The notes: a model not told the origin generated them from the letters alone. Positions 1-64,000 are shown, counted from the first letter of the stretch. The stretch is 64,000 bases of DNA from Candidatus Heimdallarchaeota archaeon (GCA_020353515.1 CP070695.1:2770155-2834154), one strand, 5' to 3'. Numbers and translations: made by a program.

Positions 1-342
1 AGTCACTAGAATACTCGATCTTCCTGCAAGATAAAAATAGACTGGAATCGTTAGTTTTGGATTAATCTCTTTATCATATTTTACTGACCTTGAACCTCGT
101 TGAAGTTCCTCTGTTGTCTTAGAAATAATATTTCTAACCCAACTAACAACAATTAACACCGTTTCAGAAGAATCTTCTTGATACTGAGATTCTAGAACTC
201 GTCCATCAACTCGAAAGAGTAATACAGCTTGCACATTTTCAAACTCAGCTAAATGTCCGATCTCTTCGCCAATTGAATTCACAACTGCTGATAAAGGCGA
301 GACTGAGAGTATATTATTAATCTGGAGTTCTTGAGAAGGCAT
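1..342 (-). CDS. Roadblock/LC7 (MglB-like) domain protein, truncated by window edge
   Basis: Not in the ORF track; manual translation from ATG at 342 gives MPSQELQINN...EFENVQAVLLFRVDGRVLESQY...PVYFYLAGRSSILVT, open to base 1. The 'V.AVLLFRVDG.VL.S' pattern is typical of roadblock folds. Starts 1 nt after the stop of the KaiC-like gene. Confidence 0.7.
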   Translation of the reverse strand, partial: MPSQELQINNILSVSPLSAVVNSIGEEIGHLAEFENVQAVLLFRVDGRVLESQYQEDSSETVLIVVSWVRNIISKTTEELQRGSRSVKYDKEINPKLTIPVYFYLAGRSSILVT

Positions 343-343
343 A

Positions 344-1090
344 CTATCTTGAGATATCATATACTAACAACCCTTTACTTTTCTCAAATCCAATAGGTTG
401 AGGTGCTTCTGCATGACCAGATCCTCTGAACTTGCGAATACTTAGCGTTCTATTGTAAATTCCACCCAATCCAATGTGTTCTAATTCGATAATTGAATCA
501 GATAAGAATAGTGGAATTCTTGCAAGAGTTTTTCCAAATCCTCTCTCGATTGTAACAATAGATGTTCCAATCTTTCTTAACGAAGAGAAAATTCTATTTA
601 TCACGTTTCTCTGCTGGTTTGCTTCTGGGATTTCTAGAAGTAAAGGAGTAAGAGGATCGATAGCTATTCGAATACCTCCATGATAACCCTCTGCTGTTTC
701 TTTGATCACTTCAAGATACTTTGGTAATTCAGACATAAAAAATCGTAAGGCAATTTCACCAGAAGTCAAGTCTGAATCTTCAGAAAAAGCAACTTGGAAT
801 TGGAGATTTCCTCGTTTATACTTCTCCTCAAATTGTGTTAAACCTATATCCTTACAGTCCTGGAGTACAGAATTTAGATGTTGTTCTAAGGAGACGTACA
901 ATGCTGGTGAATGGGGATCTTTGGAACAAAATTGCCAGCAAAATGTGGATTTACCACATCCAGGATCAGCAATGATTACATTAACCGAATTTTTCCGAAG
1001 GCCTCCAAAGACTAGATTATCAAACCCAGGAACACCACTTAATATCCTTTCATATTCTTGTTTTTCCATTTTTCTTAATAGTTTTTGCAT
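344..1090 (-). CDS. KaiC/RAD55-family RecA-superfamily ATPase (single domain)
   Basis: SGVPGFD..GG N-terminus, Walker A ADPGCGKS, YVSLEQ, Walker B RIAIDPL, C-terminal RTLSIRKFRGSGH. Confidence 0.9.
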   Translation of the reverse strand: MQKLLRKMEKQEYERILSGVPGFDNLVFGGLRKNSVNVIIADPGCGKSTFCWQFCSKDPHSPALYVSLEQHLNSVLQDCKDIGLTQFEEKYKRGNLQFQVAFSEDSDLTSGEIALRFFMSELPKYLEVIKETAEGYHGGIRIAIDPLTPLLLEIPEANQQRNVINRIFSSLRKIGTSIVTIERGFGKTLARIPLFLSDSIIELEHIGLGGIYNRTLSIRKFRGSGHAEAPQPIGFEKSKGLLVYDISR

Positions 1091-1100
1091 TTAATTCACC

Positions 1101-1703
1101 TTAAGAGATTAATAGATGTTTTGAGATTTTTAATGATGAATCTGGAGAGAAAATTTCCTCCCTTTTCTTATAATTCTGAACAAATTCAATTATTGTTTCA
1201 AAAATCTCCATTACAGAGAGTACATCTTTTGATGAACATTTAAATGAAGAAACACACTGAAATTTCTTCTGAAAAGCTGTCAAATCGATTTCTCTTTCTT
1301 CAGAAGAAGCAATATCTGATTTTGTTCCAATTAAAAATCTAGGTACATGAGGCTCAATGAAGGTCAACCACTCGGGAATCGAAAATAGGGATGATAAATC
1401 TGTCAGATCAAAACATAAGAGTGCAACGTCAGAACCTCTACAAAATTCTTTAAATACCCCCATGTTCTTGAATTGGTCTTGTCCTCCTAGATCCCAAATT
1501 TGAACCTTACCACAAGGTTTTTTATGGTCAGAAAATATTTTTGAATGAAATTCAATTGCAATTGTCTGTCTGGTATCTCTAAAAAATGAATTGTTTATGA
1601 ATGTCTTTGATATCGTGGTTTTTCCAACGCCACCTTCACCTAAGATGACTATTTTCAAAGGTTTCACACTATTTGGGGGGATTAACCTCATGAGACACAC
1701 CAA
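1101..1703 (-). CDS. Rab/Ras-like small GTPase
   Basis: G1 GEGGVGKTT, G2 QTIAIEF, G3 WDLGGQ, G4 GTKSD, G5 CSSK; no C-terminal prenylation cysteine. Confidence 0.92.
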   Translation of the reverse strand: MVCLMRLIPPNSVKPLKIVILGEGGVGKTTISKTFINNSFFRDTRQTIAIEFHSKIFSDHKKPCGKVQIWDLGGQDQFKNMGVFKEFCRGSDVALLCFDLTDLSSLFSIPEWLTFIEPHVPRFLIGTKSDIASSEEREIDLTAFQKKFQCVSSFKCSSKDVLSVMEIFETIIEFVQNYKKREEIFSPDSSLKISKHLLIS

Positions 1704-1762
1704 TACTTCCAGTATTACATTATATTTTAATTACCCAAAAATCATAATTTATGAACTAATTT

Positions 1763-2020
1763 TTGGGAGGTTATAAGATGGAAAGAAAGCAAAAAATTGG
1801 TGAAATCATGAAATTTTTTTTCAGGAAAAAAAAGGCTTTTTCTTTGATGAGGATGTGTAGGTTTAAAAGAAGAGGATCACCTTTAGTTGAAGAAGGAATA
1901 TTAATTGGATTGAGTCTTTTTGGCTTTTTACTCATTTTATCAATTGTTACTGGAGTTCTTGATTGGCTTCTAGTTAATGCTGATGAGTTACTCAAGGAAT
2001 TAGGATCCTTATTTTCCTAG
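1763..2020 (+). CDS. Flp-like short type IV pilin (class III signal peptide); true start probably a downstream ATG
   Basis: Basic leader FKRRG|SPLVEE with Gly at -1 and Glu at +5, then a hydrophobic helix GILIGLSLFGFLLILSIV and a short amphipathic tail; mature length about 47 aa. Confidence 0.7.
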   Translation: MGGYKMERKQKIGEIMKFFFRKKKAFSLMRMCRFKRRGSPLVEEGILIGLSLFGFLLILSIVTGVLDWLLVNADELLKELGSLFS

Positions 2021-2066
2021 TTAGCGATTTCTTTAACTAACTTTTTCTGCAAAAAAAAGTGCAATG

Positions 2067-2171
2067 TGGACCGAGTGGGATTTGGACCCACGACCTCCTG
2101 ATGTCTTGAGCAGAAGCTAGTAGCTGTCTGTTTGCAAGCCAGGCGCTACTTCCAGGCTGAGCTATCGGCCC
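2067..2171 (-). tRNA. tRNA-Ala(UGC) with 30-nt canonical intron (37/38)
   Basis: Acceptor GGGCCGA/TCGGTCC with G3:U70; anticodon arm CCTGG-CTTGCA|intron|A-TCAGG; BHB central helix CTTG/CAAG. Confidence 0.9.
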
Positions 2172-2214
2172 TAAATACTCAATGTCGTTAAGAAATGATT
2201 TTCTTAAAAAAGTT

Positions 2215-2781
2215 TCAATTTTCGTCGAGATGCCGTTTTTTCCAAATTCTTAGAGGTTCCTGTTTAGACTTAAATCGTAATTGTTCTAAATAACGATAGA
2301 CTGTACTATGTTTTGAACCATGAACTAATTGCATGATAGCTTCTCGCGCATTTCTAATGTCTGAAATTTCTCCAATGAGTGAAACTTGATTTCCAAAAAT
2401 AGAAATTAAGACTTCTGTACTAGCTTCAATCATCTTTCTTGCTTTCCCCTTTTCACCAATAATTCGTGACTTTATTCTTTTAACAGTGTTTTTTGATCCT
2501 CCGAGTTCAATTGTCTCCAAAAAAATATTATCGTCTAATAGATTGAAAGCTTTTTCAGCACTGAATCCTTTACCGATTGCTTTTATTATATCGCGGGCTT
2601 TCCAAACAGATGTTGGATCTGTTACATCTGATGTTGATGATATATGAACTGAACCATCTTCACTGTTAATCTGTATAGAAACACCTGTAAAAGATTCTAT
2701 TTCAGATTTCACGATACCTTTTTTCCCAATAACGACCCCAATTCGACTTTTAGGAATTTTCAAGCGACTTTCTATTACCAT
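2215..2781 (-). CDS. KH-domain RNA-processing protein (Dim2/Pno1/Krr1 family)
   Basis: Two KH GxxG loops (VIGKKG, RIIGEKGK); KARDIIKAIGKGFS and GSKHSTVYRYL motifs; follows RIO1. Confidence 0.92.
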   Translation of the reverse strand: MVIESRLKIPKSRIGVVIGKKGIVKSEIESFTGVSIQINSEDGSVHISSTSDVTDPTSVWKARDIIKAIGKGFSAEKAFNLLDDNIFLETIELGGSKNTVKRIKSRIIGEKGKARKMIEASTEVLISIFGNQVSLIGEISDIRNAREAIMQLVHGSKHSTVYRYLEQLRFKSKQEPLRIWKKRHLDEN

Positions 2782-2806
2782 TCGGGTTTTTTCACCTTAA
2801 GGGCTC

Positions 2807-3649
2807 CTATTGATCAACTGATATAAGGTTTTTATCTGGAAAATCCTTGATGATTTCATCAAATAGTTCTTTAGCGTTAGGAACCTCAAAATCCTTTCCA
2901 GAAAAAAAAGATAGAATATTTTTCAGATCTCGCATTAAAAATTCAAAAGCTTTGGGATGAGTAACCACAACACTTTGACTCATGTCTATGAAATATGGGG
3001 TATTCTCTCCAAATAAAATGTTAAAAGGCGATAGATCAGCATGTACTAGACCTGCTCGTTGAAAGAGGAGTTTTGTTTGACTCAGTATTTGATTCAAAGT
3101 TTGTTGTGTAATAGCTTCTGGAGTGTATTTCAGCAAAGGATATGGTTCTCCATCTTTTCCAAGAAGTTCCATTAGCAAGATGTTATTCTTTATTAAAATT
3201 GGTTTTGGAACGTAGATTCCTGCTAATGAACTTCTTTCGAGATTGCTATATTCTTTCTCCGCCCACAGGTAGATAATTTGCCGTGTCTTCTTGCTATATT
3301 TTCTAAACCTTCTATCACCATGAATATAACGAACAATTCGTTTGAAATTAAGTGTACTTGTGCGAAATATTTTAACAACAATTGGTGATGTAATTGAGTA
3401 CGCATTACAATATTCTTTCCCCTCTGATCCAAGCTCAGCTAAAAAAACACCAGCTTCTTTGCCAGAAGCAATGGTTCCAGTAATTGAACTGAGAAATCCT
3501 CTGGTTTGCAATCGTTTTAGCTGTTTAGCAGTATTCAGATCTATTACTGCATCCACAGTCTTAAAATCTTCAGATCTTTTCTTTTTTTTTCTCCATCGGT
3601 CTTCATTTCGACCTACTATTTCCCATATCTTTTTATCATCTGGTTTCAT
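2807..3649 (-). CDS. rio1: RIO1-family serine/threonine kinase
   Basis: IASGKEAGVF, VVKIFRTS, WAEKEYSNL, LVHADLSPFNIL, IDMSQSV. Confidence 0.95.
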   Translation of the reverse strand: MKPDDKKIWEIVGRNEDRWRKKKKRSEDFKTVDAVIDLNTAKQLKRLQTRGFLSSITGTIASGKEAGVFLAELGSEGKEYCNAYSITSPIVVKIFRTSTLNFKRIVRYIHGDRRFRKYSKKTRQIIYLWAEKEYSNLERSSLAGIYVPKPILIKNNILLMELLGKDGEPYPLLKYTPEAITQQTLNQILSQTKLLFQRAGLVHADLSPFNILFGENTPYFIDMSQSVVVTHPKAFEFLMRDLKNILSFFSGKDFEVPNAKELFDEIIKDFPDKNLISVDQ

Positions 3650-4274
3650 TCCTAGATGGCCTCAAATTACGAATTAATGGCTTTCCAAAGTATTTAGATG
3701 TGATTCTTGGTTGAATAGTGTCACAGTTGGGACATTCTAATGTATTTCGTCTCTTAAACTTTAATTCATGGCCACATTGGATACAATAGGATATTACAAC
3801 GCCTAATCCGTCTCCAATTAAGCTTACATAAACTGGTTTAGCTGCTCTTATTATTCGGAATCTAATCCAATCCCCTGGTCGAGCTACTTCGTACATATTC
3901 TTTACAAAACGTCGAGATGCTTCTGATACATGTAGTATAGCACTGATTGGGATCATCAGATTTTCTTGATTTAAATAATATATGTTAATTGAGGCAATTT
4001 GTTTTTTCATGAATTCTACGCGACCTATCCCAAGATCCCCATTTTTTATCGATCTATGAGGATTCTTTGGGATTACTGTAATCTTATGTCTCTTAGTATC
4101 TGTCACCACACGACCAAAAATTTTAGAATAAATACCCCCATCTTGTTCATAACAAGTTTCATCTGGTAGAAATTCTTCTATCACTGCTATCTTATCACCT
4201 GGTAAGACCCAATCATCATCTGAGTCTGATTTCTTGCTTTCTTTCATGTCCTTTCCCGTTAACACACTTATCAT
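3636..4274 (-). CDS. csl4: Exosome RNA-binding protein Csl4
   Basis: VLPGD..EEF N-terminal domain, S1 domain (LHVSE..GDWIR), C-terminal Zn ribbon CxxC...CPNC. Confidence 0.92.
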   Translation of the reverse strand: MISVLTGKDMKESKKSDSDDDWVLPGDKIAVIEEFLPDETCYEQDGGIYSKIFGRVVTDTKRHKITVIPKNPHRSIKNGDLGIGRVEFMKKQIASINIYYLNQENLMIPISAILHVSEASRRFVKNMYEVARPGDWIRFRIIRAAKPVYVSLIGDGLGVVISYCIQCGHELKFKRRNTLECPNCDTIQPRITSKYFGKPLIRNLRPSRNETR

Positions 4275-4410
4275 AGAGCTTTAATAATATTCGAGTTCTT
4301 TAATCTGATGCTTTGATTACGATCAGTTGAGAATCTTTTTTTAATAACTGATTCCCTACCGAATTCTCAGAATCTAGAGATAAAAGGTTTAGCTGGTTTC
4401 ATTGAAAAAG

Positions 4411-5094
4411 TCATTCTGCAATACGTAATAAGTCTACACGAACAAAATGTTCGTGTTTTCGATGAAATCTTAAGCTAGCTGATAATGGAAAATCAATTGT
4501 AGCCAAGATTATGGTATTTTTTCTATGTTTTTTTCCTAAATCTTTGATTAACCTGCGAGTTCTGGGATTCGATTTATGAATGGAGATTATTACCTTTGAA
4601 AATTTAAGCGCGTGTTTTAAAAATACCATATCTATTTTTGGTCTTTTAGTTCCAAAAGGAGGATTCATTAATGTGACTTGGAACCTTTTTCCCCATAATT
4701 TGGGTTCGGAAAATTCAATTGCTGTGATTAACAGATCTATACCTAGTTTGTTTTGTTTCTGCAATTGAACAAGGTGATTCATGGCATCTAGGTCAATGTC
4801 AACTCCCAAAATACGATTCGAGAAAAAATGCTTAATAGGAAGAGTAAACCTCCCAGTTCCGCATCCGAGATCAACGACATTTTGTCCAATTAAATCTTCA
4901 GCACATAGTATAAGTATAAAAGCAATCAAGTCACTAGGCAATGAATACTGTTCAAGTTCTACTTTAGGGGATCTAAAACTATCAATCTTGTCAATATATG
5001 ATATAATCCTTGTATATAGCTCAATTTCTTCGGGTGACCATAAGATTGTTTTAGGGGTGATGATTCGATAACTCGATTGGGGAATTCTAGGCAT
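4411..5094 (-). CDS. METTL5-like SAM-dependent (m6A rRNA) methyltransferase
   Basis: PKVELEQY, DLGCGTG, NPPFGTK motifs. Confidence 0.9.
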   Translation of the reverse strand: MPRIPQSSYRIITPKTILWSPEEIELYTRIISYIDKIDSFRSPKVELEQYSLPSDLIAFILILCAEDLIGQNVVDLGCGTGRFTLPIKHFFSNRILGVDIDLDAMNHLVQLQKQNKLGIDLLITAIEFSEPKLWGKRFQVTLMNPPFGTKRPKIDMVFLKHALKFSKVIISIHKSNPRTRRLIKDLGKKHRKNTIILATIDFPLSASLRFHRKHEHFVRVDLLRIAE

Positions 5095-5179
5095 GAAAAA
5101 AACAATTTCCTATGATGAGGGAGAAATATTTCCTTGTAATAATGGAAGACTTTCATGAAGGAAAAATGAATAGAGATTA

Positions 5180-5623
5180 TTAACGCATTGGTTTCTCTTT
5201 CTTCCCAGAAAGTAACGCACTAAGACTTACTCCATTGACATGAACCACTTTATATCTTACCCCAGGTAGATCGCCGATTGCTCCGCCCTTGGCACCCCCT
5301 ATTCCTTCTATTATTACCTCATCATGTTCATCAATGAATAATAGCCCTCCGTCTCCAGGTATGAAAGCAGTAACCTGTTTTCCATTTTTTATTAGTTGTA
5401 CTCTAACACATTTTCTAATAGCAGAATTGGGTTGTTTAGATTCAATTCCTACTTTTTCAATCACAATTCCACGCGCTTGGGGAGCTCCTTCCAGAGGATC
5501 GAATTTTTCTTTCAAACGAAGTACCTTTCTTTTATAAGCTGTACTCTTCCAACGAAATTTCTTTCTTTTCCGCAATAACTTATTTGCAGCAAATTCTCCG
5601 CGTGGTGATTTCAATCCAGTCAT
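5180..5623 (-). CDS. rps12: 30S ribosomal protein S12 (uS12)
   Basis: [30 protein letters not shown]. Confidence 0.98.
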
Positions 5624-5762
5624 ATTTCTTCGCCATATTAATTTAAAATCTTAAAGAGTGTTATCAAACGATATTTCATTATCTTTGAATTCAATAGGAT
5701 TGTTTTATCTTGTTTTTTCTTTTATATAAGAAAGATTTTATTTGTTATTTTTTGATAAAAAT

Positions 5763-6203
5763 TTAGGGAGGACTTTGGATAATGACATTATTGATTCCAA
5801 AGTGTCTTTTCAGTAAAAGACGTGATCTTTGGATATTTCTACCATTCTTACCAATGGCTTTTCCCCTTTCCTGCGGGATAACCGTAACTACAACAGTTTT
5901 CTTTCCTGATTTCTCATGAATCTCAATGTTTTTTGTCTTAGCTGGTGCAAGAGTGTTTGCAGTAAAGTTCTCTAAATTTTCAGAATATACAACAATGTCT
6001 ATCTGTTTTTGGAAATGATCTCGAAGACGTCTAATAGTTGTTCCTCCACGACCTATAACTTTACCTGTGTCGTTTCGCCGAACTACAAAAATAACACGAG
6101 TTTCAGATTTATCCCAAACACAATCAACTGCGAGGGCACCCGTAAGTCCTTCGAGAATGGAAATAAATCGAAGTTCTTCTTGGGACATTCGAATATTTGA
6201 CAA
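5763..6203 (-). CDS. nusA: Archaeal NusA-like KH protein (start adjusted to downstream TTG)
   Basis: GKVIGRGG and GKAIGKNGRNI KH motifs; conserved position after L30e. Confidence 0.92.
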   Translation of the reverse strand: MSNIRMSQEELRFISILEGLTGALAVDCVWDKSETRVIFVVRRNDTGKVIGRGGTTIRRLRDHFQKQIDIVVYSENLENFTANTLAPAKTKNIEIHEKSGKKTVVVTVIPQERGKAIGKNGRNIQRSRLLLKRHFGINNVIIQSPP

Positions 6204-6217
6204 TAAAAAACATCCTA

Positions 6218-10429
<4,212 letters not shown>

Positions 10430-10839
10430 TAATATTACAGCTAGAGCAAAATAAAGATTTTAGAGAATAATAATGAATCTTTCAGGGAAGGTGTTGGCAA
10501 GGAATGTGAGAATTACTCAACTAAGGCCAGCTGCATAAATGCTTATGTATTTTGACTAAGACCAGCCAGAAGCTTGTTTCCTAGAATTGAAAGCTAAATG
10601 GTAGAATTACAGTTTAAGAATTTAGATTTTAGATGGTTCATGATTAGTAAAAACGAGATTTTTAGAACTACCAAGCTTTCGAGCATGTATTTCTGCATTA
10701 GTTCAATTTTTCTGATCAGGATCCCAACTTAAGAATTCATTACAAAATTACCTTTTTTTGGTAAAATAAAGAAATTTCCAACAATTGGATTGTTTTAAGG
10801 TTCTGAGGGTCTGAAGGAAGCGATCTACACTTTGGCTAA

Positions 10840-11025
10840 TTAAACACTAACTTTTAGATTATGTAGAGTAAAGATGAAAAGACCAGTCAATAAACAAAAT
10901 TTTCCGATTCGACTACCACTGGGGGCATAGAGAATTGAACCAAAGGTTATTAAAAGCGCTCCAAATTGTACAGATAAAATTACTTCCAAGCAGATGAAGA
11001 TTATGCCTGTAAGGATTTCCAACAA
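10840..11025 (-). CDS. Small two-helix membrane protein, VirB2/TrbC/CedA1-like pilin candidate
   Basis: 61 aa; hairpin LLITFGSILYAPSGSRIGKFCLLTGLFIF (G-x-I-x-Y...GK); 4 nt downstream of the 173-aa paralogue. Confidence 0.5.
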   Translation of the reverse strand: MLEILTGIIFICLEVILSVQFGALLITFGSILYAPSGSRIGKFCLLTGLFIFTLHNLKVSV

Positions 11026-11029
11026 ACAT

Positions 11030-11551
11030 TCATGTCCTCCATAATGGCATATTCGGAAACTGAAAACCTAATGGTAAAATAATACAGACTAGACAGATCA
11101 AACTCTTTTTCAAGGTATTAATCCGCTTTTTATCCGATGAAATGATATATAATCCGAGATTTCCAAGAAAAATAATGAAAGATAAGGCAGCAAATATAAA
11201 AAGCAAATAAGATGTTATAAAGGATGTAATTGACTGAAATCCCTCAAAAGGTTCTGTTACCTCTTCCGTAGTAGGAAAATTTGGATTGAAAATGAAGATT
11301 AATAGTGCTAAGACAGCCAATGATCTTAAAATCATCTTTTTGCCATTTTCCTCATTATAATCTAAAAGATAGACTATAGCTCCTGAAATAATTGAAAGAT
11401 TTACTACAACAATCGCGATACAAAGAGAAATTGGGAATAGAGATGAAAAGAATTCCATCATTTTGTTTGAAAAAGCTTGGAGATAGTTTATGACCTCAAA
11501 AGAGAAAAGGTCCCTTTCATCCATTAAAAAAGCCAGACAGTCTAGAATCAA
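11030..11551 (-). CDS. Four-TM membrane protein with two tandem VirB2/TrbC-like pilin hairpins
   Basis: Repeat 1 LSIISGAIVYLLDYNEENGKKMILRSLAVLALL; repeat 2 FIIFLGNLGLYIISSDKKRINTLKKSLICLVCII. Confidence 0.55.
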   Translation of the reverse strand: MILDCLAFLMDERDLFSFEVINYLQAFSNKMMEFFSSLFPISLCIAIVVVNLSIISGAIVYLLDYNEENGKKMILRSLAVLALLIFIFNPNFPTTEEVTEPFEGFQSITSFITSYLLFIFAALSFIIFLGNLGLYIISSDKKRINTLKKSLICLVCIILPLGFQFPNMPLWRT

Positions 11552-11711
11552 GATTATCCCTAATATTCCTGGAAGTAAGCGAATCCTATGTTAATTCATA
11601 ATTATGGCATATAAACTCCCAAGATTATTCCAATCATTTTTTTAAATTTAAGATCACTTTTCATTTCTATTACCATTTTCCTTACTAGCAAAATCTCCAA
11701 TGAATAGGATC

Positions 11712-13109
11712 CTAGATTTCACTACTGGCTTCCTGACCTAGGTCAATGGTAATACCTTTTAGATTATCTATAACATCATTTATATCAATTTGATTTACAA
11801 TTAGAGAATCCAATGTAAAAATTCCTGACTCGGAGCTTGGATAAGAAAGAAAAGATTCAATATTCTTTTCAGATAGAGTTTCAATCTTCCCTTCCTTTGT
11901 CAATTCAGCAATTCTCATAATTGTCCGCTTTTTTACATTTTTGATCCAAGAGACATTCAATTCGATGAAAACATGAGGGAATGAAGTTTTCAAAAGTCCA
12001 AGGGGAATCTCATATATATCTTTTAAACGAATGAATAAATATTCAGGATTTCGACCATGTATTGTTTGAATTGATGGAATTCCCACAGAAAGAACATTCA
12101 GGAAGGCTGTAAAGTTGTCTTTTGTAGAAAGTTCTCCTAAGTTTATGAAATCTGGACTTCTATGCAAAATTTTTTGGATCTCCAGTGATTTTGAAAAAAC
12201 CATTTTTTCTTGAGGGTCATATCCCAAACGAAATCTAACTGTATTTCCCTGTCTTGTTTCAGTAGTTTCAAGAACATCTTCCACAGATAGAAGCCGAAAA
12301 TGAGGAGGAATGTATTCAATTAAGGCGTTCTGTAGTGTTGTTTTTCCTGAATTTGGAGGCCCAATAATAGATATAGAAACTTGATTCTGTATTAAAAATA
12401 CCAACAAAATTGCCTGATTTAAAGTAATACTTCCATTGTTTACTAGATCTGATATTCTTAATTTTTGAGAACGAAATTTCCTAATGTCGATGTGAAAATC
12501 TTCAATGATAAGAGGAGGTATATCTACCGTAACTCGAGTATGGAATAATGAAGACACAAAATCTGATTTCATGGTTGGATTACTTTTATTTAAAGAAAAA
12601 TCGTTTTCTAATGCAACTCGATAAATAAAGGATTCAATTTCTTCTTTTTTAAGTTTTATTGATGTAGTACATCTCCCATGTCTTGAATGGTCAATGTAAA
12701 GGTTTTTTTTGCTTGAATCTAGATAAATTTCGTCAATCTGATCATCAATTAATACGGATCCAATTTTCTCAAGATCGAGTGCACGTAACAATACTGGGAT
12801 TAATAGTTGTTCAGGAAGTTCTAAATGACTAGAAATATCTGCTGATAAGTAATTGTAAAGTTGGTTAAAAGTACAAAAGTCTTTTTGCCCTAAAACAAAT
12901 TCTTTAAGGTAGATCTTAATCTCCTTTTCATAACGGCTAAAATTTTTTAAGTGATTATACGTTAAAGGATTGTATTGAACCTGATACTCAAATTCTTTTG
13001 TTTGGGGCACTTTAACTATCGAAACAATGTAACAATGAAAAGAATAGGAGTCTATCACCATTTTCTCGTATTGATCAATACTATAGTTACTAATTGATTG
13101 ATAATTCAT
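11712..13109 (-). CDS. Type II/IV secretion ATPase (CpaF/TadA/VirB11 family)
   Basis: DDQIDEIYLD, IDIRKF, Walker A GPPNSGKTT, Asp box SVEDVLE, LHRSPDFINLGEL (Walker B), His box QTIHG. Confidence 0.92.
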   Translation of the reverse strand: MNYQSISNYSIDQYEKMVIDSYSFHCYIVSIVKVPQTKEFEYQVQYNPLTYNHLKNFSRYEKEIKIYLKEFVLGQKDFCTFNQLYNYLSADISSHLELPEQLLIPVLLRALDLEKIGSVLIDDQIDEIYLDSSKKNLYIDHSRHGRCTTSIKLKKEEIESFIYRVALENDFSLNKSNPTMKSDFVSSLFHTRVTVDIPPLIIEDFHIDIRKFRSQKLRISDLVNNGSITLNQAILLVFLIQNQVSISIIGPPNSGKTTLQNALIEYIPPHFRLLSVEDVLETTETRQGNTVRFRLGYDPQEKMVFSKSLEIQKILHRSPDFINLGELSTKDNFTAFLNVLSVGIPSIQTIHGRNPEYLFIRLKDIYEIPLGLLKTSFPHVFIELNVSWIKNVKKRTIMRIAELTKEGKIETLSEKNIESFLSYPSSESGIFTLDSLIVNQIDINDVIDNLKGITIDLGQEASSEI

Positions 13110-13131
13110 TTTTTACTCCCTGCTAAAGATT

Positions 13132-13461
13132 TCATTCTGGCTTCTTTGACTCTTGAATCATTTGACTAAAAATGGCTCCTAGATTGTTGGAAAGAGAGTT
13201 TTTTAATGAATTATCTTTATTTTCTGCAATATCAAAGCAGTATTTTCTTCGTACAATTCCTTGACCATCGATATAAAGAGTAAGAATATGACCCTCCTTT
13301 GAATGCGACATTGCCTTGGTAATAAGAGAATGTTGTTCACGGGCATTGATTAATTCAGACTCAGAAATAAAAATCGATTCCTTCTTTCCACATATTGGAC
13401 AAGTCGTCTGAATGACAGTTTTTTGCGTTTGGAGGATAGGCAATTCAACTACCGTAATCAA
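13132..13461 (-). CDS. Small putative Zn-binding protein (CPxC...H...H...LYID...VR)
   Basis: TCPICGK, SHSKEGHILTLYIDGQGIVRR; 22 nt upstream of the ATPase on the same strand. Confidence 0.65.
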   Translation of the reverse strand: MITVVELPILQTQKTVIQTTCPICGKKESIFISESELINAREQHSLITKAMSHSKEGHILTLYIDGQGIVRRKYCFDIAENKDNSLKNSLSNNLGAIFSQMIQESKKPE

Positions 13462-13780
13462 TTTCGGGAATGAGATTAAAAAATCCCAAATTTCTCACAA
13501 GTTGAAAAAAAGTAGGAAACGGTTAATATCAAGATCAGATTGGAGTAGGTACGAATCTTGTTCGTATTGTTTTTTTTAAGCTGGCTCCTTAGGTTTTTGA
13601 GGTTGAATTTGGTATTATGCTTGAAATAAAATCTTTATGTGAGATTTCATTAAACTTTCTCATTTCTTTCTAAAAAATAATTCTTGGGTTTAAATAAAGG
13701 ATGTTGAAACAGTATAATGTCAATATCACATTAACCCTCTGCTTTCCTTTAAATCTTTCTTCTTGATTGGTGTAATATAG

Positions 13781-15283
13781 ATGCTGGGTAGTGTTTCAAA
13801 TAATATCCAATCTATATTATTTGGAAATTTTGATTTCTTTTCTCAATACAATTTCGAGGAATATTTCAAATCTAAGTTTAAGTTCGGTGAAAAACAGGTT
13901 TTATTAATTTCTAAGATGTTCTTTATCTTATCTCTTTTTTTCATTGGGTTTCAGACTTTTTTTTTAGGAATTTTTTTAGAAGGAATATTAATAGAGTTAG
14001 CTTTAACGATAGCTTTCTTAAGGTTATCTAATTACATTATTTTTATCCAATTTAAGGAATATTGCACTACAGTAGAAACAATCGGTTATTTTGTTGTAAA
14101 TGAACTATTAGTGATACTAGATACTTCAAGTTCTTTAAGGGAAGCTACTAAGTTTATCATATCAAGCAAATATCCTCTATTTTCTGAAATTTTTACAAAT
14201 GCAATGATTTCAACACATTTTGGCAATTCCCTTAATTTTGCTTTAAAAACTCAAATAACAAGAAGTCTTTTTGGTAACATCCAGACCGTTTTCTTGTATA
14301 TTTTAGAAATTTGGGAAAATGGGAAAAATATTGCTCTCCTTTCAAAGAATAGGATTCTTAGTAGAATTTCAGATCAAATAACAGAAGAAACAAATAAAAT
14401 TGACTCTTGGGCCTCGTTATCAGCTGGAATTACATTTCTAAGCCCTCCAGTAATCTTTTGCTTTTTATTAATTTCTGGGAACATGAGTGTATTTTTTGGA
14501 TTTTTAATCATAATTGGAGTAATTATCGGATCTTTGTTTATCCACCCTGAAAGACATCTAACAGTGTTCTCAAAGAATAATAAGCTCTTCTTATCTTATG
14601 ATAAAAAATCATTAGAACTCTTAGTTATTCTTTCAGAGAATCTCTTAAGTGGGAATTCTTTCAATAAAAGTTTGAACAATGCGTTAAATGTAGTAGAAGT
14701 TTTTCCACAAAAAAACCAAACCACAAGAATGTCAGAACCTTATACTCTGTTTAAATTAGGTGTTACACAAACAAACGATATTGAAACCAATTTTTTAGCT
14801 AAATTTTTTCCTGAAAGAATCATACAACTTGTCTTATTAATAAAAAAGTTCTCAATGATCGATATTTCCATTGCAGGTAAAAAATTACAGACAATAACTA
14901 AAGAATTAGGCAGAACCAATGAATTATTAAGTAAAGGTGATGCACAACTTAAAGCAGCAAAATTGCATGGGAATATTATACAAATCCTTGCCTTAGTCTC
15001 ATTAGCTTTTATAGCTGGAGCTAGCTCCTACTTCCTTTTTGTATCAAATATGATTTATCAGCCATTTACAGAAACATCAATGACAACTAGTAATTCTGTC
15101 TTTGAATTAATCTACTTAATAACAGCTCTTGTAATAAGCTTATTACCAATCAGAAGAATCAATGTTAAAGGATTTAGAAAACATGAAGCAATACCATGGA
15201 ACGGTATCATAGGATTATCTAAATTTACAGTATTTCTAATTGTATATACAGTTGTTAAGAACGCTTTTATAGGAATGATTTGA
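13781..15283 (+). CDS. TadB/TadC (T2SS-F/FlaJ-like) membrane platform protein, two repeats
   Basis: Multi-TM; two T2SSF-like soluble segments (ELLVILDTSSSLREA...EIFTNAMISTHFGNSLNFAL and LVILSENLLSGNSFNKSL), each followed by TM pairs; divergent from the CpaF ATPase. Confidence 0.75.
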   Translation: MLGSVSNNIQSILFGNFDFFSQYNFEEYFKSKFKFGEKQVLLISKMFFILSLFFIGFQTFFLGIFLEGILIELALTIAFLRLSNYIIFIQFKEYCTTVETIGYFVVNELLVILDTSSSLREATKFIISSKYPLFSEIFTNAMISTHFGNSLNFALKTQITRSLFGNIQTVFLYILEIWENGKNIALLSKNRILSRISDQITEETNKIDSWASLSAGITFLSPPVIFCFLLISGNMSVFFGFLIIIGVIIGSLFIHPERHLTVFSKNNKLFLSYDKKSLELLVILSENLLSGNSFNKSLNNALNVVEVFPQKNQTTRMSEPYTLFKLGVTQTNDIETNFLAKFFPERIIQLVLLIKKFSMIDISIAGKKLQTITKELGRTNELLSKGDAQLKAAKLHGNIIQILALVSLAFIAGASSYFLFVSNMIYQPFTETSMTTSNSVFELIYLITALVISLLPIRRINVKGFRKHEAIPWNGIIGLSKFTVFLIVYTVVKNAFIGMI

Positions 15284-15393
15284 TTAAAAAAACTTTAATC
15301 TAAGGATGAAATTTTTGGGAGTTTTTTAAATAAACTTTGCACATGAAGGTGGAGGTTCTATGAAGAATTGACCAAAAGAGGGATAAAAAAAGG

Positions 15394-18300
15394 ATGAAAT
15401 TTAGGTATCAAAAGCTTAAAGATCTATTGGTTATCCTTTTCATTACAATCGCGATAATAATCAGTCATTTCGCAGTTTATAATACCCTTTTTTATCCCAA
15501 TACAGCATATTCAACACATAAACAAGTTTTAGAAGATGATCTTCAGGCGATTCAAAAAAATAGACCTAATCTTGAAATTAATGACTTAACTGGGGAGCCT
15601 ATGCAGTATTATATTGAACAGGGTGAAAATTTTGAATTAAAAACTAATGAGACCAAAGTAATGTTAACAACTTCAGAGACAAATGTTTCTATCAGATCAA
15701 GGGCTATAAATTCTTCATTTCAGCTTATCTCTACGGGTAATAATAGTAGTAATGAATGGAAAAATGATACTGAATATGGGAATGTTAACGTATCTACTAT
15801 CCTCCTGGGAAATGAAAAAGTTTTTCGACTTAGTTTTGTAAATAGGAGCGTTTTTGATTCAGGAGTTAACAATTCAAAATTCCTTGTGTCCTCAAATCCA
15901 AGTTTAATTAATTTTCCAACTATCATCTCCTTTGATTTTCGGATCCCATTTCTATCTCAAGAGTTATTAAATTCCTCACATACATTATCTTTAGATTTTA
16001 AATTCAATAACGGTAAAATAACATTCATTTTATCAGATTGGGGTGGAACTCTAAGTGGAGAAGGATTTGAAGAAGTTGAGGAAGATATTATTTATGACAA
16101 TAGGTCATCCTCAATCTATGTCCTGTGTAATGAGACTTCTCCCTTTATGAATTGGAGACATATTTCTCATAATATTACCAGAATAATTACAGCAAATCTA
16201 CCTCCAGAGGATTACCCAAACTTTTCGAATCTGAAATCTCTTTTTTGCCATATGATTACTTATATTCCGTACAATTTAACATTAGATATCAACGATATAA
16301 CGTATTTTACGTCTTTACCTCCTTATCCTCCAATTAATTATACAATTGGAGAAACTATGGTCTTTACTGACAACGGTACATTATCCTATGATTCAAGAAT
16401 GGAAAATTTCACCCTATCTGCAAGTGAGGAATATCCCTGGAAAAATAACTCCCAAACTTACCTGGATGTAAATGTTACTCGCACAAAAAGTCTTGAGAGT
16501 TTTTGTGAATTTATAGAATGGAATGAAACTAAAGTTAGGATTAATGTTGCTATAAATATTCCTAATATTCTTAAAAATGCGTCTTTTAGTAATATTCACA
16601 TTATTCTCCCTTCTGATTGGATGAATATCACCTTTCTTAATGAAAGTAACACTCTCAAGTTTTATAATCAGACGAAAATGTTGAATGAATTTATTTTAGG
16701 AAACCATTGGCAAATAAACGTCTTTGGAATAGTGTGGGGTATTCTTGAAGCTTGGGCACCAAATTATTTCTCAAATGTTGAAGTTCCAACAGACGTTTGT
16801 AGAAATGAAATAATTCTATTAAGAGGGTATTTACGTTATCCCTTATCTGGAGACATAAATTTATATTTACAGAACGGGTCTTTTACCTTCCATCAAACTA
16901 CTCTACCAATGATCAATTCAACTTTTATTTTTCCAGAGATAACGATTACTGAAGAGTTTCCGCTTGGTCTATTGCAGCTCACTCTTAATTGGTCAAATTC
17001 ATGGGAGTTTGGAATATTCGAAAAATTAATCTATATTCATGAGCAAGGAAGTTCTTCCTCACACATCTTATTCCAATCGGCACAGACTATCGATATTCAT
17101 CAATTTGAATCATTTTCGATCAATTTAAGTCTTTTACAAAATGGAGAAACGTACAGTTCAAATTCAACCATAGTTTTTTTGATGAAAGGGAGTGACTGTC
17201 TCTTTTTTTCACATTTATCTTTGAATAACTACATTCTAAATGTTTCTCATGTTACTTGGGATCCAGGGAATTATTCTATTGATGTCATTGCTTCTGATGG
17301 TAGTTTGTTTTTTGCTAAGGACATGTTAAACTTAACTATTAAACCTGCTTCAATCTTTTGGAGTTTCGAAAACTTAAAAAGCACCTTGGCTCAAAATGAA
17401 AGTATAGCTTTTCGACTATATTCTTATATCAATCCTCAAGGAGATGATTATTTTAAAATCCTTTCAGGGCTCACTATTAGGATTTGGATCAATGCAACGA
17501 TAAATTCCATTTTTGAAACGAATTCCGAAGGATTCGTAGATATTTATTGTGATTTTACATACACAACAAATAGTGATTATCTTCAGGTAGTAATAGAAGG
17601 AATGCTTGAAGGGGAAGTTTGTAAGCTACAAACACTGCTCTTTCTTCTTTCTAATGAAACATCCCTAAGTGATGGGGATCGTGCATATATTCATGAGATA
17701 ATGAGATCTCCAATAAAGGCAAACGAAACATTTTACGTATATTATCAAATTGATTACTCAACTAATAATTCAAAATGGTTTGTACACATCGAATCATTTA
17801 GTAATGTAGTATTATCTGCGTATATTTTACGAGATAACTATATTATTGGTACTGATATTGAAAATGATCTGTTGGTCTGGACATTAGAAGCAAGTCAATT
17901 GAATGATGATATATTGGTAATTGAATTACCAGGTCCAACTGCATTGGTTATAGAAGAATCTATTTCGAAAAAATTTAGGTTTAAACTTGAGGTTTTTTCA
18001 GAAATTACAACAAATAATTACTCGATAGATATCAATCTGAAATTTTTAGGTTTTCCTTTCTCTAATCTCTCTCTGTTTGATTCTTTAAATAGGAATGTTA
18101 CTGATTTGTTTCCAATTACTATTAAAGGGGAAATTGTTTCACTTTTTCAATTTAATATTATTGGTGGATTCGAAATATGTTACTTTTTAGAAGGATATCT
18201 TCATGAATTGAATATTATAATAAGAAAACCTTTTCAAGCATCATATTCCTATAATGAAAGTATTTTTGGTAGTTGGAGAATAAATACACCAATTGAATTT

Positions 18301-18903
18301 TCGTATATGGTTTCATATTCAATACTAGGATTAGGATCTTGGGAATGTTATAACACTAGCTTGGAAGTGCTACCAAATTCAACGAGTGTTATAACAGCTT
18401 TCCTGCCTCCCCAAAATTGGAATAGTACGATCTCGATCCAACTAATTGTGAAGTATTTTTCTGACTTATTACTAGTTAGTCCTTTGCAGAATTTCACAAT
18501 TCGTGACCCCTTCCCACCAATGTTGGATTATTCTATTGAATTATTAGCTGATATTGTGAGGATTCATGCATATGTTTTTGAACCTGAAAAAGCATCAGGA
18601 ATAAAGAATGTTTCTTTATTGAATGGAGATCAAGACATCACAGCTACTCTTCTTTCCTTAAATCATTATATATTTGACATTTCAAAAAACACTATCCATT
18701 CTCCAGTCATTAAGGTAACTGATTGGGCCGAGAATGAGAGATTAGCCGAATTTACTCACATTACTAGATTCTTTTCAAATTCTCCTTCCCTTCTAAAGGT
18801 TGTAGAATCACAATATCTCTTACCTCTATTGTTTTCGATAACAATAATTGGTGGTATCTTTATCTCACGAATAATCAAGAAAAGGAAAACTACAATTCTT
18901 TGA
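15394..18903 (+). CDS. Large membrane-anchored cell-surface glycoprotein (beta-sandwich repeats)
   Basis: 1169 aa; N-terminal signal/TM; many N-x-S/T sequons; beta-rich; DPFPP linker; C-terminal TM plus basic tail KKRKTTIL. Confidence 0.75.
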   Translation: MKFRYQKLKDLLVILFITIAIIISHFAVYNTLFYPNTAYSTHKQVLEDDLQAIQKNRPNLEINDLTGEPMQYYIEQGENFELKTNETKVMLTTSETNVSIRSRAINSSFQLISTGNNSSNEWKNDTEYGNVNVSTILLGNEKVFRLSFVNRSVFDSGVNNSKFLVSSNPSLINFPTIISFDFRIPFLSQELLNSSHTLSLDFKFNNGKITFILSDWGGTLSGEGFEEVEEDIIYDNRSSSIYVLCNETSPFMNWRHISHNITRIITANLPPEDYPNFSNLKSLFCHMITYIPYNLTLDINDITYFTSLPPYPPINYTIGETMVFTDNGTLSYDSRMENFTLSASEEYPWKNNSQTYLDVNVTRTKSLESFCEFIEWNETKVRINVAINIPNILKNASFSNIHIILPSDWMNITFLNESNTLKFYNQTKMLNEFILGNHWQINVFGIVWGILEAWAPNYFSNVEVPTDVCRNEIILLRGYLRYPLSGDINLYLQNGSFTFHQTTLPMINSTFIFPEITITEEFPLGLLQLTLNWSNSWEFGIFEKLIYIHEQGSSSSHILFQSAQTIDIHQFESFSINLSLLQNGETYSSNSTIVFLMKGSDCLFFSHLSLNNYILNVSHVTWDPGNYSIDVIASDGSLFFAKDMLNLTIKPASIFWSFENLKSTLAQNESIAFRLYSYINPQGDDYFKILSGLTIRIWINATINSIFETNSEGFVDIYCDFTYTTNSDYLQVVIEGMLEGEVCKLQTLLFLLSNETSLSDGDRAYIHEIMRSPIKANETFYVYYQIDYSTNNSKWFVHIESFSNVVLSAYILRDNYIIGTDIENDLLVWTLEASQLNDDILVIELPGPTALVIEESISKKFRFKLEVFSEITTNNYSIDINLKFLGFPFSNLSLFDSLNRNVTDLFPITIKGEIVSLFQFNIIGGFEICYFLEGYLHELNIIIRKPFQASYSYNESIFGSWRINTPIEFSYMVSYSILGLGSWECYNTSLEVLPNSTSVITAFLPPQNWNSTISIQLIVKYFSDLLLVSPLQNFTIRDPFPPMLDYSIELLADIVRIHAYVFEPEKASGIKNVSLLNGDQDITATLLSLNHYIFDISKNTIHSPVIKVTDWAENERLAEFTHITRFFSNSPSLLKVVESQYLLPLLFSITIIGGIFISRIIKKRKTTIL

Positions 18904-18913
18904 GCTGAAAGCT

Positions 18914-20368
18914 GTGAATCTGAAGACTATAACAAATAGATTAAAAAGTCTCTCCATAGTTCTTCTCTCACTTGTCATAATCATCATTATTGAAGGTTTA
19001 TTAATAATGAACGATTGTACTGGTGTTTTGAAGAATATAACCAAAGCTCCTATGGATTTAGTAAGATATTTTCCAATAATCATTTTATTATACCTTTTTA
19101 CGAATGAAATATTTATAACATTCAGAATAAATATTTCTCCATTAAAATTCACTTTGAAAAAAACAGGAATAGTTTTTTTCCAAGATTTCCATATCTGGTT
19201 AGCAATATTCGAAACATTTTCTATAAGAAAAATACAGACGAGTGAATTGAAACAGCTAAAACATTTAAAAACATTCTCACTAGAACTAGACGGAAAGAGA
19301 AAGTGTGTTAGAATTGTTCTTTATTCAAAATCTTATAAAGAGTTAGAAGAACGAATTAAAACTTCAAAACCAATCTTAGAGGTCGTTTTACCTGATATAC
19401 ACTTCGTTTCTAAAGCTGATTTAACTAAATCATATGATGAAACTGAAATGCTGAAGATTGGGGAGGAATACATTTTAAAAGAAAAATCAGAGTTACTTTT
19501 TCCTCAATTTAATATTTTACTAAATGAGAGTTCTCCTTCCTTTTTTAGAATGGTTCTAGCTTGTGATATTCATGATGAGATGAAAAAAAAATTAGATTTC
19601 GTGAATTGTATCCAGATGTACTTCTTTCACAGTTATGATCAGACATCATTTTTTCAATATTTGAATAGAAGGTTTTTCAGATCTCAAATAAAGACATTTG
19701 ATCACATTCAGGATGTTCAAGAGCTTCAGAGGATATGCTTAAGATATCAAACTAAAAAAGGGCCTTACCTATCTTTTCAAGAAGGTCTTGACCATTTTGT
19801 AAGTTTTTTTTCCTTATTTTCCCTAGAACCAAACATAATCGAGACTGGAATGAAACAAAATTTTCAATTATTATCCTTACAAAGCGAAAACCAATCATTA
19901 AACCTTTTGGATACGGAAAAAATAACATCACACCTTGAAATGAACCAGATATGTGCAGAATTATGTAATTATCCAAATGAAAACGAACTATCATATAAAG
20001 AAAAAGAAACAAGATGCAAAAAAAGGGCAGTATTTTGTCAGAATTTATTAGAAAATGCTAATTTCTTTTCAATATTAGAGAGTCTGATTAATCAAAAGTA
20101 TATAACTGATAAAATTCATCTTCTAACAGAACTAAGACGCCATCTTACCTATCAACAACTTATTTGTTGTATTTCTCATCTTTGTCATCTTAACTACCCT
20201 GAGATTCCTTATCAAAAGATTGTAAACTTAATTCATATTTTGTATTCATTAAACTATAAATCCTACAAAGCTAAAAATGTTCTTAAGATAGATAAAAACC
20301 CTGATTCTACTATATTTTCTGATGATGGAACTACTAAGCACATTTTTCATTCATTAGCACCAAATTAG
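18914..20368 (+). CDS. Hypothetical membrane protein (2 N-terminal TMs, large cytoplasmic part)
   Basis: 484-aa ORF 10 nt after the glycoprotein gene; two hydrophobic segments in the first 75 aa. Confidence 0.7.
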   Translation: MNLKTITNRLKSLSIVLLSLVIIIIIEGLLIMNDCTGVLKNITKAPMDLVRYFPIIILLYLFTNEIFITFRINISPLKFTLKKTGIVFFQDFHIWLAIFETFSIRKIQTSELKQLKHLKTFSLELDGKRKCVRIVLYSKSYKELEERIKTSKPILEVVLPDIHFVSKADLTKSYDETEMLKIGEEYILKEKSELLFPQFNILLNESSPSFFRMVLACDIHDEMKKKLDFVNCIQMYFFHSYDQTSFFQYLNRRFFRSQIKTFDHIQDVQELQRICLRYQTKKGPYLSFQEGLDHFVSFFSLFSLEPNIIETGMKQNFQLLSLQSENQSLNLLDTEKITSHLEMNQICAELCNYPNENELSYKEKETRCKKRAVFCQNLLENANFFSILESLINQKYITDKIHLLTELRRHLTYQQLICCISHLCHLNYPEIPYQKIVNLIHILYSLNYKSYKAKNVLKIDKNPDSTIFSDDGTTKHIFHSLAPN

Positions 20369-20488
20369 ATCGAAAGAATGTATGGATAATCTTGTGAGGA
20401 CTACTCTATAGATCTTTATTAGTAATTCCTCCAACCGTTGAACTTGTGGGTTTCTATACGAATCCTATACATAAAATAGGATTGATGA

Positions 20489-20596
20489 TGGGCCCACCCG
20501 GATTTGAACCGGGGATCTCTCGGTTATCAGCATCGCCCGTCCTGACGAATATCCTTCAGAACGCCGAGCGCTTTAACCAGGCTAAGCCATGGGCCC
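20489..20596 (-). tRNA. tRNA-Ile(GAU) with 33-nt non-canonical intron at 30/31 (20532-20564)
   Basis: GGGCCCA/TGGGCCC acceptor; spliced anticodon arm CTCGG-CTGATAA-CCGAG; BHB central helix CGCT/GGCG, bulges CG|G and AT|G, intron stem CGTTCTGA/TCAGGACG. Confidence 0.92.
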
Positions 20597-20657
20597 TTTT
20601 TTTAAGGGAAAAAAAGGTAAAAATTTTCCTTTGTCTATCTTAAATAAATCTTGTGGA

Positions 20658-21059
20658 TTATCGATAACTCTTAGTGTATTTTGCTCGCGCGCCTGGTCCA
20701 CCAAACTGCTTTGGTTCACGACGACGGGGATCTCCTACGATCATATGTCGATCATATTCAGTATACTTAATCCTCAATTCTTCAGAGTCAGTCCAAGCTA
20801 AAAGTGCTCGTGCAATAGCAGTTCTAGCAGCATCAGCTTGTCCCATATATCCTCCACCCTTGACTTTAACTTTGATATCCACGCTATGTCTAGTTTTCTC
20901 TTCAACAAAATAAAAGGGTTCCATCAACTTCATCTTAACAATCTCAGGCTCGATTATTTCTATTGGTTTTCCGTTAATCAACACTCTGCCTGTTCCTTCC
21001 TTAATAATAGCACGTGCGATCGCGGTACGTCGCTTTCCACTTCGTAATAAGCTTTTCAT
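20658..21059 (-). CDS. rps9: 30S ribosomal protein S9 (uS9)
   Basis: GKRRTAIARA, GGGYMGQADA, GGPGARAKYTKSYR. Confidence 0.98.
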   Translation of the reverse strand: MKSLLRSGKRRTAIARAIIKEGTGRVLINGKPIEIIEPEIVKMKLMEPFYFVEEKTRHSVDIKVKVKGGGYMGQADAARTAIARALLAWTDSEELRIKYTEYDRHMIVGDPRRREPKQFGGPGARAKYTKSYR

Positions 21060-21073
21060 AATAATTCAAACCA

Positions 21074-21508
21074 TTAGATTTTTGATCTTAATTGCCCAAG
21101 GGATATGTAAGATGCCTTTGGATTAATCTTTTGAGTTTCTGGAATGATTTCAATATCTTTCTCTCTTAGTGTTTCAGGAAAGTCTTTGTAAACAACCAAG
21201 CGATGATAAGCTTCCTTCCCCCTACTCTTATGATATGGAAGCATGCCTCGTATGGTTCTTTTTAGGATTTTATCAGCTTCTCGCGGATGAAAGGGCCCTT
21301 TTAGGGGATTTGATTTTGTTTTAATTCTCCATCTCTGTAAGTATTTAGCTGCAATGAAATCTCCTCCACCAGATATTAATCCTTTATTTGCATTAATGAT
21401 AATGATCTTTTCTCCCTTTAAAAGTCGTTTTGCAATGATGCTCGACAAACGGCCCAAAATTGAGTTCTCTGCATCTATTATAGTAGCATCTAGTAAGTCG
21501 TCTATCAT
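21074..21508 (-). CDS. rpl13: 50S ribosomal protein L13 (uL13)
   Basis: IIDAENSILGRLSS, GPFHPR, RTIRGMLPY. Confidence 0.97.
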   Translation of the reverse strand: MIDDLLDATIIDAENSILGRLSSIIAKRLLKGEKIIIINANKGLISGGGDFIAAKYLQRWRIKTKSNPLKGPFHPREADKILKRTIRGMLPYHKSRGKEAYHRLVVYKDFPETLREKDIEIIPETQKINPKASYISLGQLRSKI

Positions 21509-21529
21509 TGTTCTTTCATCTTTTTTCTA

Positions 21530-21901
21530 TCATTTTATAATTCGAACCTGAGACCCTTTAGGATCTCTTTCAACTAGCTCTTCAATAGTCAGACATTTCC
21601 CACCAGCATTACTAATTTTCTTTTGAGCTGCTTCCGAAAATGATTCAGCAGCAATGTCAAGTTGATGATTCACCGATCCTGTACCTAGAACTTTCCCTGG
21701 GATTAATAAAATATCTCCTGGGGAAGATATTCGATTTAAACGGGATAAATTCACAGTAATACGTCTTCTCCTCGCCTTAGACATTTCAGATGCTAATATT
21801 GCCCAAATCTTAGCCTTATTTTCAGCAGCAGCTCCTTTTAAAAACCTGATTAGAGCAACCTTATTTGGATCTGTCCGTCCTTTAATTTTCAATTGAATCA
21901 C
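21530..21901 (-). CDS. rpl18e: 50S ribosomal protein L18e (eL18); start adjusted to GTG
   Basis: VNLSRLNR, IPGKVLGTG, AAESFSEAAQKKI. Confidence 0.96.
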   Translation of the reverse strand: MIQLKIKGRTDPNKVALIRFLKGAAAENKAKIWAILASEMSKARRRRITVNLSRLNRISSPGDILLIPGKVLGTGSVNHQLDIAAESFSEAAQKKISNAGGKCLTIEELVERDPKGSQVRIIK

Positions 21902-21905
21902 ACTT

Positions 21906-22706
21906 TTAAAATTCTTCAACAAGGGTTGAAAATTCTTCAGTTTTCTCTTTTAACAGTTCTAGAGCCTTGATCAGTGTTTTTTTAACCGTAAGTGCCCCAG
22001 TACTTTCAATAATAAAAATAAAATCCTTGCCTGTTGTTGTTACATTAACTGCATCTAATTCACAAATCTCAACACATTGATTGCATAAGCTACAATTTAT
22101 GATATTTACAGCCTTAATCTCATCATCTTCAATTTTTATGATATCACGAGGGCAGACTTCAACACAGTCTCCACAAAACGTGCAATTATTTAGATTAAAT
22201 TCGACGCATGGGTAATATTTGTAAGAAACTGTCGAAATAGGCTGCCATTTTGCGTGATCCAAACCTCTCCCAAGTCGTGCGATTGCTTCAAGAAAAATCT
22301 TTTGATCTTTAGCCATTTTAAGAACTGGAATATTAGGATAGACAGGAACTATTTTGGGATCTTGAGATAATAAATCCTTTGAAAAAACTATTTCTACATC
22401 TTGTTCACCCGATTTTTCCAGAGTTAAAGATACCTCACATGATGTACAACCTTGTCCTCCACATGAACACAGTTCAGGCCTGACAAAGTTTTCTAAATCC
22501 GTTTTTAGAGGAATTAAACCTAGACGGTGAGCAACTATTTCATCGTATAGTGGAGTAGTATTTTCGATGATTATAACCTCATCGATCGCCATTGTTGGGA
22601 CTTCACTCAATATCATTCTACGGATAGTGTTTGCAAAAGTGGGTGTTACATCTGAAAGTATGAACTTAGCATAATTTTCACTTTGCTCAACAATCTCAAG
22701 TTCCAA
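21906..22706 (-). CDS. rpoD: DNA-directed RNA polymerase subunit D (Rpo3) with ferredoxin-like Fe-S domain
   Basis: FANTIRR...EVPTMAI, AHRLGLIPL, HAKWQP, CTFCGDCVEVCP and CSLCNQCVEIC; start adjusted to TTG. Confidence 0.97.
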   Translation of the reverse strand: MELEIVEQSENYAKFILSDVTPTFANTIRRMILSEVPTMAIDEVIIIENTTPLYDEIVAHRLGLIPLKTDLENFVRPELCSCGGQGCTSCEVSLTLEKSGEQDVEIVFSKDLLSQDPKIVPVYPNIPVLKMAKDQKIFLEAIARLGRGLDHAKWQPISTVSYKYYPCVEFNLNNCTFCGDCVEVCPRDIIKIEDDEIKAVNIINCSLCNQCVEICELDAVNVTTTGKDFIFIIESTGALTVKKTLIKALELLKEKTEEFSTLVEEF

Positions 22707-23084
22707 ATATATACTACCGCCTTGATGGATTTTTCTTTTCAAGAATTTAATGCAAAAACCAAAGGAAAAAATGAGAATTTCTGCTTCTTCTTTTTATTGG
22801 TGACTCGTAGAGATGTGTTTTATACGATATCGCTGGAATTACGTTAGCTTTAAATTTTTTTTTCTAAATCTGGTCACTTTTGAGAAGAAATACTGAATTA
22901 AAGTATTTAGGAACACTGATAGTCCAATTAACGGTAATTATTAGCAAATAAATAAGAAATTAAGGTTGAACAGCTAATAGGAGCTTGTAAGGAAATGACT
23001 CTACCTACATGCTTTTGTTTCAACACATACCTGATGAATTAGGACATATAACTGACCTCGTCAAAATTGGGAGATTAAAAATGT

Positions 23085-23402
23085 TTGGTGAATTCTCCTT
23101 TTGAATCTTTCATTTGGTGTCCTTGTATGAATCCAATATTCCTAAGCCAATGGGATGAATATATTCGTGGTTGGCAACTTTTAATCGAATCTGGAGATCA
23201 AATCTTTTGGACGATCCTTATTCTTGTAGCTTGGATGGTACGAGCAATTTCTCTAACAATGATTCTTATTCAGCTCGGAGATAGATTAATCCGAAAAAAG
23301 AAAGATTTTGAGTTTAACCTTTTGTTAACTGGGTTAATCTTCATATTAGTAACTGTTCCTTTCTTTTTGGCTGGTTTTTCGTTAATCTATCCTTTCCCTT
23401 AA
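23085..23402 (+). CDS. Small membrane protein, possible third hairpin-pilin paralogue
   Basis: Two hydrophobic helices flanking a basic loop (RKKKD); LLTGLIFI resembles LLTGLFIF of the 61-aa protein at 10840. Confidence 0.5.
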   Translation: MVNSPFESFIWCPCMNPIFLSQWDEYIRGWQLLIESGDQIFWTILILVAWMVRAISLTMILIQLGDRLIRKKKDFEFNLLLTGLIFILVTVPFFLAGFSLIYPFP

Positions 23403-23512
23403 AGTTGTATATACTTTTATTCAACATAGAAAGCGAATTCAAAGCATTCTTCTTGAGAAACAGAAATAATTTAAATATAGACCAATAACAGATGTTTAAT
23501 GATAGACCGTTT

Positions 23513-24385
23513 TTAGAACGTGCTCATAATTTCCTTAAGTTGTTGATAAAGATCAAGAATTTGATTTGGTGAAAGATTAATTGGTTGATAAGCACAATAT
23601 TCAAGTTTGTCAATTTCAAGTCGAAATAATTTTTGAAGATCACGGGGGTACCCTTTGGCGAATACCTGTAGATTATTTCTTACTTTCTTATGTTTCCGAC
23701 AAAATAGAAGTGTTAAAAATTTGAAGAAATCTTTACTCCTTATTAATTTGGGAGGCTCCAATCTATTTCCACGGACAAGATTTGATTGAACATGCGGTTT
23801 GGGGGTAAAAAAATAAGGTGGGAAAGTCTGAATCACTTCAAATTCATAAAAAAAAGAAGAAAAAACTGAAATTCGACTGTAATCAGGATCACCAGGCTTC
23901 GCACAGAGATGATTGGCAAATTCACTTTGTAAAGTCACTACAATGATTTCTGGACGATTTTTAATTTCTGAGATCTTTTTAATAAATGGTGAAGAAATAC
24001 CATAAGGGAGATTAGAAATTAATTTTTGATGAGGAGGAATTTCGAGCTTCAGGAAATCACCTGATATAACTTCTAATCTTTCACCAAAATTAAAAAACTC
24101 TTTTGATATAATAGTTGAAAGAATAGGATCAATTTCGTATGAAAAAACTTTTTGACAATTTTGAAGGAGGAAATATGTCAATGTTCCAATTCCACTGCCC
24201 ACTTCGACAATTGTATCTTTTTCATCCAAATTTGCTTCGATTAAAAGTGAATCAATCACCGATTTATTAATAACAAAATTTTGTCCCTTAGATTTCTTAG
24301 GGGAAATTGCATAATTTTGAATCAAAGTCTCTGTATATTTCTTTAAATTCCCTTTTTCAAGTAACTGGAAAACGCTCAATATCAA
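23513..24385 (-). CDS. rsmA: 16S rRNA dimethyladenosine transferase KsgA/Dim1
   Basis: GQNF, EVGSGIGTLT, YEID, SNLPYGISS, YSRISV, F.PKP.V.S. Confidence 0.95.
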   Translation of the reverse strand: MILSVFQLLEKGNLKKYTETLIQNYAISPKKSKGQNFVINKSVIDSLLIEANLDEKDTIVEVGSGIGTLTYFLLQNCQKVFSYEIDPILSTIISKEFFNFGERLEVISGDFLKLEIPPHQKLISNLPYGISSPFIKKISEIKNRPEIIVVTLQSEFANHLCAKPGDPDYSRISVFSSFFYEFEVIQTFPPYFFTPKPHVQSNLVRGNRLEPPKLIRSKDFFKFLTLLFCRKHKKVRNNLQVFAKGYPRDLQKLFRLEIDKLEYCAYQPINLSPNQILDLYQQLKEIMSTF

Positions 24386-24390
24386 TCATG

Positions 24391-24993
24391 TTATTGCTTT
24401 TTATTCATGAACAAATAATATTTTGGGGATTCTTCAATCTCTAGTAAAATGCGATTAGTGAAAATTGACACTGGGTCTGAAATATTTGTTCTTTTTGAGA
24501 AATCATCAAAAGAAGAAAAAAAATTAGTTTTTCTGGCTTCTAAAATCGACCATATTCTTTTTTGCCCTATTCCTGGTAATAGTTGTAGTTGATGCATCTG
24601 AGAAGTGAGAGGGTGTGCCTGATTAAGGAATTTTATATAGCGAGCTTCAAAATACATAACAATCTTCTTGATTATAGCAGGGAGATTGTCTTGAGCAGAA
24701 CTAGAAAGTTGATTGTAACGGATTTGCACTAATCGTAGAATACTCCTGTTCCGAGGTGAAAGTAATAAATCCTCACCAACAGAAAATCTTGATCCCATAG
24801 CTAAAATTACATCATAAAACTGGAAATTTTCAGCTGTAACAACAACTGCTAGCGGATTGTAGTCTTCAAAACGCCTGTGACTTAGTGATTTTCCTTGAGG
24901 ATAAAAATCGATTACAAACCCTTTTCCTAAATCTACAAATCGGGACTTTGCTTTCCTTTTTTTTCCCTTTTTCTGTTGATCTCTACTTCTCAT
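24391..24993 (-). CDS. DUF655 family putative RNA-binding protein (HhH)
   Basis: DFYPQG, FLNQAHPLTSQMHQLQLLPGIG, KYYLF; conserved neighbour of ksgA; start adjusted to ATG. Confidence 0.9.
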   Translation of the reverse strand: MRSRDQQKKGKKRKAKSRFVDLGKGFVIDFYPQGKSLSHRRFEDYNPLAVVVTAENFQFYDVILAMGSRFSVGEDLLLSPRNRSILRLVQIRYNQLSSSAQDNLPAIIKKIVMYFEARYIKFLNQAHPLTSQMHQLQLLPGIGQKRIWSILEARKTNFFSSFDDFSKRTNISDPVSIFTNRILLEIEESPKYYLFMNKKQ

Positions 24994-25568
24994 TAATTTG
25001 ATTCCTCGGATAAACAAGGTTAGAAATTCGTTTCCTCTTACTTTTATGCTTTTAAAGAATTGTTATATTTTTATTTTGATAACTTCAACCAAAAGTCATC
25101 TTCTGAAATAGGTAGGAGAATTATGAAGATTGAAATCATGGTTGAAAAGCGGTGAATCAATAGCTAGGAAGAGAAAATTACATCGAAGTTAATATTAGAC
25201 CATTATAAGATAGTTGGGTATAAATATGGATTTTTCTTTAGTTGGTGGTTGTAGGATTTTATGAGAAAATTAGTAGTATTATCTAGACCATTTTCCCATG
25301 CTTAGAATACAAGTTGACCTAAATGTGGCTCTCAGGGCAAGTCATCTTCTATCTGATTTTGTAAGGTCGTTATTGGACAGAGTTCTTTTAATAATCCGAA
25401 TGTCGTGATAGTGCCACTCACAGAAACTATTCTATTGTTAAAAAGCCCATTAGCGACAATTAACTAATTTTATTAGATATAAATGAACTTTTCCTCCTCC
25501 TATCACTCATTTTTACTCAAGTCTCTCTTTCTGTGTTTTACTTAGAAATAATAATCTCATCTTTTCTC

Positions 25569-26600
25569 ATGGTGGAAATAGTGAGATATCGCTGTCTAGA
25601 ATGTGATGGAAATCTTATTCAAACTGAAGCTGACATTGTATGTATGAATTGTGGATTAGTAGCAAACAAAATCTATGAAAAACCGACAATTCAACTAATA
25701 AAAGCTGAAAGTAGTTTTGGGAGTCAATTTGCTTCTATAAGTGAAAGGCCTAGTGCCATGAAATCATTAGGAACATACATTGGTACTTATCGGAAGAGGT
25801 TTCTAGCAGATGCAAAAGGGGCTCAATTAAAAATCCCTGCTAAACAACAATTTCGAAGGTTAAAATCTCTTAATGACATCTATCTTCACTTTAACGGCCG
25901 CCAACGAGAGTATCGTGGATATAATCTATTAACTACAATGTGTAGTATTCTACAGATAACAGATGCAGCAAAAGCTGATGCTCTTTTTTTATACCGAAGT
26001 GTGCAGTCTCATTTACATGGGGAATTAAAGCTTTCTTGTCTAATTATGGGTTCCCTTTATTTATCAATCCGATCTAGAAAAGAAAATATCGAGCTAGCTC
26101 GACTTGTTACTGCTGCTCAAAGTCGAGGTTATTTTATTCTTGGTAAAGATATAATTAAAGCGGCCTCATTAATCAGACAACACGCTAGAATTCGAATAAG
26201 TCATGTCAAATCTGAAGAGTATTTAGATAATGTAATCAGTCGCCTTCATAAAGACCGAGAAATCACAAAACAGTTACAAAAGAAAGTTTTTGTAGAAAAA
26301 GCTGAGTATTTTCGCTGTTTAAAACTTGGTGCAAAGAATTTACTAGCAAACTTTCCCCAATCTGATCGTGGAGGACGAAATCCATTTATTCTTGCAGCAG
26401 CAATTATTATAGCTTCAGATATTATGTTAGCACGACAAAATTCATTTTATCATTGCTATAAACGTAAATCTAGGAGAGGTATCTTGACACAAAAGCATAT
26501 TGCTAAGATTTTGGGCATTGCTGAATTCACATTACGTGAACACTATTTACTCTTAGCAAAACCCTTGATGGAAACAGAATTAAACAGTATTCAGGTATGA
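25569..26600 (+). CDS. Divergent TFB/TFIIB-family transcription factor
   Basis: Zn ribbon CLEC...CMNCG, cyclin repeats, GRNP..LAAA, HTH TQKHIAKILGIAEFTLR; lacks the PEWRAF B-reader. Confidence 0.85.
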   Translation: MVEIVRYRCLECDGNLIQTEADIVCMNCGLVANKIYEKPTIQLIKAESSFGSQFASISERPSAMKSLGTYIGTYRKRFLADAKGAQLKIPAKQQFRRLKSLNDIYLHFNGRQREYRGYNLLTTMCSILQITDAAKADALFLYRSVQSHLHGELKLSCLIMGSLYLSIRSRKENIELARLVTAAQSRGYFILGKDIIKAASLIRQHARIRISHVKSEEYLDNVISRLHKDREITKQLQKKVFVEKAEYFRCLKLGAKNLLANFPQSDRGGRNPFILAAAIIIASDIMLARQNSFYHCYKRKSRRGILTQKHIAKILGIAEFTLREHYLLLAKPLMETELNSIQV

Positions 26601-26776
26601 ATATTGAAACTTATGGATAAAACTGCAAGAAAGCAATTAAGCGATAAAAAATACCTCGAAAACATGATAAACTGGAGTCCACTTCGCTGACTATTGGGAT
26701 TAAATCAAAAAATTAGGTTATTAAGACAACGTTTAATCCTAAATTACTAATTCGAGTAATTTTTTGGTGAATAATA

Positions 26777-28309
26777 ATGGCAGATCTCGAAAGAATGAAT
26801 TTAGTGGTCACAGGTCATGTTGATCATGGGAAGTCGACTGGCTTGGGTCACATGTTATTCCTACTCGGTCAGATTCATGATCCTAAAAAGAAACGACAAC
26901 CATGGCGTATTGCTGAGAGATATTTCAAAGAAAGTAAAGCCCAAGGAATGGGAAGTTGGTCATATGCATGGATTCTAGATCCCCTAATGGATGAAAGAGA
27001 GAGGGGTCTAACAATCAATGTATCTTTTATGGAATTTAAGACGAAAAATTTTATTTACAACCTTATAGATGCCCCTGGACACAGTGATTTTATAAAGAAC
27101 ATGATTACGGGAGCCTCCCAAGCAGATGCCGCAATTCTAGTAGTTTCAGCAAGAAAAGGAGAATTTGAGGATGGAACAAAGGTTGCAGGGACAGCTTCAG
27201 GTAAATATGCGAACGTTATTGGAATGACAACTGAACATATGCTTCTCCTTACGTCTCTTGGTGTGACTAATGTCGTTGTTGCAATAAACAAGATGGATGT
27301 AGTAGATTACGATCAAAAGCGGTATGAGCAGATTAAAAAATCTATTCATGGTATTTTCACAATGCTTATGACCGCACTTCAAGTAGACAATAAAGAAAAG
27401 CGACTTGAAGCAATTAAATATGTTCCTACAAGTGGTTTAGTAGGAGTGAATGTTCTTTCAAAAGACGTAACAGTAAAGAACCTTGAAGGACATATTGCAG
27501 CAGCAAAAGCTGGGAATGGTGATCCTGAATTCATTGAGTCATTAGAAAAGGAAATGGGAGACATTACAGCTGGCTTTGAGGCTTTATCTTGGTATGATGG
27601 ACCATCTCTAATCGATGCTCTCGATATACTAGAGTCTCCTGCAGTTAAAAAAGAAATGTTATCGAAACAACCAATTAGGCTTCCAATTCAGCAAACATTG
27701 AATATTGGTGGTGTGGGTACTGTTTTAACTGGTCGGGTTTCTAGTGGAATCTTAAAACCAAACTCAGAGGTAGTCATTTCTCCTACAAAGCAAAGTATCG
27801 AACCTCTTCCCATCTCTGTAAAGACTATACAGGAGTTCCATAAAGATATTCCACAAGCATTACCAGGTGACAATGTTGGATTTAATATAAAAACAAAGAA
27901 TATTGGCGCAAAGGATATTGTGAGAGGTGCTGTTGTAAGTGATCCTAATAACCCCGCAAAAGCTCTTAAACCTAATGTTGATGGTTTCTTGTCATTCGTA
28001 CTTGTTATACGTGGATTAGGTAAGAAAGGGAAGAAGAAAGGGGAACCAGCGTGGGGAATACATGAGAATTATTCTCCAGTAGTACATTGTGGTACAGCTC
28101 AGGTCGCTTGTCGTGTTACTAAAGTTCAAGAAAAAGACCAAATTTTACCAGAGGAGAGAGGAATGGTCTGGATGACTCCGTTAAGTCCTCTTGTGGTTGA
28201 ACCTTTTGACACATCCCCCGCCCTTGGACGTTTCGCCTTACGAGACTCTGGAAAGACAGTTGCGGTGGGAGTAGTTCAGAAAGTAGAGTATGGGAAATAT
28301 TCCTCTTAA
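26777..28309 (+). CDS. tuf: Elongation factor 1-alpha, divergent copy with insertions
   Basis: GHVDHGKST, ERERGLTI, DAPGH, NKMD, GGVGTVLTGRV, PGDNVGFN, LGRFALRDSGKTVAVG. Confidence 0.88.
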   Translation: MADLERMNLVVTGHVDHGKSTGLGHMLFLLGQIHDPKKKRQPWRIAERYFKESKAQGMGSWSYAWILDPLMDERERGLTINVSFMEFKTKNFIYNLIDAPGHSDFIKNMITGASQADAAILVVSARKGEFEDGTKVAGTASGKYANVIGMTTEHMLLLTSLGVTNVVVAINKMDVVDYDQKRYEQIKKSIHGIFTMLMTALQVDNKEKRLEAIKYVPTSGLVGVNVLSKDVTVKNLEGHIAAAKAGNGDPEFIESLEKEMGDITAGFEALSWYDGPSLIDALDILESPAVKKEMLSKQPIRLPIQQTLNIGGVGTVLTGRVSSGILKPNSEVVISPTKQSIEPLPISVKTIQEFHKDIPQALPGDNVGFNIKTKNIGAKDIVRGAVVSDPNNPAKALKPNVDGFLSFVLVIRGLGKKGKKKGEPAWGIHENYSPVVHCGTAQVACRVTKVQEKDQILPEERGMVWMTPLSPLVVEPFDTSPALGRFALRDSGKTVAVGVVQKVEYGKYSS

Positions 28310-28389
28310 CTCTCCTCATCTACTTCTTTTTTTATGGATCTTTCTTCTTCTAAGTTAACAAACAAACCCAAAAATGGTGGTTTGAGTTT

Positions 28390-29721
28390 ATGGTTGAAAG
28401 TGATTCAACTATTTCTCTAATTTGGATTGGACATGTGGATCATGGAAAATCAACTACGCTCGGACATTTATTATTTCAAATAGGAGCCATTGATCCCAGA
28501 TCCATGGAAAAAATAAAAGAAGAAGCTGAAGAACACCAAATGGAATCGTGGCAATGGGCTTATATTCTAGATACATTACCAGAGGAAAAACAGCGGGGGA
28601 TCACTGCAGATGTTGCATTCTATCCATTTAAAACGGAAAAAAGAAATTTTATACTTATTGATGCCCCTGGACATCGTGATTTTGTGAAAAATATGATTAG
28701 AGGAGCAGCACTAGCAGATGCGTGTGTATTGGTAGTAAGTGCTGTACCTAATGACCTTAAATCTGGCTTAAAAACAGGAGGCTATCAAAATCCAGGTGGC
28801 CAGACTAGGGAACATGCCATACTTGCTTCAGTCTTGGGAATTAATCAACCCATCGTGGCAATAAATAAGATGGACTTAGTTGATTTTCAAGAAAAACGTT
28901 TTTTTCAAGCGGTCACTCGTATTAAGTCATTATTTCAAGAAATCCAATCACCTTGGGCAAAAAATATTGAAGAAATACCTTTTATCCCCATTAGTGGTTT
29001 TACTGGAGATAACTTAACCCATCCTTCTGAAAAATTACCCTGGTATTCGGGGCCGAGTTTGATTGAGGCTTTAAATTCATTAAAGGGTCGTGTAACACAA
29101 GAAGAGTTAGGAATGAGGTTTGTTACATATGATTTAGATGAGAAACATGGTTTTGGAACTTTATTATTAGGAAAAGTCCTAGGAGCACCACTAGATGTAG
29201 GAGACTCAGTCATGGTATTACCTCAAGGTATTTCAGCCGAGGTAAAGGAAGCTTGGATTCAAGAAGAAAAAACAGCACGGATTGATCCAGAAAATTATGG
29301 ATCAGTTCTATTACGAAATATAGATAAAGATTCATTAGAAGAAGGGATTGTATTAACACATGAACAGACAGATTATCGTTTTGCTTCTCTTATTCGAGCT
29401 AGATTATTAGTTCTTGAAGGAGCTTTCGTACCAGGTTCTTCTTTGATTCTTCATTGTGGAACATCTTATACAACAACACAAATCTCAACAATTATTCGGA
29501 TTTTGAAGGAAAGCCCAAAACACAAGAATATATCCCGAGATTTTGAGGGAAGAATTAATATTGCCTTCAAGGGTGAATTAATCGAAGTAGATCTTATCCT
29601 TGACTCTCCGATAGTCATTGAAAAATTTTCTGAATATCCAGAATTGGGAAGGATTATATTACGACATTCTGGACAGACTATCGCAGTTGGTATTGTTCAT
29701 GAAATAATAGAACAAAATTAA
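28390..29721 (+). CDS. Second EF-1alpha-family translational GTPase (EF1A/HBS1/eRF3-like paralogue)
   Basis: GHVDHGKST, EKQRGIT, DAPGHRDFVKNMI, GQTREH, NKMD, LGRIILR..GQTIAVG; degenerate domain II. Confidence 0.88.
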   Translation: MVESDSTISLIWIGHVDHGKSTTLGHLLFQIGAIDPRSMEKIKEEAEEHQMESWQWAYILDTLPEEKQRGITADVAFYPFKTEKRNFILIDAPGHRDFVKNMIRGAALADACVLVVSAVPNDLKSGLKTGGYQNPGGQTREHAILASVLGINQPIVAINKMDLVDFQEKRFFQAVTRIKSLFQEIQSPWAKNIEEIPFIPISGFTGDNLTHPSEKLPWYSGPSLIEALNSLKGRVTQEELGMRFVTYDLDEKHGFGTLLLGKVLGAPLDVGDSVMVLPQGISAEVKEAWIQEEKTARIDPENYGSVLLRNIDKDSLEEGIVLTHEQTDYRFASLIRARLLVLEGAFVPGSSLILHCGTSYTTTQISTIIRILKESPKHKNISRDFEGRINIAFKGELIEVDLILDSPIVIEKFSEYPELGRIILRHSGQTIAVGIVHEIIEQN

Positions 29722-29795
29722 TCGGAAATAATTCTAAATAAAAGCTAACACATTAATTAATAATCATCAAGAGCACTGACAAGTTGAAGATCTTC

Positions 29796-30371
29796 TTATC
29801 GTGCACTTAAAGCGACACGTTCGATATCTTGTTTTCTTTTTATCGCATTAGAGTTTGGATTATTAGTAGAGGCTAAAATAAGTTGTTCAGCTAAGATTTC
29901 ATCAAAGGTTCTTACATTATTGAAAGCTGATTTCCTAACCGATTGAGCTAATAATCGTAGGGCAACATCAATCCGACGTTGAGGGGCACTATCAACAGCT
30001 GTATGATAAACAATTCCCCCATACGAGATACGTGTTGTTTCTTCTCTTGGTGCACAATTCACAATAGCATCAACGAGAACTTGAATGGGATTGTTCCCAG
30101 TTTTTAATTCAATTACTTGTAGGGCTGATTTCACAACATTAAGAGCCATGATCTTTTTTCCTGTATTCTTTCCAGGGCTCATTAATTTGTTTGCCAGACG
30201 CTCGATAATATGTACATAAGATTTATGAAATCGTTTGTGCTCATGACGCCCTGCACTATGAGGAACAAGTCTTTCGGTTAAATTGATATACCTAACAAGT
30301 CCAACATCTTTGATTTCGATATCTTTACAATCCCATAATCCAAATATCTTCATTTCTTCAAAATTAACCAT
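29796..30371 (-). CDS. rps7: 30S ribosomal protein S7 (uS7)
   Basis: NPIQVLVDAIVNCAPREETTRI, ERVALSAR. Confidence 0.98.
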   Translation of the reverse strand: MVNFEEMKIFGLWDCKDIEIKDVGLVRYINLTERLVPHSAGRHEHKRFHKSYVHIIERLANKLMSPGKNTGKKIMALNVVKSALQVIELKTGNNPIQVLVDAIVNCAPREETTRISYGGIVYHTAVDSAPQRRIDVALRLLAQSVRKSAFNNVRTFDEILAEQLILASTNNPNSNAIKRKQDIERVALSAR

Positions 30372-30390
30372 TTTAATCTTCCACTTATCT

Positions 30391-30714
30391 CTATGTCCTT
30401 AACTCGATTTCAACAAATATTGAACGAGAAACATTTAATCTAATAATTTGTCTCATCGTTCTATCATCTGCGTCGATGTCTATTAACCGTTTATGGATTC
30501 GTAACTCGTAATCTTCCCAAGTCGCGGTGCCCTGTCCGCTTGGTGACTTTCTCACGGGTAATTTCAACTTTTTTGTAGGTAAAGGAATGGGACCTCGCAT
30601 CTTTACCCCAGACTTCTCTGCAATTCGTTTCATTTCGTCGCAGATGCCGTCAAGCTGGCCAACATCGGTACTCATTAACCTAATTCGCGCTACGGACACC
30701 AAGATTAGATTCAC
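30391..30714 (-). CDS. rps10: 30S ribosomal protein S10 (uS10)
   Basis: GPIPLPTK, RKSPSGQGTATW, RIHKRLID. Confidence 0.98.
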   Translation of the reverse strand: MNLILVSVARIRLMSTDVGQLDGICDEMKRIAEKSGVKMRGPIPLPTKKLKLPVRKSPSGQGTATWEDYELRIHKRLIDIDADDRTMRQIIRLNVSRSIFVEIELRT

Positions 30715-31045
30715 CTAATTGTAGATGTAATTCTTTCTGTTAGATTGCTCAAATGGGAAGTATAATTTAAAGTTATAAGGATTATTAGTTTTTACATCCT
30801 TTTTTATACCTAAATTGTATTTAACCTTTGAATTAACTTAAAAGTATCCAATTCAAAGAAGCAAAGCGTGTATTGTTTCTTCTCAACTTATCAAGCATGT
30901 GAAGTACTTCTTATCAATAAATTGAATCATTACTAAGTAATAGGAACCTTTAAGACAGAAATTACCTCAACAAAGATGTTGAAAATGATCCTAATATAAT
31001 AATATTCTGGTTATTTGAAAGTTATCATTAAAATTATAAGTAAAA

Positions 31046-31214
31046 CGCCGGGGGAGGGAATTTCTTTCAGGATAATAACACCCTGGAATTCGAACCCTCG
31101 AGTACAATAGTACACTGGCTTTCGGTCATAGTATAAAATTTTCAATGTCTCAAGGCCAGCGCCGTTCTAAAGGGTGATGGTGAACCATTAACCCGTCCAC
31201 TTGGCTACCCCGGC
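31046..31214 (-). tRNA. tRNA-Ser(UGA) with three introns (D-loop ~20/21, anticodon loop ~37/38, T-loop ~59/60)
   Basis: Acceptor GCCGGGG/CCCCGGC, G73, long variable arm GTAC-TATT-GTAC; removing about 31166-31195, 31121-31148 and 31060-31088 leaves an 82-nt cloverleaf. Confidence 0.85.
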
Positions 31215-31234
31215 AAAATGGATAGCTAGAGAAT

Positions 31235-31690
31235 TTATGGGCCAGTTTTATAGTCATACATCACAATTGTGCCTGCTGCTGCTATAATGGTGATAATGAT
31301 ACCCAAGATTAATAATGTAATGGAAGTTCGCACATCATATGCAAAACGAGTGGAATAATGAATTAAATAAAGGCCTCCTGAACCTATTCCAAAAAATAAT
31401 CCTGCGATCAAGGACTCAACCAAGAACTGTTCACTTGTAGATTTGAAAATTGGTACAAGTTGGGTGGCTGTCTGTCCCATTGGCAATGGTTGTTCTGTAA
31501 GATTGTAAAGTCCTCCAGCTAAAATAAATACTGTAACAAACAATAAGACGGCTAGAATATATTTATGAGGAGCTTCGTAGGGGAGTTCAATATCAGGAAC
31601 CCTAAAATCGATTGTAGGTCTTTTTAGACCAGGAATCCAAGGAAGTCGAGGAAAATAAGCCTTCTCTTTATCAGGTTGTTTTTTTGACAT
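31235..31690 (-). CDS. Oligosaccharyltransferase subunit OSTC/DC2 (OST3/OST6 family) homologue
   Basis: Three TMs; FILAGGLYNL..QP and QFLVESLIAG.FF.IG..G match the DC2 motifs FLITGGIIYD..EPP and QYIMEGL. Confidence 0.8.
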   Translation of the reverse strand: MSKKQPDKEKAYFPRLPWIPGLKRPTIDFRVPDIELPYEAPHKYILAVLLFVTVFILAGGLYNLTEQPLPMGQTATQLVPIFKSTSEQFLVESLIAGLFFGIGSGGLYLIHYSTRFAYDVRTSITLLILGIIITIIAAAGTIVMYDYKTGP

Positions 31691-31912
31691 AATAATAACC
31701 TTTATACTGAGTTCAACGTTTGATCTCTAATTTACTTTTCATTCTTTAAACTGTAATTGTATTATCTTAAGTCTGAAGACAATTTGAAACTGGATTACAA
31801 TTAATTCGCCTTTAGAGGTTAATACTATCGACAAATGTACGGGATGAGGAGCAATGAGTCTAGCTTAATTTCTTTTCGAAATTAAAGTATAATTAGATTT
31901 TTAGTTAGTTTT

Positions 31913-33076
31913 CTAATTTCCTTGGATATCTGGTTTTTTTCTCTTCTTTAAAATGTTTTTAAAGTCAATATGACCCATTCCCTCAAGATCAGAAATATTG
32001 ATCACAGTCAATTGAGAAGTATCATAGAAGGAGTCAAGATTATCAAGGTTATCATCATCATCCAGAAACCAGAGCGCCTTTTTTTGAAGAAATTGTGAAA
32101 GACTTTTGATCAATAACAACCTATCAGAATCATTTTCATCATTTGAGGATGTTACACCTGTGATCACAGGATATATAGTGTCTATTTGACTTTTAGAAGA
32201 AGAATCATCTGTTATTGGTTTAGAAAGTCCATCAAAAGGTTCAGATTTAAACCAAAGGACATCAAACTCTTTATCTGCTAAATAATTCGTTATTTCCTTT
32301 TGTAAGTTTGATCGAGGTTGTTTATAATCTTTTAAGGTATGCTGACAAATATCTTTGAACTGATTTTCCAGAATGTTTAATGGAACATCTAAGTTGGTGC
32401 CTAAGATATTACTTAAAATCTTGAAATATTGTGTTCTGGGAAATCTCTCCCCCTTTTCATATTTGTAAAGTGATTGTCGGGAAATCCCAACTTTTTTCGC
32501 AAGGATCGTCATATCTAACTGTAATTGTTTTCTACGTGTTTTAAATTTCTCCTTTGAAAGATTGACATAAACTCCTCCCCGATGTGCAAATTTTGAGATT
32601 TTTGCTGATTCTAAACCCCTTTCATATTGAAGAAACATTTGTAGTGTTTTTAATGAGATTGCAGAGATATTATGTCTCCGATATAACGTTCCTTTCTTGA
32701 TGTGTTTCCTAGTTGCAGAATGTGAGATTAATAAGGGACATCCAGAGATGAGTTTTGAAATTAGTTGAAGATCGATTGAAGTCTGTTTTTTAAAAAAATC
32801 TAAATCAACAACAACTTTAGTAATAATTTTTTTAGGATTTGGTCTTAAACTCATTAAATCAGTCTTTTTTGCGATAAAATCAAAAGCATTCGATTGGAAA
32901 TTCTCGTTCCACAAAGAATAACCTGCTTTGTGAAATTCACTTTTTGTTTGAGTAATTAACCTTTCTTTAGTCATTGTTTCCTGGACTGACATTGGATATT
33001 CCAATATTTTAACTGAAATAATAAGACCATGAGATAGGTAGACCAACCAAAACCCGAATTCGGGCTTTATGGTCAT
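31913..33076 (-). CDS. Archaeal HTH (XRE) transcriptional regulator, COG1395-like; true start probably ~32992
   Basis: FDFIAKK, G.LYRRH.I, RGGVYVNL, HTH LAKKVGISRQSLYKYEKG, PFD. Confidence 0.85.
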   Translation of the reverse strand: MTIKPEFGFWLVYLSHGLIISVKILEYPMSVQETMTKERLITQTKSEFHKAGYSLWNENFQSNAFDFIAKKTDLMSLRPNPKKIITKVVVDLDFFKKQTSIDLQLISKLISGCPLLISHSATRKHIKKGTLYRRHNISAISLKTLQMFLQYERGLESAKISKFAHRGGVYVNLSKEKFKTRRKQLQLDMTILAKKVGISRQSLYKYEKGERFPRTQYFKILSNILGTNLDVPLNILENQFKDICQHTLKDYKQPRSNLQKEITNYLADKEFDVLWFKSEPFDGLSKPITDDSSSKSQIDTIYPVITGVTSSNDENDSDRLLLIKSLSQFLQKKALWFLDDDDNLDNLDSFYDTSQLTVINISDLEGMGHIDFKNILKKRKKPDIQGN

Positions 33077-33184
33077 CCAAGAGTGAATCCCAGGGGAACT
33101 CCACCTTAAGAAGAAGGGGAGGATTATGATTATCCTGAATATTTATTTTTTTATAAATCTCCTTCTTATTAGCTTTCACAATGA

Positions 33185-33291
33185 TGGACCGACCGGGATT
33201 TGAACCCGGGAGCTCCGCCTTGCGAAGACGGCGTGAATGACCTGACTTCATGTAGATGCTAGTTCTCCGCATTTTATTTCACTATCGGCCC
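33185..33291 (-). tRNA. tRNA-Ala(CGC) with 31-nt intron in the 5' D-arm (between 10/11 and 14/15)
   Basis: Acceptor GGGCCGA/TCGGTCC (G3:U70); anticodon arm CCGTC-TTCGCAA-GGCGG; a normal D-arm with stem GTGA/TCAC results after removing about 33247-33277. Confidence 0.85.
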
Positions 33292-33681
33292 TGGTTATAC
33301 TTCCAAGTTGCTGAATGTTGTTAAATCATTTCCTTAACTGTTAATATTCTCTATTATATAAACTTAGATTATTTCCTTTATTGAGAACTAGCTTATTTTC
33401 AACAAAAATCGCTGTTTTCATAAAAAGTAAAAGATTTTCTTAGGATATTAAAGTGAATGTAAATTCATTTCAATACAACAATCAAATTTCTGATCTTAGT
33501 AAATCATTCTCTTGATTAATTCATTTGAGTATATAAGAAACATTCAGATCTTTTTCCCTAGCCCTATTCAAACCCTCAAGAGAACTGAGTAATTTTGACT
33601 CACTTTTTGGAGAAGAATATGAAGGATTATATCTGTTTTCAAATCAAGGATCCTGATATATATATAAAGAAAAGAGAATAG

Positions 33682-33993
33682 TTATCCAAACAAAGAGGAT
33701 AAACCAAGATCATCACCCTCTTCTTCTTTCTCTTCTTCTACTTCCTCAGTTTTCCCTTCTTTAACATCTTTGGAAGGTTCAGCTGTACCTGAAACTCCTG
33801 GTACTGCAGCTGTAACTAAAGAAGCCCCTTTGATTGCTTCATCAATGTCTATTGATGTTAATGTCGAGACAAGGCCTTTAATTTTAGATTCATCTGGTTT
33901 TCCACCAGCGGCTTTGATGATTGCATCAATTCCCTTTTCTGTTATTTTTTTGCCTGATGCGTGTAGAACTAAAGCAGCATGTAGATATTGCAA
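33682..33993 (-). CDS. rpl12: Ribosomal stalk protein P1/L12
   Basis: MQYLHAALVLH, acidic tail ending GLSSLFG. Confidence 0.96.
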   Translation of the reverse strand: MQYLHAALVLHASGKKITEKGIDAIIKAAGGKPDESKIKGLVSTLTSIDIDEAIKGASLVTAAVPGVSGTAEPSKDVKEGKTEEVEEEKEEEGDDLGLSSLFG

Positions 33994-34313
33994 TTGTATT
34001 CACATCCTCATAATAATCAAGTATTATTCCTTTTTAAGGTTCATAGTGAGTCCTAACAGCACTGATAAATATTTTTGTTTTATTCACACTTCATAGTGTT
34101 ACTTAGAACTCTCTTACTTCTATTTTTAGCATTTTTCACCAAAGGTTTATCTGTGTAATGGAAAGAATTCTAGTTGTCTTGCAAAGAAAACTGATTTAAT
34201 CTTTTTCCCAAAAAAACGGGGTGTCTATGTCATCCAAAAACCCAAACTAATGGAAAGTTTCATACAATCTTGTAAATTATTCCTGTTAAAAGAGGTTTTA
34301 AGAGATGAAAAAT

Positions 34314-34512
34314 TGGGGACGGCCGGATTTGAACCGGCGATCTTCGGACACCATGCAACTAGCATTGGTGACACCGAGTTTCCTCATTTTTCCAGAACTT
34401 CATCATGAGTTTCAGTTAACCCAGTGGAGTTCACAGGGGGTTCTGGAGCCCGGCGCGATACTTGTCCGGTCCCGCTAGAAGCTAGCGGAACCACTAGCTT
34501 CGCTACGTCCCC
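34314..34512 (-). tRNA. tRNA-Trp(CCA) with three introns (D-loop ~18/19, 37/38, variable ~45/46)
   Basis: Acceptor GGGGACG/CGTCCCC; removing 34462-34493, 34380-34442 and 34342-34371 leaves a 74-nt cloverleaf with CCGGG-CTCCAGA-CTCGG. Confidence 0.9.
34380..34442 (-). ncRNA. Intron-encoded box C/D guide RNA for tRNA-Trp C34 and C39
   Basis: CTGA (34415-34412), ATGATGA (34406-34400), ATGA (34387-34384); guides CACTGGGTT and GTTCTGGA pair with the pre-tRNA, and the D+5 rule lands on C39 and C34. Confidence 0.8.
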
Positions 34513-34667
34513 AATGAATGCGAAGTTGAATCTTAGTCCTTAGTTGGAGGTAGAAGAAGTTCCTTTTTATAAATTTTCGGATTCGGCTTTTATTTGGTAA
34601 GGAACCTCAAGAATTATATCATAAACATAAGCAGTACATCCCTGATTTCAGCAAAAAGTAATTGACA

Positions 34668-35381
34668 TCATGGACAAGATATTTTTTGAAAGTCAATAAT
34701 GAGCTGGTGAGAGAGAGAATATAGAGACGGTGTTTTAAGGATCCATGAAAAAAAGTCAAAACAATATGGGGCTTCTGTTAAAACAGTCGAATCATGAGAT
34801 AAAACTACTTCCTTGGTTTGATTTTTTAAGCACCAATCGACAGATTTGTAGACATCACATGAACCTACTATCTTAAATTCTTGAAAAAATTTGGAAAATA
34901 ATTTCACATGTTCTTTACTAAAGCTTATTTGCTTATCAAAGTAAAAATGAAGATTTCCTGGCTTTAATTTTAATAATAACTTGAAATAAGGGATTAAGAG
35001 TTTACGATCGATTTGTAAATCTTTTTTCGCATGTAGTGAAGAAAAAATATCTCTTAAAACACCATCACGACATATTATAACTGGATCCCTGTTATTAAGA
35101 GAGTAAAACGTTGTAAGTTGATTGTAAGCGTCAATATGAAAGGTTGTTCCCTTTAGTGAACCAGAATCTCTTAATAAATTATTCTGGATTATGTGGACAA
35201 TATCTAATGGGAGAACAGCACGGTTTAAGATATTTCGTAGGTTTTTATCAAGAGTATAGTGGTTTGCAACGAACATAAGAGCACTTTTCTTAGGAAAACC
35301 TCGATCTAGCAAGTAGAGTAAATCACAGTAGGCTTGATTTAGTGAAGACTCATCTTGAGAGGAGGAGTCAAAAAGAAACAC
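34668..35381 (-). CDS. DUF434 domain protein
   Basis: DLLYLLDRGFPKKSALMFVANHYTL, IDAYNQL, CRDGVLRD. Confidence 0.85.
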   Translation of the reverse strand: MFLFDSSSQDESSLNQAYCDLLYLLDRGFPKKSALMFVANHYTLDKNLRNILNRAVLPLDIVHIIQNNLLRDSGSLKGTTFHIDAYNQLTTFYSLNNRDPVIICRDGVLRDIFSSLHAKKDLQIDRKLLIPYFKLLLKLKPGNLHFYFDKQISFSKEHVKLFSKFFQEFKIVGSCDVYKSVDWCLKNQTKEVVLSHDSTVLTEAPYCFDFFSWILKTPSLYSLSHQLIIDFQKISCP

Positions 35382-35969
35382 TTAATCCACCAAAATGCAT
35401 TTATTTAGATATTTGATTAATTTCTGAGTAGCAAGAAATCGATGTGAAAGGGCATTTTTCTTAAGGCCCAGTTCACCATATGTTAAGGTCCCGTCACAAT
35501 CGGGAATGAATATAGGGTCATATCCCCATCCTAAATCAGAAATTTCAAGAGATATCTGGCCTTGTACTCGTTCTGTGAAAACCTTAATTTCATTCTCGTT
35601 TTTTACTGCAATACTAGACTGAAAATAAGCTTCTCGCTTTTTAAACATCTTCATTAGAGTTAAAATCCCCTTTAAACCAAGCGTTCTGAAAATATAAGCT
35701 GAGTATGGGCCTGGAAATCCATTCAATTGCTTAATAAAAAGACCTGAATCCTCCACAAAGATGAGTTTCTCTTTTAGTTTTTTTGCACACTTCTTTAAAG
35801 AAAAAATAGCTATCTCTTCTAAATCAGATGATTGGATTTCCACCAAGTTGGCTTGTAGTAATCTTAATTGAATTGATGTATACTGCTTAAATATTGAATA
35901 AATCTCATCATATTTATGTAAATTACTTGTAACAAGGAATATTTCTGGTTTTTTAGTCGTTTGATTCAT
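35382..35969 (-). CDS. rdgB: Non-canonical purine NTP pyrophosphatase (RdgB/HAM1)
   Basis: TSNLHKYDE, EDSGLFI..LNGFPGPYS, GWGYDPIF, KNALSHR. Confidence 0.95.
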   Translation of the reverse strand: MNQTTKKPEIFLVTSNLHKYDEIYSIFKQYTSIQLRLLQANLVEIQSSDLEEIAIFSLKKCAKKLKEKLIFVEDSGLFIKQLNGFPGPYSAYIFRTLGLKGILTLMKMFKKREAYFQSSIAVKNENEIKVFTERVQGQISLEISDLGWGYDPIFIPDCDGTLTYGELGLKKNALSHRFLATQKLIKYLNKCILVD

Positions 35970-36107
35970 AAATAATTGTGATTATGACTGATGAAATAAG
36001 ATTTATGAATCATTCAAATTCTCCGTTAAATGATTGCTATTAGAAGTTAAACCTTTTAGTACTTTGTAAAGTAGGCTTATGAGTCATTACTTATGGTGAA
36101 GTTATAA

Positions 36108-36566
36108 ATGGCAAGGATGCACGCAAGACGAAAAGGGAAAAGCGGATCTACCAGACCAATATGGAGGAAGACCCCAGAATGGGTTCCCTATTCATCAGAG
36201 GAAATTGAAAACCTAGTAATAGAAAAAGCTAAAGAGGGATTGGGTTCTGCTCAGATAGGATTGATTCTCAGGGATTCCTATGCTATCCCAAGTGTCAAGA
36301 AAATCACTGGAAAATCAGTCACAAAAGTCATGAATGAAAATGATTTAGGGCCAAAAATGCCAGAGGACTTTCTAAATCTTGTCCGGCGTGCGTGGAACCT
36401 ACGTAAACACCTTGAAAGTGGAAATAAGAAAGATAAGCACTCACGACGCGGACTTCAACTTATAGAGTCGAAGATAAGACGACTAGTAAAATATTACAGG
36501 AAAAAAGGTATATTTGAACCTGACTTCAAGTATGAGCCGTCTAATGCAACACTTTACTTAAGATAG
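36108..36566 (+). CDS. rps15: 30S ribosomal protein S15 (uS15/S13e)
   Basis: [34 protein letters not shown]. Confidence 0.98.
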
Positions 36567-36703
36567 TTAATTTCCGTCTTTTGAAATGTTAGAATATCAT
36601 AATCACAGCTAGTTAATACTAAACAATGTGCAGTAGATACGGAAAACAGACATTAAAGAGCAGAAACTACAAATAATCTAAAAAAAGGATCGAAGGTTCT
36701 CCC

Positions 36704-37609
36704 TTGTCAGAACAGGATATCGAATCACTTCTTCTAAAGATCTCTAATATGGAGGCTTCAGCTCGAGATATCAAACAACAAAGGGAAGGATTTAATCGGA
36801 AAGTCACCTCAATAGCTAATAAGCGAAATCTATTGAACGAACAGGTGAAAGAACTAATTAAAACTGCAAAAGAAGAACGTGAAAAGCGGGACAATTGCAA
36901 TGGAACAATTTCAAAAATAAAAGAAAAAAAACTACTACTACTAAAAGAAGTTGAAGGATTTGAGGAGCAAGCTAAGAGATTAGATCGTCAATTAAATGGG
37001 ATCCAAGAGAAAAAAGACCAACCAAAACGTCGGTCGGAACTTTCAGCTAGGAAAATTCGTCACAACATCCAAGAATTAGAATGGAAAATCCAGACAACCT
37101 CTAATCTTTCAATTGCAGAAGAAAGAGATATTGTTGAAAAAATTGCTAGACTTGAACAAAAATTTCGTGAGGTTCATGAAACTGATGTAGTTGCGCGTGA
37201 TCTTAAAACAATCCTAAGTCGAATTAATGTGCTAAAAGCCCGATATAGAGGACTAGAAAATGAACTACGTTCACAAGCACGTGAAAGCAGATTTCACCAT
37301 AAAACAATGATTCAAGCTTTTAAAAATGCTGATATCTTACGGAAACAAGCAGATGAACTACATGCACAATTTCTAGAATCAAAAGAACAAGCAAATGCAA
37401 TTCATAACGAATACTTGAGTTATATTCGGGAGATAAGTCATCTTCGTCAAGAAATCAATAAAAATAAGCAGAAATTTCGTGCGCAACAGGATGCTCAACG
37501 TCGAGAAAAGATCGAGGAAAAAACCGAAGATGCCAGGAAAAAATTTGAAGAAGGTCGAAAGTTATCCTTTGAGGAGTTTCGCGCATTAATTGACAAAGGA
37601 CTAATTTAA
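36704..37609 (+). CDS. Archaeal coiled-coil protein (COG1340-like)
   Basis: Long heptad-rich helix; LEWKIQT..LS..EER and C-terminal GRKLSFEEF. Confidence 0.8.
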   Translation: MSEQDIESLLLKISNMEASARDIKQQREGFNRKVTSIANKRNLLNEQVKELIKTAKEEREKRDNCNGTISKIKEKKLLLLKEVEGFEEQAKRLDRQLNGIQEKKDQPKRRSELSARKIRHNIQELEWKIQTTSNLSIAEERDIVEKIARLEQKFREVHETDVVARDLKTILSRINVLKARYRGLENELRSQARESRFHHKTMIQAFKNADILRKQADELHAQFLESKEQANAIHNEYLSYIREISHLRQEINKNKQKFRAQQDAQRREKIEEKTEDARKKFEEGRKLSFEEFRALIDKGLI

Positions 37610-37692
37610 ATCCGCCTTACATATTTTTATAAAGTATAAGGGATTCTATTAAGGCAATCAAGGGATCCAGTGCTTTATTAACAGAAAAATAA

Positions 37693-39099
37693 TTGACAAC
37701 GGAGACAAATGTCTTGACGAATGAGGCCTCATTTTTTGAGGCATGTCAAATTGTTGCTGAAGATATTCAAAAGGTCAATAATAACTCCCCTATCTACATT
37801 TTTTCCCATCTCGATGCAGATGGACTGACAGCAGCTTCAATACTAGCCGCAACAATCTCGCGGGTTGATTTAAGCTATCATATTCGCATCCTTGATCGTT
37901 TAGAGTATGAAACTTTAAATAGTCTCAAGGATACCTTACCTCAGGGCAGTACAGTCATTTTCTCAGATATAGGAACAGGGGTCGTTGATGCGTTTCAAAA
38001 ATGGGATCAATCTCAAGAAATTTTTATCATAGATCATCATTTCCCAGCATCAAAAACTGAGGTTTCAAGAAATGTTCATCATCTCAATTCTCATTTTTAT
38101 TCCATTGATGGCACAACAGACTTAAGTGGGGCAGGAGTTGCTTATTATGTCTCAATCCAGATGGACAAATTGAACAGGAATTTAGCTCCATTAGCCATTA
38201 TTGGAGCGCTTGGAGATCGTCAGGATCAGGGGAACCAATCATCTTTAATAGGACTAAATAAACTTATTGTAGAAGATGCAAAAAAGTTAAAACTGATTTC
38301 TGATGCTGTTTCTGTGTGGTTCTTTGATAGAACTCGTTCTGTTATCTCAATATTGAGAAACGCTGATTTTTTGCCTTTTGATAATGAACTTGAGATAAGA
38401 GCTTTCTTGGAAGGAGTGAATATATTGTATAAGAAGGGGGATAAGTTAAGACCATTTTATGACTTAAATGAAGAGGAATGCCGCCGTTTAGCTTCAGAAC
38501 TAATTGTACAATATGGTGTTGACCCCAATGAGATTTATAAAAGAGATTACCAACTTAATCAAGAAAAAGTGAATTTTTTAAAAGATGCAAGAGTTTTTGC
38601 CTCTAATCTGAATGCTTGTGGGAGAATACAACAACCTGATGTAGGGATTTCATTATGTTTAGGTGATCGTCAAACTGCTTTACGTAATCTTCAATTGATA
38701 AGAAAGGAGTACTCAAAACAAATTGCTGAAAATATTAGATGGGCAAGTGATAATTTGCAGGAATTAGAAGCTATTCGTCTCTTAGATGGACGAAAAACAA
38801 TAAATGACAGAATGATTGGTACAATTATTTCTATGTTAAGTTCTAAGAGAGATCAAAATCCCAAACCATTGTTAGGATACACACAAACTACTTCAGGAAA
38901 AATCAAAATAAGTATGAGATTGTCTCGTTTCCAAGACATACAAATAGATCTTGGTCACTTATTAACTCAAGTTATGCAGAAAGTTGAACCACAGTCTGAA
39001 GTTGGAGGCCATGCTGCTGCTGCAGGAGCTATAATTTCTGAACGTTTTTTAACCGATTTTATAACCCAGGTTAACCAATTAATTCTAGAGGCTATGTGA
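37693..39099 (+). CDS. DHH phosphoesterase, RecJ/GAN/Cdc45-like
   Basis: SHLDADG, FSDIG, IIDHH, GALGDRQD, LNACGR, GGHAAAAG. Confidence 0.93.
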   Translation: MTTETNVLTNEASFFEACQIVAEDIQKVNNNSPIYIFSHLDADGLTAASILAATISRVDLSYHIRILDRLEYETLNSLKDTLPQGSTVIFSDIGTGVVDAFQKWDQSQEIFIIDHHFPASKTEVSRNVHHLNSHFYSIDGTTDLSGAGVAYYVSIQMDKLNRNLAPLAIIGALGDRQDQGNQSSLIGLNKLIVEDAKKLKLISDAVSVWFFDRTRSVISILRNADFLPFDNELEIRAFLEGVNILYKKGDKLRPFYDLNEEECRRLASELIVQYGVDPNEIYKRDYQLNQEKVNFLKDARVFASNLNACGRIQQPDVGISLCLGDRQTALRNLQLIRKEYSKQIAENIRWASDNLQELEAIRLLDGRKTINDRMIGTIISMLSSKRDQNPKPLLGYTQTTSGKIKISMRLSRFQDIQIDLGHLLTQVMQKVEPQSEVGGHAAAAGAIISERFLTDFITQVNQLILEAM

Positions 39100-39102
39100 A
39101 AG

Positions 39103-39366
39103 GTGCCCATTAGAGATATAAAAGTGATTTTAAAGATAGAAACCGAATCCAATGAGCGAGCCGAGCTTATTCACAAATCTATTGATCCAGATAATCTTAC
39201 GGAGCCACCAATGACATTCTACTCAATATATACTTCTAATAGTCTAGAATACAGAATTAACAATGTATTAAGAGTAGAAACCGTGTTAGCTACATTGATA
39301 GATTTATTATCCGCATTCCAGACCATAGAGAACGCTTTAAATGCCTTTACTTCAGAAATAGGATAA
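39103..39366 (+). CDS. pcc1: KEOPS complex subunit Pcc1
   Basis: AELIHKSIDPDN, TVLATLIDLL; conserved position after the DHH gene. Confidence 0.8.
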   Translation: MPIRDIKVILKIETESNERAELIHKSIDPDNLTEPPMTFYSIYTSNSLEYRINNVLRVETVLATLIDLLSAFQTIENALNAFTSEIG

Positions 39367-39406
39367 TAAGATGAATAACAATCTTCAACTAATAATGATA
39401 ATCGAA

Positions 39407-40012
39407 TTAGCTAGCGATTGCTTTCAAAATTTTTGTTTTTTGAATTTCTACTCCTTTTAATGGATAGATCGATTTACATTGAAAGTAAACAAGTGATGAT
39501 AGTTTTCCTCCAGTTGCCTCACGAATGAATTCTTCACTATTGAGTTCAATTGCACGTTCTGCAACAACATCTAGCATTTTTCGTCTAATAGCATCCTTTT
39601 TACTTGTTTTTGAGCGAGTAGTGGTGAAACCTGTGACTGTAATTCTAAAAGGAACTCCATCTTTAGTCTTTACTGTGCTTACACTATCAATACGAGTTCG
39701 TCGCCGTCTAACAAGAAATCTCAGGTAATCTCTCGCAAAAGAATGTCCTTTAAACCGGGTGTGCGCTTTGTTACCAGCAACTTCAATGATCTGGAACTCT
39801 AATTTTACGTGCATCTTTGAGTAGTCATTGTTAATATCAGACAATGAAACCTCAATAACACGGCCAATTAATTTTTCAGGATCATCAGCAATAGTTTCTC
39901 CAATAATCTTTTCTTCCCCCCCTAGAAAGCTTGGTGGAGTATAAATTTGATATAATTGTTTAGCAGACCATTTATCTACCATTCTACGAGGTGATCTTGA
40001 TCGATGGCTCAA
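39407..40012 (-). CDS. rps3ae: 30S ribosomal protein S3Ae (eS1)
   Basis: DKWSAKQ.Y, LIGRVIEVSL, RDYLRFLVRRRRTRID, IYPLKGVEIQK. Confidence 0.97.
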   Translation of the reverse strand: MSHRSRSPRRMVDKWSAKQLYQIYTPPSFLGGEEKIIGETIADDPEKLIGRVIEVSLSDINNDYSKMHVKLEFQIIEVAGNKAHTRFKGHSFARDYLRFLVRRRRTRIDSVSTVKTKDGVPFRITVTGFTTTRSKTSKKDAIRRKMLDVVAERAIELNSEEFIREATGGKLSSLVYFQCKSIYPLKGVEIQKTKILKAIAS

Positions 40013-40098
40013 TCAACACTAGCTCCTTACTTTTCGCAGTCAGAAATATACAATAGGCCGAGATTAAGAGTAGTCTTTAAGAGTTCTGTTGGCCAAAT

Positions 40099-40233
40099 CT
40101 AAATTTCCATTTCCTCTTCAAATTCTTCCTCTTCTTCGTTATAGAATAGTAAATATGCTAATATCAAAAGAAGAGCCATAATAACCAATGCACTAGCGAT
40201 AAACTTTGCATAGTACCAATTTATAAGAGCCAA
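40099..40233 (-). CDS. Small single-TM protein with acidic tail (44 aa, below ORF-track cutoff)
   Basis: Manual translation MALINWYYAKFIASALVIMALLLILAYLLFYNEEEEEFEEEMEI*; TTG start with GTGGAG upstream. Confidence 0.6.
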   Translation of the reverse strand: MALINWYYAKFIASALVIMALLLILAYLLFYNEEEEEFEEEMEI

Positions 40234-40326
40234 AAATCAATCTCCACTGTTTATTTCATTAAATATTTTCATATAAGGCTTTTTTTACTTATTATTTATA
40301 TACTATATTCGTTAAAGAAAGGGAGT

Positions 40327-41811
40327 TCAAACAGGTTTATTCTTGATATGCCAATTTTTTTCATATTTTTCAGCCATGATCTCTAGGTTTGGTGAGGTCT
40401 CTCTGTTGTAAAAACTCCGAGAACGAATCTGAAAAAATGTAGGGTAGTTAATCCCTTCTCCTACTAAGAGTGCTTCCCCAACCTCCAAATCAGGAATTAT
40501 TTTGAGAGTAGAACGGTCGATCCCTTCAGAAATCCTTCCAATGAAGTCTTGGTCATACGGGTTTCTGATACGTAGAATCAAATTGGTATTACATTGAGAA
40601 ATCGCTGTTACCGAGAGATTTACTGGACGTTGAGATATTAAACATAAAGAGGCATAGAATTTTCTTCCCTCACGAGCAATAGTTTCAATTATCCGTTTAG
40701 AAATAGAACGAGAAGATTCAGGACAGAATTGATGAGCTTCTTCTACCACAAACAGTGATGGAGGAATGTTACCACGCATACGTAGGTTGTAAAGACATTT
40801 CAAGAAATGTAATACAACGATACTTCGACTTCGTTGATTTTGGATCTCAGATAAATCTAAAATGACAATTTTACCAGGATAAAAAAGCTCTGAGAGATTT
40901 GGACTAGATTCTGTGGAAAATAGATATGAGCGATGTAATGAATATAACCATCCAATCAAAGCCTCTCTTGTTCGTGTATTGATTGTGTCTGAAGTTTCAA
41001 TCTTTCGAATGAGATCTTGGATACCGTAAAGGTTTTTATTTTCTCTTCGTATTTCAGAAATGACATTATCTAAAACTCTAGTTTGCACAACGGAGATTTC
41101 TGGAATGAACTCAGAGATTTCCCATGCAGATAATTCTGGAACTCCAATCGATATGAAGGAACCTTTCACAACTTCGATCCTGGTATCATCTGCCATGGAA
41201 GGTACAATTTTGGAATATTCCCCATGAGGATCTATAACTAGAACAGCTAGCTTACCATGTTTATAAATTTCTTCTAATAGAATAGAAGCTGCATAAGATT
41301 TTCCAGCTCCAGAGATAGCTAGTATAGCAAGATGCTTACGTAGTAATCTAGAAAGATTAATTTGAATTTTCACATTGTTAGAAGCAAGGTCTCCCCAGTA
41401 GATCCCATTCTGATCAAGACCTAGAAATCTAGACACAACTGAAGAAGAAGCCACAAATATCTTTGTCCCTGGAGAAACCGGGTATTTTAATCGCTTAATA
41501 CTTCCACTTTCAAGATTGATTTCTCCGAGAGGTTTTACAACAGCTAAAGTGTTTTCCCATTCTTCTATCGGAAATATCGCGTCATAATTTCGTGATGCAA
41601 TCTCATGGATACTAGAATCTAATGTTTCATAGTAAGCATTATTTTTCTTAATCCCTGTAATTATGCCAATAACAATTTGTTTCTTGTTCTTCGGTATAGT
41701 AACAAATTGCCCTCTTTCAACTTGTAATTGATCATTCTTATCAAGAATCAATACAATATTATCTAAACTCGGTGAGTCTGCTGTAGCAACTACTGTTCCA
41801 ATTGCAGCCAT
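40327..41811 (-). CDS. herA: HerA bipolar DNA helicase
   Basis: N-terminal HAS barrel, HLAILAISGAGKS, IDPHGEY, VVEEAH, IAREGRKF..SQRP. Confidence 0.93.
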   Translation of the reverse strand: MAAIGTVVATADSPSLDNIVLILDKNDQLQVERGQFVTIPKNKKQIVIGIITGIKKNNAYYETLDSSIHEIASRNYDAIFPIEEWENTLAVVKPLGEINLESGSIKRLKYPVSPGTKIFVASSSVVSRFLGLDQNGIYWGDLASNNVKIQINLSRLLRKHLAILAISGAGKSYAASILLEEIYKHGKLAVLVIDPHGEYSKIVPSMADDTRIEVVKGSFISIGVPELSAWEISEFIPEISVVQTRVLDNVISEIRRENKNLYGIQDLIRKIETSDTINTRTREALIGWLYSLHRSYLFSTESSPNLSELFYPGKIVILDLSEIQNQRSRSIVVLHFLKCLYNLRMRGNIPPSLFVVEEAHQFCPESSRSISKRIIETIAREGRKFYASLCLISQRPVNLSVTAISQCNTNLILRIRNPYDQDFIGRISEGIDRSTLKIIPDLEVGEALLVGEGINYPTFFQIRSRSFYNRETSPNLEIMAEKYEKNWHIKNKPV

Positions 41812-41831
41812 GTTTCTTCACTTCTACCAGC

Positions 41832-42854
41832 TTAAAATTTCCAAGGAGCCCTTTCTCTCCGATATAGCCATAATTCAGGAGTTGGATGACGAACACGTAT
41901 CAACTGGAAGAGAGCTTCAATTTCTGTTTCTTTAATTTTTGCTCGTGCATCTGCTTCTACAATAGGAGCAGGTATTCCATAATTTTTATTATATTGTGAT
42001 ATAGGTAAAATTGCTCCTGAAATGTCATTAATTTCTTTTATGAGATCTGCTTGATCTCTATGGATAGATTGGAATAATTCAATTCTAAGAGGGATATCAA
42101 AAGGTGCAGTCTTCAGATAGGAAGCATACAAAGCAAATTCTTGACCAAACTCTTTCGATATCTCAAACGGCCGATAATATGCCATAGATCTATAGTTAGA
42201 TTTTAAAAGATAGTAAAAAAGATCCATATCTCGACTTCTATTAATAATTCTACGATAATCTAAAGAAAGAATATCAGGTAATTCTTCAGCAATAAAGGGT
42301 AATATTTGACCAAGGAATTTTGTAAATAAGTTTAATCGACTATCTTTTACAATCCACACCAATTTTATACCGTGTTTCTTTGCTTTAAAGATTAATCTTG
42401 AAAGTATAGATAAATAGGTCTGAAAGTAATTTAAAATTCGTTGATTATTGGTGAGAGGCTTTTTCAATACAGGACTTCCGTCTAGGAGTAAAATATCCGT
42501 TTTTTTGTCATTTTGCTCAAGAATTTGAGACACGATCTGCAATTCAGTGATAGCTCGACGTATTGACCCCATGTTCTCAAAATCCAGAGAAGAAAGGCCC
42601 ACATCAGATATAGCTATCTCTAAGGGAGGAGTTTTACTCGGATAATAGGTTGTTTTTTGAATTCCTTCAGGGGAGTAAGTCAAAAATGCAGCGATTGCAC
42701 GAAAAACGAAGATATCAAAACCTATGAATAAACGTGAGGCATATCCACCATCAATCCCTCCAATAGTTAACCCCGAAATATCTTGAGGGGATATTTCTGT
42801 AAACATTTTTTTATCATGAGTCTTGGTAAGCAAATGTGGAGGTAATCCTAACAA
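41832..42854 (-). CDS. nurA: NurA nuclease (frame open further upstream)
   Basis: GIDGG, LLLDGS, IVKDS, YGIPAPIVEADARAKI; adjacent to herA. Confidence 0.92.
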   Translation of the reverse strand: MLGLPPHLLTKTHDKKMFTEISPQDISGLTIGGIDGGYASRLFIGFDIFVFRAIAAFLTYSPEGIQKTTYYPSKTPPLEIAISDVGLSSLDFENMGSIRRAITELQIVSQILEQNDKKTDILLLDGSPVLKKPLTNNQRILNYFQTYLSILSRLIFKAKKHGIKLVWIVKDSRLNLFTKFLGQILPFIAEELPDILSLDYRRIINRSRDMDLFYYLLKSNYRSMAYYRPFEISKEFGQEFALYASYLKTAPFDIPLRIELFQSIHRDQADLIKEINDISGAILPISQYNKNYGIPAPIVEADARAKIKETEIEALFQLIRVRHPTPELWLYRRERAPWKF

Positions 42855-43525
42855 ATCAGGATTTAAAGATCGTAAAAGTTCACAAAAAATAATCTTTTGA
42901 GCATTTAACTCTATTATACCTTTTAAGTAGTCATTAATTTCATTAAATGCACTTTCAATGACAGAACGAATATAATATACTCTCCTAAATTTTACAGTTT
43001 TGATTAATTATATGGGTAAGCGAATTTTACTTGTGAATTCAAAGATTCAAGTACTATATCTATCATCATTAAATAAGGTGCTAAATATTTGTACATCCTG
43101 AATTTAAAACACCTATAAATAATTCAAAAAATCGGTTTTTTCAAGTCATTTTTTCTGGTAATGTATGTATATCAAAACTTAATGTTGAGCTTAGGACTAT
43201 TCACAACTTATCTAGTATTAACAAGCCTAGGATCTAATGAACTTCAGTCAATATCCCGAATGTATTGGTAGTTCTCCAAACTGTAACCCTCCTGTTGTTA
43301 GAAAGACTGATAGCTTTAAGCTAATGATATCAATCAGTGGTAATTGACTTAAATAGAGTCTCAACAGTCGCTTCTTCGGGGTTCTGGTTGATCTCTATTA
43401 ACAGACTACCCGTCAAATGATGTAAACAGAAAACAAAGGATCGTAAAAACTTAGGAACTCATCAATGATTATCATATTGAAGTTGTACTCAGATATTCCA
43501 CGTTTGAAAGAAGGACGAAAGAAAA

Positions 43526-44050
43526 ATGGATGAAACATCGGGAGATAAAACTCAAGTAGAGAATATACGCCTGAGAAAAATCCGTGAAAATATGAAGCGA
43601 AAACGCCCTCAGTTTCATAGGATCGAATCTTGGCGCTATAAGAGGGTAAAAGAAAGATGGCGAAAAGCACGTGGGATTGATTCTAAAACGCGTAAGAAAA
43701 AAGGTGGATGGCCTATCTCCCCAACAATTGGATTTCGTAGCCCTAAAAAGATTCGCTACCAATCATCTTCAGGAAAAGAAGAAGTATTAATTTATTCACC
43801 TGTAGATCTATCTCTAATCGATTCTGATCTTCAAGTTGGACGTATTGCAGCTAAAATAGGTAGAAAGAAGAGAGAACAGATCATTATGGAAGCAGAATTA
43901 CTTAATATTCACATATTAAATCCAATTTCTGCGAAAATAGATCTGGGTGATCTCGAAGAAGAATTAGAGCTCGATGAGGAGCTTTTAGAAGAGATAGACA
44001 TTGAGGATCTAGATATATCTGAGGATGAGGAATCTGGTGAAGAAGAATGA
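43526..44050 (+). CDS. rpl32e: 50S ribosomal protein L32e with acidic C-terminal extension
   Basis: RPQFHR.ESWRYKR...WRKARGIDSK, IHILNP. Confidence 0.96.
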   Translation: MDETSGDKTQVENIRLRKIRENMKRKRPQFHRIESWRYKRVKERWRKARGIDSKTRKKKGGWPISPTIGFRSPKKIRYQSSSGKEEVLIYSPVDLSLIDSDLQVGRIAAKIGRKKREQIIMEAELLNIHILNPISAKIDLGDLEEELELDEELLEEIDIEDLDISEDEESGEEE

Positions 44051-44514
44051 ATCTAACACCCCAGAAAAAGATTGCAGCTAAGATCTTAGGTGTTGGGGTC
44101 AAACGTGTCTGGATTGACCCAAATGTGGAAGAGGATCTTTCATTAGCTTTAACCCGTGATGATGTTAGGAAGTTAATCTCTGACCGAGTCATTCGTAAGA
44201 AAGGTGTTAGGGGGGTTTCAAAGGGACGTACTAGAATGGTACGAATTCAAAAAAGTAGAGGACAACGAAGAGGACATGGGAAACGCAAAGGACGAACAGG
44301 AGCTCGCCAACCTAGAAAAGAAACCTGGATCAATAAAGTAAGGAGCCAACGTAGATATCTTCGCGGTTTACGTGACAACCAACTTATCACTCCAGCACAA
44401 TATAGAAAACTCTATGTTAAAGTGAAAGGTAATTCTTATCGAAGCGTAACTCATCTTCGAAACACAGTTGAAGATTTGAGTATCATCAAGAAACCCAAAA
44501 AGAAAAGGAGATAA
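44047..44514 (+). CDS. rpl19e: 50S ribosomal protein L19e
   Basis: QKKIAAKILGVG..RVWID, GHGKRKG. Confidence 0.97.
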   Translation: MNLTPQKKIAAKILGVGVKRVWIDPNVEEDLSLALTRDDVRKLISDRVIRKKGVRGVSKGRTRMVRIQKSRGQRRGHGKRKGRTGARQPRKETWINKVRSQRRYLRGLRDNQLITPAQYRKLYVKVKGNSYRSVTHLRNTVEDLSIIKKPKKKRR

Positions 44515-44519
44515 TTCAA

Positions 44520-45110
44520 ATGGCTAGAAGTGCACGCTATCGCATTCCTTTCAGGCGTAGAAGGGAAGGAAAAACGAATTATCATCTAAGAAGGAGATTA
44601 GTTAGAAGTAATCGAAATAGAGCTGTTGTACGTATAACAAATAATCATTGTCTCGTACAATTTGTGAAAGCTCGAATTAATGGAGACGTAACTCTTTCTG
44701 CATCTCATTCACGTGAATTAAAGAATTTTAATTGGAATAGTGCTACTTCTAACCTCCCTAGCGCATATTTAGTAGGATTCTTAGCTGGTTTAAAAGCTTT
44801 AAATAACGGGATTACTGATGCAATTCTTGATATTGGACATAATCCTCCAGTTTATGGATCTCGAATTTTTGCCGCATTAAAGGGGATAATTGATGCGGGA
44901 GTAGACATTCCACATTCTGACAAGATTTTCCCAAATGAAAATCGGTTGAATGGAACTCATATTGTAGATTTTGCCAATTTCCTTAAAGATACTAATGAAG
45001 AGTTATTCAATAAACAGTTTTCAGAATACATTGCCCAAAATATAGACCCTTTGAAGATTCCCCAATTTTTTGATAAAACCAAGAAGGAGATTCAAGACAA
45101 ATACAGTTGA
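44520..45110 (+). CDS. rpl18: 50S ribosomal protein L18 (uL18)
   Basis: RRRREGKTNY, NLPSAYLVG, GVDIPH. Confidence 0.97.
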   Translation: MARSARYRIPFRRRREGKTNYHLRRRLVRSNRNRAVVRITNNHCLVQFVKARINGDVTLSASHSRELKNFNWNSATSNLPSAYLVGFLAGLKALNNGITDAILDIGHNPPVYGSRIFAALKGIIDAGVDIPHSDKIFPNENRLNGTHIVDFANFLKDTNEELFNKQFSEYIAQNIDPLKIPQFFDKTKKEIQDKYS

Positions 45111-45129
45111 TTTATGACGATTAATCTGG

Positions 45130-45780
45130 ATGTCAAATAACATGGAAAGAAATCAGGCAGTAGTGGATTTGGATTCATGGAAACCACGTACTGAAGTTGG
45201 ACAGATGGTAAAAGACGGAACGATTTCCTCAATTTATGACATTTTTCGTGACTCCCTCAGAATTGACGATGTCCGAATCGTGGATTTTCTTGTACCAAAT
45301 TTAAATGAGACAGTTCTTGATGTGGGTCGTGTTCAAAGACAAACCGATGCCGGAAGGAAAACATTGTTTGTCGCTACTGCTGGTGTAGGTAATTCAAATG
45401 GAATTGTTGGTGTTGCACAAGCAAAAGCCGCTGGTGTTGGTACAGCAATTAGGAACGCCATTGTTCTGGCTAAATTGCACATAGTTCCTGTAAAAAGAGG
45501 ATGTGGAAGTTGGGAATGTACGTGTAGCGATCCTCATTCTATTCCATTCCAAGTTGAGGGGAAGGTGGGTAGTGTGCGAGTGGTACTTAAACCAGCTCCT
45601 AAAGGATTGGGATTAGTCATTGGTGATGTAGCAAAAAGTGTTTTAGAATTGGCAGGAATCTCTGATATTTGGAGTAAAACGTTTGGTGATACTAGAACAA
45701 CTCAAAATTTCTGTAAAGCTACCTTTGAGGCACTACGAGCGACTTATCGGATATCCCACCTTTCTGAATGGGGTGATTGA
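45130..45780 (+). CDS. rps5: 30S ribosomal protein S5 (uS5)
   Basis: WKPRTEVG, QRQTDAG, RGCGSWEC, PAPKGLGLV. Confidence 0.97.
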   Translation: MSNNMERNQAVVDLDSWKPRTEVGQMVKDGTISSIYDIFRDSLRIDDVRIVDFLVPNLNETVLDVGRVQRQTDAGRKTLFVATAGVGNSNGIVGVAQAKAAGVGTAIRNAIVLAKLHIVPVKRGCGSWECTCSDPHSIPFQVEGKVGSVRVVLKPAPKGLGLVIGDVAKSVLELAGISDIWSKTFGDTRTTQNFCKATFEALRATYRISHLSEWGD

Positions 45781-45781
45781 A

Positions 45782-46279
45782 ATGTCCAAAAACAAAATTG
45801 AAATGACAAAGAGACTCGCTGTAATAAGAATTCGAGGCCGAGTTGATCGAAGTTTATCCATTAAAAAGACATTAGAGCTTTTACGACTGAATCGAATCAA
45901 TCATTGTGTCATTATTGATGATCGTGAGACCTATAAAGGAATGTTACAAAAAACCAAAGATCTCATCACTTGGGGAGAACTCGACTCTCTCACAATGAAA
46001 GAATTATTACTAAAAAGAGGACGATTAGAAGGTGGGCAACGGATTACAGAAGAATATGTTAAGAAAAACACCAATTTCTCTGGAATTGATGATTTTATTA
46101 CCAAGTTTCTTAAGTTTGAGGCAAATTTATCAGATATCAGAGGATTAAAGCAAGTTTTTCGATTACATCCTCCACGAAGGGGCCATAGGCGACGGGGAGT
46201 AAAGCAACCATTTACTCTTGGCGGATCTCTTGGCTACAGAGGAAATGAAATTAATAATTTGATTATAAAAATGGCTTGA
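45782..46279 (+). CDS. rpl30: 50S ribosomal protein L30 (uL30)
   Basis: AVIRIRG, GMLQK.KD.ITWGE, FRLHPPR.G; start adjusted to ATG 45782. Confidence 0.96.
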   Translation: MSKNKIEMTKRLAVIRIRGRVDRSLSIKKTLELLRLNRINHCVIIDDRETYKGMLQKTKDLITWGELDSLTMKELLLKRGRLEGGQRITEEYVKKNTNFSGIDDFITKFLKFEANLSDIRGLKQVFRLHPPRRGHRRRGVKQPFTLGGSLGYRGNEINNLIIKMA

Positions 46280-46290
46280 AGTGATCTTCA

Positions 46291-46746
46291 GTGACTGTTA
46301 GAAAGAGAAAAAAAGTTCGTAAACAACGAGGAAGTCGAACATATGGATATGGCCGAGTTTCAGGAGGCCATCGAAAAGGGGGTTCTCGAGGGGGAAAAGG
46401 TAATGCTGGAATAAAGAATCATCATCGAATTGGTCGAATTTCAGATGTTATAAAAAGTCAAAAAGGATTTACCGTTCCAACAACTCCCTCTACTGGTTCA
46501 TCAATTAACGTAGGAGATATTGATGCTCAATTTGATGCATTAATAGATATGAACATTGCCAAAAAGAAAGGTTCAGTTATCAAAATTGATGTTACTGATC
46601 TAGGCTACTCGAAAGTCATGGGTAAAGGACGTGTAAGTCATCCTTTTCATCTCTATGCGGAAAAAATTACACCTAGAGCTCAAGAGAAAATCAAAGCTGC
46701 TGGAGGAAAAACTTTTCCAAGTTCATCGCAAGAGGAAGATTATTAA
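46291..46746 (+). CDS. rpl15: 50S ribosomal protein L15 (uL15)
   Basis: RGSRTYGYG, GSRGGKGNAG, AQEKIKAAGG. Confidence 0.97.
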   Translation: MTVRKRKKVRKQRGSRTYGYGRVSGGHRKGGSRGGKGNAGIKNHHRIGRISDVIKSQKGFTVPTTPSTGSSINVGDIDAQFDALIDMNIAKKKGSVIKIDVTDLGYSKVMGKGRVSHPFHLYAEKITPRAQEKIKAAGGKTFPSSSQEEDY

Positions 46747-46806
46747 TATTAAGTCATCTTAATCTCTTTACACTAGTTTATTCGTATATCTTTGTGAGAA
46801 AATAAG

Positions 46807-46881
46807 GGGCCGGTGGTCTAGCCCGGCTATGACGTCTCCCTGACACGGAGAAGGTCCCCAGTTCGAATCTGGGTCGGCCCA
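46807..46881 (+). tRNA. tRNA-Val(GAC), intronless
   Basis: GGGCCGG/TCGGCCC acceptor; TCTCC-CTGACAC-GGAGA; GTTCGAATC. Confidence 0.95.
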
Positions 46882-46979
46882 CTATCTATTCCCCCTATAA
46901 TCAGAATTTCATTCTTCTCTGAAGGATGAAATCTCTCCATATATGAGCCTGAAGTTTCCACTTAACTGTCATCTAAGGA

Positions 46980-47062
46980 CGTCGGGAGGGGGATTTGAAC
47001 CCCCGAGCTCATAGAGCACCAACTTAGCAGGCTGGCTCCATACCGGGCTTGGATATCCCGAC
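46980..47062 (-). tRNA. tRNA-Ser(GCU), intronless
   Basis: GTCGGGA/TCCCGAC, G73; CCAGC-CTGCTAA-GTTGG; variable arm GCTC-TAT-GAGC. Confidence 0.95.
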
Positions 47063-47283
47063 ATATCACTTAAGAATGTCTTTTGAAGTGTTTAGGCTTA
47101 GATTTATTTAATTTTTGTTGAAAATCAGTAAATTGATCCTTTTAATTCGTGTGAACCAATATTATGTTTATTTGAAGAGAAGAAACCTTGATTATAAAGA
47201 ATTATTTGATGGTTTTTGAACTAGTTCAAAAAAGTCAAAAGGCTAGTTTTTACTCATAAATAGTTGATTATTAAGGGATAAAA

Positions 47284-47772
47284 ATGATATCAAAAAACTT
47301 AATGATGGCATTTCACAACTCTCATAGTCGAAAGGCTGTAAAATATTTTGCTGACACCTGTATCGGCTTAGGATGCAAGAATGTTATCTTTAGTAAAATT
47401 ACGGCTTCCGCAGCCTCTATAGGAATTCCTGATGCTCAAAAAGCCATTCTTAATGCCAGAGGAAATTTACTTTTTTTTTCTGATGTCAAAAGCATACTTG
47501 AAGTTTTACACCCCCATAAAATCTATTTACTTGTCTCACGTAAATATGGAGAGAGTTCAATTCCTTTTAAAGAGATAATTTCAGAGTTAAAGGTTGGAAA
47601 AGTTTTGGTTGTAGTAGGAGGTACGTCTCCTGGACTTACTAGAAAGGAATTAGATTTAGGGAAATGTATCTTCGTAGATGAAGTCGAAACAGATGTTAAT
47701 CCAATTGCATTAACAGCCCTATTTCTAGGTGGATTAACTAGAGTCGTTAAGGATAGTTCAATATTAGAATGA
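47284..47772 (+). CDS. DUF2122/COG4080 family SPOUT-like protein
   Basis: FHNSHS, SK...SAASIGIPDAQK, VVGGTSPGLTRKELDLG. Confidence 0.75.
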   Translation: MISKNLMMAFHNSHSRKAVKYFADTCIGLGCKNVIFSKITASAASIGIPDAQKAILNARGNLLFFSDVKSILEVLHPHKIYLLVSRKYGESSIPFKEIISELKVGKVLVVVGGTSPGLTRKELDLGKCIFVDEVETDVNPIALTALFLGGLTRVVKDSSILE

Positions 47773-48728
47773 GAATAATTGATCTATTTTGTGGATGTGG
47801 TGGTTTTTCATTTGGGTTTCAACTTGCTAATCCCCAAAATAGAATATCCTTGGCTATCGATAATGACTTCAGAGCAATACGTACTTATGTTGAAAACATC
47901 AAAGTTAGTAGAACCTTAACAAAAGATATCCGCAAGATTCATTCCAATGACATTTTAAATCTAATAAATCCATACAAACCTGATATTGTTATTGCTAGTC
48001 CTCCTTGTGAACCGTTTTCTGTAGCAAATCCTAATCGACAAAAATCAGCATATAATCAGCTCTATTCGGATAAGATAGGACGTCTGGTTCTAGATACAAT
48101 CCGGATTATTATCGATTTAGAACCAATTGTATTTTTAATCGAAAATGTCCCCCAATTAGCTTCAATTGAGCTAAAAGAATTAATAATTCACGAATTTTCT
48201 AGATCACAATACGAAAAAATTCACTTTAATATGTTAGAATCATCAGCTTTTGGAGTACCGAGTTATCGAAAAAGAATTTTCATCTCGAACGTGGAGTTGA
48301 AGTCAGGTTCAGATACATTGGGTGTTTCAGTCCGTGAAGCATTTCAATCATTACCAACTCCTAATTTGGAGATGATAAATCACGAAACAGTACCCCTCTC
48401 TCCTAAGATTGCCAGAAAAATAGCAAAAACTCCCCCAGGAGGAGCTGTTGTATATTTCAAAGGTAGTCATGGCAGAGTATTTCGTAATTTCATACGCTTA
48501 TTATTAAATCAACCAAGTCCAACTGTTATGGGGAAAAGTCGCTTTATTCATCCCTATGATAAACGTCTTTGTACAGTACGAGAACATGCCCGTTTAATGA
48601 GCTATCCAGACGATTTTCATTTCTATGGGACTATTGAATGGCAATATAATCAAGTTGGAGAAAGTGTACCTCCATTAATGGCTAAAGCGGTAGCACAACA
48701 AATCCAGACGAGGTTTCTCAAAACCTAA
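47769..48728 (+). CDS. C5 cytosine methyltransferase (Dcm family), orphan
   Basis: Motif I DLFCGCGGF, IV SPPCEPFS, VI ENV, VIII RKR, IX-X REHARLMSYPD..QVGESVPP. Confidence 0.93.
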   Translation: MRIIDLFCGCGGFSFGFQLANPQNRISLAIDNDFRAIRTYVENIKVSRTLTKDIRKIHSNDILNLINPYKPDIVIASPPCEPFSVANPNRQKSAYNQLYSDKIGRLVLDTIRIIIDLEPIVFLIENVPQLASIELKELIIHEFSRSQYEKIHFNMLESSAFGVPSYRKRIFISNVELKSGSDTLGVSVREAFQSLPTPNLEMINHETVPLSPKIARKIAKTPPGGAVVYFKGSHGRVFRNFIRLLLNQPSPTVMGKSRFIHPYDKRLCTVREHARLMSYPDDFHFYGTIEWQYNQVGESVPPLMAKAVAQQIQTRFLKT

Positions 48729-48788
48729 AGAAATATTTTTGAACTAATTATTGAAATTGCCGATTATAAGAAAAATAGGTCAGTAGAG

Positions 48789-49082
48789 GTGTTCTTGACG
48801 CAAGTAAGGATTATCCGAAAAGAAGAATCATTATTAGAATTTGAAGTGATAGGTGAAGATCACACGTTTTTGAGTATGCTTCGTGAGGCATTAAAGGATC
48901 AACCTGGGGTTTTATTTGCAGCTTATCGATTTCCACATCCGATTCTAGAAAATCCAATCTTTTATCTCCAAACTTCTTCTATTGATCCAGTTGAAGCCCT
49001 TCAGCAAGCTGCTGATGCTATCATTAATAAATGTGATACTTTAGTAGACAATTTCCAACAATCCCTCTCTGACTCCGTTTAA
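48789..49082 (+). CDS. rpoL: DNA-directed RNA polymerase subunit L (Rpo11)
   Basis: GEDHTF..LR..L, GVLFAAYRFPHP. Confidence 0.95.
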   Translation: MFLTQVRIIRKEESLLEFEVIGEDHTFLSMLREALKDQPGVLFAAYRFPHPILENPIFYLQTSSIDPVEALQQAADAIINKCDTLVDNFQQSLSDSV

Positions 49083-49102
49083 CCCTTCTTCTGGGTTGTA
49101 AA

Positions 49103-49558
49103 TTGCAGGAATTAAAGAACTCTCTTCGGATTCAAGATGAAAAAATGGGGAGAAGTAAAAATTTAACCACATACATTCATAACAAAAGTAATGCAAAACT
49201 CGGAGATGCTTTGGTCAACTTTATTTACTCTGTGGCAAAAAGTCTTGTCTCTGGAATACCAACAGGAATGAAAGTTTCTGATTCCATCCTTTCAGAGGCA
49301 TTTAAAGGATCCATGTGGCATAAGACAAATACTCTAAAGTTATCTGGAAAAAAAAATCGGATAGCTGATTCTGTGGAAGCTCTCATCCTTTTTTTTTGGG
49401 TACATGAAGGCTTAAGTCTTAAGAACCTGATTGAGCCCCTTGAGTCACAACTCGAACCCCAATCCTTTCGTCATCCAAAAGAAGAACACTTGACCGCAGT
49501 TTTATCGTTTCAGAATCTTCTAAATATCCTACATCAAATATATGTAGAAAGGAAATGA
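49103..49558 (+). CDS. Archaeal ribonuclease III-like domain protein
   Basis: AKLGDALVNFIYSVAKS...G.KV.D..L and ADSVEALI. Confidence 0.85.
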   Translation: MQELKNSLRIQDEKMGRSKNLTTYIHNKSNAKLGDALVNFIYSVAKSLVSGIPTGMKVSDSILSEAFKGSMWHKTNTLKLSGKKNRIADSVEALILFFWVHEGLSLKNLIEPLESQLEPQSFRHPKEEHLTAVLSFQNLLNILHQIYVERK

Positions 49559-49628
49559 TTATAAAGAAATTTATCGGTTAAAGTTTCCTTTCCTTTATTT
49601 TCAGTTGAATAAAATGAGTGGCGGTAAT

Positions 49629-50822
49629 TTATAGGTATTCATTCCGTCCTGAAAAGATATCACTACGATTAGATAAAACCTTTCTAGAAGCTAATTTGAA
49701 GTCATCAAAAGTAATGATTGTTCTTCTCTCACGAATAGCAAACATTCCAGCCTCTTGTGCTATAGCACGAATGTCAGCTCCAGAGGCGTGTCTGGTTTCA
49801 TCTGCAAAGAAGGAAAAATCAACCTTAGTATCGATGTTCATCAAACGAGTATGAATTTTAAAAATTTCTAATCTCTCTTCTTGGTTGGGTAACAGAACCT
49901 CAATATGTCTGTCAAAACGGCCAGGCCGTAGAAGAGCTGGATCCAAAATATCAACACGATTAGTCGCTCCAATGATCTTCACATCTCCACGAGGAGAGAA
50001 ACCATCTAATTCGCTAAGTAACTGCATTAATGTACGTTGAACTTCTCGGTCTCCACTTGTAGCAATATCCAATCTCTTACTCCCTATCGCATCAAGTTCA
50101 TCAATAAATAGAATGCTAGGTGAGTTCTCTCGTGCAAAAGAAAAAACCTCACGCACAAGTCGAGCTCCTTCTCCGATATATTTTTGGACAAGTTCAGAAC
50201 CAATTACACGAATAAAAGTTGCTTTAGTTTCATGGGCAACAGCTTTAACCATGAGAGTTTTTCCTGAACCTGGGGGGCCATGAAGTAGCACTCCTTTTGG
50301 TGGTTCAATACCAATTTTTTCAAATAATTCAGGTTGTAACAAAGGTAATTCTACAGTTTCACGAAGTTCTTGAAGTTGGTCTTTTAAACCCCCAATATCA
50401 GCATATGTTTCAGAAGGTTTTGTCTCAATTTCCATTGAGCGAACACTAGGATCAAGTGACTGAGGTAGAACCTCAAGAATAGCAAAATTTCGTTGATGTA
50501 ATGCCACCCGTGCACTCGGAGTTAAAAACTCCTTGGGTATTGAAGAATCTACAACAACCACAAATGAAGGCCCAGTAGAACTTTTAACAATAGCTTTGCC
50601 ATTTTCTAAGATTTCTTGTAATGTTCCAGTAAATAAGGGTGGTTGTCGAAGTTTTTGGAGTTCTAATTTGAGATTGTCTCTTTCTTCTTCCAATTTGTTC
50701 CTCTGAACTTCAAGTAATTGACGTTCAGTTTCTAATGCACGAATTCGACGTTCCATTGTCCGTGTATATGAGTCAGCAAAATCATCAAACGAAGCTTTTT
50801 TATTATCCACAGTGTCTGGCAT
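49629..50822 (-). CDS. pan: Proteasome-activating nucleotidase
   Basis: N-terminal coiled coil, VKSSTGP, GPPGSGKT, FIDELD, DPALLRPGRFDR, C-terminal HbYX (EYL). Confidence 0.97.
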   Translation of the reverse strand: MPDTVDNKKASFDDFADSYTRTMERRIRALETERQLLEVQRNKLEEERDNLKLELQKLRQPPLFTGTLQEILENGKAIVKSSTGPSFVVVVDSSIPKEFLTPSARVALHQRNFAILEVLPQSLDPSVRSMEIETKPSETYADIGGLKDQLQELRETVELPLLQPELFEKIGIEPPKGVLLHGPPGSGKTLMVKAVAHETKATFIRVIGSELVQKYIGEGARLVREVFSFARENSPSILFIDELDAIGSKRLDIATSGDREVQRTLMQLLSELDGFSPRGDVKIIGATNRVDILDPALLRPGRFDRHIEVLLPNQEERLEIFKIHTRLMNIDTKVDFSFFADETRHASGADIRAIAQEAGMFAIRERRTIITFDDFKLASRKVLSNRSDIFSGRNEYL

Positions 50823-51455
50823 TCTATTACCTACTTATTATTTGATTTTTTTGGAATATTGAGCGGTTTCTTGTCACTAAAGCTTTAATTAATAGCGGAG
50901 AGAAGATTATTGAATCAAAGATTGTACTAGCTGACAAAATTAGAAATAATTCTGTCAAGATCTCATAGCAAACCATTACTTATTTTTCTTTTCTTTTCGA
51001 CATACACAACTGGCTAGGTTATTAAAAGTGACAGAGGTATATTCAATTTTATTCATATCATAAGCTTTTTTTTTTACTTTGTTGTTACTAGTTCTAACTA
51101 GAATTTAATATAAGCCCAAATTCAAGGATTTATTTGTGTTAATTGTTCTAGACATCCATAGAATTTCAATGTGAAGATTAAACGATCTTTCTAAAAACTC
51201 ACTCTGCTTCTAGTCTGAAATTCTTTTGTTTTGATATAGCCATTATGTTAGTCGAATATTTCTGTAAGAAGTGGGTGAAAAATCGAAAACCAACCCGTGT
51301 AAGACGATCTTTGTAGGTCGTTACAGTTCTCTCTACTTTATACTCCTAGATCTCATCATTTTAAAGAAAAAATTCTCCCCTGATGATGAAAAATATTCCT
51401 GAATGGCTTTATAATACTCTTAGATTTTTTCTAAAATTAAGAGGAAGTATTCAAC

Positions 51456-51977
51456 TTGAGCAGGATACAACCGTGTGAAATGTGTGGGGTCGAAGCACCA
51501 GTTACCCTTATTGAAATTGACCATGTGGAGTTACATGCATGTCCTAAGTGTGCTAGATTTGGAAAACCTGTAATTCGTCGTCCAAAGAAGAGGATTCCAA
51601 GCCCAGTTACCCGTTCGGTCCCTCTTAAGAAATCTCCCTCACGAACCATTAGTCCCCCTAAAAAGGATTTTCTTCACGATAAAATTTTAGTGGATGGGTA
51701 TGGACAATTGATTCAAGAAAGCAGACGTGAGCGTGGATTAGGACGAGCTGAATTCGCTCAGTTGATTAAAGAAAAAGAGACATTACTTGCACGAATTGAA
51801 GCTGAAAAAGTTCTGCCTACTGATCGAGTTGTAGCTAAAATTGAACGCGAATTAGATATTGAGCTTAAGACAGAAGTTTCTGATGAAGGCTCTTTCATTG
51901 AAGATACTATTCCAAGGTCAACAACAATAGGTTCGATTGCTAAAATCAAAAGGAAGAAGAGTAATAAGTCTCCTTAA
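51456..51977 (+). CDS. mbf1: Archaeal multiprotein bridging factor aMBF1
   Basis: CEMCG...CPKCARFG Zn ribbon plus HTH and C-terminal TTIG. Confidence 0.92.
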   Translation: MSRIQPCEMCGVEAPVTLIEIDHVELHACPKCARFGKPVIRRPKKRIPSPVTRSVPLKKSPSRTISPPKKDFLHDKILVDGYGQLIQESRRERGLGRAEFAQLIKEKETLLARIEAEKVLPTDRVVAKIERELDIELKTEVSDEGSFIEDTIPRSTTIGSIAKIKRKKSNKSP

Positions 51978-52153
51978 AATATCCACCACTCCCAAATGAT
52001 CAGAAATTATGAAGTTAAATTACACGATAAACTTTAACAACTCGTCACAAGGACGAAATAGATGGATATTTAGAGGTTTTAGACCTCTCTTATCAAATAG
52101 ATTTAATAAAAAAACTCTCCTTACGAGTAATCACCATCAAAGAGAAGATTAAA

Positions 52154-52540
52154 TTGGTTATGCTTGACCCTCTAGCTAATGCGATGTCGACAATAGCAAA
52201 TGCTGAAATCCTAGGGCGGAAAGAAGTGACCATTAGACCAGCAAGTCGGATCATTGCTAATGTTCTACGGGTCATACAGAAGTATGGAACCATTGGTGAA
52301 TTTGAAGTAATGGAAGACCTTTGGATAATTTCTGTTCAGCTTTTAGGTCGAATCTCCAAAATCGGGGTTATTAAACCTCGTTATCCAGTTAGAGTTAGAG
52401 ATTATGTTGAATGGGAAAAACGCTTTCTTCCAGCTCGAGACATGGGGATTTTGGTTGTTTCAACCTCAGAAGGAGTAATGTCTCACCATGAGGCAATAGA
52501 AAAAAACCTGGGTGGACGATTACTGGCTTATGTGTATTAG
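52154..52540 (+). CDS. rps8: 30S ribosomal protein S8 (uS8)
   Basis: [33 protein letters not shown]. Confidence 0.98.
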
Positions 52541-52564
52541 CTTCAAGTTTGGAGCGTATTTATA

Positions 52565-53122
52565 ATGAAACATTATGCGATCGAAAAGATCATCGAGGTA
52601 CCTGAAAATACCACAGCTTCTCTTACTCCTGTCCGTGGAGGAAAAACTGTTCAAATTAAAGGACCTAAAGGTGAACTCGTGCGTACTTTTAAACAACTGA
52701 AAGTTCAATTATTTTTCATTGACAATAAATTTGTTATCCAAAGCTTCTTTGGTAATAAAGCGGAAGCATCCATGGTTGGAACCATAGCAGGCCATTTAAC
52801 CAACATGATAAAAGGAGTCACAGAGGGATTCACTTATAAGGTACGTGTGATTACGTCTCACTTTCCCGCTACAGTCGAAATCCAAGAGCAGGAGCAATTG
52901 ATTTACGTTAAGAATCTTTATGGAAGACGAGATCCTATAAGAATTCCATTTGATAAATCAGTCAAGATCACCGTAAAAGGAGATATGGTAACCATGACTG
53001 GAATTGACATTGAAAAGGTCTCACAGGCCGCAGCAAGGTTAGCAGAAGCTACTCGTTTACGAGGACGGCGAAGTAAGGATCCAACGGTCTTTCAAGATGG
53101 CCTTTACGTAGTATACCCTTAG
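52565..53122 (+). CDS. rpl6: 50S ribosomal protein L6 (uL6)
   Basis: KGPKGEL, NMIKGVTEGF, SHFP, DPTVFQDGLY. Confidence 0.97.
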   Translation: MKHYAIEKIIEVPENTTASLTPVRGGKTVQIKGPKGELVRTFKQLKVQLFFIDNKFVIQSFFGNKAEASMVGTIAGHLTNMIKGVTEGFTYKVRVITSHFPATVEIQEQEQLIYVKNLYGRRDPIRIPFDKSVKITVKGDMVTMTGIDIEKVSQAAARLAEATRLRGRRSKDPTVFQDGLYVVYP

Positions 53123-53308
53123 AATGTAAAAGATTAGGGATATACGAGCCTTTTGTATTTTTTATGAGTTAGAAGAAACCAACTTTCTTAGCTAAGTAGA
53201 TTTTCAATTAAAAAGATTAAAAAAAAGAGTTCACATCAAGAATTAAAACTTCAAATACTAAATAAATTCTTATATCTACTGAACCATTTACATCAATAGA
53301 CATCTTTT

Positions 53309-53435
53309 GGGCCTGTAGCTCAGTTTAGGGTGTAAAGGGTTTCCCCACCTCTGAAATGGTTAGAGCGTCCGGCTCATATAGCCCAATTATGCTTGAGAAA
53401 CCGGATGGTCGTGGGTTCAAATCCCCCCAGGCCCA
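53309..53435 (+). tRNA. tRNA with CAU anticodon, probably tRNA-Ile2; two introns (D-loop 53326-53356, canonical 53379-53399)
   Basis: Ile-type acceptor GGGCCTG/CAGGCCC; BHB helices TCAG/CTGA and CTCA/TGAG with 3-nt bulges; 75 nt after splicing. Confidence 0.88.
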
Positions 53436-53450
53436 TTCCTTGTTCAAAAA

Positions 53451-53555
53451 GGCATCATAGCTCAGTTAGGTAGAGCGTCCGGCTGTTAATTTGTATCTCT
53501 TAAAGATTACGATACAGATACCGGGTGGTCGCAGGTTCAAGTCCTGCTGGTGCCG
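53451..53555 (+). tRNA. tRNA-Asn(GUU) with 31-nt canonical intron (53489-53519)
   Basis: GGCATCA/TGGTGCC, G73; TCCGG-CTGTTA|A-CCGGG; BHB helix CTGT/ACAG. Confidence 0.93.
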
Positions 53556-53584
53556 TTTCTCTCTTTTTAACAATGCTTAAAGGA

Positions 53585-55444
53585 TCAATCACTTTCTCTT
53601 ATTGTGTGGTTTGACACAACAAAGTTCTCCAAAACAGGCTGAATTGACGTAAAAGGGACTCCTGTTGTAGCAATGAGACTACTGACAAGAATTATATTCA
53701 TTTGATCCAGTTCTTCTATCGAAAAATCTTTATCTGAAAGAAGGATGCTTACAAATTGTGAGGTTAGAAGGGGGAACTCTGGATCATTGAAAGGAACTTT
53801 TTTCAAGACAGTCTTAATATTTTGAATAAATGAAACCCCTAACTCAACAAATTTATTATTTAAAGGTATTTCAAAAAAATCAAAATTGTAAAGGAGTTCT
53901 TCCACCTCAACAGGAGAAGGTTCAAGATCTGATACGAAAATGGCTTCTTTTGTGATCATTTCTAGGTGAAGGGCTAGTCGTTTTTGTTTGAAAACATTAT
54001 CGCTCCGAATTAATCGTTTTACAGTCAATCTAACATCGTGATAGTATTTATCATCACATTGATCACCTAAATAATTAATGGCTTGAAGAAGCGTTAGAAT
54101 TGTTCGTCCAAAATTCTTGATGGCCGTTTGGTGGCCTTGGAAGACATCTTGTCTGAAATCTCGGGAAAGAATCATAATGGATACACGAAGTAAATTTTCA
54201 AAGAAGTGACCGAAGTGGCTATCCTTCGTTTGTTTTATTTCATCAAGAGTTTCTTCTAGCTCTGATATCTCTTCCTGATCTATTGCATATCGCTTCATAG
54301 ATGCTTCTAATTCATCAACATTCCTTTGTTGAATTCCAGCTGGATACTCTCTTTTATGAACATGAGATGCCTTTAAAATCGGAACGATTGCGAGATTTTG
54401 CCTTTCTGGATCTTTTTGCTCTTGATAAATATCTTCGATTAATTCAATAGCCTTAGATAGGTGATAAAACACAAAATCTTCCCCTAAAAGATATTCTAAT
54501 GCTAGGTTAAAGATAGCTCCGAACCATTTTACATGAAAGCTTTTCGAAAATGAAAAGCTGGTCAAAAAAATGTTCTCTATATGCCACATTTCACGAGTAA
54601 TTAGCGAAGGATTAATGTAATACTTATTGAAAATATAATGTTTAAGTTTTCGAGATGGTTCATAATCGATAGAATTTTCCTCTAAGACCATTGCGGGTAG
54701 CCAAACAGGAATGAGAGAAATCGTATAATTGAAGGCTTTCGCAAATTCATTAAGATCTTTGATCTTTATCTCTCCCTTTTGGAATGGAATTTCAAGAACG
54801 GGTGGTGTAATACCCTCTGATTCCTCTATACGAAGTTCAACACTATAGAAATCTACTAGTGGATTGCTTAAACCTCTCTTCATCATCTCCACATTGACAA
54901 AAATATCCTTGAGAGAAAATAGAGCAATTTGTGAAATTTGTTTAAGAAAAGTTATTAGTTCATCTTGATCGAAACTTTCAGGCGGCATAATAGAAGCTAA
55001 ATTAGTGAAAAAATCTAAACTAAAAACTAAGGAGCTCCGTAATCGAACCTCTAAACCACGTTGTCGTTGGATAGAATGGAGAATTTCGTGATAAATTAAT
55101 CCAATGAGTCCATTTCGATGAACAGATTTAAGCAGGGGAGATTCTTTTTCTAATTGAATGAATACAAATTCTGTATCCTTATAACCATACGAAAAAGAAG
55201 TCTGAAAAGGATCTGCAAAAAATCGTTTAAGATCATCAATCTTTTCTTGTGGTAAATCAGTTTTTGTCATATACGAAAGGACTTCAGCTTTGTTTTTAAT
55301 ATCCGAGAAAATCAATGTCAATTGTATTATTGGTTCACAGAGGGTCTTCAACATTGGAGAGGCTAGAATTTCCTCTAGATCATCCTCAATATCCTTAAAA
55401 AAATCTAATAAAACAATATTCAGAGAACTACCTGAATTTATCAT
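53585..55444 (-). CDS. Hypothetical acidic helical protein with HEXXH motif
   Basis: 619 aa; GLIYHEILHSIQR followed by a KDIFVN helix. Confidence 0.7.
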   Translation of the reverse strand: MINSGSSLNIVLLDFFKDIEDDLEEILASPMLKTLCEPIIQLTLIFSDIKNKAEVLSYMTKTDLPQEKIDDLKRFFADPFQTSFSYGYKDTEFVFIQLEKESPLLKSVHRNGLIGLIYHEILHSIQRQRGLEVRLRSSLVFSLDFFTNLASIMPPESFDQDELITFLKQISQIALFSLKDIFVNVEMMKRGLSNPLVDFYSVELRIEESEGITPPVLEIPFQKGEIKIKDLNEFAKAFNYTISLIPVWLPAMVLEENSIDYEPSRKLKHYIFNKYYINPSLITREMWHIENIFLTSFSFSKSFHVKWFGAIFNLALEYLLGEDFVFYHLSKAIELIEDIYQEQKDPERQNLAIVPILKASHVHKREYPAGIQQRNVDELEASMKRYAIDQEEISELEETLDEIKQTKDSHFGHFFENLLRVSIMILSRDFRQDVFQGHQTAIKNFGRTILTLLQAINYLGDQCDDKYYHDVRLTVKRLIRSDNVFKQKRLALHLEMITKEAIFVSDLEPSPVEVEELLYNFDFFEIPLNNKFVELGVSFIQNIKTVLKKVPFNDPEFPLLTSQFVSILLSDKDFSIEELDQMNIILVSSLIATTGVPFTSIQPVLENFVVSNHTIRESD

Positions 55445-55662
55445 AAGTCTTGCTTCCAGAAGATAGATTGTTGATCCAATAAGCTATAAAATGATCTTTA
55501 AAAAAGTCTCTTTCTTTCATCTTCAAACATTTTAATTGATAATAATCTTTATAAAGGGCTTATAAATATTTGAGGATATTTGATTGATAACATCTCACGA
55601 TCTATAAAAAATAGCTTTTGAAACACAGAGGGAACAAATTATCTGGGTTTAGTGAAATTTAA

Positions 55663-57204
55663 ATGGCTTATCAACGCAAAACGTGGAAAAAGTTTATGAA
55701 AACAATATTATCCCAGATTTCTGTCTATATTGAAAATTATTCCCCTTCAGATCAGATCATACTCAATGAATTCATTTCTATTCTACAAAATTACGAAGTT
55801 GATACCCAAGAAGCCCGTCGTCATCTTTTTCAACTTTTTGAGAGTTTCCAGACCAAATATCGTGACAGTGAGAAGTTATTAACTCAACCTTTCCTGTGGT
55901 TTGTTGAGAGTTATTTCACAAACGCCTCTAAATTACTGAGTGTTGCTAGTTTTCATGCGGATGATTTTTATGAATATTTCGTAAAGCAGCTCCGTGGTTA
56001 TCCAGACATAGAGGGAGTCTTTAAACTACTTCAGAAAGGAACACCATTAACAGATCTCAGATGGGAACAGCTTCAATATGCTTGTAATCGTCTTAGCGTT
56101 CCTCTCAAAAGCGAGGAACTTCATGCTCTTGAAACAGTACACAATCTATCTCTGGAAACAGGAATAAATGCTCTAGATCAAAGGTACATAAAGACTAATA
56201 TATTTAACAATGTAAAATCACCTACTCTCTTAAAAAAGATAGAAAATCTCTTTCTAAGATTAGATTCTAGATGGCTCCTTCGGTTTTATACCCCTGCATT
56301 TGACTTGGAGCTACTATTTTTTCAGTTTCAATTAAATAAATCGACTTCTTTGAGAGAAATTATTGATTTTCAAAATCCAAATAACACCACTCTATGCAAT
56401 AGTAGTGTCTATTGGATAAGGGGTTTCCGAAATATGTATTGTGGAATTTTAGTTGTACCTACAAGTTCTATTCTTTCCTTACAAAGATATTTACAAAGAT
56501 GTCACCGTCAAGGTCAAATAGTTCTCTATGAGTTGACAAAAATCATTACTTCTCGATTAAGTGTTTCATTGCTACTCTATCAGACTACTAAAGGGTGGCG
56601 TACTCCAACCCAAACAGATTGGAACAGGTTAGTTCCAATGTTAAAAACTCTGTACCCACGTAAAATGCGCATGAAACTTACATCTTTTTACTTAACACCC
56701 CCATTTAATGAGCTTAAGCTTGATCATCATGATTCCTCTCAACTAATTAGTCTTTTTTGCAAAATTCCTAGACAATTTTCATTTAAAGAATTACCATTAG
56801 GCGCAAATGAAGATCAAATACAGTTCGAACTATCTAAAGCTGATATTAAGCTATTAGAGGAAATATGTCTTCGAAAAATTGTGCAAATCAGTTTTATTTC
56901 TACAAGATTAATCTATGAGTTTTCCCTGGACAATTATTGGATAAAACTTCCCAAAATGCCTCTCAATCAACTTTCAAGGTTATTGGCTTGGATTCCTTTT
57001 TGTCGTCTTTATTTTGCAGAAAAAAATATTTTTATTTGGTCTTATTTAACTCAAGAGTTGGCCCAATGGTTAAGTACAGATCTTGAATGGACTGTTATGC
57101 GAATTATAGAAAATCATACCCCCTTAAGTTTTAGTTTTAATTGGTACACTTCCAAATCTCAACAGTGGAAAACACCTCTCATTTTAACCACCGAGAGGCA
57201 ATAA
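55663..57204 (+). CDS. Hypothetical protein (possible repeated wHTH/ferredoxin-like regulator architecture)
   Basis: 513-aa ORF with no confidently recognised motif. Confidence 0.6.
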   Translation: MAYQRKTWKKFMKTILSQISVYIENYSPSDQIILNEFISILQNYEVDTQEARRHLFQLFESFQTKYRDSEKLLTQPFLWFVESYFTNASKLLSVASFHADDFYEYFVKQLRGYPDIEGVFKLLQKGTPLTDLRWEQLQYACNRLSVPLKSEELHALETVHNLSLETGINALDQRYIKTNIFNNVKSPTLLKKIENLFLRLDSRWLLRFYTPAFDLELLFFQFQLNKSTSLREIIDFQNPNNTTLCNSSVYWIRGFRNMYCGILVVPTSSILSLQRYLQRCHRQGQIVLYELTKIITSRLSVSLLLYQTTKGWRTPTQTDWNRLVPMLKTLYPRKMRMKLTSFYLTPPFNELKLDHHDSSQLISLFCKIPRQFSFKELPLGANEDQIQFELSKADIKLLEEICLRKIVQISFISTRLIYEFSLDNYWIKLPKMPLNQLSRLLAWIPFCRLYFAEKNIFIWSYLTQELAQWLSTDLEWTVMRIIENHTPLSFSFNWYTSKSQQWKTPLILTTERQ

Positions 57205-57438
57205 TTACTCAACTAGTGCAATTTAGGAAATGAGAGGAGAAATAAAGGAGAAAGTTTGATCCAAAAATCATGAAGCTACTTTTTAGGATCATTTTCCTAT
57301 TGATCTGGGCCAATGCCGCCAGGAGGAGGGGACACAATTTTAACCTCATACCTCCACTCCTACAATTTAATATAATCTCCCAACTTTTTTTCCTAGATGA
57401 ATTGCAACAAGTGGAAAAAAATCCAAGATAATCTGTTT

Positions 57439-59619
57439 TTACAGATGAGTTTCAGTTGGATCAAAGACCAGATTTTGATAAGATTCACGTAATCGTTTCT
57501 GTTGAGGAATATCTTGAAGTGTAGTAATATCCATTGAGGATGATGGATCAACAGGGAAATTGTGGGTCTTCATAAGAGAAATTTGACCGTTGATTGAGAG
57601 TAAACAACGTCGCTCATCAGGGTTTGCTTTTAATAAATCACGAAATTTCTCATAGTCAGTTTTAGATATACCAAGTAAGTTAGATATGACATAAGGATCA
57701 AATTTGGTAAAGAAAACAGCCAAAACGCCTGTATTTGTTAATATAGGCTGCTCAACAATCGGATCAGTACCAATGAATATCATTGATATATCATAAGCCC
57801 GTAAGGTCCAAGGACCCTTTGCAATCATTGACTCTGGAGTCCTAGATGGGTAACTTCTAGCAGGAATGAGTTTTTGAATCTCATCGAGAACAAATATATT
57901 CTTTGGAAGGCTACCCTCCTTGAAAGGTGATCGAAAGCTTCGAACAAAATAGTAAATGTATTGCAGGATAACATCTAGAAAGATTTGTCTTCCTCTTTGG
58001 TCTTCCATTGACTCAAACGCTGAAAGGTCAATGATTCCATTCTGATCTAATAATTGGGATAATTCAAAAGTTGTTTTGTGAACAGTAAAACATCTGCCTG
58101 TATTACCAAAGAAGAGTTTTTCAATACGATTCAGAATACCTGCAGCGGTGTTATCGAGATAGGCGCCTTTCATTCCTAATTCATGGGGCATGTTAAGGCA
58201 ATTAAGAAATGTCTGAAAATCCCCCTGATCTTTCACAGTTTGAATGACCGCCAGATGAAGAAGACGACGCATTTGGGGCGAAATCGCATCTGAATCTTCA
58301 AATGTATGTTCAAGAAGAGACACAACAAATTGAATATGATCCTCTATTGGTATAATGCTGTCTCCGTGTTCATTCTTGGGAATTTGGAAGATATTTATCC
58401 CCCAAGGAAATGTAGTAGAACCAGGTTTCAAATAAATTAAATCCTTACAAAAAGATTTAATTGGAGCTAAGTATTCACCTTTGGGATCAAAAATAAGGAA
58501 TTTTACGCCCTTTAGGAGAAATTCCTTGATTAATCCATATACAAAACGACTTTTTCCCTCACCAGTCATACCAAAAACAGCCATATGTCTACTTAGATTC
58601 TTACCATCAATTAGAAGAGGAACATCTGAGGTCTTACCGCTAATAATAGGAATGCCAAGATTAATGGCTTGTAGAGGTGCTGTACTATTAATACCAGAAG
58701 ATAACATATAATCTTCTTTATTTGGGACAAGAGTGTAACCTTCATATGAGAATTGTCGTTGAGGAGGGGAAATTAGACTCATCAATGAATAACCATCTAA
58801 AATCGTAGGAGAAGTTTGTTTTCGTTTTACACAGAGATTTCTAAGGGAAGAAAATCGATGCCAAAAAGTCGGATAGATACACACTTTGAATCCATTAGAG
58901 ATTAATAGAACTGATAATCTATCAAGTTTTAATTGTAGAGCCTTTAGGCTGTTTTCTACAATTATAACTCGCGGTGAGAATTTGAAACAACCAGTTTCTT
59001 CCATAATATTTTTTCTTTGAGGATGAAAACGACGTTCTACTTTTCCTTGTTGAATATCAAATCGAACTTGAGTCAAATGATTTTCTTGTCTTTTATTTGT
59101 CTGATATTCCTTCGGAAGTTTAACAGGTTCGAAAATCAATTGTACAAACGCAAATTGGGGAGATTCTGTTAAAATTTCAAGAAAATCATCTGAAAAACCG
59201 TCAGCTGTTGTAATGGGTTGATCAATTTTATTTTCTAATCCTATTATTCCTCCACAATAGTATTTGGGACCACCTGAACCTAATTGAAACCTGGGCCGAA
59301 GCATTTTTAGTATACTTTGAATAGGAGTTTCTCCTATCTTATGGTAATCAGGATGAAGCCCAAGTTTTGTTGCAAATTGTTGGATAGTTGCGATTCCTCT
59401 TTCAATTCCTTTTTTACGGAACCACTCTTGTGGAAGAGGAATCATCTTGATCCAGACAGTTTTCGGATCAAAAATCGCATATTCTAATGAAAAAGCTTGT
59501 TTAGCATTTTGAAAAACCTTAATGCTAGATTTATCTGCTTTCAGAGGAACCTGGTCAAAATTAAAGGCAGGGATATTCTCAATCATCAGAAACACATCTT
59601 CGTAGTATCTCCCCAACAA
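57439..59619 (-). CDS. VirB4/HerA/FtsK-family (DUF87, CedB-like) ATPase with long N-terminal domain
   Basis: RHMAVFGMTGEGKS, IFDPKGEY, GINIF, IFVLDEIQ, LRAYDISMIF. Confidence 0.85.
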   Translation of the reverse strand: MLGRYYEDVFLMIENIPAFNFDQVPLKADKSSIKVFQNAKQAFSLEYAIFDPKTVWIKMIPLPQEWFRKKGIERGIATIQQFATKLGLHPDYHKIGETPIQSILKMLRPRFQLGSGGPKYYCGGIIGLENKIDQPITTADGFSDDFLEILTESPQFAFVQLIFEPVKLPKEYQTNKRQENHLTQVRFDIQQGKVERRFHPQRKNIMEETGCFKFSPRVIIVENSLKALQLKLDRLSVLLISNGFKVCIYPTFWHRFSSLRNLCVKRKQTSPTILDGYSLMSLISPPQRQFSYEGYTLVPNKEDYMLSSGINSTAPLQAINLGIPIISGKTSDVPLLIDGKNLSRHMAVFGMTGEGKSRFVYGLIKEFLLKGVKFLIFDPKGEYLAPIKSFCKDLIYLKPGSTTFPWGINIFQIPKNEHGDSIIPIEDHIQFVVSLLEHTFEDSDAISPQMRRLLHLAVIQTVKDQGDFQTFLNCLNMPHELGMKGAYLDNTAAGILNRIEKLFFGNTGRCFTVHKTTFELSQLLDQNGIIDLSAFESMEDQRGRQIFLDVILQYIYYFVRSFRSPFKEGSLPKNIFVLDEIQKLIPARSYPSRTPESMIAKGPWTLRAYDISMIFIGTDPIVEQPILTNTGVLAVFFTKFDPYVISNLLGISKTDYEKFRDLLKANPDERRCLLSINGQISLMKTHNFPVDPSSSMDITTLQDIPQQKRLRESYQNLVFDPTETHL

Positions 59620-59674
59620 ATATTGATCTAATGTTTATTTACTCACAAAAATAAAAAAAATCTTGGAATACAGT

Positions 59675-59965
59675 TTATTCTTCACACAAATTAATATAAT
59701 TCTGACGTATTTTGTGGATATTCTCCCATGATACTTCCTCTTCTACAGGTAGTTTATTTATCAAATCCAAAATCGTCTTTAAAAGCTGATTAATAGGAAT
59801 TTTTTTCATATTTTCAATTGATTTGAATTCTATTGGCTTTATTGAATATATTTTCTTGATACTGAGGTTTTTTCGTAGATTCTTTTGTTTAGGTAACAAT
59901 AACTGGACTGAATTCAAAATTACCACGTCAATAACTTCAAAAGAAAGAAGAATATAATTACCCAA
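59675..59965 (-). CDS. Small hypothetical ORF (if real, likely only the last 44 aa from ATG 59809)
   Basis: Low-complexity AT-rich N-terminal half; amphipathic C-terminal part; lies just upstream of the ATPase on the same strand. Confidence 0.25.
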   Translation of the reverse strand: MGNYILLSFEVIDVVILNSVQLLLPKQKNLRKNLSIKKIYSIKPIEFKSIENMKKIPINQLLKTILDLINKLPVEEEVSWENIHKIRQNYINLCEE

Positions 59966-60055
59966 AAATCACAATTCGAGTTTTGATTCTACAATTTCCT
60001 CTTCTATCTCCTCTTCAGTTTCAATTCATTTTATCTTCCATTTCATCATCCATTT

Positions 60056-61021
60056 CTACTTCATTTTTTGGATAATGAATTTGGCGAATTTCTCACTTTG
60101 TTCATAATCCATTGGATAAGGGAACATAATCTGGAAATAATCAAATCCAAGGTCAATAAGATTTTCAAATCCTTGTTGAACAACCTCTGGTGTACCAAAG
60201 AACACGTTAAGGTTATTAATGGACTTCATATATTCCGTAAGTGTTAGGCCCCTTAATTTCGCTCTTTCAGCTAAAATGGTGTCTAATTCATCCTGTGTTT
60301 CAGTAACAATAACTGATGCAAAGAATGATTTCCCGAGAGAATCATAATCACGATTTACTTTTTCGCAATGGTACTTCAAAGCATCTAACAGCTCAGGAAT
60401 GGCTTTTGGATCATTAAACCATCCGAAATTACAATAATCGGCATATTTAGCAACCATATTCAGAATTCTCTTCTTTCCCGTTCCTCCTATAAAAATTGGT
60501 GGTAAACGTTGTATAGGTTTAGGAGCTGAAAAAGCTTCTTTAATTTGGTAGTGTTTTCCATGAAAAGTTACCATAGGATCCACCCACAATTTCTTGATAA
60601 TCTGGATAGATTCTTCTAATTGATCCATACGATCTTTAACAGAGGGAAATGGTATTCCATAGGCGTTATATTCGATTTCCTTCCATCCTGCTCCGATCCC
60701 AAATTCTAATCTTCCATTCGAAATCATGTCAACAGTGGCAGCTATTTTTGCTAGGATTGCTGGATAACGATAACTATTACATGTAACAAGTGTTCCAAGA
60801 CGTAGAGTGCTAGTCTTTGCAGCTAAAGCTGCTAATAGTGTCCATGCTTCCATACAGTTTTTTTCTTCTGACTTTTGGTCTAGAAAAAAATGATCACTAG
60901 ACCAGATAGAGTAAAAACCTATTTTTTCAGCATTTAAAGCAATTTTTTCTACAGTAGCATAATCAAATCCTAGTTGAGGTTCAATTTGTATACCAAAACG
61001 AATAATCATTAATTCCACCAA
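60056..61021 (-). CDS. LLM-class (luciferase-like) F420-dependent oxidoreductase
   Basis: IWSSDHF, EAWTLLAALA, YRYPAILAK.AATVD.ISNGRLEFGIGAGW, PPIFIGG. Confidence 0.93.
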   Translation of the reverse strand: MVELMIIRFGIQIEPQLGFDYATVEKIALNAEKIGFYSIWSSDHFFLDQKSEEKNCMEAWTLLAALAAKTSTLRLGTLVTCNSYRYPAILAKIAATVDMISNGRLEFGIGAGWKEIEYNAYGIPFPSVKDRMDQLEESIQIIKKLWVDPMVTFHGKHYQIKEAFSAPKPIQRLPPIFIGGTGKKRILNMVAKYADYCNFGWFNDPKAIPELLDALKYHCEKVNRDYDSLGKSFFASVIVTETQDELDTILAERAKLRGLTLTEYMKSINNLNVFFGTPEVVQQGFENLIDLGFDYFQIMFPYPMDYEQSEKFAKFIIQKMK

Positions 61022-61699
61022 TCCAGAGGAATATAAACAACTTATTTATCATCTTATTCTAGGTCATTCTAGTCATATTTTACAAATATTCGAATTCAAA
61101 GAATTAAAATGAATTTCATTGATCTTACTCATATTTTTGAGGATAGAATGCCAGGACTTAAACTGAAAAATGAAAATGGTTCGGATACTGTATATACAGC
61201 AAAAATCTATCCATTCTTAACACATAAAGAAATAAAACCAAGACTGCCTTACAAATGCCTTAATTCCACCATTTCATTTGTAAATTAAATTCTCTTCTCC
61301 TAACAATCCGTCATAAAACATAGAAAAACGGAACAAGATTCTATTTATCACCTAGGATAAGGAATTCTTGGAAATTTTCCCCTCCCAGGATGAATGTTAA
61401 AAACTGGGAGGGACTAGATAAAGTAGAAGTTCCACTAGGACATGTTCACAATTTTGACTATAAAAGCAAAGCTAGATAATCAGGAGTAGATGTTAAGATT
61501 ATTACTATAAAAGTGGAAAAAAATGATTAAAATTGAAAATATGGAAGAAGAAAGACTTATTTTCAATATCATCACTCCTGATACCCCAAAGCGAATTAAA
61601 AAGAAGCTTTATGATGCGATTGAAGACTTTGAAGAAAAACGATCAATTTAGAATTACTAATATTTGAATTAGTGATGTTAAACTTCTCAAAGGTACCCA

Positions 61700-63811
61700 T
61701 CACTGCTTTAGTCCAACTGAGTCCAGAATAAAAGCATAGTAAAACGCTGCTTCTTTCATGGCGTCGTAACGCCCCGATTTTCCAGAGTGTCCTTCCCCCA
61801 TATTGGTTTTTAAGAGTAATAAATTTGAATCTGCTTTTAATGCTCGTAATTTTGCCGTCCATTTAGCTGGCTCCCAATACTGGACACGTGGATCATTCAA
61901 ACCAGCTGTTAATAGCATTCTTGGATATTTTTGCTTGCTAACATTGTCATACGGAGAGTATGATTTCATATAATCATAACATTCCTTATCATTAGGATTT
62001 CCCCATTCGTCGTATTCAGTTACTGTCAAAGGGATTGAGGGGTCAAACATTGTATTGATAACGTCAACGAATGGCACTCTAGCCACAACTGCTTTGAATA
62101 GATCCGGCCTCATGTTAGTGACTGCTCCCACCAACAAACCTCCCGCGCTCACTCCCAATATGCATAACCTATCGGGTGAGGTATATCCCTCATTAATTAA
62201 ATGGTTAGCACAGGTGATGAAATCTGTGAATGAATTTTTTTTATGCAAAAGCCTCCCGTCTTCATACCACTTTCGACCAAGTTCGCTTCCACCGCGAATA
62301 TGTGCTATTGCAAAGATGAACCCTCTATCCAATAAACTTATTCTATATGATAAAAATTCTGGATCAATACTGTAACCGTATGAACCATAACCGTAAAGTA
62401 GAAGAGGATTTCTTCCGTCTAAATGAATATTTTTCTTATGAACTAACGAAATTTGGACCAATTGGCCATCCATTGCTTGAGCTGTAATTCGTTCAGTGTG
62501 ATAATTTGCCTGATCATAACCTCCCAATATCTCATCTTGTTTTACTAAATTTCTTTTTCTTGTGTCCATATTAAAGTCGAAAACAGAATTAGGAGTCACC
62601 AGTGAGGTATAAGTAAAGCGTAGTAAATTGGATTTGAATTCTGGATGAACAAGAGTATCTAGGGGTTTTTCACAAGTATAAACGAGGTCAGGAAAATCCA
62701 CACAATAATCTTCATTCCTTTTTTGATTGATTATTCTAATCCTGGGCAAACCATTCTCCCTTTCATGAAACACATGAAAGTTCTCAAAGACCTCAAAATC
62801 CCTCAAAAAAACTGATTCACGGTGAGATATGAGTTCTGTCCAATTCTCTTTTTTCGGATTTGTTACGGAGGTCTTCATAATTCTAAAGTTTTTAGCTGCA
62901 TCATTAGTCCTGATGATAAAATTCTCTTTTTGGTGTTCAATATAGTACTCCATTCCTGGTTGTCGAGGGTGAATTATTGTGAAGTCTCCATCAGGTTCCT
63001 TAACAGGTAAGAAATGTACTTCCGTTGTGACATTACTTTGGAGAGTCATAAGGAAGTATTCTTGATCTCTTGATTTCGTTAAATATAGAAAATAAGCTTT
63101 ATCTTTTTCATGATAAATTAATCGATCTTCTTTAGGATCAGATCCAATTTCATGACGGAATAATTTATAAGGCCTTTTAGTTTCGTCTAAGGTCGCATAA
63201 AGAAAGGATTTATTATCATTGGTCCATTCTAAACTGGATAAGCCTATCCCAAAGGAGTACCCGTAGGCAGTATTTGTGATTCTGTCATCTAGGATTTTAT
63301 TGTTTTTCAAATCTTTAATAAAGACTGTAAATTCTTCAGATCCGTTCACATCAACAGAATAAGCCAGAAATTCGTGATTTGGACTCACTTTGAATGATCC
63401 AATCTTGAAATAATCATGATCAGTAGCTAGTTCATTCTCATCCAGAAGTAACTCTTCTACAAGATCTTCATCAATATTCTTTCGAAAATATTTCTTATAT
63501 TGTTTTCCTTTCTCCATACGGAAATAATACTGATATTCCCTTGCTTTTACTGGAGCTGAAACATCGTCTTCTTTAATACGACTTTTTAATTCTTCAAAAA
63601 GACGATCTTGTAGCTTCTCAGTGTGCTCCATCATCGTTTTGGTGTATTTATTTTCAGCTTTAAGATAGTCAATTACTTCTAGATTGTCTTTTTCTCTTAA
63701 CCAGTAATAGTTATCGATTAGCTCTTCTCCATGGTAAATAAATCTTTTAGGTATTTTTTTGGCGATTGGAGGTTTTAAATCAATATTTGAAGTCATGGTT
63801 AGGACATCCAT
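61700..63811 (-). CDS. ptrB: Oligopeptidase B (S9A prolyl oligopeptidase family)
   Basis: DNYYWLR, YGYGSYG, catalytic GVSAGG, DPRVQYWEPAKW, GHSGKSGR. Confidence 0.95.
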   Translation of the reverse strand: MDVLTMTSNIDLKPPIAKKIPKRFIYHGEELIDNYYWLREKDNLEVIDYLKAENKYTKTMMEHTEKLQDRLFEELKSRIKEDDVSAPVKAREYQYYFRMEKGKQYKKYFRKNIDEDLVEELLLDENELATDHDYFKIGSFKVSPNHEFLAYSVDVNGSEEFTVFIKDLKNNKILDDRITNTAYGYSFGIGLSSLEWTNDNKSFLYATLDETKRPYKLFRHEIGSDPKEDRLIYHEKDKAYFLYLTKSRDQEYFLMTLQSNVTTEVHFLPVKEPDGDFTIIHPRQPGMEYYIEHQKENFIIRTNDAAKNFRIMKTSVTNPKKENWTELISHRESVFLRDFEVFENFHVFHERENGLPRIRIINQKRNEDYCVDFPDLVYTCEKPLDTLVHPEFKSNLLRFTYTSLVTPNSVFDFNMDTRKRNLVKQDEILGGYDQANYHTERITAQAMDGQLVQISLVHKKNIHLDGRNPLLLYGYGSYGYSIDPEFLSYRISLLDRGFIFAIAHIRGGSELGRKWYEDGRLLHKKNSFTDFITCANHLINEGYTSPDRLCILGVSAGGLLVGAVTNMRPDLFKAVVARVPFVDVINTMFDPSIPLTVTEYDEWGNPNDKECYDYMKSYSPYDNVSKQKYPRMLLTAGLNDPRVQYWEPAKWTAKLRALKADSNLLLLKTNMGEGHSGKSGRYDAMKEAAFYYAFILDSVGLKQ

Positions 63812-64000
63812 TAGCGACTCAGAAGAAAATTACCTTTTTATGGACCATTTCAATAATTTTGAGATAGGTTATGAAAGAGTTTTGGATGAATCACAGTAAT
63901 TACCTAAAAAAAAAATTCACAATTCAATAGATCTATTGAAGGCTTTATAAAGGATTTTTAAGGATAAAAATATTTATAAAAGAAATCATATTGAACACCA

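Follow-up and report, generated by a model that had tools for sequence, protein, structure and literature searches.

A diverged type IV filament motor and its neighbouring genes beside rpoA1 in a Candidatus Heimdallarchaeota chromosome

The 64,000-nucleotide stretch of a Candidatus Heimdallarchaeota genome (Asgard archaea, order Hodarchaeales) analysed here (the window) carries, between rpoA1 and a tRNA-Ile gene, a seven-gene cluster that is real, chromosomal and without mobile-element signs. Sequence comparison together with structure models confirmed in it a predicted motor of the type IV filament (T4F) kind, made up of an ATPase (C) and the platform protein E500 (E). We lean, at somewhat better than even chances, towards reading the cluster as a strongly diverged Hodarchaeales-specific T4F machine with a Flp-type subunit and genus-specific membrane accessories; what it assembles is probably a small Flp-like pilin whose gene lies 9 kb from the cluster. 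Nothing found points to a part in DNA transfer. The original prediction for this DNA had proposed a DNA-transfer hybrid; its motor, giant surface protein, chromosomal status and Flp pilin stood, and the hybrid itself was not supported. The features concerned are the following:

1101-1703, minus strand: Ras/Arf-superfamily small GTPase (Pfam Ras 1.4e-27), head-to-head with the Flp-like pilin gene
1763-2020, plus strand: candidate Flp-like class III pilin, KRRG|SPLVEEGILIG and then a hydrophobic helix; mature peptide of about 50 aa
10840-11025, minus strand: A61, ORF of 61 aa
11030-11551, minus strand: B173, ORF of 173 aa
11712-13109, minus strand: ATPase (C), ORF of 465 aa
13132-13461, minus strand: D109, ORF of 109 aa
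13462-13780: divergent AT-rich intergenic spacer, with promoters presumed from the divergent arrangement only
13781-15283, plus strand: E500 platform, ORF of 500 aa
15394-18903, plus strand: F1169, ORF of 1169 aa
18914-20368, plus strand: G484, ORF of 484 aa
57439-59619, minus strand: soluble HerA/DUF87 ATPase of 726 aa (Pfam DUF87 8e-18)

All seven ORFs of the cluster were found where they had originally been placed, from rpoA1 to the tRNA-Ile gene, and they form two divergent arms on either side of a 319-bp spacer, as described. The cluster is flanked by rpoA1 (Rpb1 domains 1-5) on one side and by tRNA-Ile(GAU), S9 and L13 on the other; the tRNA gene (20489-20596, minus strand) bears an intron, was missed by ARAGORN and recovered by an Rfam match, and its anticodon loop, CTGATAA, gives the Ile(GAU) assignment. 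The cluster is also AT-richer than its surroundings, though modestly so (GC 0.29-0.32 over 11-20 kb versus 0.35-0.385 in the flanks). No flanking direct repeat (att) is visible around it and Pfam returned zero integrase or relaxase matches within it, in agreement with the earlier view that this is not a mobile element.

Conservation of the cluster is far above chance, since seven same-genus genomes keep the whole set of seven genes in synteny, with rpoA1 on one side and S9/L13 on the other. Cluster genes are 25-77% identical among same-genus genomes and the flanks 81-96%, showing that the cluster diverges far faster than the genes around it. Reading frames are intact and synteny is strict in six of the seven genomes; in the remaining one (G211) one arm is inverted and the B173 gene is interrupted.

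The ATPase matches Pfam T2SSE above the cut-off (1.1e-15), and its PDB matches are afGspE (2oap, 5e-18), FlaI (2.5e-13), CpaF (2e-11) and VirB11 (4e-7), the first two over the full length. Every NCBIfam match fell under its family cut-off, with the FlaI equivalog at 62 bits versus a cut-off of 550 and BasE, at 2.3e-13, far under its own. The Walker A, Asp box, Walker B and His box motifs (G250-T258, E277/D278, D320...G325-E326 and T349-G352) are intact, and invariant or nearly so across 11 sequences, which bears out the earlier description of an intact CpaF/VirB11 ATPase. On these matches the protein is a predicted secretion/assembly ATPase of the T2SSE (FlaI/GspE/CpaF/VirB11) superfamily, of the hexameric-family type.

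Pfam T2SSF has no direct match in any of eight E500 orthologs, and a profile search returned only 43 relatives among 1.84 billion representatives; among the 38 aligned sequences, the 8 genus orthologs included, T2SSF is carried by 10. The AF2 model of E500 (pLDDT 82.5) matches an archaeal T2SSF cluster of the ESM-Atlas with a TM of 0.68 over 448 aa, and Foldseek ranks chain Ca of 3jc8, a T4aP machine model, first (prob 0.97). An internal repeat (P=8.6e-5) supports a two-repeat architecture. Profile transitivity and the predicted fold agree with the TadC-like two-repeat platform first proposed, and E500 is best described as a putative fused two-repeat T2SSF-fold platform (FlaJ/TadC/PilC-like) that is strongly diverged.

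D109 is a small soluble protein in which C21, C24, H53 and H58 are invariant and in which the Y-x-D-G...R-R-x-Y motifs are likewise invariant. It had been called a Zn protein; the invariant Cys2-His2 set agrees with this, and a zinc site is plausible. Its family, 75 proteins without a Pfam domain, comes entirely from Hodarchaeales/Heimdall-type MAGs, and homologs adjoin the ATPase or the GTPase in loci L045 (3.7e-18), L049 (38% identity) and L050. In the predicted layout of F1169, a hydrophobic signal/anchor at the N-terminus leads into some 1100 extracellular residues, and the C-terminal TM anchor has a basic tail behind it. Its 47 N-x-S/T sequons place it in the top 0.24% of the genome's long ORFs, and its orthologs have 36-48 each, features that fit the anchored 1169-aa glycoprotein of the original prediction. 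F1169 gave weak Ig-like leads only, and in L036 (1.5e-50) and L045 (1.8e-35) a homolog of it is part of the motor cluster. G484, earlier listed as a 2-TM protein, does have two N-terminal TM segments, with a cytoplasmic domain of about 400 aa and four invariant Cys. It is the fastest-evolving member of the cluster, with 25-40% identity within the genus, and was not detected outside it.

No pilin gene lies within 10840-20368. The class III signal of the Flp-like protein at 1763-2020 was read from its motif only, Pfam Flp_Fap giving no match. It is encoded by a single-copy gene, present at 74-92% identity in 20 of the 21 genus genomes, which shares a contig with the ATPase, 10-17 kb apart, in at least 12 genus genomes; in L045 and L036 its orthologs belong to the motor cluster or adjoin it. 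From this linkage, the tie between the Flp pilin and the motor proposed at the outset seems right. A second, canonical T4P locus of the genome comes with distinct pilins of its own, so that the Flp-like gene is available to the cluster motor, and one A24 prepilin peptidase match (PF01478, G000:C1:1374501-1374800) was above cut-off.

Other Hodarchaeales lineages cluster the ATPase, platform, D109, F1169, Ras-like GTPase and Flp-like pilin, and across distant lineages the motor is accompanied by D109 and F1169. L045 holds the ATPase, D109, GTPase, platform, DUF87, Flp-like pilin and F1169 genes inside 13 kb, and L036 has F1169, a TFB-like gene, platform, ATPase, GTPase, roadblock and Flp-like pilin. 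Platform, GTPase, a D109-like gene and the ATPase are consecutive in L050, and a D109-like gene, GTPase and platform are found in L049; in L044 and L048 the platform has housekeeping genes as its only neighbours. When the GTPases adjoining the platform or ATPase in L036, L045, L049 and L050 were used as queries, the 1101-1703 gene was retrieved at 39-48% identity, as the best or second-best of about 40 paralogs. All these loci have ribosomal, RNAP and EF genes around them, in a housekeeping region that is itself conserved, and part of the recurrent proximity could therefore be ancestral synteny and not functional linkage.

In the Hodarchaeales-specific T4F machine that we favour, the Flp-like pilin, and not the A61 and B173 hairpins, would be the filament subunit; it would be processed by the A24 prepilin peptidase, of which the genome has one, and ATPase C and platform E would drive its polymerisation. 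The Ras-like GTPase, possibly with its KaiC-like and roadblock neighbours, might determine where or when the filament is assembled. F1169 could serve as an adhesin or an envelope-spanning partner, and A61, B173 and G484 may be fast-evolving, genus-specific membrane accessories of the machine. The likely output would be a surface filament for attachment or cell-cell contact.

The central claim of the original prediction was different, namely that a Tad-type motor polymerises VirB2/CedA1-like A61 and B173 and, with a VirB4/CedB-like ATPase, exchanges chromosomal DNA. Its three hairpins in two small membrane proteins are borne out as predicted topology. A61 is a two-helix membrane hairpin whose turn is conserved as G-x-I-x-Y-x-P-T/S-G-x-R-x-G-K (orthologs 42-62% identical in seven genus genomes), and B173 has four TM segments in two hairpins joined by an acidic Pro-rich linker (AF2 pLDDT 78; internal repeat by hhalign, P=0.0034). 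A61 and both B173 halves are N-out/C-out helical hairpins with a basic turn, a topology shared by mature VirB2-type pilins, and the three align in a single register with weak P-values (0.003-0.05). The language-model neighbours of B173 include T4SS_pilin, DUF4134, TrbC and CedA1 clusters at 0.82-0.88, which are weak leads. The pairing would not be absurd, as VirB11 belongs to the T2SSE-family ATPases, and in three lineages the motor again has a HerA/DUF87 ATPase nearby. However, TrbC and T4SS_pilin HMMs (PF04956, PF18895) gave nothing on A61 or B173 (Pfam at E<=1, genome-wide at E<=10), PDB profile searches with both proteins found no conjugative pilin, and fold searches with B173 returned generic helix bundles only, the fold being very simple. 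A61 had zero Pfam, NCBIfam or PDB matches and was absent from the distant loci searched, from which we infer that it is a genus-specific accessory; the 57 homologs of B173 (all E<1e-36) are all from Hodarchaeales-type MAGs and none has a Pfam domain. The original prediction had tied itself to a VirB2-like fold and to co-occurrence of the hairpin proteins with the ATPase/platform pair. The fold matches were uninformative, and the two proteins accompany the pair within the genus and were not detected beside it in other lineages that keep the motor, which goes part of the way towards the refutation named at the outset; even within the genus, B173 is interrupted in G211. A 105-aa protein at 23085, thought to be another hairpin protein, has no significant similarity to A61 or B173. 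VirB4 (PF03135) and TrbL/VirB6 (PF04610) have zero matches in the 4.94-Mb genome at E<=1, and the only large polytopic protein at the locus, E500, has in its predicted model a T2SSF and not a VirB6 fold. The ATPase at 57439, taken earlier for VirB4/CedB-like, matches HerA-like proteins and TrwB in the PDB only weakly; it is free of TM segments, and neither a membrane protein nor a channel is encoded next to it. In addition, a class III pilin fitting the motor is available at 1763-2020, and we consider the hybrid highly improbable. A competence-like variant does without VirB2: a Flp-type T4F fibre would capture DNA or partners and the HerA/FtsK-superfamily DUF87 ATPase would pull DNA in. T4F fibres do serve DNA uptake in bacteria, and in L035, L036 and L045 the platform is separated by 2-8 kb from a DUF87 ortholog (30-39% identity). 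Nevertheless, the DUF87 gene of the window is 37 kb from the cluster and 43 kb from the platform gene, it has a 66%-identical paralog elsewhere in the genome, and its proximity in the other loci may reflect inherited core-genome synteny; its link to the motor is a loose one. Neither a ComEC-like or CedA-like channel nor a DNA-binding component was identified, and this variant is very improbable.

Two further explanations make no use of DNA. The motor might build no long pilus at all and instead resemble the bindosome (Bas) of Sulfolobus or the pseudopilus of type II secretion: a short Flp-like piston, or an assembly platform, would insert F1169, and perhaps other surface proteins, into the envelope or expose them there. 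The co-clustering of this membrane-anchored, sequon-rich envelope protein with the ATPase and platform over a large evolutionary distance is consistent with such a role, as are the BasE match, far under cut-off though it is, and the KG| or RG| class III-like motifs at the N-termini of some F1169 orthologs. Those motifs, however, occur in about 3 of 8 orthologs and are missing from the window copy, a C-terminal anchor is atypical for T4F substrates, and solute-binding or Bas-specific components were not found; we regard this explanation as unlikely. Alternatively, an ATPase/platform pair, possibly a remnant T4F, could simply have as neighbours membrane and surface proteins that are unrelated to it and evolve fast, in a variable island flanked by conserved operons. 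The lack of detectable homologs of A61, B173 and G484 outside the genus would fit, the solitary platform in L044 and L048 would fit as well, and a published census rates some scattered Asgard T4F sets as likely remnants (PMC13705601). Against mere neighbourhood stand the intact frames and strict synteny in six of seven genus genomes despite the low identities, the invariant ATPase motifs, and the re-clustering, in rearranged orders, of ATPase, D109, platform, F1169, GTPase and Flp-like pilin in several distant lineages, and we find it quite unlikely.

Among known systems, the archaeal T4F (FlaI/ArlI-FlaJ/ArlJ, Aap, Ups, Epd and Bas; census in PMC13705601) share with this locus a T2SSE-superfamily ATPase, a polytopic two-repeat T2SSF-fold platform and a candidate class III pilin, with an A24 prepilin peptidase in the genome. 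The locus differs from them in a platform too diverged for Pfam T2SSF, in a minimal Flp-like pilin whose gene, within the genus, is not next to those of the motor, in accessories (D109, F1169, G484, A61, B173 and the Ras-like GTPase) that match no described subsystem, and in its position among RNAP and ribosomal genes. An archaellum was rejected: the locus has zero archaellin or ArlF/G matches, the FlaI equivalog score is the low one given above, and the KaiC-like gene at 344-1090 matches ArlH weakly (3e-7, 30 bits versus a cut-off of 215).

The bacterial Tad/Flp pilus (TadA/CpaF, TadB, TadC, Flp, TadV) resembles the locus in that the pilin is short and Flp-like, with Glu at +5 after G|, the ATPase is related to CpaF, and the layout is of the non-retractile type, with a single ATPase. 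However, Tad has separate TadB and TadC platforms, whereas the cluster encodes a single fused one of 500 aa, and a bacterial-type Tad/Flp pilus was rejected for that reason; RcpA, TadZ and TadE-G equivalents are likewise absent here. Two separate T2SSF genes are present at the genome's other locus (C1:1.4235-1.4269 Mb).

With the Ced/Ted systems and T4SS pili (CedA1/TedC/VirB2, CedA/VirB6, CedB/VirB4; PMC9905601) the locus shares small unprocessed two-helix hairpin membrane proteins with a basic turn and a chromosomal, non-mobile setting, but its motor is T2SSE/T2SSF, no VirB4 or VirB6 homolog was found, and A61 and B173 have no sequence or informative fold link to VirB2-type pilins. A last parallel is the control that MglA and MglB exert on type IV pili in Myxococcus (PMC9481161), since here a Ras-like GTPase and a roadblock-domain protein keep genomic company with a T4F motor and pilin; the link in the present case is genomic only, and the GTPase comes from the expanded Asgard Ras/Arf set.

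The seven open reading frames of the original prediction were all recovered at exactly the same positions. They form two arms between rpoA1 (Rpb1 domains 1-5) and the genes for ribosomal proteins S9 and L13.

Genes of the cluster (window coordinates and strand), with identity within the genus
10840-11025 (-): A61, small membrane hairpin protein, left arm; 49-65%
11030-11551 (-): B173, small membrane hairpin protein, left arm; 44-67%
11712-13109 (-): C, ATPase, left arm; 57-74%
13132-13461 (-): D109, small Cys2-His2 protein, left arm; 51-77%
13781-15283 (+): E500, platform, right arm, past a 319-bp spacer; 37-68%
15394-18903 (+): F1169, giant glycoprotein, right arm; 31-56%
18914-20368 (+): G484, membrane protein, right arm; 25-40%

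The ATPase C matches Pfam T2SSE (1.1e-15), and its nearest solved structures are the Archaeoglobus GspE-like protein 2oap (5e-18) and FlaI (2.5e-13), over residues 113-404. It also matches CpaF (2e-11) and, in the C-terminal domain only, VirB11 (4e-7); among NCBIfam models a partial VirB11 match ranks first (7e-26), all family matches being far under cut-off. Across 11 sequences, its Walker A, Asp box, Walker B and His box do not vary. The platform E500 had no direct Pfam T2SSF match in any of eight orthologs, and a profile search of 1.84 billion representatives returned only 43 relatives. T2SSF is carried by 10 of the 38 aligned sequences of this profile, a set that includes the eight genus orthologs, and one of the carriers (P0012) matches the E500 profile at 1.9e-64 and T2SSF at 2e-4. 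A profile search of the PDB with the platform alignment gave nothing meaningful. The AF2 model of E500 (pLDDT 82.5) reached a TM score of 0.68 over 448 residues against an archaeal T2SSF cluster, its sole high-probability PDB match was chain Ca of 3jc8, a model of the type IVa pilus machine (probability 0.97), and its two halves align with each other (P=8.6e-5). Therefore, the ATPase matches, the T2SSF-bearing relatives, the fold and the internal repeat bear out, on sequence, profile and structure evidence, the original reading of a CpaF/VirB11 ATPase with a two-repeat TadC-like platform. The platform is a fused FlaJ/PilC-type protein, not a split pair of the Tad type.

The source genome is a single contig of 4.94 Mb, in which the window spans G000:C1:2770155-2834154; the names borne by homologs place it among the Hodarchaeales (Heimdallarchaeia, Asgard). 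It carries a second type IV pilus (T4P) locus outside the window (C1:1420603-1428506), which is conventional and Epd/Tad-like. There, an ATPase of 502 aa accompanies two separate T2SSF platform genes of 302 and 332 aa, and several pilins carry class III signals (KxRG|Q or TRG|V). One A24 prepilin peptidase is encoded in the genome (C1:1374501-1374800).

A search of 20 species genomes of the genus gave ATPase orthologs in 18 (58-82% identity), and the best match beyond the genus has 36% identity. Among 200 other genomes of the phylum, each at least 85% complete, the E500 profile detected every one of the 14 members of the genus and the single sister-family genome; in the 35 genomes that represent other families of the class it had no match at E<=1e-8. 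Synteny was compared in the seven genus genomes with enough flanking sequence, and in each of them the whole set of seven sits between rpoA1 and S9/L13; the flanks are conserved (91-96% identity for RpoA1 and 81-87% for S9), with the cluster genes far more diverged. The AT-richness of the cluster (GC of 0.29-0.32 across 11-20 kb vs 0.35-0.385 on either side) and the adjoining tRNA gene prompted us to consider a recent insertion, which was rejected because no direct (att) repeats were found flanking the cluster, Pfam revealed no integrase domain in it (nor any relaxase domain), and it occupies an identical position in all genus genomes examined. We conclude that the cluster is an ancient island, inherited vertically and evolving fast. 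In the same-genus species G211, the C-D-E arm is inverted relative to rpoA1 and an insertion of 6.8 kb interrupts B173.

That insertion (positions 11460-18280 of locus L025, contig G211:C18) holds genes for an RRXRR-HNH nuclease with IscB-like domains, a dCTP deaminase and a GT4 glycosyltransferase, as well as two ORFs without a Pfam match. A similar RRXRR-HNH gene was seen at 14053-15276 of L036, a relative's locus, 2 kb from the ATPase gene.

Contigs coding for remote E500 relatives were used to follow the motor into more distant loci. In L045, a 13-kb stretch codes for C (1.6e-97), for a D109 homolog immediately upstream (3.7e-18), for an MFS protein and for an Arf/Ras GTPase. The same stretch encodes E, a membrane protein of 158 aa, a DUF87 ATPase (34% identity to that of the window), a protein of 153 aa with four transmembrane segments, a Flp-like pilin of 63 aa (VKRRG|SPLVEHGILIG), an F homolog (1.8e-35) and a membrane protein of 638 aa. 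L036 carries genes for an F homolog, a TFB-like protein, E, C, an Arf/Ras GTPase, a roadblock protein and a Flp-like pilin (NRG|SPLMEEGILIA), with a DUF87 gene 7 kb off. E, a GTPase, a D-like gene and C are consecutive in L050, L049 has a D-like gene, a GTPase and E, and the platform gene of L044 and L048 is on its own amid ribosomal genes. The window counterparts of the pilin, GTPase, TFB-like and DUF87 genes are more widely spaced. The Flp-like pilin of the window (1763-2020, KRRG|SPLVEEGILIG) is single-copy, is found at 74-92% identity in 20 of 21 genus genomes and at 57-61% in both sister-family genomes, and shares a contig with the ATPase gene, 10-17 kb away, in at least 12 genomes. Head-to-head with the pilin gene lies a Ras-family GTPase gene (1101-1703, -), whose product was the first or second match, out of about 40 paralogs, for the platform-adjacent GTPases of four distant loci (39-48% identity). 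The conserved module is composed of the ATPase, D, the platform, F, a Flp-like class III pilin and a Ras-like GTPase, to which the genus adds A, B and G. Part of this recurrent proximity may be inherited synteny, since all of the loci lie in the conserved RNA polymerase/ribosomal region.

The GTPase gene belongs to an operon at 1-1703 (-) with a KaiC-like ATPase gene (344-1090) and one further ORF. The KaiC-like protein is single-domain and matches ArlH weakly over its full length (3e-7), with higher scores for other KaiC families; since KaiC proteins of the ArlH type bind the archaellum ATPase, the gene may be part of the type IV filament (T4F) module. At 25533-26600 (+) the window encodes a diverged TFIIB/TFB-like paralog (NCBIfam TFIIB, 9e-09) whose N-terminus bears a Zn ribbon and which may serve the module as a transcription factor of its own. 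Its homologs lie directly beside the platform gene in L035 (45% identity) and L036 (33%), and a TFIIB-like gene was found near the platform in L049. The gene at 31328-31690 (-) codes for a membrane protein of about 120 aa, 36% identical to membrane proteins of 157-158 aa whose genes adjoin that of the platform or ATPase in L045 and L050, and has a paralog at genome position 3203049-3203501.

The original prediction had regarded the small membrane proteins as VirB2-like pilins and the whole as a T4P/T4SS hybrid for DNA transfer. A61 is predicted to fold into a single helical hairpin, and B173 into two such hairpins and an N-terminal helix; in both proteins the turns consist of G-x-I/L-x-Y, a short loop and then basic residues. 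An hhalign comparison of A61 with B173, using alignments of 8 and 6 sequences, gave E=0.39, and deeper alignments were in register and weak, both between the two halves of B173 (P=0.0034) and between A61 and each half (P=0.028 and 0.052). On these alignments a common origin of the three hairpins is plausible. The only positive sign of a VirB2-type nature came from language-model neighbours, which include T4SS_pilin, DUF4134, TrbC and CedA1 clusters at 0.82-0.88, a range that serves as a lead only. Neither protein matched Pfam or NCBIfam, the TrbC and T4SS_pilin models did not match them in the Pfam scan (E<=1) or in genome-wide scans (E<=10), and profile searches of the PDB gave no meaningful match. 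For the B173 model, Foldseek and VIA-align returned only generic helix bundles and no conjugative pilins, a result that does not rule such pilins out, the hairpin fold being too simple. All 57 homologs of B173 (E<1e-36) come from Hodarchaeales-type MAGs, and neither A61 nor B173 was detected in the more distant loci that retain the motor. VirB4 (PF03135) and TrbL/VirB6 (PF04610) had no match in the source genome, the presumed VirB4/CedB-like gene at 57439 codes for a soluble DUF87/HerA-type ATPase with soluble neighbours, and the 105-aa protein at 23085 has no significant similarity to A61 or B173. None of the features of T4SS, Ced or Ted systems that were tested was found at this locus, and the hybrid, an attractive but unsupported proposal, was removed.

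Positionally analogous small membrane proteins were also compared with B173 by hhalign, and the similarity to the 153-aa protein of L045 (P=0.005) and to a 238-aa protein of L035 (P=0.006) was too weak to infer homology. The DUF87/HerA-like ATPase gene (57439-59619, -; 726 aa) has a 66%-identical paralog at G000:C1:3167160-3169295 of the source genome, and three further lineages have orthologs of it (30-39% identity) at a distance of 2-8 kb from the diverged platform gene.

Profile searches of the PDB with D109 and G484 found nothing, and complex prediction for the ATPase and D109 scored 0.00, which weighs neither way on binding. For F1169, ESM-Atlas leads to Ig-like/Big_1 domains were discarded at 0.76, under any useful threshold. 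The F1169 orthologs of L028, L031 and L036 have class III-like motifs at their N-termini (DKG|LSIV, PRG|LIIL and HKG|QILI), and that of the window (LKD-LLVIL), like others, does not; the motif could be either chance or a relic of pilin-like processing.

Our analysis establishes the identities of C and E, co-inheritance and recurrent clustering only, and we infer every functional step. The pre-pilin would be cut after KRRG by the A24 peptidase, and the cleaved pilin would be pulled from the membrane and polymerized by C and E. D may act on the ATPase, the GTPase would gate assembly, perhaps together with the roadblock and KaiC-like proteins encoded next to it, F could be an adhesin or envelope partner, and A, B and G are putative lineage-specific membrane accessories. 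In the simplest mechanism the machine would work like an archaeal T4F or the bacterial Tad/Flp pilus; of the components of a T4F, the ATPase, platform and peptidase were found, and the pilin was recognized by motif only.

The locus is a coherent, very diverged T4F module, and because its platform lacks a Pfam T2SSF match, screens based on family models could miss it. Its motor is linked with a minimal, conserved pilin and a giant glycoprotein, and recurrently with a Ras/Arf-superfamily GTPase, which gives concrete candidates for a filament subunit, for small-GTPase control of a prokaryotic surface machine and for syntrophic attachment. Hodarchaeales are at present considered to be the nearest relatives of eukaryotes among archaea. 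A census of archaeal T4F found Asgard T4F genes scattered and mostly unassignable or hard to assign, and describes nothing like this accessory set (PMC13705601). Cultured Hodarchaeales bear unexplained helical surface filaments on their protrusions; these measure 15-25 nm across, have knobs of about 50 nm at the tip and occur at contacts with syntrophic partners (bioRxiv 10.1101/2025.02.26.640444). It is a long shot that these filaments are built by a GTPase-controlled machine of motor, Flp-like pilin, Cys2-His2 partner and F, with F as sheath or tip and the GTPase siting the machine on protrusions. If true, this would be an archaeal surface organelle controlled by a eukaryote-type small GTPase.

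The tRNA gene adjoining the cluster is an intron-bearing tRNA-Ile(GAU) of 108 nt (20489-20596, -), matched by Rfam and missed by ARAGORN. Its anticodon loop, CTGATAA, gives Ile(GAU), and the 32-nt intron lies just 5' of the loop, between it and the 5' strand of the anticodon stem, a non-canonical position. Three more intron-bearing tRNAs, at 2067-2171, 33185-33291 and 53451-53555, were likewise missed by ARAGORN and matched by Rfam.
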